A stretch of 64,000 nt of DNA, from assembly GCA_026770705.1 (NCBI GenBank), contig JANJGN010000038.1, forward strand, positions 2,852,001-2,916,000, given 5' to 3'. This DNA comes from Isurus oxyrinchus (lineage: Eukaryota). The notes under the pieces are model-generated. The model saw nothing but the letters and a program-made list of their open reading frames with translations. It made no database searches and was not told where the DNA came from. A program made the position numbers and the translations under genes. Of this stretch, positions 1-64,000 are shown one piece after another. How positions within the stretch are numbered: the stretch's first letter is position 1; every line of letters begins with the position of its first letter.

Positions 1-369
1 TGCATGCACTTGGATAAAAGGAAAAGGATCTGTACTAGTTCAACTGTGCATGCAGAGGGCCTGTGTGGGCAAGAGAGGCCGAATGACCCATTTTTGTGCA
101 GTAACCATTCTGTGATATCATGAATTTATTTAACATCTTTATTCATTTCGCTTATGTTATGTGTGTGTCATTGGAAGTTGTGAACTGTGATATCGGTGCA
201 GCAATAGTTTGGTGTGACATCCTTTAAATGCTGTTCCAATAGAGACAGAACCTGTTTACATGAAACGGCTTAAGATTTGAAATCAGAGAACAAAGGAGCC
301 TCACACAAAAGGGCTAAATCGTTACAATAGATTATCACAAACAGTAGCTTCAAATCTTTAGTTCTGCGT

Positions 370-1734
370 ACGACAGCGATGGGAGATGGGGTAGACCATA
401 CCTCCCGTCGACCCTGCTTCGCAATTCAGTAAGACCATGAGTAATACTTGGATTCAACTCCTCTTTCATGCCTAGTGTCTAGATCCCTCGATCTCCAGAG
501 AGACCAATAATTTGCATATATTAGCCATAAATATATGCAACTATGGAGAATTAATGACGCTCTCAAGTGGACATTTCCCAAGAGTTAGAAACATTTGAAT
601 GGAGAAAGTTATCTTCATTTCCATCCAAGACGATCACCCCTTATCCAGTGACTATGCCAACATGATTTAGATTATCCAGTCAGCTGAAACAATCTCTCAA
701 TGTTAAACAACTTTAGTATATCCTATGTTTAAATTAGATCACCCCATGTTCCTCTAAACTCAGAGAATAAAAGATCAATTTACTGAAACGCTTTTCAGAG
801 GACAGCCCTCACATTCCAGGGGCACATTTTAGTGAACATTTGTTGTACTGCCTCCAATGCAGGGATATCCTTCCTTAATATGGAGACGAAAAATGCACAC
901 AATATTCCTGGTATGGTGTCAAGAACACCCGGTACAATTGCAGCAAGACTTCTTTTTTCCTGTACCCAAATCCGCTTGCAATCAATATAAACGTGCCATT
1001 TGTCTTCCTAATTGCTTGATTCAGCTATATTCTAACTTCCTGTGTTCCTTGTTGGAGCACATCCAAATAGTTCTGCACATCAAAATGTACAGTGTTTACT
1101 CCGTTTTAAAAAAATCTGCTTTAATATCTTATGACCATCGCATTCACCACGGTATTCTCCATCTGCTATCTTGTGCACTCACTTACCCTGTTTAAATCTC
1201 TTTACAGTCTCCCTGTGACCTCCTCGTAGCTTACATTTTCACCTAGCTTTGTATGGTAAGCAAACGTAGATGTATTATTCACTGTCTCTTCGCCCGCATT
1301 ATTAAAATAGATTGTAAAAAGCTGGGGCATCAGCGATGATCTTTGCAGCAACCCACTGGCACAACCTGCCAAATTGTAATTGCCCCTATTATACAGACTG
1401 ACTGCTTACTCGCCATTAACAAATCTTCTATCCATTGTGAACTATTACAGCAAACTCCAAGTGTGCTTATTGTGCATATTATTCTTTGGTGCGGCACGTT
1501 ATATAAGTTCTTTTGAAATTCCTGGTGTGTTACGCTTATTGGCTCTCATTTATTTATATTTCCTTATTACTAGATTTCAGCACTTCCCCGGTGCAATATT
1601 ACCTTATGCTAATTTGCCTGTCGTCCCCTGTTTTCTCACTCCGTCATTTTTTGAAAACCACTGTTGCATTTGCTACCTTCCAATATGTTGAAACCGTTCC
1701 TGGATCTCTGGAGGTATGTAAACTCATAGGTCAA
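370..1734 (-). mobile_element. Old decayed CR1 LINE, 3' part
   Basis: Antisense CR1 ORF2-like sequence that resumes at ~16750 (gccagggcatccact...ggccctgggaacttgtc). Confidence 0.65.
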
Positions 1735-2772
1735 GGGGAGGCGATGGCGTAGTAATATAGCCACTACACCATTAATTCCAAGATAGCATAATGTGCTGGG
1801 GAGCCGAGTTCGAATCCTGCCACGGGAGAGGGTAGGAATTGAATTCAAGGCAAAATCTAGATTTAAAAGTCTAATGAAACCTTAATGAACCCGATTGTTG
1901 CAAAAACCCATCTGGTTTATTAATGTCCGCAAGAGAAAAACGTGTGCTGTCTGACAGGTGACTCCAGATCTACAGCAATATGATTCATTTTTAACTGCCC
2001 ACTGAAAGAGCAGGCCACGCAGTTGTATCAAACTGCTGCAAAGCCTCCAAACAGAAATGAAACCGAACGGACCACAAGGCATCGACCTTGACTCGGCATC
2101 GGAAACAGCACTGGCAAATTCAGCCGTGTCGAGCCTGCAAAGTCCTCCTTACTAATATCTTGGAGCTTGTGCCAAATTTGGGAGAGCTGGCTCAGAGGCT
2201 AGTCAAGCAGCAGCCTGACATAATCAATCTCACAGAATCATATCTCGCAGATAATGTCCTAGTTATCACCATCACCATCCCTGGATATGTTCTGTCCCAC
2301 CGCAGGACTGGCCCAGCAGAATTGGTGGCTCAGTGGTATGCAGTCAGGAGGGAGCTGCCTGGGAGTACTCAATATCGACTCCAGACCCTATGAGATCTCA
2401 CGGCATCAGGTCAAGGGCAGGGAAATGTCCTGCAGATGAATCAGTGCTTTCCTCCATGTTGAGGACAACTTGGAGGAAGAACTGAGGGTCGCAAGGACGC
2501 AGAATGTAGTCTGGAGTTGGGCTTCAATGTCCATGGCCAAAGGTATGGCGGTAGTACCAGTATTCACCAAGCTGGCCGTGTCTTAAACTACATAGCTGCT
2601 GTACTGGGAGTGCGGCAGGTGGTGAGGGAACCTACAAGAGGGAAAAATATACTTGACCTCATGCTCACCAACCTGCCTGCCGCAGATGCATCTGTCCATG
2701 ACAGTGTTGGTAGACGTGACCACCACAATCGTTCAGGAGATGAAGCCCCTCTTTCACATTGAGGATACCCCC
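1735..2772 (+). mobile_element. 5' part of an APE/RT LINE with tRNA-like head (interrupted by the provirus)
   Basis: Box A-like tggcgtagtaat (~1745) and box B agttcgaatcc (1807-1817). Then the APE N-terminus VLLTNILELVPNLGEL...QPDIINLTESYL and GFNVH...EPTRGKNILDL. Confidence 0.75.
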
Positions 2773-3341
2773 TGTTCTGATCACTTTGACAAAGGGACCA
2801 CAGCAGTCTCAGGTACAGTTCACGATCGTTTATTCGAGTAATGCAGCTTGAGATAGAATTCTGCTAAACTACAGGTTTTCACCATATTTATACACAACTG
2901 ATCACGTATAAGAACAGCTTCCAGATTCTGATCTCGTCAACATAGAGGTTTACACTAAACATACATCTCCCTAGTAACAAAAGCACCAAAGTAAAGGCAT
3001 CATCTGTCCCTGCTTTCACCCCAAGAGGAGACCTTCCCTCCCATCTCTACTAGGACCATCTGCTCTTTCCCTATCTGCTATAAACAGACCCAATCTTGTT
3101 TGTTTTTCAAACTAAGGCTCCGGGCTCACTCCTAAGACACCCAGTCTATCATGTTTGCATTCCTCACTGTTCGGCCTGGCCTTGCTGATGGTCACAGGCT
3201 CTGAGAGTGTGCAAGGTTCAGATTCCTCCCTGTCCAGCCTGGCCTTTAACTATACTTGAAGGCAGTGGCTGCTTGGATATTTTAAGTAGTCCATTTCCTT
3301 TCAATTAGTTCTTAATGTATCCCCTATAATACCCCCTTACA
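2773..3341 (-). repeat. 3' LTR (569 bp)
   Basis: Plus strand tgtt...ttaca. Direct repeat of 13841-14429. Minus-strand AATAAA at 2829-2834. Confidence 0.9.
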
Positions 3342-3353
3342 GTCCCTCCTTTT
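3342..3353 (-). promoter_or_regulatory. Polypurine tract of the LTR element
   Basis: AAAAGGAGGGAC abuts the TG of the 3' LTR. Confidence 0.8.
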
Positions 3354-3535
3354 GGCTCTTGGCCGAGCCCAAGGTAGCCAATTACAGTGGTGCTGTCCAC
3401 CCTCTTTACGAACCGCCACCCATTGAAACAGGCCAGGTATCTAGCTTTGGTGCGTAAAAAGTACTGGTCAGACCATCTGTATCATACTTTAAACCTTTGA
3501 CTTTCCAAATTCCTTCTCTACCTGTTAAAACTCCT

Positions 3536-5331
3536 TCAGCGCCGCATTTTCTGTGACTTCTGGGTGCAAAGAATCAAGTGTGTTAGATACATAAATAATA
3601 TCAGTTGAAGTATAACGAAGGCATGGGAGATAATCCGAATCCAGGGGCGTATCTGTACGTTTGCGCCCCAGTTCCACCACCACCATGTGGAGAAACCTAT
3701 TTGCTCGATATCCTCCTTTAAGGTTCTAACCTGCTGCTGCAGTGTATGGGAAGTTCTGTATATCTGCTGAGCCTGTCCACGAATTGTGGCTGGCTGCTGG
3801 GGTAATAAGGGAATTTCAAAGGAGAAATGTTTCAAATGCTGTCAGGTAGTTTTAAGGCTTTCCTTGACCTGAATAGTAGTCGTTCCTCTCTTGTATATTT
3901 CGACCAGTTCCACCTTCCCTACCCTTGCTTTCGCCTGTCGGTGTAGGCACACTGAATGATTATGGATGGCGCATATCTGGTTGTTCTTGTATTGGATCTT
4001 CTGCTGCCACGTGGTTATAGAATATCTCCCAATCCCCGTGTATGCAACATGGGTCGGTTCTTTTGCAGCCCATATATTTTCCATTATACACTTTGCTGCT
4101 GCTTTAAATCCACTTAGCTTTACCTGTCTCATATATTGGGTGTGCATACCACTGCGGTGGCCTCTTTCCTACACTTTGCTGATGTGGTGCTAACTATATA
4201 CCCTTCTATGTCTAATGCATATGGTAGAATGTCATGATACCTAGTATAATAATCCTCCCGTATAACCCCAATATGTTCTACTTTATATAATGTCCTGCCG
4301 GGTGTTGACATAGGAATGACAGGTATTACTAATAAAATGCCTATTAGCTTATTACTATTCACTATACATTCAACTTTCATTCTAGGGTCAAGTCATGATC
4401 CTTTTGTCGTGAAAGATTACATAAATGTTCATTAGTTACCCATAAAGGAGCTACTCTTTCATTAATCTGTCTTAAATTCTCTCGGGCTTGTTCCAGTGCC
4501 CAAGATCCATAGGTGCTACAGACATCCTTTCTGCTCACTTCGTCTGAAGTATGTTTCCCTATTTCAATCAGTTTGCTGATTGTCCCCACATTACTTTTGA
4601 GCACGGCAGCCAGACTGTGGATTAATCCTGTTATGTCCTGGTCTGCGTTTAATTGGATGTTAGGAATTCCCTGTCCCCACTCTAGAACCTCCTTCAGCTT
4701 AAATCTCAGGGTCTGGAGCTTCTGGTCAACAGTTGCTAGATTCTGATTCAACCACTGATGTCCCTATATTGAATATCATAGAGGCATAATTTATCATGCT
4801 ACGCTTAACGCAGTTCTCTCGCAAGCCTGATCGCATCTCGCCATTGAGCTGAGATGCTTCAGTCAGCAGCTGGCCCACTAGAGCCGTAAATAGTGCTCGA
4901 ATATGTGTTGAGCACCACGGGGGCGGGGGAATCCAGGATATGTTCAATACTACGGGTCGTGGTGTACATTATCATACAAAACTTGTGATTAACCAATACC
5001 AAAGCATTCGTCTGTCGTGGATGCATAGTCGGGCAAGCTGGGTCAGTCGGTGTAATTTGAGAGGTTTCAATTATCTCTACTCAGACTGTGGAAGTAGATG
5101 TGGGAGGTGACTGGCTAGTGGTATTAATCTCCACATTTGGGAGGACCTCCCGCGCCCGATCGGAAGCAAACCCTGACTATCATTTAAAAGCACTTGTTCT
5201 CCTACTGTAACATTTATCATTCCCTGTTGCATGTCACATTCGGCACTGTCCGTGCTGTACCTAAGTTCCTCCTGTGGTGCGGGATGAGCAGGGATGAACC
5301 CCGACCTTTTTGTCAGTACTGATACGCCCAT
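3536..5331 (-). pseudogene. Fragmented env-like fusion glycoprotein gene
   Basis: Consecutive minus-strand ORF fragments between integrase and PPT: CVKR|SMINYASMIFNIGTSV (cleavage site and fusion peptide; TGC may be CpG-decayed CGC, giving RVKR), heptad NQNLATVDQKLQTLRFKL, IGILLVIPVI...LYKVEHIGV, Trp-rich WWWWNW, and TM helix IISHAFVILQLILFMYL. Confidence 0.7.
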
Positions 5332-5699
5332 GACCAGGATCGTGGGCCTGTGGAGACATTAACATCTGCTCCCATTCTCCATGTAACCGCCTGGTTAATT
5401 GTCATCTATCTTTAACTGTGTGTAATGCCTCCATTTATGTCTCATTCTCATTTCTACAAGTGTGCATGTATCACCTGCCTTAATTACCTCGTATGGTCCA
5501 TGCCTGTGCGCTCCAAGCTCACCTTGACAATCACCTTATTCCCCACTTGGTCCACTTTTGCTCATCGTATTGGCCTGTTTCCATGTCCTTAATCACCTGT
5601 TGGTCTCTGACTTCTTCCTCAACTCATCCAATTGCTTATTTATTTCCCTCAAATAGTCTTGCAGCTTTCCTTTTGTGGTCCTACATCTCCCACTACTAC

Positions 5700-6010
5700 T
5701 ATGATTCCCTAGGGTAACTGCATTGCTCTCATTGTCATTATTTCAAATGGGACGAACCCGGCTGTCCTACTTGTAGTAGCCCTAAGGCGCATTAGAACAT
5801 TACGCTGTTCCCTGTCTCTTGAATTGCTTTTGTGAATGATGTTTTCTTTAAAGTTCAGTTTACCATTTCCACCATCCCCGAGTTCTGTGGCTGGTAAGGA
5901 ATGTAGAATTTCTGTTTATATTAACCTTTATGCATTTCTTTAATAACTCTTCCTGTGAAATGAGTTCCCTGATCTGAATTTATCTGGACAGGCACACTCC
6001 ACTCCTTCCA
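5700..6010 (-). pseudogene. Retroviral-type integrase core remnant
   Basis: WSVPVQINSDQGTHFTG followed (other frame) by KQKFYIPYQPQNSGMVEMVN*TLK, i.e. the second Asp and the Glu of the D,D35E motif. Confidence 0.85.
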
Positions 6011-7667
6011 ATCTACTGTCTCCTGCTGCTGTCCCACATCGGACCTTAATTTCTTAAACTGCCTACACAATTCTACAATGCACCTTCTTATCCTATCTTT
6101 CAATGGCTCAGTGTCTTCACTTCCAGTGACAGTTCTCTCTGGGAGCCGCTTAACTTCCTGTCATCATATTGTTAATTCCATGGTCTTACTTCTTGTTTTT
6201 CACGGTCACATTAATACAATCAGTAATACATCTATTTCGCCTTTTACCAGCTTTCCCTTTACTTGTATCCTTGTGGTATAGTGTTGTTGAGTATTATTTC
6301 TCCTTACATCTCAATTCCTGAAATACAGATTCCACATAGTTCTACCTCTAAGTATTTTTCCCCTGACCATGATCATCCTAAGGTTCTCTTGATGCCAGTT
6401 TCTCTATTGTTTTTATCGTTTATAATGTCTCCTTGCTTTTTAGGCCGTATTAACTATTCCATATCACCGAGGATATCTGTCTCTAGATCTTTGCTTATTT
6501 CTTCCTGTGCGTTTCGAATGTCTCAGCTGATGGCCAGATTATCAATTTCAGTTCCCTTAAAACAGTTTGTATATAGTGTTCTCTTTCCATAACCATGTCT
6601 CCTACTTGCCTCATGCCATTTTACACATGTAACAGCTACATTATTCTCTTGTTCATGTTGCCTGGATAGACTTTAAAATAAATAATATATAACAGTTTTA
6701 ATAACAGAAATTAGGCATTGATATGTTCCTTATCTTCATCTCAAACAGCATTTTATTGTCTCAAAAGTATCCCACTAAATTGTGTCTGACCCGTTTCTTA
6801 GAATTATCCCAGATTCATTAACTCGGCCAAAATTGGATTTCTGCCAAACTTTGTCAAGGTCTTGAACTTAGCTTCATATTTCGGGAACAGACTTACAAAT
6901 ACAAAAGCTTGCAGCATGTGAATTATATCCAATTGTAGTCAAACTTTTAAAAATTAAAATTCCCTTTGAGAAATTATCAGGAACCAAATCTCAAAATTTT
7001 AAACTTTGTAAGAAATGTAATTTACTTTATCAAAATTAAAACTACCTTTTTCTATGTGTATTGATTTGTATCCAAGTTACACTTCCCATATGTTTATCGA
7101 CACATTCTTTACCTTTGGATAGCATCCTCTTTATTCAAAGTAACCTGTTAAATTACACTGCACTTTACAAGTCAAGCCTTGTCCCAGCTTTAAATAACAA
7201 TGCTATTGGCATGCAGATTTCCTTTCATATTTAATTAATCTCTTGAAGAGAAACCCCCTTTTATCCATTGGAATCACATAGACTGTGTGTTTATGCCTCT
7301 TGGTTTGCCTAGAATTCCTTGAAATTCAGGTAACCTTTTTTTACTGCAGAATATTATAACACAAAGTTGTATGAGTTAATACAACTCGTCTGTATCAATC
7401 CCAATCATCTTGGAAGCTGGCGATGCTAGTCTGCAAAGGGGTGGTAGGTACAAAGATTGGTTCATCTAACCCTGCCTAGCTTCATGATACCTTCAAATTG
7501 CGACCCCTTTTGCCAGAAATCTCATCTCAAACCTTATACTCAAAACTTTGGAATGTTTGAGTGTACTTTTCCTTTAATGTAACCTGGGGCTTTCAACCCT
7601 AACGTGCTAAATTGCACATACACATGACAATTTACAGAAGAAAACACATTAAAGCTCACGTATGTGA

Positions 7668-10147
7668 GTAGAACAAATATGTAGGCAAATTTCTGTTTGT
7701 AAGAACAAGAGGGCAATAGTAGTAGGAGACTTCAACTATCCTAATAACAACCGGAATTCAAACAATACAAGGGGCACTGAGGATGAAATATTCAGGCAGT
7801 GTGTCCAGGAAAGTTATTTCAACCAATTAGTGACAAACCCAACGAGAGGAGATGCAATTCTAGACCTTGTCTTGGGGAACGAAGAAGCGCAAGTGATCTG
7901 ACAGTTGGCCACCATATTGGGGACAGTGATCACAATTCAGTTAGATTTAGCATTACTATGGAAAAGGACAGAGATAAGGCAGGAGTATGGGGGAATTCAA
8001 ATATATCTGAAATAAGAAGGGACTTGGCTGAGGTTGCCTGGACAGCAGTGCTGGAGGGTAAAACAATGGAAAACAAGTGAGAAGCACTAAAAAGCGAGAT
8101 CCTAATTGTACAAAGTAGACATGTCTTTGACAAAAATAAGAGCGGTACTACTAAATCCTGGTTGTCTGGAGGAATACAGGGGAAGATCAAACAGAAAAAG
8201 GAATTGTACGATAGGCACAAAGAACTAAGCATTGCAGATAGCATACACAAACAAAGGAAGTGCAGGGACGAAGTAAAAAAGGAAATAAGGAAATCAAAGA
8301 GAGGGCATGAAAAAAGATTAGCAAGTAAAGTTAATGATAACCCACAGATGTTTTACCAATACATTATTAGTTAAGAAAAAAGTGGGACCTATCAGAGATG
8401 AAGATGGAAATTTCTTTGCAGATGCAGAGGCTGTGGGAAGGGTTTTGAATGAATATTTCGTGTCTGTGTTTACAAAGGAAAGGGAGGACGTAGATATAGT
8501 AGTCCAGGAGGAACACTGTGAGATATTGGACGGGATAGTCACAAAGAGGGAGGAAGTACTCGAACGATTGATATCCTTGAAAGTTTATAAGTCGCCAGGG
8601 CCAGTTTCCGAGGCTGCTGAAGGAAGTCAGTGAGAAGATAACAGATGCTCTGAGGATGATTTTCCAATCTTCACTAGATACAGGGGAGGTGCCGGAGGAC
8701 TGGAGAAATGCAGTAGGTCCATTGCATGAAAAGGGATAAAACGAAATACCAAACAATCATTGGCCATTTAGTCTTACATCGGTGGTGAGCAAATTAGTAG
8801 AATCGATCCTGAGAGATAGGATTAACTGTCATGTGGAAAAGCATGGGCAAGACAGGGATGGTCAGCATGGATTTGTCAAAGGAAGGTCTTGCATCACAAA
8901 TTTGACTGAATTCTTTGAGGAAGTGACAAGATGGGTTGATGAGGGTCGTGCAGAAGACGTTGTGCACATGGATTTTAGAAAGGCATTTGACGAGGTCCCA
9001 CATGGCAGATTGGTCAGGAAGGTAAAAGCCCATGGGATTCAGGGTAATGTGGAAAACTGGATAAAAGGTTGGCTTTGTAACAGGAAACAAAGGGTAATGG
9101 TTGATGGATGCCCTTGCAAATGGTAAGTGGTCTCAAGTGGTGTTTCACATGGGTCGGTGTTGGGACCCTTGCTGTTTATGTTGCAAAGTAACGATTTGGA
9201 CGTGACCCTGGAGGGTACGATTGGGAAATTTGCAGATGATAAAAACATTGGCCGAGTAGTGGATAGTGCAGAAGATAGCCATAATCTCCAAAATGATATA
9301 GATGGGTTGGTGGAGTGGGTGGTAAAGTGGCAGATGGATTTTTACATAGAGAAGTGTGAGGTCATACATTTAGGGAGGTCAAACAGGTACAGGGATTTCA
9401 AAATAAGTGGCAATATACTAAGAGGGGTAGACGAAGTTAGAGATCTTGGCGTTCAAGTACACAGGTCCCTGAGGGCAGCAGTTCAAGTAGACAAGGTTGT
9501 AAAGAAAGCATATGGAATGATCTCCATCATTAGCAGAGGTATGGACTTAAAAGTAAGGATTTAATGTTGGAATTGCATAAAACACTGGTGAGGCCACAAC
9601 TGGAGTATTGTGTGCAGTTCTGGTCACCACATTACTGGAAGGACGTAATAGCTCTGGACAGAGTGCAGAGGAAGTTTACACAAATGTTGCCTGGGTTAGA
9701 AAAGTGTTGCTACGAGAAGAGATTGGATAGGTTGTGGCTATTTTCCTTGGAACAAAGAAGGCTGAGAGGTGACTTGCTTGAGGTGTACAAAATAATGAGT
9801 GGAATAGATAGAGTGGACAGGATAGGATTGTTTCCCTTGGTGGAGAATTCTAGGGCACATAGATTCAAGATAAGTGGCAGAAGGTGTAGGAGGGACATGA
9901 GTAAGAACTTTTTTATGCAGAGGGTAGTGGGTGTCTGGAATTCACTGCCCAAGTTGGTGGTAGAGACAGAAACTTTAAACTGTTTAAAAAAGTACCTGGA
10001 TCTGCACCTTAAGTGCTGTAAACTGCAGGGCTATGGGCCGGGTGCAGGAAGGTGGGATTAGAAAGGGCATCTGGGTGTCCTCGGGCTAGCATGGACAAGA
10101 TGAGCTGAATGGCCTCCTTCTGTGCTGTAACTTTTATATGTTTCTAT
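7668..10147 (+). mobile_element. CR1-type LINE, 5'-truncated ORF2 pseudogene, nested in the provirus
   Basis: APE end (VVGDFNYP), RT motifs (QHGFVKGRSCITNL, DFRKAFD, SGVSHGSVLGPLLF, KFADD), C-terminal KTLVRPQLEYCVQFWSP, and a CR1 3' tail ending ttctat. Confidence 0.92.
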
Positions 10148-10549
10148 ACAAATGCTTCATTGCACACAAGCAAACTTACATTTAGAACTATGTATTTATA
10201 TTCCTGTATCCTTAACAACGACTTAAAGCTCTCATATTCTAAATGAAACTTCAAATAGCAATGGAGGAAATAAAGGGATCTTGAAGGCACCACCTTTAAG
10301 GACCATCAAACTGACGAAAGCTCACAGTTCCCCTGCTACTGCCTGTCAGTGCTTATTAATCCTCTAGGGGTAGGCCCCTTTTCTCTCTCTCTCTCTTCAG
10401 CACAAGCAGCTCTTGTAACTTAGATCAATTGAACATTAAGTTACAGAAAATTCAGTGGTGGACCTATTGGGTACCAATCATCCTTCCAGATTTTCATGAA
10501 AATCTGTCATATCGCACCAGACATTATACGCACCCAATTTGTCTCTCCA

Positions 10550-11560
10550 TCCCTCAAGGCTTCCTCAATTGCTTCCTCAAAGTCCCTGTGCTGGGCTGTC
10601 GCCTTCTCCCGATCTGGGATGTGCCCAGGTTTTGCCCAATCTCCGCTTCTAAACTGTATGGCCAATCATCCCCAAATATCCCCTGGCACTTCGCCTTCAC
10701 CAGTATGTGGTTATCAAGGGGGTGCATTGCATGGGAATCTTGCATTTCCCCTAGTTTGGTTCAAAAATCTGGTTTGTTATGCCGAGTTTTAAGTCTCAGC
10801 AGTTCTTTCAGCAAAACCTGCTTCTCCCCCGGGCTTAATGGTACATGCTGAACTTTCTCCTTCACACTCTCCATCTCCTCGTCCTTCCTCCATTCCTCAG
10901 CCTCCTTTCTCCCTTCGGTTTATTATTAGCCTTTCCTGGCTTTACTTTTCCTAACAGTTACTGCCACAGGGGCCATGGGATTCAACGGGCAAAATGGGGT
11001 GGTTGGTTCGTATGAGGTCGGTTTTGTCGCAACTCCATCATTGGTTTCTGCTTTGGAGCTCTCTCCCTTTTGATCAGTGTCACTACAAGCTGTCGCCACT
11101 GCTCTGATCTGTCCTGATTCTGACCCTGTCTCTCTCTGTCTAATCGACTGGAATTTAGGATTAATCTGCCTACACAACTGCAGGGACAAGATAATAATAA
11201 CCATCACCCCTTTCTTTTCCTTATACTTTTTCTGCTCTATACACCACTGTTTTTGTACTTCGGGGGTTCCCTGTGGATTCCACCCCTCCTTCTGCATTTT
11301 TGTGATTAGTTTGGACTGCTGTTCCACTATGAACCTCCTAATGGAACCCACGGTTCCCCAGTTGAGTTCCATAGCACTGTTCTGTTTCCCTGACGGCACA
11401 CTGTTCTTATTCCCATCTATCTCTGCGCGGGACATTTGCACGGCCCTAATAACTTGCTTACTTGTGGTATGTGTGGTTTCATTTATTTCACTTGGGTCTA
11501 TCCTCCCTGCGTGGCTTTGGCTCAGGCTGATTTGAAACCTTAACCCGCCAGCACGGATCT
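10550..11560 (-). pseudogene. Probable gag remnant of the LTR element
   Basis: Long minus-strand ORF pieces (10926-11588, 10554-10745) at the gag position after the PBS/leader. No diagnostic motif recognised. Confidence 0.4.
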
Positions 11561-11686
11561 GCCTCTCTTTAACTGGGATAAAAACCAAAAAAAAAAATGC
11601 GGATCCTGGAAATCCAAAACAGAAACAAAAACAGAATTACCTGGAAAAACTCAGCAGGTCTGGCAGCATCGGCGGAGAAGAAAAGA

Positions 11687-11723
11687 GTTGACGTTTCGAG
11701 TCCTCATGACCCTTCGACAGAAC
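11687..11723 (-). ncRNA. Minimal hammerhead ribozyme-like motif in the Penelope left arm
   Basis: CTGTCGA-A-GGGTC-atgag-GACTC-GAAAC: stem II plus GAAA core. The first core box deviates from CUGANGA. Confidence 0.5.
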
Positions 11724-13414
11724 TTGCGTTCGAGTCCAAGAAAGAGTTGAAATATAAGCTGGTTTAAGGTGTGTGTGTGAGGGGTGGAAAGAGAGAGAGG
11801 TGGAGTGGGGGTGTGGTTGTAGGGACAAACAAGCAGTGATAGAAGCAGATCATCAAAAGATGTCAACAACAATAATACAAAAGAACACATAGGTGTTAAA
11901 GTTAAAGTTGGTGATACTATCTAAACGAATGTGCTAATTAAGAATGGATGGTAGGGCACTCAAGTTATAGCTCTAGTGGGGGCGGGGAGAGCATAAAAGA
12001 TGTAAAAGAAATATAAAATAAATAAATAAATATTTCTTTTTCTTTTTCTCTTTCTATAATGGAAATAGGTGGGAAAAGGAAAATCTACATAATTTATTGG
12101 AAAAAAAAGAAAAGGAAGGGGGAAACAGAAAGGGGTTGGGGATGGGGGAGGGAGCTCACGACCTAAAGTTATTGAATTCAATATTCAGACCGGAAGGCTG
12201 TAAGGTGCCTAGTCGGAAGATGAGGTGTTATTCCTCCAGTTTGCGTTGGGCTTCACTGGAACAATGCAGCAAGCCAAGGACAGACACGTGGGCAAGAGAG
12301 CAGGGTGGAGTGTTAAAATGGCAAGCGACAGGGAGGTTTGGGTCATTCTTGCGGACAGACCGCAGGTGTTCTGCAAAGCAGTCGCCCAGTTTACGTTTGG
12401 TCTCTCCAATGTAGAGGAGACCACATTGGGAGCAACGAATGCAGTAGACTAAGTTGGGGGCAATGCAAGTGAAATGCTGCTTCAGTTGAAAGGAGTGTTT
12501 TGGTCCTTGAACGGTGAGGAGAGAGGAAGTGAAGGGGCAGGTATTGCATCTTTTGCGTGGGCATGGGGTGGTGCCATAGGAGGGGGTTGAGGAGTAGGGG
12601 GTGATGCAGGAGTGGACCAGGGTGTCCCAGAGGGAGCGATCCCTACGGAATGCCGATACGGGGGGGTGGGTGGGGTGAAGGGAAGATGCGTTTGGTGGTG
12701 GCATTATGCTGGAGTTAGCGGAAATGGCGGAGGATGAACGTAAACTGGGCGACCACTTTGCAGAACACCTGCGGTCTGTCCACAAGAATGACCCAAACCT
12801 CCCTGTCGCTTGCCATTTTAACACTCCACCCTGCTCTCTTGCCCACATGTCTGTCCTTGGCTTGCTGCAGTGTTCCAGTGAAGCCCAACGCAAACTCGAG
12901 GAACAACACCTCATCTTCCGACTAGGCACCTTACAGCCATCCGGACTGAATATTCAATTCAACAACTTTAGGTCGTGAGCTCCCTCCCCCATCCCCACCC
13001 CCTTTCTCTTTCCCCCTTCCTTTTCTTTTTTTCCAATAAATTATACAGATTTTCCTTTTCCCACCTATTTCCATTATAAAAAGAGAAAAAGAAAAAAAAT
13101 ATATTTATTTATTTTATATATGTTTTTACATCTTTTATGCTCTCCCCACCCCCACTAGAGCTATACCTTGAGTGCCCTACCATCCATTCTTAATTAGCAC
13201 ATTCGTTTAGATAATATCACCAACTTTAACTTTAACACCTATGTGTTCTTTTGTTTTACTGTCGCTGACATCTTTTGATGATCTGCTTCTATCACTGCTT
13301 GTTTGTCCCTACAACCACACCCCACTCCACCTCTCTCTCTCTCTCTCTCTCCGTCCCCCACACACACACCTTAGACCAGCTTATATTTCAACTCTTTCTT
13401 GGACTCGAACTCAA

Positions 13415-13451
13415 GTTCTGTGGAAGGGTCATGAGGACTCGAAATGTCAAC
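13415..13451 (+). ncRNA. Minimal hammerhead ribozyme-like motif in the Penelope right arm
   Basis: CTGTGGA-A-GGGTC-atgag-GACTC-GAAAT, the mirror copy of 11687-11723. Confidence 0.45.
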
Positions 13452-13823
13452 TCTTTTCTTCTCCGCCGATGCTGCCAGACCTGCTGAGTTTTTCCAGGTA
13501 ATCCTGTTTTTGTTTTTGTTCTGCTTAACTGGGGTTTGGTCTCCCTGTGCAGCTTCGATTATTGTTATATTTCAAGCCATAATCCGCCTGCACGGCTTTG
13601 CCTCCTCTGTTTGGTCGTGGTCCGGCCTTCCTGTATCTCTTTGGCACCGCTAGCCGGCCTTCGCGGCTCCGCCTCCTACCCTGGCGCCTCCTATCTCCTG
13701 TCCTGAGTCCTTCTCCAGATTGTTTGATACTTGACCGGACTGTTCTCGGGTAGGCTTACTTACAGGTGGTAAATAAATATACTCACCCACTGTGCAGAGT
13801 CGCCCAGAGGATCCGATCCAAGT

Positions 13824-13840
13824 ATCTTGCTGACTACACC
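13824..13840 (-). promoter_or_regulatory. Primer-binding site, tRNA-Ser type
   Basis: GGTGTAGTCAGCAAGAT immediately follows the 5' LTR. Compare TGGCGTAGTCGGCAGGAT, the complement of the vertebrate tRNA-Ser 3' end. Confidence 0.75.
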
Positions 13841-14429
13841 TGTTGTGGTCACTTTGACAAACGGACCACTGGAGTCTCAGGTACAGGTCATGATCGTTTA
13901 TTGGAGCAATTGAAAGGAGAGAACCATCCTAATGCAGTTTGAGATAGCACTCTAAAAACTTCAAGTGTTAACCATATCTCTACATTATTGATCACATATA
14001 AGAACAGTTTCTAGATTCCGATCCCATCAACATATAGGTTTACATTAAACAGATGTCTCTCTAGTAACAAAGTTACCAAAGTACAGACATCATCTGTCCC
14101 TACTTTCACCCTGGCGGAGGCCTTCTCTCCCAACTGAACTAGGACGATCTGTTCTTTCCCTATCTGATATAAACAGGCCCAATCTTGGTTGTTTTTCAAC
14201 CAAAGGCTCCGGTCGGACTCCTCCAACACCCAATCTATCACATTTGCATTCCTTTATGTTCGTCCTGGCCTTGCTGATGGCCACAGGCTCTGAGGGTGTG
14301 CAAGGTTCAGCTTCCTCTCTGTCCAGCCTGGCCTTTAACTATACTTTCAGGCACTGGCTTCTTGGATATTTTAAACAGTTCATTCACTTTCAATAAGTTC
14401 TTAATGTACCCCTATATTCTCCCCTAACA
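13841..14429 (-). repeat. 5' LTR (589 bp)
   Basis: Plus strand tgtt...taaca. 9 differences from the other LTR in the first 69 aligned nt, so the insertion is old. Confidence 0.9.
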
Positions 14430-16745
14430 CCCCCCATCGTGTTTTGTGGCACTAGCTTAATGGGGTAGATTTCGAACAGATCCAGCAAGTCAAAACTGGG
14501 CATCCATGCGGTGCTGTGGCCCATTAGCAGCAGCAGAATTGTACTTGAGTACAATCTGTAACCTCATGGTCCAGCATAATAAAGGCATACAGGAAACTGA
14601 TTTTATTAGCCCATGCATAGAATACAAGGGCAGGGACTTTAATAGGGAATTGTATAAGACGTTGGTTAGACCACAACTGGAATACTGCATGCAGTTCTGG
14701 TCACATAATGGGAAAGATATAATTGCACTAGAGAGGATCCACTCGGCTGGAGCGTCTGAGCTTGGAGGACAGATTTCATAGGCTGGGTTTGTTTTGCTTG
14801 GAGCAGCAAAGTTTGAGAGGGGACCTGATAGATGAATATAAAATGAAGGGCATAGATAGGGTGGATAGGAAGTCATTTTTTCCATCAGTACAGGGGTCAA
14901 AAACCAGGGGGAATGGATTTAATATAAGAGGTAGAAGGCTGAGACGGGAGTTGAGGAGAAATTCTTTCACCAGAGGGGGTGGGAGTCTGCAATTCACTGC
15001 CTGAAACGGTGATTGGGTCAGAAAATCGCATAACATTTAAGAAGTATTTAAGTATTCACTTGCGTTGCCTTGGTCTCCGGGGCCATGGGCCAAGCGCTGG
15101 AAAATGGGATTAATGTTGTCAGACCTTCGCCGACTGGCACAGACACGATGGGCCAAATGGCCTCCATCTGTGCTGTCGACTTATATGAGTCCACAAGCCT
15201 ATATCACCCATTCTATCATTACCATCAAACCAGGGTTCCAACTATGGTTCAATGAAGAATTCATGAGGGCATGTCAGGAGCAGAACCAGGCACACCTAAA
15301 AAAGAGGTGTCAACCTGGTGGAGCGATAACACAGGGTTACATGCGTGCCAAACAGCATAATCAGCAAGTGATAGGCAGAGCTAAGTGGTCGCGCAACCAA
15401 TGGATCAGATGTAAGTACTGCAGTCCTGCCACATCCTGTCGTGAATCGTGGTGGACAATTAAACAACTCACTGCAGGAAGAGGCTGCACAACCATTCCCA
15501 TCCTCAATGATGGAGGAACCCAGCACATCAGTAAAATAGGCAAGGGTGAAGCATTTGCTACAATCTTCAGCCAGAGGTGCCCAGTGGATGACCCATCTTG
15601 GTCTCGCCCCAGAATCACATATGCCAGTCTTCAGCCAATTCGATTCACTCCACGTGATCTCAAGAAAAGGCTGAAGGCATTGAATTGTACAAAGGCGATG
15701 GTCCAGGAAAATATTCCGTCAATAGTACTGAAGACTCGTACTCCAAAACTTGCCAAGATGCTCCGGTATGTCTACAACACTGGGTTCCTCAGGGTAGTGT
15801 CCTCGGCCCAACCATCTTCAGCTGCTTCATCAATAACCTTCCTTTCATCATAAGGCCAGAGGTGGGATGTTTGCTGATGATTCCACAATGTTTAAACACA
15901 ATTCGCGACTCCTCTGATGCTGAAGCAGTTCGTGTCAAAATGCAGCAAGACCTGGACAATAACCTGGCTTGGACTGACAAGTAGCAAGTAACAATTGCGC
16001 CTCTCAAATGACAGGCTATGTCCATCTGCAACAAAGGAGAATCTAGCTGCCGCCTGTTGAGGTGCAATGGCATTGCCATCGCAGACTTCCCCCCCCCCCC
16101 CCCCCCCCCACCCCCCGGTATCAACATCCTGAGGGTTAACAATGTCCAGAAATTGAGCTGCAATAGACATATAAATACTTTGACGACAAGATCAGGCCGC
16201 AGGATGGGAATCCTGGGACGAGAAACTCACCTCCTGACTCCCCAAGGTCTGTCCACCAATCTACAAAGTACAAATCAGGAATGTGATTGGACAATCTCCA
16301 TTTGCCTGCATGAGCGCAGCTCCCACAGCACTCAAGAAGCTGGAGACCATCACATCCGCAAACAGTTACCCCCTGCATCACAGTAGCAGTATTGTGCACC
16401 ATCTTCGAGATGCACTGCAGGAATTCAACAAGGCTCCTTCGACAGCATCTTCCAAGCACATAGACACTGCCATCTAGAAAGACAAGGGAACTAGATATAG
16501 GGGAACGCCACCATCTGGAAGTTCCCTTCCACGTCACTCACCATTCTGACTTGGAAATATATCGCCTTTCCTTCACTGTCGCTGGGTGAAATACCTCGAG
16601 CTCCCTCCCTAACAGCACGGTGGGTGCACCTACACCACACAGAATGCCAAGTTTCCAGAAGCTCGCTCACTAGCTCAAGAGCAATTAGGAATGGGCAATA
16701 AATGCTGGCCCAGCCAGCGAAACCCACATCCCGTGAACGAAAATT
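14430..16745 (+). mobile_element. 3' part of the same LINE (includes a CR1 3' fragment at ~14580-15190)
   Basis: Resumes after the LTR. RT motif VPQGSVLGPTIFSCFINNLP and 3' end gggcaataaatgctggcccagccagc. Confidence 0.75.
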
Positions 16746-16749
16746 AAAT

Positions 16750-19700
16750 GCCAGGGCATCCACTGACTCTGGCACTTTTAGGCGCCCAGGTTATATGCCA
16801 ACAGGCCCTGGGAACTTGTCGGACTTCCGGGTTTTTTTCTTCAGTAATTTTTCTGCTGATATAACTTACCTTAATTTATTCACTCTTAAAAACACTTATG
16901 TTAACCAATATTTCTGGTGAGCACCTTGTGATTTCCATTGCGCACTGCACACAACTGATGTATTCAGTAACTCTGCCATTTAGTCATTCCCCATAACAAA
17001 TTTCCCTGACACTAGTAGGTGTTTACTTCAGCTACTTTTATTTTTTTTAACTTGTCAAAGTTTTTACAATCGTTTTTTATGCTCCTGTCTAGTTTGCTCT
17101 GACTTTGAATACTTTCCCTCCTTTTTAATAACTTTCAGCTGACCCTTTCATGATTTGTAATACAATCTCAATCCTCAGCCTTGCTCCTACTCTTTGCAGC
17201 AATATAAGTTTCTATTTTTAATCTGATGCTATCTTAACTTCCTGCTTAATACTCGGATGTGATTTTTCTTGCTGAGTTTTTGGTTTTTCAATGGAATGAA
17301 TTTTTTCGATAAATCTGAATTATTCTTGAATTGGTTCCCACTGTTTATTAGCTTCCATTGCTGTAATTATATTGCCCAAACCACACTTATCCAGCCCTCT
17401 CCCCATTCTAAACAATTGGTTTTGTTTAAATTGAATGTAACTGTTTGGTAGAATATGTCGCACTCATGCTTAAATTGGAACTTAAATGCATTACAGTCAC
17501 AAGTTCCGGCCGATCTTTAACAATGAGATTAATAACTAACTGTGTCTAATTTTCCGCAACACATTGTTCCAAAGAAATATGCATCTACTTGACGACCCTT
17601 GTCACTTTGTTAAGCCCTATTTTTATGAGGATTAAAGTTCGTCAGTTTTATTAAATTGCCTTTGTGACACGTTCCAACAATTTCTTGTTTAATGTTCTGT
17701 GCAACTGTTAGGTTCTCCTAGTGGATGTATAAGCTCCTCCCACCACTCTCTTTGTCCAAAATATTCACCTAACCAGATTCCACTACATGATCTTCTGATC
17801 GAAGGCCCTTGCTCACTAAGGTCCTTATATCATCATTTACTATCAGTCCCCCTTGGCAATTGAGTCTGCATTTTAGAAATATTGCGTAGCCTGGAATATT
17901 ATTTCACAACCTTGTTCACCGTGCAGCTATGTTTCTGTATTGAAGAATAGCTGTTAATCATTGATCTCGATTTGTGACAATAGTTCATCGACTTATCGTA
18001 TTGTGGGTGTTTTTTTTTTTGCATCCTGATAAGGATAATTTAATTTCATGTCGGCTACTATTGCCGTTATTTTTTCACTTTCTGATGCAGGATTACTGTT
18101 CAATTCTTTGCACCTTCCTGATCCACTCTGCTGATTTTTAGTTTGTTCCATTGCCTTGAGTTTTATCTTCATATTTCGATATCTCCCTTCACACCGACAC
18201 TGCTCCCACACTACATTTGACGATCTACCTGAAACCCTTGTTATACAGTTCACCATGACACTGCCACCAGCCATGTTTCAGCACAGCCTGTGCCAATTAA
18301 ACAATCCTGTCTTTAATGGGTGCTTGTGCCGTTACCCCATGAATTGAGACCCCTTATTCACACACCACTCTTTGTGCCAGGAGATGAATTATCTATTCTG
18401 TTTGAACCTATGCTAATATCATGTCGGTCAGAATGGCTTTGACGTTCTGCATTTTAATTTCAATTCTAACTGCTCTCTTAGAAGAACTTGATTCCTAATT
18501 CTACCACAATAACTGGATCTCCCCCTTTCCCCATCCCCCATCCCCGAAACTTCACATTTGCCTGAAGCTGCGAGGCAGTGTCCCTCACCCTGGAAACGAG
18601 CAGTTATACGAACGTAAGAATAAGGAGCGGGAGAAGGTTATTTGATCTTCGAAATTGCTTTGCCAATCAATAAGACCATGACTTATCTGATAATAACCTC
18701 AAAACAGCAGCCCACCTACCCGAGATTGCCTAAAACCCCCATACTTTCCAAGAATCTGTCCACCTTAACCATTAAAATGTTGAAATACTCTGCTTCTAAG
18801 GCCTTTTCCAGAAAAGAGTACCAAAGACGTACGACCCCCTTGGAGAAATTAATAATCGAATCACCTCCATTTGAAATGGGCGACTCATTTTTTCTTAACA
18901 GTTACCTTGAGTTATGGATTCTCCTACAAAAGGAAACATCCTCTCCAAATACACTCTGTCAAGACCCCTCAGTTCCTTCTATGTTTCAGCCCAGTCACTT
19001 CTTACACTTCTAAACTTCAGCGGATACAAGCCTAGCCTTTCCAACATATCCTCATTAGACAACCCTCCCGTTCCATGTATTAGCCTGGTAAGCCTTCTCT
19101 GAACTGCTTCCAACACATTTACAGCCTTCCTCAAAAAAACGTGATGAACACTGTGTACAGCATTCCTGGTGTGGTGTCACTAGTGTCCTGCATAACTGAA
19201 GCGTAACCTCCCCACTTATGTGATCAATTCCCTCCCAATTAATGATAACATTCTATTAGTTCTCCTAACTACCTGATGTGCTACATACAATCCTTTTATG
19301 ATTCAGGCACTAAGTCACCCAGACCACTCTGCACCTCAAAGTTCTACAGTCTCTCAAAATTTGGATAATGTGCCTGTCTTTTATTCTTCCTGACAGAATG
19401 GACAATTTCACATTTTCTCACGTTATAGTATATTTGCCAGATCTTTTCCCACTCAGTTAACCTATTTGTATTTTTAGCCTCATTATGTGCTCTTCACAAC
19501 TGTGTTTCTGACTTAACTTTGCAGCATCAGCAAATTTGGCAACATTCCCACCCATCACTTCATCGAAGTTATTTATATAAATTATATATCGTTGAACCGC
19601 CAGCACTGACCCCTGTGGCACAACACTCGATACATCCTGCCAAGCTGAAAGGGCCCATATATGCCTCCTCTCTTCTTCCCGTTAGCCAGTCAATCTTCTA

Positions 19701-20900
19701 CCCATGCCAAAATGTTATCCCTTTACCATGAGTGCTTTTATTTTACGCAATAACACCTGATTTAGCACTTTATCAAATGTCTTCTGCAAATCTAAGTACA
19801 GAACATTCACCAGTTCCCCTACATCGACAGCACATGTTACTCCCTCAACGATTAAGCACAACCTTCTGAGCTTCAAGCCGCAGCTGCAAATGACAGCGTC
19901 TACACCTAACTGTACATCGCTCAGGCAGTACTACATTTATTTCCACTACCCTACTCCGCAGCCCGTTACCACCCCACACCCATTGAATGCTTTCCTGCAC
20001 CCTGGAGCCATCCTCACTTTGTTCTACAAACTACAGTCTTTCTGCTCATTCAAATAGATTGCAAGCACTTCGGTCTCTTGGGCAAATTCATGGGCTCAGA
20101 ACATCCCATCAGTATCCACAGCATCCTGATCCATGCCTATCTCACAGTCATAACCCGCTGTCTCTGGTCATCGAAAGACTCTAACTTTCTACCTGACATA
20201 AAGGGGTGACAGTGCCTCCTGGAACACAATGTCCAGGGACTAATCCCCCCTCCATGATTCGACACATCATATGGGACTCTGGCTGCTGCTTGCTTTGGAA
20301 TGCCTTTAAGGAGCGTATCTAAAAGTACTATATACCATCAGAGTGATTGTGATGCATATGCTCAATTAATCATCACGCTGAAGATATGAGCAGCTGGAGA
20401 GACAGGACCTGTCAAGGGACTTTCAGAGATAGGCGCATGTGGTTTCACTGCTTGAAATAAAAGCCCACATAATTGTGTTACCAATCTTCTTGGTTGAGGT
20501 ATCTGTGTAACGCAGAAACCACAACATTGCTCAACAGATCAGAGGTGAGGTCACTCGAAGAGATTTAGTTCTCCAGGATTGCAATCATTCCACAGATTCT
20601 GATGTTTTTGAGTTACAGCACACCAGCATCGCTGTCATGTTTGAATAATCATATTTAATTAACCAATAAAATAGATACTAATTGATACAGCTAAACTAAT
20701 AGCAAGCTATGCCCCATAGCTTTTTGGCAGAAAAAAAAAACCTACCAGCTACTGAAGGCCCCAGATGGTACAAAAAGGACACCTCCTTCTCCCTTTGCAC
20801 TGATTTCCCACTTACACCAAATTTCCAAATTGGCTTTTTTTCCTCGTTGCAGGAAAGCCTTGTGATCTCACTTTGTCGTCTCACTCTGTATACTTCTCGA
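16750..20900 (-). mobile_element. Old decayed CR1 LINE, 5' part (with a second antisense CR1 fragment at ~18610-19850)
   Basis: Antisense RT linker, APE and ORF1-like remnants. Homologous copy at ~35250-37700. Confidence 0.55.
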
Positions 20901-21169
20901 AAGAGAGAGAGCAGATGGCTCAAACCAAAATGCAAATGCTAAGTCAGCTTTCTGCTTTGGTAAATAACATCTATTCGGGTAGCAACATTCAGTTGGCTGA
21001 CTGTTAACTGAAAGTGACATAGCCGTTTCTGTTAACTAGGCTTCTTAACTAGCATGCCTAGGTTTCATACCAGACAGTGACTTCTAATGTAAATTCTATC
21101 TTGTGAAACACTTACCAGAGAGATTCCTGTTGTATGGCACCTATCACCGTGTTATTGGGATTGATTTCC

Positions 21170-23270
21170 AATACATCTTGCAACTTTAAACTGGACAGTC
21201 TATGAGGCAATGTGGACCATCACCAACAGTGGATATCTATTCAACCGCAATCTATAACCTCGGGGCCCAGCAAATAGCCCCCTACACCACTACCATCAAA
21301 TCAGTGGATCCAAACTAGTTGAACAAAGAGTTGAGGTGGGCATGGCTTTGGCAGAATCAGGCAGGCCTAAAATTGAGGTGTCAACATGGTGCATAGAGAA
21401 CACAAGATACTTGATTGCCAAAGAGCAGAAACAGCATGCGATCGAGAGAAGTAAGTAATCGTGCAACCAACATGTCATATTGAAGGTGTGCAGTCCTGCC
21501 ACATCCAGTCAAAAAAAGGGCTTGTATAAGTCAACAATTAACAAGACGATGAGAATCCATAAATACCCTCATCACCAATAACAGGCGAGCCCAGAACATC
21601 AGTGCAAAAGACAAAGCCGAATCATTTGCAACAATCTTCAGTCAGAAATGCTCAGTGGATGGTTGAACTCTGCCTGCTCTTGAGGTCAGCAGCATCAGAA
21701 GAGCGAGTCTTCAGCCAATTTGATTCACCCCACTTCATGAAAAAGCTGCTGAAGGCTCTGGAAACTGCTAAGGTTTCGGGCCCTGACAACATTCCAGCAA
21801 TTGAGCTGAAGTCTTGTCCTCCGGAATAAGCTGTACCCCTAGCCAAGCTGTTCCAGTGTATTTGGAACACTGGCATACACCCCGAAAAGTAGAACATTTC
21901 CTATTTTTAGCATGTGCACAAAAGAAGTGACAAATCCAACACGGCCAATTACCCCACCATCAGTTTACTCTTGGTTATCAACAAAGTGATGGGAGGTGTT
22001 TTCAACAGTGTCACAAAGAGGTGTTCATTGACGCTCAGTCTGTGTTGCATCATCGCTACTCAGCTCTGAACGCCATTGCATTCTAGAACCAAATATGAAC
22101 CAGAATTGAACAAAAGAGGTGAGATGAGAATAACTGCTGTTGACATCAGGGCATCCTTTGACCGAGTGTGGCATTAAGGAGCTCTCAAAAAACTGGAGTC
22201 AATGGGAAACTGGTAAGAGTCATACTTAGCACAAAAGAAGATCATTGTGGTTTTTGAAGGTCAAACATCTTAGTCCCAGGATATTCCTGCAGGAGTTCCT
22301 CGGGGTAGTGATCTCGGCCCATAAATCTTCCGCTGCTTCATCAATGACCATCCTTCCATCATCAGGTCAGAAGTGGGGATGTTCGCTATTGATTGTACAA
22401 GGTTAAACAAGAATATCCACACCACAGATAATGAAGCAGCTCCTGGCCTTGGGCAGCAAGAATAGGACAACATCTAGACTTGGGCTGATAATTTGAAACT
22501 AACATTCGTTCGATACGATTATTAGGCAATGGTCATCTCCAATATGAGAGAATCTAATCATTTCCGTCTGAGAATCAATGACATTACTATCACTGACACC
22601 CCCAATATCAACATTGTGGGGATTACTATTGGAGAGAATCTGAACTGTACCATCCAGATAAATAATTTGGCGAAAAGAGCAGTTCACAGGTTAGGAACTC
22701 TGCAGTGAGAAACTCACCTCACCCCCACCAAGAACTGTCCACGATCTACAAGGCACAAGACAGGAGTGTGATGGAATATTGTCCACTGCCCAGATAAATG
22801 CAGCTCCAACAGCAATCACGAAACTCCATAACATCAGGAAATGGAGCCCCCTTCAATCGCAACTTATTCACTCTCTTAAACGTTTACTCCCTCCATCAGC
22901 GACAGGTAGTGAGAGCAGCATATACAACACAAAATGAACTTCAGCAATTCACGAAGCGTCCATCGAGAGCAAACAAACCCTTGACCTCTGCCACCTTGAA
23001 GGACAAAGTCTGTAGATGAAATGGAACACCACCGATTGCAAGTTACCCTCCAAACCACACGCCACCCTGACTTGGAAATATGTTGCTGTTGCATCCATGC
23101 TGCTGGGCCAAAGCCCTCTAACTGCCTTCCTGACATAAATGTTTTAGCACATACACCAAGTGGGCAACTGCATTTCATTAAAGCGGCACATCACCAGCTT
23201 TCAAGGGCAATTAGGGATAGTCAATAATAACTTGCGTAACCAGAGAAGCCAACTTGCCATTAATAAATCA
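21170..23270 (+). mobile_element. Decayed LINE of the same family as 1735-16745
   Basis: GPDNIPA and GVPRGS..GP..FRCFIND remnants and the same 3' end. Duplicate at ~37980-40070. Confidence 0.7.
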
Positions 23271-24239
23271 ATAATTCGCAGCTGCTCCAAGTTCAGGACT
23301 AAGCTCTCATTCCTTGTTGCTTAACGGCCTATTCATCTCAAGTGATGTTCCCACAGAATGCAGTTAATAAATCTAACTATATTGAATCATAAGCGTCGCT
23401 TTAGTAAATTGATGATTGTTAATTCAACAAATTAATTATCAGAACATAGCTGCTAAGAGTGAATACTCATTACCTAAAGAATATATGTGGACCTTGTTTA
23501 AATTTCTGATATGTTGCTGAATAATTAGACCTTATAAATTTTCCAGATTATTTCCCAAGTTCTCTTCATTCATCCAAGATAATGTTGTTCTAATCAATTA
23601 AATAGCTGCAATAATAAATGGGGGTTAATAAGCTCATTGTTCAATTGAATTGCATCTCTCGCTATTTCTATTTTTGATGTTTTATATTAATGATATTTAC
23701 AGGTGAGTTGCATTAACCTAATAATTGGAGCAATCAGAAACTTGGACAAATTGTATGAGCTAAACAAATGTTAGAAATAAAGATGGGACACTCGTTTTTT
23801 TAAAAAATAAAAACAACGGTGAATTTCAGCATCACACGTATTCCAACCCTTGCGTGTACAGAGTATAAAATAATGACTAAATAATAACACTGTAGCAACA
23901 TATAAAACAAAGATGAATAGTAAATGTATTGTTGAGAACATGCAATCTCCACATGACTAGCAACGGGCGTAATCCCAATGTTTCTAACATTTCATTTAGA
24001 CAAATCACTGCAAATATTGCCATTTCAGATAAAGTAAACGAAGGACCTTGAGCCAATGTGGAACAACAACGTTAAGGTGCAGATCAACCATGATCTAACT
24101 GAATGCAAAAAAATACCTGTCCGTATATGTTATAATTTTCACTCAGTTTACGTCGTAATTGTTCAGAACATCAAATATCAGTGTTTGTATCTGAAATAGT
24201 ATAATTCAGAAAATTCACTTTCTAGATTTGGGCAACGAT

Positions 24240-25690
24240 GTTTTATGGAAAAGGCTGTGGAATTGCAAGCATTATGCCCCTGTTCAAAAAATGTGGTAAG
24301 AATAATCCCAGTAATTACAGACCAGGCAGCTTAACTTAAGCGGTGGGCAAGATTCTGGAAAGAAAAATTATTACAGATGGAATTAGCAGTCACATGCAAA
24401 AATAATGGTTGATAAACAAGAGCCAGCATGGATTTCTCAGGGGGAAATCGTGTTTAACGAACTTGCTGGAGTTATCTGAAGAGGCGACAGAAAAGGTCAA
24501 TGAGGGTAATGCTGTTTAAGTGGTGTGTATGGACTTTCAAAAGGCATTTGATACAGTGCTAATCAACAGACATGTGAGAAAAGTTATTGCCCATGGAATA
24601 AAATGGACAATAACAACGTCGATGCAAAATTATGTGAAAAAAATAGGAGGCAGAGACTAATGGTCAATTGATATTGTACCAGTTGGAGGGAGGTTTGCAG
24701 TGGAGTTCCCCAGGGATCGGCACTGGGACCTTTGCTTGGTCCTGATATATTTTAATTATTCAGAGCTTGGTGTGCAGGGGTGAATTTGAATGCTTGCGGA
24801 TGATAGTCAGCTTGGGAGTGTTGTAAACAGCGAGGAGGACAGTGCAGAACTTCAAGAGGACATAGCCAAGTTGATGGACTGGGGAGGTAGGTGGCAGATG
24901 AAGTTCAATGCGGAGAAGTGTGAAGTGTTGTATTTTATAGGATGACTATTTACAGACAGTCTAAATAAGGGATAAAATTGGAAACAGGGTGCAGAAGCAG
25001 AAAGGCCTCGGGTGTATATGAGCATAGATAGTTGAATGTGACAGGGTGGAGAGAGAAGTTAATGAAGCAAACGGTATACTGGGTTTTGCTAATAGGGGTA
25101 TAATGTACAAGAGCACGGAGGTTAGCTGATTTTATATATGACGCTCGCGAGGCCTCAGCTGGAGCATTATGTACAGTTCTTGGCGCAACATTATAGGAAG
25201 GGTGTAAACACATTGGAGAGAGTGCAGAGGAGGTTTACAAGAATGGTTCCACGGATGAGAATCTTCAGCTATGTGGATAGATTGAAGAGGTTCAGACTGT
25301 TCTCCTTGGAGAGATGAAGGCTAAGAGGAGATTTAATAGAGATGTTCAAAATCACGAGGAACCTGAACAGATTAGATAAGGAGAAGCTGTTGCTGGTCAT
25401 TAAAGGATAAAGAACGAGAGGACAATGAAGCAACTGTGACGTGGGAGAAAACACTTTCAGGCAATAGTGGTTTGGGTCTGGAGTTGCTACCTGGTATTAT
25501 AGAGGAGGCAGTTTCAATGGAGGTTCAAGAAGGCATTGGATATTTGTTCTGAATAGAAACAATGCGCATGGGTACAGGGAAAAGGCAGGAGACTGACACT
25601 AGGTCGTTATGCTCATTTGGGGAGTCGGTGCAGACACGATGGGCCGAAAGGCCTCCTTCTTTGTCATTATGATTTTGTGGTCCTGTTATA
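24240..25690 (+). mobile_element. Decayed CR1 LINE 3' fragment
   Basis: SQHGFLRGKSCLTNL, DFQKAFD and GVPQGS remnants plus CR1 tail. Duplicate at ~41050-42500. Confidence 0.8.
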
Positions 25691-26494
25691 TTGGTTCTCC
25701 CTTCTTGTGTCCTTAACGGATTTTCTTTAAACGTGTTAAAACATTGGCTAGAAATAGATCTTCAGTGGAATTGATTTGGAGGCATCAGGGATCACAGAGC
25801 AACAAGCCTCCAGAGTAGTCCACAAACAAGGGTTTTGTTTTTAAACATATGTTTCAGGAATCTATGTAGCTAACAAGCAGTCAGGTCTGCCTTTAGTTTC
25901 CATTGGGTCTCTAAAAGGATGTAAGCCCGTGCGACTGTGCCAGAAATCAATGTCTATGTTACTTGCATGATGCTGGTAAGCGAAGATGCAATGCTGTGCT
26001 CCTCTGGGAGCTGTATATGAGATATGCACAAAACGTTTTGAAAATTTGCTCAGCTACGCAGCACTAATTAAATAATTTCCACATTCAAATATGGTCTATT
26101 AACAATTCTGGAACAAATGCCAGTAGATAAAGTCTTTCCTTAACAAAATGAAATTATTAATATAAGTGGTGACCAGATGAGTGCTTACTATTACTGCAGA
26201 TCTTGTTTCGAGAATGTATTTTTGGGATTATTCACATGTGTGTTTCCATTTCCTAAAGGGAATGCTTGGACCTTCTGTAACAGCTGGCGAGCCTTAACGC
26301 ATCCCAGGACAAGGACAGGTTCGACAAGCCTGGTGGGTTGTCTGCGAGCTCACGGACGTGGTAAGGGCGTTTTTCTTGTTAATTTTAAAATTCAAATTGT
26401 CATAAAATATTTTAAAAATGACTGAGACAGGAAACAATCCTACTATTTCAAAAGTAGTACTAACACATAGCGGCATTCAATGTTTTCTTCTCAA

Positions 26495-26500
26495 TTTATT
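26495..26500 (-). terminator. Polyadenylation signal after the distal TM2 copy
   Basis: AATAAA on the minus strand at the position homologous to 43324-43329. Confidence 0.55.
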
Positions 26501-26781
26501 TTAATTGATTAAGTGGGATTTGCTGAACATACTCGGTTGTTGTAATGATGCACAATTCTATTTAGCGCTGCTGCTTAAGAAAAAATGTGTTAATTTATGA
26601 GCTAATAGAAGTAAATTAAGCAGAGTTGCCACGGATTGGCTGAGGCTATGCAGCAACCACAAGGTGAAGTGGTGTAATGGAGCAGCTGCTAATGCTGATA
26701 GAGTCACACAATCTGTCCCCAAGAGGACTTCGCCACCAAGCTTTGAATATAAAGCTGAAGGGCCCTGTGGTTAAAGAGCTG

Positions 26782-26790
26782 CTATTTCAC
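26782..26790 (-). CDS. Duplicated Ig TM2 exon coding part (VK*), distal copy
   Basis: ttttttacactgtag|GTG AAA TAG is intact. AATAAA retained at 26495-26500. Confidence 0.7.
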   Translation of the reverse strand: MK

Positions 26791-28404
26791 CTACAGTGTA
26801 AAAAATCATAGCATTAAAACCCAGTGAGTACCGCAATGAGAAAAATGATATTCAGTTCAACTGTAACGTCCGGGGTATACAACAACAACAATAACAACAA
26901 TATTATGTATAACTATCGTGAAAGATAACAATCATTCTGGGTTTGGGAATTACCCCCCGCCATCAACATTCAGAAGCCTAAGTATGGAGAATATCACTTG
27001 TGTGTCTTCTCGATCTTTAAGTCAATTATTTGTTATGGATGTTAAATACCCCACTATCATTATACAATTTTCAGAAACAAATATGACGATACTCGTGAAT
27101 CATTGCTTGACTCCTAGCACACCTAACGTAGTCCATCTGCAGTTCCTATGATTGTAACATTGCATTCCAAATGAAATTTGAACGATAGTGTTTCTTTAAA
27201 AATTGCTGCTTACTCAATATGTTTGGACCAGAAAAACGCCATCCCATTAGTATTTTGATCATCCGCTAGCTTTCAATGAAATATTGACCTGGACAACAAA
27301 TTCTTTTATTCTCATGTATCTGTTCAGAACTTTCCCATTTCCACATTATTACCTTTGACTATCCCTATGCTTCAAAGTCAGTCCTGACATGGTTTTTGCG
27401 TGTACAAGAATTGTCATTCTTTTACTGGCAAGCTAAATTAAACTGCTTTCTATTGTAATGCCATGTTCTGTTCAAAGTCTATTGCACCCTCTCGGTTAGT
27501 ATTGTCAGTGATTGTATATATACTCTGCTCTGTTCCTTCTAATTCCAGTGAATTGCTTTGCAGTATGGTCTCACAAGGTGAGTAAGTATAAGCATTCTCC
27601 ATTTTAATATCATGGATCATGACGTAAGGTTTAGAAAATATGTTGATGTTACATGAACAATATTGTAGCTAAATGGTTAAACCTACTGCAGTTTTGGGAG
27701 GAGAGAAGTGCAGTTGGTTGAAGTATAGACTGTGATCGACAGCATTGTCAGAGAGGACGGGCATGCTGAAAAAACATTGTTGTTAGTTTCTGTTTGTAAT
27801 CACTACCTAATAAGCGAATGTTCGCAATCTACATTGCAAATGTGCAGTTAGGAATTTTTAATGCCATGGGGAAATAAGGACTGAGAAAATGGCTTTGGAA
27901 TGTGAACTGAATAAAATCCTTGCTCTAATTATCCTTTGCTTTCCTCATGTGAAAGCAATCTTGCTCCCAATGCTCCCTGTGCAATGCTACAGATTTTCTG
28001 GTGTGTGTGTGTGTGTGTATGTGTGTGTACATGAGAGGAATATTATTAAGTACATACAGATATAAACAGATAGGTGACAGGTACAGAGATGGTTAGTCGG
28101 AAAGAGAGATGGAACAAATGAGAGATGAGTGAAATATATCAAGTATGAGACAGAAACAAAAAAAATGTTCACACTTGAATGTGTAATTATTCAGAATTTG
28201 ATGTTTAGCAACTTGTTTAATTTGAGACATGTCCGCTGTCTCCAACTCTGTATCAATGTGTCACTCTCCTACTGGACTATACAGAGGGGTCCAACATCAA
28301 GTGCAACCATGGAATACGTCTTTATTCAAAATGATAGCTAAATAAGTGGATAGATACAGTTGGAAAATCATTATAGATAAGAGAGAGAAAAATATTAATA
28401 AAAA

Positions 28405-28725
28405 AGGAAGAATTGCATTTATGTAGCACTATTCACCACATCAGAACGTCCAGCGCCTTTTCTGTCCAGTGAAATCCTCCTGAGCTGTAATCACTTTTGT
28501 AATGTATGGAACATGGCAGTCGATTTCCACAAAACAAACTCCGCAAGCTCAATGTGATAATGACCTGATAATCTCCTTTTCATGATGTTGATTGAGTGAT
28601 AAATATTTAACAGGGCTTCGGGTAGAACTTCCCTGTCCTTCTTCGAAATAATGTCACAGGATCGTTTGCTTCTGTCTGAGGAAGCAAACGGGACTTCGGT
28701 TTACGGTCCCACGGCAGAGGACAGC
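28405..28725 (-). mobile_element. DeuSINE (SacSINE1/AmnSINE1-like) fragment
   Basis: Antisense match to the recalled Deu-domain consensus (aatgtgataatgacc.gataatct...tgatgttg.ttgag.gataaatatt...cttcttcgaaata). Duplicate at ~45285-45605. Confidence 0.65.
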
Positions 28726-28989
28726 AAAATTTCCCGGATCAAAATTAATAAATAAACATCAAGTTTCCAACATGAATAAAATAATAAACATGAGTAAGGT
28801 GCAAAGGAAATCAATCAACTCATGTATACTAATCGAGGAGCATCTGGAGTTCCTGTGGGCCTGAGAATCTCCTGAAGTGCATTAATCATAGGAGGTTGTC
28901 ATCCTGTCTATCTAGCGTTCAGGAGGTTAGTAAGTGGTTGGTTATCCGATAGGTTAAGGAAATGCTCACAGTGCAGGAATCCTCCAGGA

Positions 28990-31900
28990 TTGTTACATAT
29001 TCAAATCGGTTTGCAGGGCTTTGAGTAGAGCTGTCTAGTAATCATCCACGTCACTAGGGGCCAGATTTAAACAAGTCAGTGAATCATAAAGTGGAGGATT
29101 GCAGTTCTTTAGGGAACTTGACAGTCCGGGGAATTGGCCAGCGCTTCTGCCACCACCAACATAAGTTTCACTTTAGCTCAATTGTGCCAAAGTCAGTTAC
29201 ATCACTGAGTAGATGAAGAAGATTTTGAAAAGGAAAGGAAAATGACCAAAAGTCCATGTTTCAACCAATGATACAGGTAGGGAAAGGATTGAGATTCTAC
29301 CGAAATAATTTCAGCACCTAGAGCACATCCTTCCTGTTGGCAATCTCCCGATTATCCCCAGTGCTACAGAACGGTTAGTGCAAGAGCAGCAAAATAATCC
29401 AGGTTTAATGTACGAATGACGAAACTGTTCAGAAGATGCTTCAAAATATGGGGCCAATGGGACCATTTGAGAGGCTGTTCGGACCTGAAGAATGTGGACG
29501 CATTGCATACAAAGAGGACTGAAATCAATCCATCGCAGGAATATTAATCAAATCGTGGTGGAGGCTTTAAATGAGTATAGCAGAGAAGGCACATCCAACT
29601 CCACTACCCCACCACCACCACCCCCTACCCCCAACACCACCCACCCAACAGATGAAGAACTTGAGGGCAGAGAAAAGTTGCAGAGAGCGTAAAGAAACAA
29701 ATTAGATTTAATTGAGGAACAGCTCCGAATTAGATAGGTTGGTGCACGGAGAATTGCAAAACAATCCAAGATCACATTGTGCCCATGTGTGTTAATTCCT
29801 GGTAAATGTTAATTAACATCATTGGGCTGTAGGTACGAGAGACCACGTAGCATTATGTTGTAACTGCAGTAACAGAGACCTAGGGGAAGTGAGGGAAGGC
29901 ATGTCAATTTTGAAATCATGTCGACAACATTTTGAGGAAAGATGAGGAAGGAAAAAAAAGGAGCGAAGGTGGAACATTTACGTAATATACTTTTTAAGCA
30001 TTAGAAAGTGTTGGTGTACTTGAGAGTTCGAACACGGAATTTGTTTCAGTAGAACTGATGAATAGCAGAAACATTATTAGGTGCTAGGTGTATAAAATGG
30101 ACCACAACATAGTGGGGAGGAAATGGAGGAGCAAAACTACAGGAACGTCACAGAAATTTGCGAGAAATTCAGCGTATTGGCGATAGGGGGCATCATTTAT
30201 TATACGAGGCTGAATGAAACTGTATCAAACAAAAAGACATGGAGTAACTCATGCAATGTGGATAAGATAGTTCTCATGGTCTCTGTGTTTTACCCCCAAT
30301 CAAGGAAGGAAGCAGTCGTATCTAATTCTAAGGAATTATGTGAGGCATGTAGCAGACGGAGATAATATGGAAAATAATGATAATATCATTATGTTTAAAG
30401 TACATATGGATTTGTAGAAGAATTAATCATATGTGAAAATATTCAACGGAAGTGGCGTTAATTTTGGTGAATAGAAAGGTGACGTGCTCCAGATGGATTG
30501 ACGTGAAAGACTAAGCAAATCACTAAATGAACAAGAGGAGGCTCTCTGAGTGGCGATAGTTTATTTTCATAAAGCAGACAAAGGGAATGATAAGAGATCA
30601 TGTAAAAAGTGGCAAAGAGCATTTGGCAATAGATTATCAGGTAATGGAAAGGTGAGTCTAAACCTCTGTTCTAAACATGTAAAGAGAAAACATGTAGCCA
30701 AAATAAGGCTGAGTCAATTAGAAAGCGAAAGTTAACTTTATTCTGGAGGTAGAGGGAGTACGACGTAGGGACTAAGTTAATACTTTGCAAAAGTCTTCAG
30801 GGAAGAAATTAACGCTGGAAATGTCACAGTCAGAAGGTGGCACTGGAAAGAAAATAAAAACAGAGGGGAGAAGCACAGATGCAAGGGAAGAAGTTAATCT
30901 TCTGCCAGTGCACAAGGTGAAAAATTCACCCAGTTGGATGGGATGCATCAGAAACGGATTAGTGAAGTAAGCATTACAATTGCAGATAGTCTGGACACGA
31001 CGTTGCAGTTCTGCTTTGATATGGGCCTAGTTACAGGAGAATGGAAGCTTATCAATAACGTACCCTGTCCAAAAAAAGATAACATTATGCAATTGAACTA
31101 CACGTCAGCTCCCCTCGCGCCAGAGGTGGGGAATATTCCAGGAACCACAGATCAGTCTTGTCTCCAGTTCTCAGCACTAACCTTCAGGATGAAAAGGCTT
31201 AGCGACAGAAGCAATGAGAATTACTGGTATGGGACCAGGAATAAAACATTCAGTTATGTGTTGGCACTGGAAAACCTAGTATGTTGGAATAGAAACGATT
31301 ATGAGTAGATTTTAGTAAATAATGGAAAGTGCTTCCAGCACAAGAATTGCCAGCTATTTGTCTCTGGGAGGGGGGCCTCTGAATTGGGATGTACTTTATC
31401 TGCTATGCTTGTCAAGGGTTTGAGAAGTCGGAATAGAAAGCAGTACACCTCAATTTGCTGACAATGATAATTTAAGCAGCACAGCAAAGAGTAGAAAGTC
31501 GCAAGTGGTCTTCCTAAAATTAAATCAATGCGGGATTGGGGTAGGCTCTGCACAACGATATGTAAAGTTCCCTATGGAAACGTGAGGTCATCTAGTCTGA
31601 AATTAAGGAAGATAGACGATTGTTATTTTCTAACAATGAGACGATAAAAACTGTAGAACATCTCGAATAATTAGCTTTCCAACTACGGAAATCCTTAAAG
31701 TTAGTGGGAAAGGAATACAAATAATTAAAGAAGCAAATGGATCGTTGGCTTTAACCCTGGGCATGGGGTAGTTGGAATCCAAAGGGGTAGATACCTTGTC
31801 TCAGTTGTACAAAGCTCTCGTTAGTTTGTTCACTTCTGCGAAGCCCACATCAGGAAGTGCTTGCAGGGATGGAACAGAGATTCACCAGAACAACACCGGT

Positions 31901-32330
31901 CACAAAATGGTTAAAATTATGCCAGCATGATCTTCACCTTCGGATTGTGTTGCCTGGACGATTACAGGGTGATCTAATTGAGTTACTTAAATAATTACTT
32001 GATATGGCTGTTAATATAGTAATAAACTAAAAACAAAAATCTACCATATGACAACAACACGAAAAAAACCTTAAAAGTAGAGTTTGGTATTTCAGGGACG
32101 AATCGAGGGAACACTTCTTTGCACATTGGCTGGATGCCATCTAAGACTCTCCCCTCAGCCCAAAAGGAAATTTAAATGTGGAGGTTGGATGCCAATTTAA
32201 ATGCTTACAACTGCGTTTGACAGAGCTTTGTTAGTTAGGCATATTAATAATCATGAAGGTAAGATGTGCTTAATTCGCTAAAGCACAGATCAGCCACAAT
32301 CTGAATGAATGATGGAGGATGGTGAGCGCC
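28990..32330 (+). mobile_element. Highly decayed CR1 LINE (ORF1 and ORF2 remnants)
   Basis: ORF1-like and APE-like (LGVYYGP...EEQNYR) fragments and a degenerate 3' end. Duplicate at ~45880-49140. Confidence 0.55.
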
Positions 32331-33302
32331 ACAAACTTCCCTTTGTCTTCTTCTTGATATAATATTTACTCTTCGGTTTAATCCTAACCTTAACCGTTGT
32401 CATTTGCTAAAATTGAAGCCCAGGTCTATAGTTTATTTTTCTATGATTGTGGATTTTTGGGCCAACCGACCTTCATCTTGTATCATTTGCTGATCAATTT
32501 AAAAGCTAACATTTTCTCCATTCCTTCCGTCAATCCCCTTCTCACCTATTAACAATGCTCCTGTTTGGTAGTCTTCCATAGTAAATGTTTGTTTTCATCT
32601 CTCCAACGGACACATCACCTCCTATTCTTCCCTAGTCACTGCTTTCTTCGTGTCTCCACAATGATCCATTTCCCATCATTTCACAGGGTACGCTTTCCTA
32701 ATCATTTCACAGTGATTAACCTTACATCCTTGTGAGCTAGTGCTTTCCTCAACCCGCACTGTTTTCCACCTCCTAGCAATCATAATAAATGATTTTCCAT
32801 TCGATTTACGTTGATCCATCTCCCATCAATCTGCAATCAATAATTTCTTCATCTCTTTACAGTGATCCATGTTTGCATGCAAATGCTTTGCTTGTGCGCT
32901 CTGCTTTCTCTCAGAGAAAACTTCTCGTGACTTCAAAACCTCATGGTCAATGCTTCAAGGGATTTGCCATCACATTACCAACTGGTTCTGGTCATTACCT
33001 AAAGATCCAGAATCTAGAAACAATGCATCTTTTTTTTCATCATTGACATATTCTTCTGCTTAATGTGGCAATAATATTACTATGCATTAAGCCTTCTCCC
33101 CAATCTTCAAAATAGGGAGGCTTACAAAATATATAGATGGAAATTACTAATGAAACTCAACCTAACGCTGTGGGATAGGTTTAAATTATGCAAATATTGA
33201 AATGTTTAGTTCTTCATCTGTATCTTTGCTATATCTCGGTAAGAAATTCAACTGTTGAATAAATTTACACATTTTCCCGATACTACTGCGAGCCATCTTG
33301 AC

Positions 33303-33461
33303 CTTAAGGCCTGTCACATATGAGCTGTATATCGTACTTAGAATGAACAAAGTGACGAAAGTGACTACTGTTGATGCCGTGCCTAAATACTCGTCGAAGT
33401 TTTTTTAATCCGTCTTCCTCTACCAATTGGTCTTCCAGACCTTCCATTATTTGAGGGAGTT
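33303..33461 (-). pseudogene. Duplicated Ig TM1 exon, frameshifted (distal copy)
   Basis: 159 nt versus 158 nt, with one extra A in an A-run (plus-strand T7 at ~33400-33406). I counted 13 substitutions against the proximal copy, including V>G and M>T in the TM helix. Acceptor intact; donor changed to gtcaag. Confidence 0.85.
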
Positions 33462-36400
33462 CTAGAATAAATAAATGGAGTGTGTTATAAATGAGATCAG
33501 GTTGAATATAGACCAGATATAACACAAAGGCGGCAGCTGGCAGGGGTATGCTGCATTGGAAGTCAAAGTAAAGGAACATGAAAATACCTTAAGTCGATTA
33601 ATGTAATTTTCCAAAAACATGGGTATGTTTGTTGGGTGGTGACACTGGGTGTCATACAGGGTACCTAGGTCATAGGAGTGATTTTAAATGATAATGTGTG
33701 CATCATTTGCACGTTTACGTGAAAAATGATCAATCCCATGTGATTGAAGTTTAGTTTTTCTCCTTTAGCAGCTGAAAACACCAAAATAATCAAAGATCTA
33801 TTCAGAAGGTTCACTCGTCCCCTATCTGAATAGAAGGATGGACTCAGGCTCGAATCACTTGCAGTTCACAGGCTAAATAACCTAACAGATCATCAGGAAA
33901 ATGGGGAGGAGTCACAGAAGAATTTAGGAGGTCTTGTCAGTAGCAGAACCAGGCACACCAAAAAAAGAGGTGTCAACCTGGGGGAGCTATAACACAGGAC
34001 TGCTTGCATGCCAAACAGCATAATCAGTAAGTGATAGGCAGAGCTAAGCGATCCTGCAACCAATGGATCAGTTCTGCCACATGCAGTTGTGAATCACGGT
34101 GGACAATTAAACAACTCACTGAAGGAGGAGGCTACAAAAACATTCCCATCCTCAATGATGGAGGAGCCCAGCACATCAGTGCAATAGATACTGCTGGAGC
34201 ATTTGTTGCAATCATCACCCAGAGTTGCCCAGTGGATGAGCCACCTTGGACTCATCTGTACGTCCCCAGAATCACAGATGCCAGTCTTCAGCCAATTCGA
34301 TTCACTCCACGTGATCTCAAGAAAAGGCTGAAGGCATAGAATTGTACAAATGCGACGGTCCAGGAAAATATTCCGTCAATGGTACTGATGACTCGTACTC
34401 CAAAACTTGCCAGGCCACTAGCAAAGCTATGTGCTAGTTCATCTACAACACTGGGTTGCTCAGGATAGTGACCTCGGCCCAACCACCTTCAGCTGCTTCA
34501 TCAATGACCTTCCTTTCATCATAAGGTCAGAGGTGGGGGTGTTTGCTGATGATTCCACAATTTAAATACACAATTCGCGACTCCTCTGATGCTGAAGCAG
34601 TTCGTGTCCAAATGCAGCAAGACCTGTACCGTAACCTGTTTTGGACTGACAAGTAGCAACTAACAATCGTGCTACTCAAATGACAAGCTATGTCCCTCTG
34701 CAACAAGGGAGAATCTAGCCACCAATCATTACCAATGACATTACTATCGCAGAATCCCCCTGGTATCAACATCCTGGGGGTTAACATTGACCCGAAATTG
34801 AACTGGCATATAAAAACTTTGACTACAAGATCAGGCCACAGGCTAGGAATCCTGGGACGAGAATCTCACCTCCTGACTCCGCAAAGTCTGTCCACCAATC
34901 TACAAAGCACAACTCAGGAGTGCCATTGGACACTCTCCACTTGCCTGCATGTGTGCAGCTCTCACAGCACTCAAGAAGCTGGAGAACACCCAGGCAAACC
35001 CGCCCACTTGATTGGCATCACATGTGCGAACATGTACCCCCTACAGCACAGTAGCATCTGTGTGCATCATCTACTAGATGCACTGCAGGAATGCAACAGG
35101 ACTCCTTCGACAGCACCTTCCAAGCACATAAGCTGTGGGTCCACCTACACCACATGGCTGCAAAGCCGCTCACCAGCTCAAGGGCTATTAGGAATGGACA
35201 ATAAATGCTGGCCAAGCCAGCGAAACCCACATCCTGTGACTGAAAAGTATATGCCAGGGAATCCACTGTCTCTGGCACTTCTAGGCGCCCAAGTTAAATG
35301 CCTTCAGGCCCTGGGAACTTGGCGGATTTCCGTTTTTTTTGTCTTCAGTAATTTTTCTGTTGATATAAATTACCTTAATTTATTCACTCTTATAAGCACT
35401 TATGTTAACTTATATTCCTGGTGAGCATCTTGTAATTTCCATTGTGAAGGTACTCACCACCTCTCTGTTCAATTTCCCTGCCATCTCGTCATTCCCGGTA
35501 ACAATTTCCCCTGACACTAGTAAGTGTTTACTTCAGTTACATTCATTTTTTAACTGGTGAAAGTTTTTACAATCTGTTTTATGCTCCTGTCTAGTGTGCT
35601 CTGCAATTGAATGCTTTCCCCACTTTTTAACAACTTTTGGCTGATCCTTTCATTCTTTGTAATACAATCTTAATCCTCAGTCTTGCTCCCACTCTTTGCA
35701 ACATTATACGTTTTTCTTTTTAATCTGATACCATCTTTACTTCCTGAGTAATACTCGGATGTGATTTTTCTTGTTGAGTTTTTGGTTTTACAATCGAATG
35801 AATTTTGTCCAAAAATATGAATTGTTCCTTGAAATTGTTCCCACTGTTTATTTACTACTATAACTGTAATTCGTTTACCCCAACCACACTTACTCAGTCC
35901 TCTCCTCATTCCTAAATAATTGGTTTTATTTAAATTGAATGTTATTGTTTGGTAGAATATGTTGCTCTCAAGCTTAACGTGGAAGTTAAATGCATAACGA
36001 TCAGCAGCTCCCAGTGGATCTTTAATAATGTCCCATTTTCCGCGAAGCATTGTTCCAAGAAATAATCATCTTCTTGACGACCCTTGTCAATTTGTTATGC
36101 CTTATTTTTATGAGGATTAAAATTCCCCAGCTTTATTAAATAGCCTTTGTGACAGGTTCCAATAATTTCTTGTTTAATGCTCTTTGCAACTGTTAGATTC
36201 TCCTAGTGGATGTATAACCTACTCCCACCAGGGTTTACTGACTCTCTTTGTCCAAAATATTCACCTAACCAGATTCCACTGCATGATCTTCTGATCCAAG
36301 GCCCTTGCTCATTAAGGTCCTTATGCCATCATTTACTATCAGTACCGCTTGGCAATTCAGTCTGCATTTGAAACATATTGCGTAGCCTGGAGTACTTATA

Positions 36401-39400
36401 CTACAACCTTAGTCACCGTGCAGCTCTGTTTCTGTATTGACGAATAGCTGTTAGTTGTTTATCTCGATTTGTGACAATAGTTCATCGACTTATCGTATTG
36501 TGAGTGTATTTCTGTATCCTGACAAGGATAATTTAGTTTAATGTCGGCGACTATTGCCTGAATGTTATTTTTTCACTTTCTGATGCAGGATTACTGTTCA
36601 ACTCTTTGCACCTTCCTGATCTGCTCTGCTGGTTTTTAGTTTGTTCCATTGCCTTGACTTTTATCTTCATATTTCTATACCTCCCTTCACACAGACTCTG
36701 CTCCCACCCTACATTTGACGAAGTAACAGAAACCCTTGTTATACAGTTCACCATGACACTGCCAACAGCCATGTTTCAGCACAGCCTGTGCCAATTGAAC
36801 AATCCTATCTTTAATGGGTGCTTGTGCCGCTTCCCCATGAATGCCGTCTTTCTGCTCATTCAAGTAGGCCACAAGCACATCTGTCTCTTGGGCAAATTCA
36901 AGGGCTCTGAACCCACCATCAGTATCTACAGCATACTGATCCCTGCCTATCTCACAGTCATAATCCGCTGTCTCTGGTAATTGCAAGACTCTAACTTTCT
37001 ACTTGGCCTAAAGGGCTGAGAGAGGTTCCTGGAACACAATGTCTGGATAGCGATCCCCCTCCCAGACGCTACACAAAGTCTGGGTCTCTGGCTTCTGCTT
37101 GCGGTCGAATGCCTTTAAGGAGCCTATCTATAACTACTGTACACTATCAGAGAGTTTGCGATGTACATGCTCAATTAATCATCACGCTGAAGATATGAGC
37201 AGCTCGAGGGACAGGACCTGTCAGCGCACTTGCAGAGATTGGTGCATGTGGTTTCACCCCATGAAATAAAAGAGCCCACATAATTGTGTTACCAATCTTC
37301 TTGGTTGTGGTATCTGTGTGTCGCAGAAACCAAAACATTGCTCAATAGATCAGAGGCGAAATCTCTTGCCACAGATTTAGTTTTTTGGGATTGCAATCAT
37401 TCCACAGATTCTGATGTTTTTGAATTAAAGCACGCCAGTATGACTGTCATGGCTGAATAATCTTATTTAATGAACAAATCAATTATATACTAATTGATAC
37501 AGCTAAACTAGTAGCAAGTTATCCCCCATAGATTTTTGGCAGAAAAAAACCTACCTGCTACTGAAGGCCCCAGAATGGTACAAAAAGTGCACCTCCTTCT
37601 TCCTTTGCACCGATTTCCCACTTAAACCAAATTCCCAAATTGGCTTTTGTTCCTCGTCGCAGGCAAGCCTTGTCATCTCACTTTGTCATCTCACACTGTA
37701 TAATTCTCTCGAGAGAGCAGATGGCGCAAACCAAGATGCAGCTGCTAAGTCAGCTGTCTGCTCCAGTAAATAACATCTATTCAGGTAGCAACTTTCAGTT
37801 GGCTGACTGATAACTGAAAGTGACATAGGCGTTTCTGTTAACTATGCCTGTTAACAAACACACCTAAGTTTCATATCAGAGAGTGACTGCTAATCTGAAT
37901 TCTATCTTGAGAAACACTTAGCGGAGATATTCCTGTTGTATGGCACCTACCACCGTGCTCTTTGGGATTGATTTCCAACACATCTTGAAACTTCAAACTG
38001 GGCGTCATGAGGCAATGTGGACCATCAGCAGCAGTGGAATTCTATTCAACCGCAATGTATAATCTCGAGGCCCTGCAAATGGCCCACTGCACCACTACCG
38101 TCAAATCAGTGGATCCACTCTGGTTTAATGAAGAGTGGAGGAGGGCATGAGTTGGGCAGAATCAGGCAGGCCTAATGTAGAGGTGTCAACATGGCGAAGG
38201 GAGAACACAAGATACTTGATTGCCAAAGAGCAGAAACAGCATGCAAGCGAGAGAGGTAAGGGATCCCACAACCAACGTATCATATTGAAGGTCTGCAGTC
38301 CAGCCACATCCAGTCATAAAAGTGCTTAGATAAGTCAACAACTAACAAGACGATGAGAATTCATGAATATCCTCATCACCAATAATCGGTGGGCCCAAAT
38401 CATAAGTGCAAAATACAATGCTGAATAATTTGCAAACATATTCAGCTAGAAATGCCCAGTGGATGCCCAATTTCCCTGCTCTTGAGCTCAGCATCATCAG
38501 AAGAGCCAGTTTTCAGCCAATTGGATTCACGCTACTTCGTGAAGAATCTGCAGAAGGCGCTCGAAAATGCAAAAGGTTTCGGGCCCTGACAACATTCCAA
38601 CAATCGTGCGGAAATCTTTTCCTGCTTAATAAGCTGTACCCTTAGCCAAGCTGTTCCAGTGTATTTGGAACAGTGACATTTACCCTGCAAAGTAGAACAT
38701 TGCCCTATTTTAGCGTGTGCACAAAAAGAAGGGACAAAACCAACACTGCCAGTTTTACCACGCCATCAGTTTACTCTTGGTTATCAACAATTTTATGGGA
38801 GGTGCTTTCAACAGTGTAATACAGAGGTGCTCGCTGACGCTCAGTTTGGGGTACATCATCGCTACTCAGCTCTGAACGCCATTGCAGTCTTGATCCAAAT
38901 ATGAACCAGAATTGAACTCAAGAGGTGAGAATGACTGCTGTGACGTCAGGGCATCATTTGACAGGGTGTGCCATTAAGGAGCCTAAAATAACTGTCGTCA
39001 ATGGGAAAATGGTGAGACTCATACTTAGCAAAAAAGATCATTGTCATTTCTCAAGGTCAGTCATCTTGGTCCTAGGATATTCCTGCAGGAGTTCCTCGGG
39101 GTAGTGTCCTCGGACCAAAAATCTTCCCATGGTTCATCAATGACCTTCCTTCCATCATAAGGTCAGAAGTGGGGATGTTAGTGATGATTGTACAAGGTTC
39201 AGCATGAATATCCGCACCATAGATACTGGAGCAGCTCGTGGCTTTGGGCAGCAAGAATAAGACAAAATCTACACTTGGGCTGATAAGTTGAAACTAACAT
39301 TCGTTCGATACCATTATCAGGCAATGGTCATCTCCAGCATGAAAGAATCTGATCATTTCCATCTGACAATCAATGACATGACTATCACTGATTCCCCCCA

Positions 39401-42400
39401 ATATCAACATTGTGGGGATTACTATTGGACAGAACCTGAACTGTACCTTCCAGGTGAATAATGTGGCGAAAAGAGCAGTTCACAGACTAGGAACTCTGCA
39501 GTGAAAAGCTCACCTCATTACCCCCCAGGAACTGTCCACGATCTACAAAGCACAAGGCAAGAGTGTGATGTAATATTGTCCACTTGCCCAGATAGATGCA
39601 GCTCCAACAGCACTCAGGAAACGCAGCAATATCCAGGAAATGGTGCCCCCTTCAATGGCACCTTATCCACCGCCTTAAACATTAAGGCCCTCAGTCAGAG
39701 ACAGATAGTGACCACAGTATGTACCACACAAAATGAACTTCAGCAACTCACAAAGCCTCCATCGACAGCACGATGCAATCACGTGACCTCTACCACGTTG
39801 AAGGACAAAGGTTGTAGATGAAATGGAACACCACCGACTGCAAGTTCCCCTCCAAACCACATGCCACCCTGACTTGGAAATATGTTGCCGTGCTATCAAT
39901 GGTGCTGGCCCAAAGCCCTCTAACCGCCTTCCTGACATAAATGTTTTTACACGTAAACCATGTGGGCAACAGCATTTCATTAAGGCGGCGCATCACCACC
40001 TTTCAAGGGCAATTAGGGATGGTCAATAATAACTGGTGTAACCAGAGGCACCAACTTGCCATTAATAAATCAATAATTCCCAGCTGCTCCAAGTTCGGGA
40101 CTTAGCTCTTGTTCCTTGTTGCACAACCGCCTATTCATCTCAAGCCGTGTTCCCACAGAATGCTGTTAAAAAATCTAAATGTATTGAATTATAACCCTCA
40201 CTTTAGTAAATTGCTGACTGTTAATTCAACAAAATAATTATCAGAACATAGCTGCTAAGAATACTCAATCAATAAGAATATATGTGGACTGTGTTTAAGC
40301 ATCTGAAATGCTGTAGAATAATTGGACGTAATAAATTTTCCGGATTATTTCCCAAGTTCTCTTTATCCACCCAAGCCTATGTTGCTCCAGTCAATTAAGT
40401 AGCTGCAATAATAAATGGGGGTTAATAAGCTCATTGTTCCATCGAATTGCATCTTTCGTTATTTCTATTTTTGATGTGTTAGAATTAATGATTTCTGCGG
40501 GTGAGTTTCATTAACCTAATAAATGGTGCAAACGGAAACTTGAACAAAGTGCATAAGCAAAACAATCGTTAGAAATAAAGGCGGGACACTCAGATTTTTT
40601 TAAGAAAAACAACGGTGAATTTTAGAATCACACAGCTTATTTTATTATATTCCAAACCTTTGCATATACAGAGTATAAAATAGTGACTAAATAATAACAT
40701 CATAGCAACAATTTAAACAAAGATGAATATTACATGTATTGTTGAGAACATGCAATCTCCACATGACTAGCAACGGGCATAAGTTCCCAATGTTTCTAAC
40801 ATTTCATTTAGACAAATCACTGCAAAGATTGCAATTACAGATAAAGTCAACAAGGGATCTTGAGCCAATGCAGAACAACGAGGTAAAGGTGCACATCAGC
40901 CATGATCTAAATGAATGCAAAAAAACCATATCCGTATATATTTTAATTGTCACTCAACTTACGTCTTAATTGTTGAGAACATCAAATATCAGTGTTTGTA
41001 TCTGAAATTGTATAATGGAGAGAATTCACCTTCTAAATTTGGGCAACGATGTTTCATGGAAAGGGCTGTGGAATTGCAAGCTTTACACCCATGTTCAAAA
41101 AAGGTTGTAAGAATAAGCCCACAAATTACAGACCAGTCAGCCTAACTTCAGTGGTGGGCAAGATTCTAGAGAAAAAATTATTACGGATAGAATTAGCAGT
41201 CACATGCAAAAATAATGATTCATAAGTAAGAGCCAGCATGGATTTCTCAGGGGGAAATCGTGTTTAAAGAACTTGCTGGAGTTATTTGAAGAGGCAACAG
41301 AAAAGGTCAATGAGGGTAATGCTGTTGATGTGGTGTACATGGACTTTCAAAAGGCATTTGATATAGTGCCAAACAACAGATCTGTGAGAAATGTTATTGC
41401 TAATGGAATAAAAGGGACAGTAACAACTTTGATCCAAAATTATGTGAAAAAATAGGTGGCAGAGACTAATGGTCAATGGATATTTTGGTGGCTGGAGGGA
41501 GGTTTGCAGTGGAGTTCCCCAGGGGTCGGCATTGGTACGTTTGCTTGTCCTGATATATATTAGCGATCTAAATCTTGGTGTGCAGGGGAGAATTTGAACG
41601 CTTGCAGATGATACTGAGCTTCGGAGTGTTGCAAACAGCGAGGGGGACAGTGCAGAACTTCAAGAGGAGATAGTCAAGTTGATGAACTGGGGAGGTAGGT
41701 GATGAAATTTAACACAGAAAAGTGTGAAATGTATTTTATAGGATGAACATTTAAAGGCAGTATAAAATAAGGGATAAATTTTAAAGAGGGTGCAGGAGCA
41801 GAAAGACCTGGGGTGTATATGTGCATAGATAGTTGAATGTGGCAGGACAGGTGGAGAGAGCAGTTAATAAAGCAGATCGTACACTGGGCTTTGTTAATAG
41901 GGGCATAATGTACAAGAGCACGGAGGTTAGCTGATTTTGTATACGGCACTCACTAGGCCTCAGCTGGTGTATTGTGTACAGTTCTGGGCGATAAATTATA
42001 GGAAGGGTGTGAACTCATTGGAGACAGAGCAGAGGAGTTTTAAAAGAATTGATGAGAATCTTCAGCTATATGGATAGATTAAAGAGGTTGGGACCGTTTT
42101 CCTTGGAAAGATGAAGGCTAAGAGGGGATTTGATAGAGATGTTCAAAATCACAACGAAACTGAATAGATTAGGTAAAGAGTAGCTTTTGCCGCCGTTAAA
42201 GGATAAAGAACGAGAGGACACAGACTTAAAGTGATTTGCAAACGAAGCAAATGCGACGTGAGAGAAAACGCTTTCACAAAACAATGGTTCGGGTCTGGAA
42301 GTTGCTGCCTGGGAGTATTGTGGAGGCAGGTTCAGTGGAGGTTCAAGAGAGCATCGGATATTTATTTGAATAGAAACAATAGGCAGGGGTACAGGGAAGA

Positions 42401-43323
42401 GGCAGGACAATGACACTAGTTCGTTATGCTCATTTGGGGATCCGGTGCAGGCACGATGGGCCGAATGGCCTCCTTCTGTGCCATTATGATTTTGTGATTC
42501 AGTGATATGTTTTCTCCCTTCTTGTGCCCTTAACGATTTTCTTCAAAAATGTTAAAAAAATTGGCCAGAAATAGATCTTCAGAGGAATTGATTTGGAGGC
42601 ATCAGCGATCTCAGAGCAAGAAACTTCCAGAGGAATCCACAAACATGTGTTGAAACAAGGGTTTTGTTTTTAAAAATATTTTTCAGGAATCTGTGTAGCT
42701 AACAATCAGTCAGGTCTGCCTTTAGTTTCCATTGGGTCTCTACAAGGATGTAAGCCCGTGCGACTGTGCCTGAAAATAATGTCTCTGTTACTCGCATGGC
42801 GCTGGTAAGCAAAGATGCAATGCTGTGCTCCTCTGGGAGCTGTATGTGAGATATGCACAAAACGTTTTTAAAATTTCCTCAGTTACGCAACACTAATTAA
42901 ATCATTTCCACATTCAGATATGGTCTATTAACAATTCTGGAACATTTGCCAGTGGAGAAAGTCTTTCCTTAACAAAATGGGATTTTCAGTATAAGCCGTG
43001 ACCAGATGAATGCTTAGTATTGCTGCATATCTTCTTTCAACGATGTATTTTTGGTATTATTCACATACGTGTTTTCATTTCCTATAGGGAATGCTTTGAT
43101 CTTCTGTAACAGCCGGCGAGCCTTAACTCATCCTAGGACAAGGGCAGGTTCAACAAGCCTGGTGGGTTGTCTGCGAGCTCACGGACGTGGTAAGGGCGTT
43201 TTTCTTGTTAATTTTCCAATTCAAATTGTCATGAAATATTCAACAAATGATTGAGACAGGAAACAATCCTACTATTTCAAAAGTAGTACTAACACATAGC
43301 GGCATTCAATGTTTTCTTCTCAA

Positions 43324-43329
43324 TTTATT
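43324..43329 (-). terminator. Polyadenylation signal of the membrane Ig mRNA (proximal copy)
   Basis: AATAAA on the minus strand about 280 nt after the TM2 stop. Conserved in the duplicate at 26495-26500. Confidence 0.65.
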
Positions 43330-43610
43330 TTAATTGATTCTGTGGGATTTGCTGAACATACAGGGTTGTTGTAATGATGCACAATTCTATTTAGCTCTGC
43401 TGCTTAAGAAAGAAAGTGTTAATTTATGAGCTAATAGAAGCAAATTAAGCAGAGTTGCCACGGATTGGCTGAGACTATTGTGCAACCACAAGGTGAAGTG
43501 GTGTAATGGAGCAGCTGCTAACGCTGATAGACTCACACAATCCGGCCCCAAGGGATCTTCGTCAACAAGCTTTGAAGAGAAAGCTGAAGTGACCACTGGT
43601 CAAGCAGTTG

Positions 43611-43619
43611 CTATTTCAC
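43611..43619 (-). CDS. IgW: Ig heavy-chain TM2 exon coding part (VK*), proximal copy
   Basis: ttttttttcactgcag|GTG AAA TAG completes the classic KVK cytoplasmic tail. Followed by a 3' UTR and AATAAA at 43324-43329. Confidence 0.85.
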   Translation of the reverse strand: MK

Positions 43620-44829
43620 CTGCAGTGAAAAAAAGCATAGCATTAAAACTAGTGAGTACCGCAATGAGAAAAATGATGTGGAATTCAACTGACAAGTCCG
43701 GGGTATACAACAACAACAATACTATGCATAACTATCGTGAAAGATAAGGAGCTTTACGGGTTTGGGTCATTACCCCCCACAATCGACATTCAGGACCCCA
43801 CGTGCAGATAATCTCATTTGCCATGTGTCTTCTCGATCTTATAAATGAAAAGTGAATTATTTGTTACCTGATTTTAAATACTCCACAATAATTATATAAC
43901 TTTCGGAAACAAATGTGACGAATCAATGCTTGATCCCTAGTGCACCAAATGTACTCCATCTGCAGTTCCATTGATCTGAACATTGCATTCCAGATGAGAT
44001 TTGAACGACGGTCTTTTAAAAAAAAATGCTGCTTAATCAATATGTTTGGACCAGGGAAATGCCATCGCATCAGTATTTTGATCACCCGGTACCTTTCCCT
44101 TAAATATTGACCTGGTCAACATTTTTTTGTTGTTCCTGTGTATCTGTTCAGAGCTTTCCCATTTCCACATTATTACCGTTGACTATCCCTACGCATCTAA
44201 ATGAGGTCCTCACATAGTTTATACGTGCACACAAATTGTCATTCATTTACCCGCAAGCTAAATTAAACTGCTTTTTATTGTAATGCCATTTTCTGTTCAA
44301 AGTCTAATGCACCCTCTCGGTTAGTATTGTCAGTGATTGTATGTATACTCTCCTCTGTTCCTTCGAATTCCAGTGAATTGCTTTGCAGTATAATCTCACA
44401 AGATGAGTAAGTATATGCATTCCCATTTTAATATCATGGATCATGACGTAAGGTTTAGAAAATACGTTGATGTTACATGAACAATATTGTAGCTGAATGG
44501 TTAAACCTACTGAAGTTTTGGGAGGTGAGAAGTACAGTTGGTTGAAGTATAGAATGCGATCGACAGCATTGTCAGAGAGGATGGGAATGTTGAAAACAAC
44601 ATTGTTGTTAGTTTCTGTTTGTAATCACTACCTAATAAGCGAATGTTCGCAATCTACATTGTAAATGTGCATTTATGAATTTACAACGCCATGGGGGAAA
44701 TAAGGACTGAGGAAATGACTTTGGAATGTGAACTGAATAATATCCTTGCTCTAATAATCCTTTGCTTTCTACATGTGAAAGCATTACTTGCTCCCGATGC
44801 TCCCTGTGGAATGCCACATATTTTCTAGT

Positions 44830-44851
44830 ATGTGTGTGTATGTGTGTGTTT

Positions 44852-44906
<55 letters not shown>
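44830..44906. repeat. (GT)n microsatellite
   Basis: Long GT run. The homologous run in copy A (~28000-28028) is much shorter. Confidence 0.9.
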
Positions 44907-44914
<8 letters not shown>

Positions 44915-47900
44915 CATGCATGAGAGGAATATTACTAAATACATACAGATATAAACAGATAGATGGCTGGGAGATGGTTAGTCGGAAAGAGATGGAAAGC
45001 TAGAAAGATGAGTGAAACATATCAAGTGTGAGAGAGAAACTTAAAAATGTTCACACTTGAAGGTGTAAGTTTTCAGATTTTGATGTTTATCAACTTGTTT
45101 AATTTCAGACATATCCATTGTCTCCAACTCTACCAAAATGTCGCTCTCCTACTGGATTATACAGAGGGGGTATAAAACCACGTGCAATCTATGGAATAAG
45201 TCTTTATTCAAAATGATAGATAAATAAGCAGATAGACAGTTGGAAAATCATTATAGATAAGTGAGAGAAATATTGAGTAAAAAAGGAAAAACCGAACTTA
45301 TGGAGCGCTATTACTACCTCAGAACGTCCAGCACGCTTTCTGGCCAGTGAAATCCTCCTGAGCTGTAATCAGTTTTGTAATGTATGGAACGTGGCAGTCC
45401 ATTTCCACACAGTAATCTACCAGAAAGCTCAATGTGATAATGACCTGATAATCTGCTTTCCATGATGTTGATTGAGTGATTTGTTTACCAGAGCACTGGG
45501 GAGAACTTCCTTGCCCTTCTTCGAAATAATGTCATAGGATCGTTTGCTTCTGACTGAGTAAACAAACGGGACTTCGGTTCACAGTTCCACAGTAGAGAGC
45601 ACCAAAATTTCCCGGATCAATATTCATAAATAAACATCATGTTTCCAACATGAATAAAATAATAAACATGAGTAAGGTACAATGGAACTCAAACAACTCG
45701 TGTACATTAACCGAGGAGCAGCTGGAGTTACTGCGGGCCTCGGAATCTCCTGAAGTGCATTAATTACAGGTGGTTGTCATCCTGCCGATCCAGTGTTCAG
45801 GATGTTTGTAAATGGTTGGCCATCCGATAGGTTAAGGAAATGCTCACAATGCAGGAATCCTCCAGGGTTATTACATATTCAAATCAGTTTGCAGGGCTTT
45901 GAGTAGAGCTGTCTAGTAATCATCCACGTGACTATGGGCGAGATTGAAACACGTCAGTGAATCACAAAGTGGAGGATTGCAGTTTGTTAGGAAACCTGAT
46001 ATTCCACAGAATTGGCTGGCGTTTCTGCCACCACCAACATGAGTTACACTTTACCTCAATTGTGCCAAAGTCAGTAACATCATTGAGTGGATGAAGAAGA
46101 TTTTGAGAAGGAAAGGAAAATGACCAAATATCACTGTCCATGTTTCAACCAATGATACAGGTAGGGAAAGGATTGAGGTAGACCGAAATAGTTTCAGCAC
46201 CTAGCGCACAACCTTCACGTTGGCAATCCCCCGATTATCCCCAGTGCTACAGAACAGTTAGTGCAAGAGCAGCAACATAAATCAGGTTAATGTACGAGTG
46301 GTGAAACTGTTCAGAAGATGCTTCAAAATATGGGGCCAATGGGGCCATTTGAGGGGTTGCTGGGACCTGAACAAGGTGGACACCTTGCACACAAAGAGGA
46401 CTGGAATCAATGCCGTCGCAGAAATAATAACCAAATCGTGGCGGAGGGTTTAAATGAGAATGGCAGAGGTGGTCCATTCCCCACCCAGCAGATGAAGAAT
46501 TAGAGGGCAGAGAAAAGTTGCAGAGAGCGTAAATACACAAACTGGATTTGATTGAAGTACAGCTCCGAGTTAGAAGGGTTAATAAAAGAAGAATTGCAAA
46601 ACAATCCACGATCACGTTGTGTCCATGTGTGTTAATTCCCGGTAAATTTTAATTAACATCATTGGGCTGCAGGCACGAGAGGCCATATAGTATTATGTTG
46701 TAACGGCAATAACAGAGAACTAGGTGAGATGAAGGAAGAAATAACAATTTTGTGATCATGTCGACAATGCTTTGAGGTAAGATGAGGAAGGGAAAAAGGA
46801 GGGAGGGTGGTACTTTTATCAAATATATTTTTTAAGTACGAGAAAGTGTTGGTGCACTTGAGAGTTCAAACACGGAATTTGTTTCAGTAGAACTGATGAA
46901 TAGCAGAAAAGACTATTAGGTGCTAGGTGTATACTATGGACCACAACATAGTGGGGAGGAAATGGAGGAGCAAAACTACAGGAACATCACAGAAATTTGC
47001 GAGGCATTCAGCGTATTGGCGATAGGGGGCATCATTTATTATATGAGGCTGAATGAAACAGTATCAAACAAAAAGACATGGAGGAACTCCTGCAATGTAG
47101 AGAAGATTGTTCTCGTGGTCACTGTGTTTTACCTCCCAGCAAGGAAGGAAGCGGTGGCGAATCTAGCTCTAAGGTATTAAGTGAATCATGTAGCAGACGG
47201 AGATAATATGGGAAACGACTGATAATATTATTATGTTTAAAGTACATATGGATTCGTAGGACTAATCATTTGTGACAATATTCAACGGAGGTGGCGTTAA
47301 TTTCGTTGAATGGAAAGGTGACGTGCTCCAAATGGATTGAAATGAAAGACTGAAAGCAAAACACTAAATTAACAAAAGGAGGCTCTCTGAGTGGTTATAG
47401 TTTATTTTCACAAAGCACACGAAGGTAGTGATAAGAGCTTATGTAAAAGTGGCAAAGAGCATTTCGCAATAGATTATCTGGTAACAGAGAGGTGAGTCTA
47501 AACCTCTGTTCTAAACTTGTAAAGAGAAAACGTGTAACCAAAGTAAGAGTGATCCGATTAGAAAGCGAAAGGTAACTCTGTTCTGGAGGCAGAGGGACCG
47601 ACTTTGGGACTAATTTAATACTTTGCATATGTCTTCAGGGAAGAAGATAACGCTGCAAATGTTACAATCAGGAGGTGACACTGGAAAGACAAAACAGAGA
47701 GGAGAAACACAGATGCAGGGGAAGAAGATAATGTTCTGCCAGTGCGCAAAGTGAAAAATTCACCCAGCTGGATGGGATACATCCGAAACAGATTAGTGAA
47801 GTAGGATTACAATTACAGATAGTCTGGACACAACGTTCCAGTTCTGCTTTGATATGGGTCTAGTTACAGGGGAATGGGAGCTTATCAATGACACGCCCTG

Positions 47901-49547
47901 TCCAAAAATAGGATAACATTATGCAATTGACCTACACGTCAGCTCCCCTCGCGCCAGAGGTGGGGAATATTCCACCAACTATGGATCAGTATTGCCTCCA
48001 GTTCTGACCACTACCCTGCAGGATGTAAAGGCTTAGTGACAACAGCAATGAGAATTACTGGAATGGCACCAGGAATAAAAATGTCAGTTATGTATTGGCA
48101 CTGGAAAACCTGGTATATTGGAATATAAACTATTATGAGTAGATTTTAGTAAATAATGGAAAGAGCTTCCAGTGTTAGAATAGTCAGCTAATTATCTCTG
48201 CAAGGGAGTCCTCTGAATTGGGATGTAGATTTTTTGTGATGCTTGTCAGTGGTTTGTGAAGACGGAATAGAGAGCCATACATCTCAGTTAGCTGACAATG
48301 CTAACTTAAGCAGCACAACAAAGAGCAGAAAGTCACAAACGGTCTTCCTAATATTAAATCAATGGGGGATTGGGGTAGGCTCTGCACAATGATAGGTAAA
48401 TTTGCCTGTGGAAACCTGAGGTCATCTAGTCTGAAACTAAGGAAGATATACGATTGTTATTTTCTAACAATGAGACGATTAAAACTATAGAACATCTGGA
48501 ATAATTAGCTTTACAACTACAGAAATCCTTAAAGTTAGTGGGAAAGAAATACAAATAAGTAAAGAAGCAAATGGACAGTTTGCTTTAATCCCACGCGTGG
48601 GGCAGGTGGAATACAAAGCAGTAGACCTATTTTCTCTGTTGTACAAAGCTTTCGTTACTGTGTTCGGTTCTGGGAAGCCCACATCAGGAAGTGCGTGCAG
48701 GGATGGAACAGGGATTCACCAGAAAGACACCGGTTATAAAACGGTTAAAATTATGCTAACATGATCTTCACATTTGGATTGTGTTGCCTTGAATATTACA
48801 GGATGAACTACTTTAGTTGCTTAAATAATTACTTGGTATGGCTGTTAATATAGTAATAATTTAAAAACAAAAATCTACCATATGCCAACAACATGAAAAA
48901 AACAACTTAAAAGTAGATTTGGCTACTTCAGGGACGAATCGAGGGAGCACTTCTTTACACATTGGCTGGACACAATCTAAGACTTTCCCCACAGCCTAAA
49001 AGGAAATTTAAATGTCGAGGTTGGATTCCAATTTAACTGCGTTTGACAGAGCTTTGTTAGTTAGGCATATTAATAAACATGACGGCAAGGTATGCTTAAT
49101 TCGCTAAAACACAGATCAGCCACTATCTGAATGAATGAAGGAGGATGGTGAGCGCCACAAACTTCCCTTTGTCTTCTTCTTGACATAATCTTTCCTCTTC
49201 GGTTTAATCCTAACCTTAACTGTTGTCATTTGCTAAAATTGAAGCCCAGATCTATAGTTCATTTTTCTATGATTGTGGATTTTTGTGCCAACCAATTTGT
49301 ATTATTTGCTTATCGATTGAAAACCTAACATTTTCTTCATTCCTTCCGTAGTCAATTCCCTTCTCACCTGTTAACAATGTTCCTGTTTGGTAATCTTCCA
49401 TAGTCAATGTTTGTTTTCATCTTTCCAACGGCCACATCACCTCCTATTCTTCCATAGTGACTGCTTTCCTCATCTCTCCACAATGATCCATTTCCCATCA
49501 TTTCATATGTTACACTATCCTAATCATTTCACAGTGATTCACCTCAC

Positions 49548-51250
49548 AACCATAAGACCATAAGACCATAAGACATAGGAGCAGAAATTAAGCCACTCGG
49601 CCTATTGAGTCTGCTCCGCCATTCAATCTTGGCTGATAAATTTCTCAACCATTTCTCCCGCCTTCTCTCTGCAACCTTTGATCAGCTTACCAATCAAGAA
49701 CGTACCTATCTCGGTCTTACATACACTGAATGACCTGGCCTCCACAACCTTCTGTGGCAATGAATTCCATAGATTCACCACTCTCTGGCTAAAGAAGTTT
49801 CTCCTCATCTCTGTTCTGACAGGTCTTCCCTTTACTCTGAGGCTGTGCCCTCGGGTCCTAGTCTCTCCTACTAATGGAAACATCCTCCGCACGTTCACTT
49901 TATCCAGGCCTTTCAGTATTCTGTAAGTTTCAATCAGATCCCCCCTCATCCTGCTGAACTCTATAGAGTATAGACCCAGAGACCTCTAATATTCCGCATA
50001 TGTTAAGCCTTTCATTCCTGGGATCATTTTTGTTAACCTCCTCTGGGCCCTCTCCAGGGCCAGCACATCCTTCCTGAGATACACGCCAAAAATTGCTCAA
50101 AATGTTCTAAATGTGGTCTGACCAGAGCGTTATGAAGCCTCAGCAGCACATCCTTGCTTTTATATTCTAGTCCTCTCAAAATAAATGCCAACATCGCAAT
50201 TGCCTTACTAACTACCCACTCAACCGGCAAGTTAACCTTAAGAAAATCCCTTTGCACCCCAGATTTCTGAATTCTCTCCGCATTTAGAAAATAGTCTATG
50301 CCTCTATTCTTCCTAACAAAGTGCATGACCTCGCACTTCCCCACGTTGTATTCCATCTGCCACTTCTTTGCCATTCTCCTAACCTGTCCAAATCCTTCTG
50401 CAGCCTCCCCGCCTCCTCAATACTACCTGTCCCTCCATCTATTTTTGTATTATCTGGAAACCTAGCCAGGATGCCCTCAGTTCCTTCATCGAGTTCATTA
50501 ATGTATAAAGTGAAAAGTTGTGGTCATAACACTGACCCCTGTGGAACTCCACTAGTCACCGGCCATCATCCTGAGAAGGATCCCCTTATCCCCACTCTCT
50601 GCCTCCTGCCAGACAGCCATCTTCTATCCATGCTAGTAGCTTGCCTCTAACAGCATGGGCTTTTATCTTATTGAGCACCCTCCTGTGCGGCACCTTGTCA
50701 AAGGCCTTCTGGAAGTCCAAGTAGATAACATCCATTGGCTCCCCTTTGTCTAACCTACTCGTTACAACCTCAAAGAATTCTAACAGATTTGTCAGGCATG
50801 ACCTCCCCTTGATGAAACCATACTGACTTTGCCCTTTTACCATGCACTTCCAAGTATTCTGAAATCTCAACCTTTATATTGGGCTCTAAAATCTTACCAA
50901 TGACCGAGGTCAGGCTAATCGGCCTGTAATCTCCCATCTTTCGCGTCATTCCCTTCTTAAACAGAGGGCTTACATTTGCAATTTTCCAGTCCTCTGGGAC
51001 CCTCCCTGACTCGAGTGGTTCCTGAAAGATCACGAACAACCGCCTCCACTGTCTTTTCAGCTATCTCCTTCAGAATTCTTTGGTGTAATCCATCTGGTCC
51101 AGGTGATTTATCCACCTTCAGAACTTTCAGTTTTCCAAGCACCTTCTCCTTGGTAATGGCAGCATACTCACCTCTGCCCCCCCCCCCCCCCACCCCACCC
51201 TCCGACTCTCTTGAACTTTGGGGAGGTTACTCATGTCTTCCACCGTGAAG
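49548..51250 (-). mobile_element. Younger CR1 LINE insertion specific to copy B, inside the TM1-TM2 intron
   Basis: RT fragments (KSPGPDGLH, SQYGFIKGRSCLTNL, DFQKAFDKVPH, RRNFFSQRVVNLWNSLP) and an 8-mer tail repeat (plus-strand cataagac)n. Absent at the homologous site (~32720) in copy A. Confidence 0.92.
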
Positions 51251-51821
51251 ACATCATTGTGAGCTAGAGCTTTCCTCAACCCCACTGTATCCCACCTCCC
51301 AGCAATCATAATAAGTGATTTTCTCATCTATTCACATTGATCCATCAACCATCAATTTGCAATCAATACTTTCTTCAACTCTTTACAGTGATCCAGGTTT
51401 ACATGCAAATGCTTTGCTTGTGCTTTCCCCTTTCTCTCAGACAAAACTTCGCATGACTTCAGAAACCTCATGCTCAATACATGAGATTTGTCATCACATC
51501 ACCAATTGTTTCTGATCATTAGCTTAAAGATCCAGAATCTAGAAACAATGCACTTTTTTCATTATTGACATATTCCGCTCCTTAATGTGGCAATAATATT
51601 ACTATGCATTAAGTCTTCTCCTCAATCTTCTTAATAGGGAGGCTTATAAAATATGTAGATGGAAATTAGTAATGAAACTCAACCTGACACTGTGGGAAAG
51701 GTTGAAATTATGCAAATATTGAAATCTTTAGTTCATCTGTATCTTTGCTATATCTCAGTAAGAAGCTCAACTGCTGAATAAATTTACACATTTTCTCGAT
51801 ACTACTGTGAACCATCTTTAC

Positions 51822-51979
51822 CTTAAGGACTGTCACGTACGAGCTGTATATCATACTTAGAATGAACAAAGTGACGAAAGCGACTACTGTTGATGCAGTG
51901 CCTACATCCTCATCGAAGTTTTCTAATCCGTCTTCCTCTACTAATTGGTCGTCCATACCTTCCATTATTTGAGGGAGTT
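51822..51979 (-). CDS. IgW: Ig heavy-chain transmembrane exon TM1 (intact, proximal copy)
   Basis: 158-nt exon, ttctag|AA...CTTAAG|gtaaag, phase 1 in and phase 0 out. Reads ELPQIMEGMDDQLVEEDGLENFDEDVGTASTVVAFVTLFILSMIYSSYVTVLK: acidic spacer plus the antigen-receptor CART-type TM motif (T..F..LF..S..YS..VT..K). Confidence 0.9.
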
Positions 51980-54900
51980 CTAGAATAAATAAACGGACTG
52001 TGTTATAAATGAGATCAGGTTGAATATAGACTCGATATAACATAAAGGCGGCAGCTGGCAGGGCACATGAAAAGACCTTAAGTCGATTGAAGTAATTTTC
52101 TGAAAACACGGTATGATTGTTGGGGGTGAAAATCGAGGTCATACAGCGCACCTTGGATAGAGGAGTTATTTTAAATGATAATGTTTGCATTATTTGCACC
52201 GTTCCATGAAAAATGATCATTCACCTGTGACTGAAGTTTATTTTTACTCTTTTAGCAGCCGCTAACACCAAAATAATCAAAAATCTATTTAGAAGGCGAA
52301 TTCGGCACTGATCTGAATAGAAAGGTGGACTCAGGCTCGAATCACTTGCATTTCACAGGCTACACTAACCAGGAGATCATCAGGCAAATGAGGGCGGAGT
52401 CACATTTCAACTCAAGATTCAGCTGCACCTCATCGGCACAGTTTATGTTCGCCTCTCAGGAGGTATTGACATTTTACGGCAAAGATCATTTGTCGGTAGA
52501 AACAAATGATTTCACAGTATTTAAACCGGTTAAGGTGCATATATATTGACAGTATAATCTGAACAGCAGCATTACTCTTTACCCAATGTCATCAGATTGG
52601 ATTGTTATTGATGACGTCAGCATTGCAGTATCAACATCTTTGCTATGACTATCGCGATATATTATGTTTACAATTCTCTGGTTACACGGTTACTAAGGTC
52701 CTGTGAATTCTGTAATACATTGTGTCGTATATTTCCCTATGGCAGCTCCAGCATTATGTCACAAAAGCACCATAGGGATGGTTACCCTGTGGGGTAGAAC
52801 TGTGAGCGCCTGGTTAAAGGTGACGTTAACAATTCCCTCAATCCCCTGAACGTGTCACTACTAACTCTCTAATTCTGCAAGCTATCCCACTGGCTGATTT
52901 TTCGATTTGTATTGAGCGCAGGTGGCTTAAGTGAATGCAGAAGCATCGTAATTTTATGTGTACCTGCACCAAAAGAATAAACATTGTCATATTTTATCCA
53001 ATTCATCGTTCTCATCAAATCCTTGTTTCCCCTCTATGAGAGTTGAATGATTGACAAGCCTCATTTTCTAAACAACCAAACAAGACCTTCCAATTTTACA
53101 ATTCGAAAAAATTGTCGATCCTACAATACCTACTCTACCTTGAATTCTACCAGGCTATGAGCCCTTCATATATATGAGCTGATGAAGCATTGTAGGATCA
53201 GGCAATCTACAGAAATATCTGTACTGGAGTAAGACCAGCTGTTTAAGCTGTTCAACCGGACTCGAGTCAACGCAACTGAATAGTACCGAGATAATTCAAA
53301 GACTGACATTGTGCAGGACACGGATATAAGTTGTGTTCACTTACCTATTGCACTTGAACGTGTGCCAAGTAGGGGATATTACGTGTAATATCCACAGCTT
53401 CACCAAACACTTGGCAGATAGATAGGCCGAATGGCCTCCTTCTTTTCATGGATAACTGCCACTCTATGAGCATCCAACATCGATAGCTGCCAGATCCTTT
53501 AGAAGACTGCTTCCTTTACTCAGCGAGATGTTTTCCAGCACGGAGTGATCCCACAAGACATAAAAGAGCAGCTCCAACTACTGGAGGTTCAGAGACTCAG
53601 CAACATTTGCTTAACTCTGGGCAGGTACATCAATACAGTCACCTGGGCATATATTCTCTACATGGCCATGCATACATTTTTCGATGACATGGCTGAGATT
53701 TCAGATCAACAATGGATGAAGTATTGTACTCCTGCTATGTTTCTCACTTAGTAAACCCAGTATAACAGAATGCACTGTCCAGAAGGTGAATTGTGCAATG
53801 ATCCCTGGTTGACATGTTTTTGTTTGCCCATCGAAACTTTATTGGGTCTTTTTCAGATTCCGAGGATGTTTGTGGACTGCCTGGTAAGGAGACCTACCAA
53901 CCAACTCTCTGATCTGCGCCTTTAATTTCAGTGTATTTTTCAACAGGGCACAATGAATAGCGGCCTGATGCACGTAAACAAGGGGGAAGAAAAAACAGCG
54001 CAACTATTGGCAACACGAATGCGACCAGTTGATTTACTGCAGACTGAGATTCTCCTTGAAAAATCAGTTCTTGGTGCCTCCGCTTCACATTGGACATACG
54101 GACAGATTGTGTGCTAAATTATGTGAGCTGAGCAAGGTTGACGATGGTGGCAACAAAGTCATGCCCTGCTTCATAGGTAACCTTTCACTGATTCAGAATT
54201 TCCCAAATACTTCATGGGGAAATAATAATACTTTTTCAAAAATTTAAATACTTTAGTGTTTGAGTCCACAGCAAGTTAAACTAAAATAACACCCCGAAAA
54301 AAACTAAAGGAGCAAATAGGAAGCCAGTCTATATAATGCTGTGTCTGGATATAATAGAGATAACAGACTCTGGACGATATCACTGCTCCTGCAATTCTGC
54401 ATGGAGTCTTCAACATGCGCCGGAACTATCGGATCGGGTCAAGAATATGCTTTTCAAATGAAACACAGCAGCACTGAGACTTCACTACCCTTCACACCGT
54501 TCGACTGCAATATGAGCCTCGATCAAGTGCCAGAATTGTGGAAAGGAGATTAATCCACAACCTTCTGATTCAGAAGCCAGGGGAATGTTAATGATGTCCG
54601 CTATGATTAAAAATAAAAATACGGGGATAATTTCAAAGCAATGCGTATCTCCGAATGCGATCTTTGGAAATTATACAAATCGATCATTCATTGCACAACA
54701 ACATCAAGTTGCAGCTTTGCAGCACGAGAAACGTGGGGAAAAAGCCTCGAGGTGTTTTACAGGAGCAAAATCAGACAGCACCTGATGCCAAGTGAAGGAA
54801 GATCCAATCAGGTCAAGTAAACAAATCTTTGTAAAATATCGTTTCTTTAATGTGCTTCTTGAAGTAGCAGAGATAGGTAAAAGCAGCGCACAGGTTTAAC

Positions 54901-56552
54901 GATGCATGTGTAGAGCTTAGTGTTTGGGCAGTTGACACCCATATTCTATAAGTGATATAGGGAGCTGGTGGCCTAACGGTGATGTCAGTGAACAAGTAAT
55001 AGTAGAAATCGCCTTAGTAATGGTGACCACGAAACTGCCACCGAACGCTGTAAACCAGATCTGCTTCACTAATGCCCCTGACGGAAGGAAATCTGAAATC
55101 CGTACATGGACCATGCCAGTTTCATTGACTTTTAAGCTGTCCTCCACCATGACTTAGAAATACATCAGCTCATGGGCAATTCGGCAACAAGTGCTGGCCT
55201 TGCCAGCGACATCCCATGAAATAATTAGGACAAAATAAAGAAAATTGAGCATGCACACGAGATCTGAATTGGAGGCACGTGGGGATCCGGGAGGGCAGGC
55301 TGACTGGAGCAATAGCCAGCATAAAGTTTCCCGCTTGGTCGGCAACATGTTAAACTTTTTCAACATTTCTTTCTTCACTCCCGACGCACAGTGGCAACAG
55401 TGTGACCCATCTATAAGAGACCCTCCAGCCACTCCCTAACGCTACTTTGACAGCACTTTCCAAGCGCGGAACCACTACAATCTAGAAAGAAAAGGACAGC
55501 AGATGCGTAGGAACACGATCATCTGAAAAGGCTCCTCCAAGTTGCACACCATCTTTACTTGCCACTAAATCATCATTCCATCATTATTTCTGGGTCTAAA
55601 TCCTGTAATCCCCTACAGTATTGTGCGTGTCATACGCCACGTGGTTTGCAATGGTTCAAGAGAAAAGGTCACCGCCATCTTCTCTAGGACAATTAGAGAC
55701 AAAACATGACCTTGCCAGCGACCCAAAAACTAGCCGAATGAATACTTTAAAAAAAAACAGTTGATCGAGGAGAAAAGCCATGCAGGTATTTAAAAAACAG
55801 GAATAAGAATTTTCAAACGGTGTAGTTATTTGACTTGGAGCCAGCACAAGAGTAATGGTTAAATGGGGACATGTCGTGAATTGGGCCAATTTTGGATGAT
55901 TCTTGTTTGAAAGTGAAGATGTGGAGATGGAGTGTATGGCGGGATTCAAAGATGATAGCTTTGCGATTCTCGAGGAGACAACCTGTACTCGCTTAATATT
56001 GACTGTCTAGACATGCAGCGGAAAAGTGAGAGGCAGTGGAGAATACAGAGAATGGGCAGTGAGGTAGCCCTTTGTCAGTGGCCAAATGGGATAAAGAATT
56101 GCGATTTAGAAATATATGGTTGAGGGGCATCATCGGGTTGAAACATGGATGATGAGTAAATAGTCAGAAGCTAGAAGACTCTCAATGTTAGGTGTTTTTC
56201 TGGCTGGAATTGATTTATCAGAGTGAAACCATTCAAAAATCAGTTTTGGTGAATGTTGTCACTATATAGGTTGAGCGTAACTTCCTCCAATTTATTCAAT
56301 CCGCCCTCTAGGTAAATACCTTATTGCGAAACAGTAAATCACAGTAACTCTGAAAGAACGCTGATGCTTTGTGTAATCTGCTTGAAAGCACACCAAGTAT
56401 TTCTAAAAGTGGAGGAACAGACGGGTGTTGCACATTTTGGGTATTAGAGCATATATATCTTATACATTTGCTTCAAAGCATTAATGATCACCACGAAGAT
56501 ATCACACACAGACAAACCATGAATAAGCAAGGCAGCCAATTTTCATTTTGCT

Positions 56553-56558
56553 TTTATT
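56553..56558 (-). terminator. Polyadenylation signal of the secretory Ig mRNA
   Basis: AATAAA on the minus strand about 225 nt downstream of the secretory stop codon. Confidence 0.7.
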
Positions 56559-56783
56559 GCAATCAGTTGTGCCACATACAGACAAACTAACCATGCATCA
56601 CTAAACCCTTCATGAGTTTTTGATAATATGGCAACTTGTATAAAATGCGAACAGTCATTCGCTGCCCTGGAGGGTGATTGTGAGGTCAGATGTTTGGGAG
56701 ATTTGTTGATTCCAATGTTGAAATAATTAGGAACCTCACAGCGGTGACATTTCTACAGGAAAGGCCTGGTCAATCATGGCGGG

Positions 56784-57166
56784 TTATGTACACGATTTAA
56801 CACTGTCAGTTAGGTGAAGCGAAACATTAACTAAAGTAGGTTTACCGTGGGATTTATTAATACTTCGGATTAAATTCCTCTCGAGGGACGGGTGGCCCAC
56901 TAAACAGGAGTAAGTGGTGCCAGTGTTCCACTCGGCTGCGGTGAGTCTCAATCTGCCGGCTAAGAAGCTGGAACCATTTCCCTTCTCACTCTCCAGTTGG
57001 CTCGGATGACCTGAATCCAGAAGGGTGTCATTGGCCATCCAAGCGATGTAAATCTCAGCAGGATAAAAACCGGTGGCGAGACACACCAGCGTTGCCGTAT
57101 TCTCAGTGTCGATCTCATCCTCTGACGGAGACAGAATGTAGACTTTGGGACTAATCATTGTGCCAA
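56784..57166 (-). CDS. IgW: Terminal Ig constant-domain exon with secretory tailpiece (IgW Cw6-like; equivalent to IgNAR C5)
   Basis: Acceptor ttacag|TT. Translates VGTMISPKVYILSPSEDEIDTENTATLVCLATGFYPAEIYIAWMAND...YSCLVGHPSL, then tailpiece GKPTLVNVSLHLTDSVKSCT* with an NVS glycosylation site and penultimate Cys. An internal donor CACG|gtaaac at 56846/56845 allows splicing to TM1. Confidence 0.93.
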
Positions 57167-57611
57167 CTGTAAAGAGAGAAATATACAAATATTTTTTTAA
57201 ACTGACTCTGTCTATTATTTGGTCTTCACTATACATTTTCTTCTCTTAGAAGTACCATATGTTTGGAAATGTGGAATATTTCCTATCTCATAGGTTTAAA
57301 AATCTTTTTCCTTGCACATGGCTCTCATTCATATTTTTTCTTTTTATTGTTTGCATTGTGGCCCTATTTTTTTCCCCATAGCGTTGGGGAAAGCATTTTA
57401 AAGAAATGCTGACACTGTTGGACTTGGGGATGCAGCAGTTTCAGATTTCTTACATTTTCTTTACCATAGTTTTCATCAACGTGGTGACTGGTTGGACCCG
57501 GGACTGTATTTCATTGATTATACTAGAATTTAACGTTTGGCCTGCTTTTTATTTTCGTTTGGGGCCATTGGCAATTGGACCAGTCCCTGAACGAGTGTTA
57601 TCTGTGCTTAC

Positions 57612-57932
57612 CCTTTAATTTCCTCGTTGAGCGTCTCTTTGGTGTTGGTAATTCACTTCCTTCTACAAGACAGACATATTCCACCCCACTGTCCCACTCT
57701 GCCGCAGTGACCGTCAGTTTGCTCACAATGGCCAAATTGCTTCCACTCCACTCAGGATTCTGGGTCTCAACTCCTTCCGTTCTCATTCTCCCATCCACTT
57801 GCCAGGACACGCTGATGCTTTCTAAATCACTGTAAAGGATTTCACAAGCAATGGTCGCTGTCTTTTGAACCCATATCTCTTCAAACGGAGGGTTCAATAT
57901 ATTGACAGAAATGTCTGACTCAGGGCAATCAG
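57612..57932 (-). CDS. IgW: Ig heavy-chain constant-domain exon (IgW Cw5-like; equivalent to IgNAR C4)
   Basis: 321-nt phase-1 exon, ctttccag|CT...AAGG|gtaagc. Translates ADCPESDISVNILNPPFEEIWVQKTATIACEILYSDLESISVSWQVDG...VETQNPEWSGS...EWDSGVEYVCLV. The extra N-terminal Cys is a candidate for an interchain disulfide. Confidence 0.92.
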
Positions 57933-59669
57933 CTGGAAAGAAAAGCGAACGGTTGTTTCAAACTCTCATGTTGAAATCACGGACGACAAACACTGCAGAA
58001 TGCTAGAAAATGTGAAACAGTACTTACTGAAAAGTGATTGAGTTGTTATTATCCTGTTGCTGGTTGAGATAACATAATGCTGCGCTCTCCTAGACTTATT
58101 GTTTTCATTCCTATGGCTTCCATGGATCATGTTCTGAATAATATTCACTGCAATTCTTTCCAGGCTCGCCGATTACTCTGACAGGGACTGAATATTTGAT
58201 TGTATTTGCGCTGATTCTGGAGGTCGAACGCTGTCTAGTGGCCTGTAGGTGCTCGATTCTTTTCCCACTCATGTAACGTAATTAAAAGTTCCCTCTATTT
58301 ATGACCCAATGTTTAGTTAATTTTTCCAGGACTGATCAAAGGGCGGACGCGTGCCCTGAGCAAAACTTTATAGACATTCTGCATGATTTGACACCAAGTT
58401 CACTCACTCAATTGGAGAGTCTAATGTTTTAGAGAGAGTGAAATATCATCCAGTTTGGAAGGACTGCCGCTGGAATTTTGAGTTTAAGCAATTGTTTTGC
58501 AGAATGTAAAGTGAGGAAATGTGTAGGTTTACCATGATATACCTGACCCAGAGGTACACAAATTTTAAATTAGTAACAATGGACAGGCCTTCTATACTAT
58601 CCGTGCACTGAGAGCAATAACAGGTTTACCAACAAAAATGGGGCGGGGGAGGGAGGCGGTGGGGTAGTTTTAAAAAAAATAAAATTCTGCTTCTGGTCAG
58701 GGAAATAAAAACGTAAGAAATCGGAGCCGCAGCAGGCCATTCGATCCCTGAAGGCTCGCCGGCCATTCATTACAAGCATGACCTTCGCCTCTGTCTCCAG
58801 CTCCCCACCCACTGCACATATTCCTTGATTCCCTGAAAGACCAACATTTATCCAGACTGTCAGATGTGACCACTTACTTGCCTGTTGGGTTGTCTGATTT
58901 AATCAATCACTTAACAAATCTCCTCTCAACCTCCTCTTATCCAAAGAGAACAGCCCTTCCCTTTAGAATCTCCCTACGTAACTGATTCCCGTAACCCTGG
59001 AATAATTCTCACAATCCCTTTCTGCAGTCTCTCGAAACTTTTCATATTCTTGCTAACTTGTGGTGCCCAGAAATGGACACATTATAAAATACTGATTTGA
59101 CCTAAACTGGAATAAAGTATGAACATAATCTCCTTGTTTTGGAACTCTTTGCCTCTGTTTGTACAGCCCAGGTTCTCATTGTTTAACCATTATCTCCAGC
59201 TTCCCCACGCTCATCAATGATTTGTACAGGTATAAGGCCACGTATCCCTGTACTTGCAACCCGTTCCGAATTGCAGCCTTTAGTTTATATTGTCTCTCCT
59301 CATTTGGCAGCAAAAGAAAATATTTGGAGGGAATGAGGAAATTTTATAAAATAATAATGACAGTGTAATAAAACGAGCCATCTCAATGAGTTTAAACAGG
59401 ATAAAACGTGGCAACGAGAAGGAATTTTGCAACCAATTGACAAAAAATGTCCCCAAGTTTTAAAGGGGCAGATTTCAACATTGCAAAGCTCAGATCATCC
59501 TTCCAGCAAAGAAAATGGGATGTTTTAGATTATTTTCTAACGGTTTCCTTGTAACTATTTGAACCAACATGAGACATTTAACTGTATCACATAAACATTA
59601 TTTTCTGGTATAAGATCTAACAGGGAAGGTCACTTTGAGTATCTCTGTCAAATGTCGATTGTTTATCAT

Positions 59670-60070
59670 GCAGAGAATGTGGGCCTCGCTGGCCGGGCCA
59701 GCACTTGTTGCCCATCCATAACTGCGCTCGAGAAGATGGTGGTGAGCTGCCTTCTTGAACCACTGCAGTCTATGTTTTATTGGTACACCCACAATGCTGT
59801 TAGGAAGGGTGTTCCTGGATTTTGACCAGCGGCAGTGAAGCAAACGACAAATATATTTCCAACTCAGGATTGTGTCTTGGAAATATATTGCCTTCCATTC
59901 ATTGTTGTCTGATAAAAATCCTGAAGCTCCCTTCCTAACAGCGCTGCGGGTAAACCTACACCACGTGGACTGGAGCGGTTCAAGAATGCAGCTCACCACC
60001 ACCTTCTCACCGGCCACTAGGGATGGGAAGTAAGTGCTGGCCCAGCCAGCGAAGACCACATCCCGTTATG
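59670..60070. repeat. Inverted pair of LINE 3'-end fragments in the Cw4-Cw5 intron
   Basis: About 59670-59865 (antisense) and 59875-60070 (sense) are diverged copies of the same LINE tail. Confidence 0.7.
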
Positions 60071-60884
60071 AGTGGGTCAGCAGGGACAGAGTGCATCAGC
60101 AGCCTATTTTACCGAGAATGCATCACAGCCCAGTCGACTCTTGCCATCAGCAGATGTCCAAACATGTCGACTCCGACGATGGCCACTCAGGCCGTAGGAG
60201 GAGCAAAGAAAGGGTCCCTCACCTGTTACCAGATACGCCCGGACCACTGTACCTTCCAAGAGTCACCGGTTCAGTGTGGTTAACCCAGTGATGAAAAACA
60301 GCCTCATTGAGGGAACATTATTATGAGTTGGTTCACATTACAGTGCATAGGTGCTCAGCGATCAGATGGAGCTCGAGCTTTAAGAGCCTGGGGCTCCGTC
60401 AGTCGAAGTATTTGCCCTGTTATTGCCACTGCTCACTATTGAGTTCTGTTCGTCACCTCTCGAACCTCAGCTAATGGTTGTTCCCAATGAACCCACATAG
60501 GCAGAAAATATCAGCAAGTTATTATGCCCTGAATGCATCGCACCCAATTTTAACATTCATTCCAAACTGGCACATCGGTAGCTACCGTAGATTGGGAATC
60601 AAACCAATGACCATTCCTACTGCACAAACGAAGAGATACCGAGGCCAATTATCAGGACCCAGACACCAAAGGTCAATATCAACGAACTCAGCAAAGTACC
60701 TCCAGCTTCCTGGGAAATCTGAGAATTCCCAGCCAATCACTGAGGCGCTGGGCAATTATTGTGCAGGGTTTTTTTTAGCCTTCACTTAAAAAATACTACA
60801 CCGCCGGAAATGAAAATGTTGATCAGAGGAGATTAAATTGATCAAAATAAATTGTCACTTCATTAGGTTCAGTCCATGAGGACG

Positions 60885-61036
60885 TTATTTGCCCAGGCCT
60901 GTGACCTCTAATGCATTTGTTGCAGTAGCTTTCAAGACTAGAAACATACAAAACGGCTTCGATTGTTCAACTCCCTGGTGACTGGCTGCTTCTGGTTCTG
61001 AACTCACTGCTGAAAAGCAGTCACTGTTGTAGTTTG
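60885..61036 (-). CDS. Candidate interspersed secretory (terminal) exon of the Ig heavy chain
   Basis: Strong polypyrimidine acceptor (tttctttttttag) about 390 nt downstream of the Cw4-like donor. In phase 1 it reads ANYNSDCFSAVSSEPEAASHQGVEQSKPFCMFLVLKATATNALEVTGLGK*. No canonical AATAAA seen close by. Confidence 0.4.
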
Positions 61037-61424
61037 CTAAAAAAAGAAATGAAACAGGGAAATGGACCGCGCAAAGTCTTAACCCCACTTTGTGGAACAG
61101 AGTGTCCCTTAAGGTGTGCTTAGCACCATCTAAATAAAGCGCTCATTTCCAGAAAACTGAGAAGTTAAGTCTCAGACATTCTTATCCTTCCCCTTATCAT
61201 CACTGGATTCTCAAATTGCTTGTGGAGGTGGACATATTGAGTGCTGAGCACTGTACCATCTCTGTGCTGTCTGGGAGATCAGGCCACATTAATTGGTTCC
61301 CATACGTTATTTAGTCCCTGCAACCTGGAGGAATGTACTTGCTAGTGTGGTGGTTCTTCGGTGTTGCTGTCAATTTAAGTACAAACCTTGAATATGGAAA
61401 TGCAATCTGAGAAACTGTTTTTAC

Positions 61425-61742
61425 CTTTCGTGTTGCTGATGGTCATATTTTCTGTGGATTGTGTAGGTGGGTGTGAGGCGGCACAGGTGTATCTTGCTCC
61501 TGACTTCCATTCCGCTTCAGGTAAAATGAGGAGGCTCTTTGAACTGAAGGTCTGGTCCTGTTCAAGGGCCGTGGGGAAACTGCTGATGTTCGACCTCAAA
61601 GCAGCTCCGTTCTTCTGCCAGGAAATTATTATTTTGTCCGGGTAGAATCCTCTTATCAAACAAGTGAGGGTTGCAGCTTTGGTGCTTTGAATTTCTTCTG
61701 GTGATGGAGGCAAGAGCCGGAGCTTTGGCTCCACTGGCTCGA
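61425..61742 (-). CDS. IgW: Ig heavy-chain constant-domain exon (IgW Cw4-like; equivalent to IgNAR C3)
   Basis: 318-nt phase-1 exon, gttacag|TC...AAAG|gtaaaa. Translates VEPVEPKLRLLPPSPEEIQSTKAATLTCLIRGFYPDKIIISWQK...FPTALEQDQTFSSKSLL...EWKSGARYTCAASHP. Only an 87-nt intron separates it from the previous exon. Confidence 0.9.
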
Positions 61743-61829
61743 CTGTAACAAAAGTTCAACCACTGTTAGTCTTAACTTCATTGTCATTGGTAAACGTATA
61801 TATATATATGTAGGCATGTATAAGCTTAC

Positions 61830-62135
61830 CTCGTTGTTTCTTTCGTGTGCCTTTTGATACCGGAGTCGATGATAGATTGTCCTGTGCTGAACATGAGTAT
61901 TCAGCCCCGCTCTCCCACTCTTCCACGCTGCTTGTCAAGCGGCTGATGGTCAGGTACTGGTTACCATCTTGGGTACCGGTTTCGATTTGAACACCTTCAG
62001 CCCTCACCTTTCCATTCACCTTCCAGGAGATCACAACCTCATTGGGAGCTGTGGACACCACTTCACACACTAGGATGGCAGTTTTATTGATCCAAATATC
62101 TTCAACTGTGGGATCTCTGAGAAGTACTGTGATAT
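61830..62135 (-). CDS. IgW: Ig heavy-chain constant-domain exon (IgW Cw3-like; equivalent to IgNAR C2)
   Basis: 306-nt phase-1/phase-1 exon, tgtag|AT...CGAG|gtaagc. Translates DITVLLRDPTVEDIWINKTAILVCEVVST...ISWKVNG...YLTISRLTSSVEEWESGAEYSCSA, a C1-set Ig domain with canonical Cys-Trp-Cys. Closely resembles shark IgNAR C2/IgW C3 as I recall them. Isotype inferred from the TM exon. Confidence 0.9.
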
Positions 62136-63253
62136 CTACAAGTGAGCAACAAAAACAAAAAAAATAAAATCACGAGGAGGCTTTAATGCTGACAATTCTA
62201 CTTATTAACAATAATTTTTATATCAGTGACAATCTGTGGGCAGACATGTCAACACGTGGCATGCAGGACGTTTTAACCTGTAAGGAGGAAGGTCGCCTTC
62301 AAGGCTCTCAGTGCCTGGTGGAGGGACCCATGATCATGAAGGGGGTTCTGCGCTGTGAGTCACCCCCAGCAGGCAAAACCCCTTCCACCATTCCTCAGGT
62401 GTGGCCTGGGTCACCCCTTTTCTACATTGGACGACACGTCCCAAGGACATTACCCTCCATCACACTTTCCTAGCACCAACATGCCCTTTCTACATCCGAC
62501 GCCCTCCCAAAGACTTCCAACCGCGGATGCTCGCTTCCTTCCACCCCAGCCTCTCCATAAGGACTACTTAATCATATCTGCACACACCCGGCATCATCTC
62601 CCTTGTCAGCCTTGAAACACCCAACACTTACATGACCCTGGAATCCGAGATTCAGACGCAGTGGACTTGTTGTGTCCCCAGACCTGCCCACTGCTGCCGC
62701 TGGTGCTGCTGGGTAAATAGCGCTGCCAGCCAGTCAGATTGGCTAGCAGGTCCCTGAGTTGGAACATCCACCTGAGTTCGAGACACAAGTCCGGATCAAG
62801 CCAATTATTACTCCTGATTCAGGGGCTGCTGCGATTGGCGGGGATGTGATCCAACCACCAACCTCCCCTGCTCTGCACCCCCCCCCCCTAAAACCTTGCC
62901 CAGCCCCCACACTTCACCCCGATTCTGTGGATGGCAGTGCTGGGGTCTCCTGATCCGGAACTTCCTGCCAGTGACAGGTTAATTCCACTGTCTATTTCTC
63001 TGCCCTTGCTTTCTCTCTGCTCCATTCTTCCGTTTCATCTTACATGCACATTTTTGTACCGATACTCAGCAGCAAATAGAATCCACTCTGGCAATTGGAA
63101 CGATTATCTCAATGAGGCTTTACAGTTTGACAGATTTTGTTGAAAATATATCCATTTGCTGTAATTCTCTGTTCTATTTTGCCTGCAGAAATTTGGCGAA
63201 TTCAGTGGGCAGGGTGTGTCAACATTTTTTTTATCGTACTATCAAAATAGGTT

Positions 63254-64000
63254 ATAAGAACATGAGAACGAGGAGCAGGAGTTGGCAATTCAGCCCCTCG
63301 AGCCTGCCCCGCCATTCAATACGATCATGGCCGATCTCATTTTGGCCTCAACTCCAATTTCCCCCCTCTCCCCATAACCTTTAAACCCATTACTAATTAA
63401 AGATCTGTCTATCTCTTCCTTAAATTTATTCAGCGTCCCAGCATCAACTGTACTCTGAGGTGGTGAATTCCACAGGTTCACGACATTTTGAGAAAGGTAA
63501 TTTCTCCTCATCTCTGATTTAACACTACCACCCGTTAGGCAAAAGCTATGGTCTCCTGTTCTAGAAAGCCCCAGAAAGAGAAACATCCGCTCCATGTCTA
63601 CTTTGTCTATCCCCGTTAGCATCTTACATACCTCAATTAGATCTCCTGTCATCCTTATAAACTATAGCGAGTATTGGCCTAAAATGCTCAATCTCTCCTC
63701 TTAAGACAAACCCCGCATCGCTGGAATCAATCGAGTGAACCTCCTCTGAACCACATCCAGTGCAGCTATATCCTTCCTCAAGTAAGTGTGAATCTGTGCA
63801 CCATACCCCAGGTGCAGTCTCACCAATGCCTTGCCTACTTGCAACAAACACTTCCCTATTTTTATATTCTATGCTTTGAGCAATAAATGCCAAAATTCCA
63901 TTTGCCTTCCTTATTACCTGCTGTACCTGCATGCTACCTTTCAGCGATTCATGCACGAGGACATCCAGCTCCCTCTGCACTGAAGGATTCTGAAGTTTCT
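63254..64000 (-). mobile_element. CR1 LINE 3' portion in the Ig intron (continues beyond the window)
   Basis: GDLIEVCKML...RRNYLSQNVVNLWNS and QVQQVIRKANGILAFI fragments. Confidence 0.88.

Follow-up and report, generated by a model that had tools for sequence, protein, structure and literature searches.

Within the 64,000-nucleotide stretch of Isurus oxyrinchus DNA analysed here (the window), an env-bearing provirus raises the question of which retroviral lineage brought such an envelope into a shark. An earlier note, made from the sequence alone, had likened it to ERV4 and the lokiretroviruses or, alternatively, to a related uncharacterised env-bearing clade. The element is genuine, an endogenous retrovirus (ERV) of 11.7 kb on the minus strand that died long ago. 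As argued below, it is probably an ancient, defunct member of a family with an internal deletion that descends from a canonical retrovirus of the deep, unclassified SnRV/Ovex1-related grade (clade Huo, broadly), a reading close to the last of these proposals. The features of the provirus are collected in Table 1.

Table 1. Features of the provirus, in window positions (.: no strand).
Feature	Position	Strand	Remarks
TSD, left copy	2768..2772	.	5-bp C run, within old LINE
3' LTR	2773..3341	-	TG...CA ends; poly(A) signal near 2834
Polypurine tract	3342..3360	-	
env, broken	3536..5358	-	~600 codons; several frameshifts and stops; probably F-type
env C-terminal TM	~3643-3562	-	
env HR2	~3790-3710	-	followed by Trp-rich segment
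env Cys/beta-rich core	~4390-3900	-	
env putative fusion peptide and HR1	~4800-4600	-	
env dibasic site	4806-4801	-	roughly a third of the way along
Integrase C-terminal half, broken	5400..6001	-	second Asp ~5974, Glu ~5869
AT-rich family sequence	6002..7672	-	36% GC; replaces protease, RT, RNase H and N-terminal half of integrase
CR1-type LINE insertion	7679..10147	+	endonuclease and RT remnants (Pfam)
gag, broken	10450..11440	-	homology to L004 Gag at N-terminus; weak collinearity of capsid segments
Penelope-like inverted pair	11578..13524	.	arms 92-97% complementary; weak GIY-YIG match
Primer-binding site, Ser-type	13824..13840	-	14/17 bases as in published CrocERV36 PBS
5' LTR	13841..14429	-	TG...CA ends
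TSD, right copy	14430..14434	.	

The direct repeats at both ends, spaced 11.07-11.09 kb apart, are LTRs, with 478 of 564 aligned bases the same (85%; K2P 0.171) in an alignment that ended 2 nt before the 3' LTR end at 3341. Five C residues lie to the left of 2773 and six to the right of 14429, giving a 5-bp target site duplication (TSD). On either side the provirus is bordered by LINE-like sequence: that on the left gave a weak match to the internal CR1's endonuclease (E 0.009), that on the right a match to other LINE copies of the window (E 7e-6). The polypurine tract adjoins the 3' LTR (17 of the 21 bases in 3340-3360 are purines), and the primer-binding site (PBS) matches that of CrocERV36, which we take to be complementary to tRNA-Ser. 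Paired LTRs, polypurine tract and tRNA-Ser-like PBS had all been described in the earlier note and were borne out. At the mammalian rate of 2.2e-9 per site per year, the LTR divergence translates into 39 My; with the rate of PMC4422223, which is taken to be ten times slower, it translates into 389 My. Given these two ages, only 'old' is a safe description.

Later insertions account for about 4.4 kb of the total 11.7 kb: a CR1 LINE flanked by a 6-bp TSD at 7673 and 10148, and a Penelope-like inverted pair flanked by a 9-bp TSD at 11569 and 13525. The inverted pair is the top-copy repeat of the stretch in all four public sequencing runs that were compared. Elsewhere in the window, several copies of a different LINE family, which carries an RT remnant, lie at 15250-16460, 21288-22836, 33917-35130 and 38093-39620.

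The env remnant, with its Trp-rich segment and C-terminal TM, had been recognized before and was confirmed. Among 1.84 billion representatives the sole match was P0001, a 317-aa protein of the horn shark Heterodontus francisci that is collinear with env over three frames (E 2e-42; 37-41% over 4496-3572). In the sequence itself, this single match is what points, indirectly, to a cartilaginous-fish host. P0001 corresponds to four isoform accessions (XP_067888393-6) and equals the C-terminal half of env; possibly it is the product of a transcribed env-derived gene in H. francisci. Of the motifs previously ascribed to env, the absence of CX6CC was confirmed in all three frames. The cleavage site holds as a dibasic site only, R-X-K/R-R being absent from the env frame, and the fusion peptide holds as a putative segment in which no 15-residue window exceeds KD 1.5. 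No match to TLV_coat was obtained with env, although the control Env of L006 does match it, nor was there a match to the Pfam F families including PF00523, to the foamy family PF03408 or to PDB sequences.

The earlier note had proposed checking env for an F-protein-like fold. Two AlphaFold models of env were of low quality (pLDDT ~40), and none of the Foldseek matches attained E 0.001. With the second model, pneumovirus F chains made up four of the top ten PDB rows (E 1.4-2.7); these matches are not fully independent because the Env of L009, a reference of SnRV size, was in the model's alignment. The Atlas model of P0001 (pLDDT 0.54) had as structure neighbours two 874-aa chordate clusters (TM 0.50 and 0.47) and two Baculo_F-containing arthropod clusters (TM 0.42 and 0.41), and the weak feature matches included a Foamy_virus_ENV cluster (0.84), all Atlas matches being below the naming bar. 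Zebra finch Ovex1 ORF3 has 874 aa and lacks CX6CC; by size and taxon only, the chordate clusters may thus, indirectly, be taken as Ovex1-like. By eye, the order of motifs in env resembles that of the Envs of Loki-Ape, CrocERV39 (Ovex1 clade) and L009. The TM part of L009 Env aligns with env end to end at 23%, a similarity that is not significant. The TM region of L009 Env itself (~7985-9250) has an F-like motif order by eye and gave no Pfam or PDB sequence match. Together, the motif order and the sub-threshold structure matches make it, indirectly, likely that env encoded an F-type (class Ib) fusion protein. The F-like, non-gamma character first proposed is likely right, the fold itself being putative.

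Similarity to integrase begins abruptly at 6001 and extends to ~5400 through frameshifts and stops. What had been described as a D,D35E remnant is indeed integrase, but only its C-terminal half: it lacks both the zinc finger and the first Asp of the catalytic triad, and 34 residues separate the D and E that are left. At ~5499-5491 there is a GPF/Y-type motif, in the same position as in L004. The best integrase match, and the one integrase match among two candidates, was the turtle ERV protein P0002 (59%), which bears a retroviral RNase H. For comparison, references were drawn from contig scans: L001-L003, presumably epsilonretroviruses judging by their lengths; L006-L007, with gamma-type Env; L009; and L004/L005. 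Frameshift-tolerant scores were 249 for P0002 and 201 for L004 (aligned to 5410), as against 128-134 for the epsilon references, 115 for the avian gamma-type L006 and 77 for L009, the lowest of seven references; shuffle maxima were 39-47. In a tree of the integrase core (67 columns, nine rows, leaving out L005 and the non-retroviral L008 and containing no Loki row), the window, P0002 and L004 join at 87/87 on an unstarred branch, separate from the references of epsilon and gamma type; L009 does not fall with them either. The grouping with epsilon- or gammaretroviruses that the earlier note named as evidence against its proposal was thus not seen. An epsilonretrovirus or class I ERV was rejected on the same data (integrase scores of 115-134 versus 201-249, and a tree position outside both clades).

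These integrase data also bear on membership of Repbase ERV4, which we regard as very unlikely. The element shares with ERV4 a 5-bp TSD and the presence of an env, ERV4 member CrocERV36 carries the matching PBS, and the nearest integrase is from a turtle. ERV4, however, by definition lacks the GPF/Y motif (PMC4299795, Table 1), which the element has, and it has been reported from crocodilians and turtles only. Two further traits of ERV4, monophyly in RT trees and a Gag devoid of zinc fingers, concern regions that are not recognizable in the element. Moreover, by eye, an ERV4-block integrase core is unlike that of the window whereas the CrocERV37/38 (Ovex1 clade) cores are alike, and P0002, L004 and the window are all nearer to CrocERV37-40 (Ovex1-related and unplaced crocodilian ERVs) than to an ERV4-block integrase. 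The Ser-type PBS, on which the likeness to ERV4 had partly been built, is not diagnostic because it is found both in the ERV4 member CrocERV36 and in the unclassified CrocERV40.

Gag points in the same direction as integrase. The recognizable part matches L004 Gag with a score of 70 that none of 60 shuffles reached (P 3e-5), while L003 and L009, the other two of three references tested, gave no match (4/60 shuffles each); the Gag C-terminus is not recognizable in the element. L004 and L005 are metagenome contigs that are 98.8% identical. Positions 664-6012 of L004 hold an intact gag and pol, arranged as gag-stop-pol in one frame with a short protease, a Cys-His box, a YCDD RT and a tether plus RNase H, and its RT scores 151-156 bits to foamy virus/MLV versus 114 to Ty3. 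By this architecture and these RT scores, L004 is a canonical retrovirus, and L004/L005 represent a deep-branching one. By eye, L004 RT is like that of CrocERV39/40. Its Pol is about equidistant (31-32%) from epsilon and SnRV-size Pol. The short 3' remainder of L004/L005 holds no env, and the L004 PBS looks tRNA-Tyr-like.

One alternative is that the element is itself a lokiretrovirus (lokiortervirus), by which that lineage would reach the cartilaginous fishes. In its favour, env (~600 codons) is similar in size to Loki-Ape Env (~575 aa), whose order by eye also comprises an N-terminal strand, a small-residue fusion segment, a hydrophobic strand pair and Cys pairs, and the integrase core is identical to that of Loki-Ape at 26 of 53 positions by eye. 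Against it, the corresponding figures are 33/53 for P0002 and 31/53 for L004, and Gag is homologous to that of canonical L004. As the integrase margin in this by-eye comparison is small, Gag weighs as heavily in the argument against Loki. By eye, moreover, L004 has no counterpart of the ~570 residues that precede RT in Loki-Ape Pol, and its RT motif is the canonical LPQG versus CPFG in Loki. An F-type Env is not specific to Loki either, as foamy Env and, by eye, the order of CrocERV39 Env illustrate. In PMC7947760, none of three chondrichthyan genomes was positive, and those three were the only ones screened. We therefore consider the Loki assignment of the earlier note unlikely. Env architecture and a Ser-type PBS are unfit for calling an element either Loki or ERV4.

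A further candidate is a foamy-like ERV of clade Tu, a group with an established F-like Env. Foamy viruses have a 4-bp TSD and a tRNA-Lys PBS, unlike the 5-bp TSD and Ser-type PBS seen here. The best PDB match of P0002 is PFV integrase (E 3e-39), foamy Env has the F core (PMC11468914), and the Foamy_virus_ENV cluster appears among the Atlas matches; nevertheless, env is much shorter than the ~990 codons of a foamy env with its RBD insert and gave no match to the foamy family of Pfam, and in L004 there is a Cys-His box, with gag and pol in one frame, so that this origin too seems highly improbable. Still less credible is a Ty3/gypsy element with a captured F-type env (errantivirus-like). The Baculo_F-containing arthropod clusters lie near env in Atlas and, according to a preprint, F-type env is widespread among metazoan Ty3/gypsy elements, but that same preprint found the invertebrate elements to have no homologues in vertebrates, the nearest integrase protein has a retroviral RNase H and Gag matches a retrovirus. 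Descent from the SnRV/Ovex1-related grade is thus the best reading of Gag and the integrase fragment, by which the element is placed; RT, which defines clades, is missing from it.

A pol profile built from three retroviral Pols detected no protease, RT, RNase H or N-terminal half of integrase in nine frames of the minus strand, covering the internal region outside the insertions. In their place lies the 1.7-kb interval 6002-7672, which holds no ORF longer than 53 codons and no domain match. Contigs of four public sequencing runs were compared with the element at 80% likeness, and many diverged contigs cover env, this interval and gag in two organisms. The interval sequence is common to many family copies. 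Among the matches listed (32, with over 514,000 beyond them), the junction at 6001 is spanned by 4 of 32 pieces, from two organisms, with 45-62 differences in 290-345 bases (15-18%). These pieces are paralogues of the element; as they share the 6001 junction, pol loss predates amplification, and it looks family-wide. From paralogues with a common junction we infer a non-autonomous family copied in trans. A contig of run X1, from one of the two organisms, joins 10430 to 11186, a further gag-deletion variant. Env is commonly the gene lost in non-autonomous ERVs; an amplified family that is without RT and yet retains env represents a less usual life history.

The history of the element can be outlined as follows. 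The ancestral virus, as its anatomy indicates, primed reverse transcription on a Ser-type tRNA and integrated with a 5-bp duplication, and it would have entered cells by means of a compact fusion protein of class Ib (F-type), with cleavage roughly one third along its length. A derivative then probably lost half of its integrase together with protease, RT and RNase H while keeping LTRs, PBS, polypurine tract, gag and env, and an autonomous helper presumably copied it in trans. The present copy subsequently decayed and received the CR1 and Penelope insertions visible today.

Taken alone, this copy is an unremarkable dead provirus. With its probable F-type Env, it adds one more datum for F-type envelopes on canonical retroviral backbones of basal vertebrates, rather than as a hallmark of Loki, and bears on the question whether the first retroviral env was F-type, with gamma- and beta-type Envs replacing it later. 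A further, tentative possibility is that sharks harbour undescribed canonical retroviruses, other than SnRV, with a ~600-residue F-type Env homologous to that of Loki, and an RT-less, env-retaining family in at least two species. If so, an F-type Env would, together with the foamy and Ovex1-clade Envs, be ancestral to canonical retroviruses and Loki alike. This would be at odds with independent acquisition, the scenario preferred in PMC9040795. The literature searched, mainly open-access, contained no Loki in sharks and no F-type Env in shark canonical ERVs.

Among known systems, the element most resembles the unclassified SnRV/Ovex1-related ERVs, namely CrocERV37-40/45, avian Ovex1 and SpeV (PMC4299795, PMC2717909 and PMC8922424). 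These share an Env that lacks both CX6CC and an immunosuppressive motif and has a coiled coil ahead of its TM, a GPF/Y-like motif and, by eye, the integrase core and the order of Env motifs; in addition, the Atlas neighbours of P0001 share the Ovex1 Env size, and the unclassified CrocERV40 shares the Ser-type PBS. Differences are the Ovex1 Env of 873-874 aa versus ~600 codons here, in a comparison by eye and size only, the largely family-wide loss of pol and the shark host. Clade Huo groups by Pol/RT with SnRV, ERV-L and ERVs of class III and infects all major vertebrate lineages. L009, at 10,688 nt, has the published SnRV size and was taken as the snakehead retrovirus reference; the SnRV Env of ~1,130 aa is far from the length seen here. 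PMC4422223 describes an SnRV-like CmiERV lineage I from the elephant shark, so that a deep canonical retrovirus grade is already known in cartilaginous fish.

Foamy Env and other class Ib proteins (PMC11468914) probably share with env the fusion mechanism and the F core, which comprises a core beta sheet and a helical bundle, but env leaves no room for the large RBD insert, and other features of the LTR element differ. Loki is defined by RT phylogeny (PMC7947760), as a clade sister to canonical retroviruses or outside them, with lokiorterviruses treated in PMC9040795. Its integrase is of the Loki/CGIN1 group, and its Env resembles Mononegavirales F (PF00523), having an RXKR site, fusion peptide, coiled coil and TM. 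It shares with the element a compact Env, in the element probably F-like, with an early cleavage site and the gag-pol-env order between LTRs; in contrast, Gag and integrase point to canonical retroviruses, and no smc gene was recognized in the element. The tether plus RNase H of L004 is common to all retroviruses, including Loki with its dual RNase H. Most likely, therefore, the element works like a Loki-style retrovirus with an F-type Env, yet belongs to the SnRV/Ovex1-related grade.
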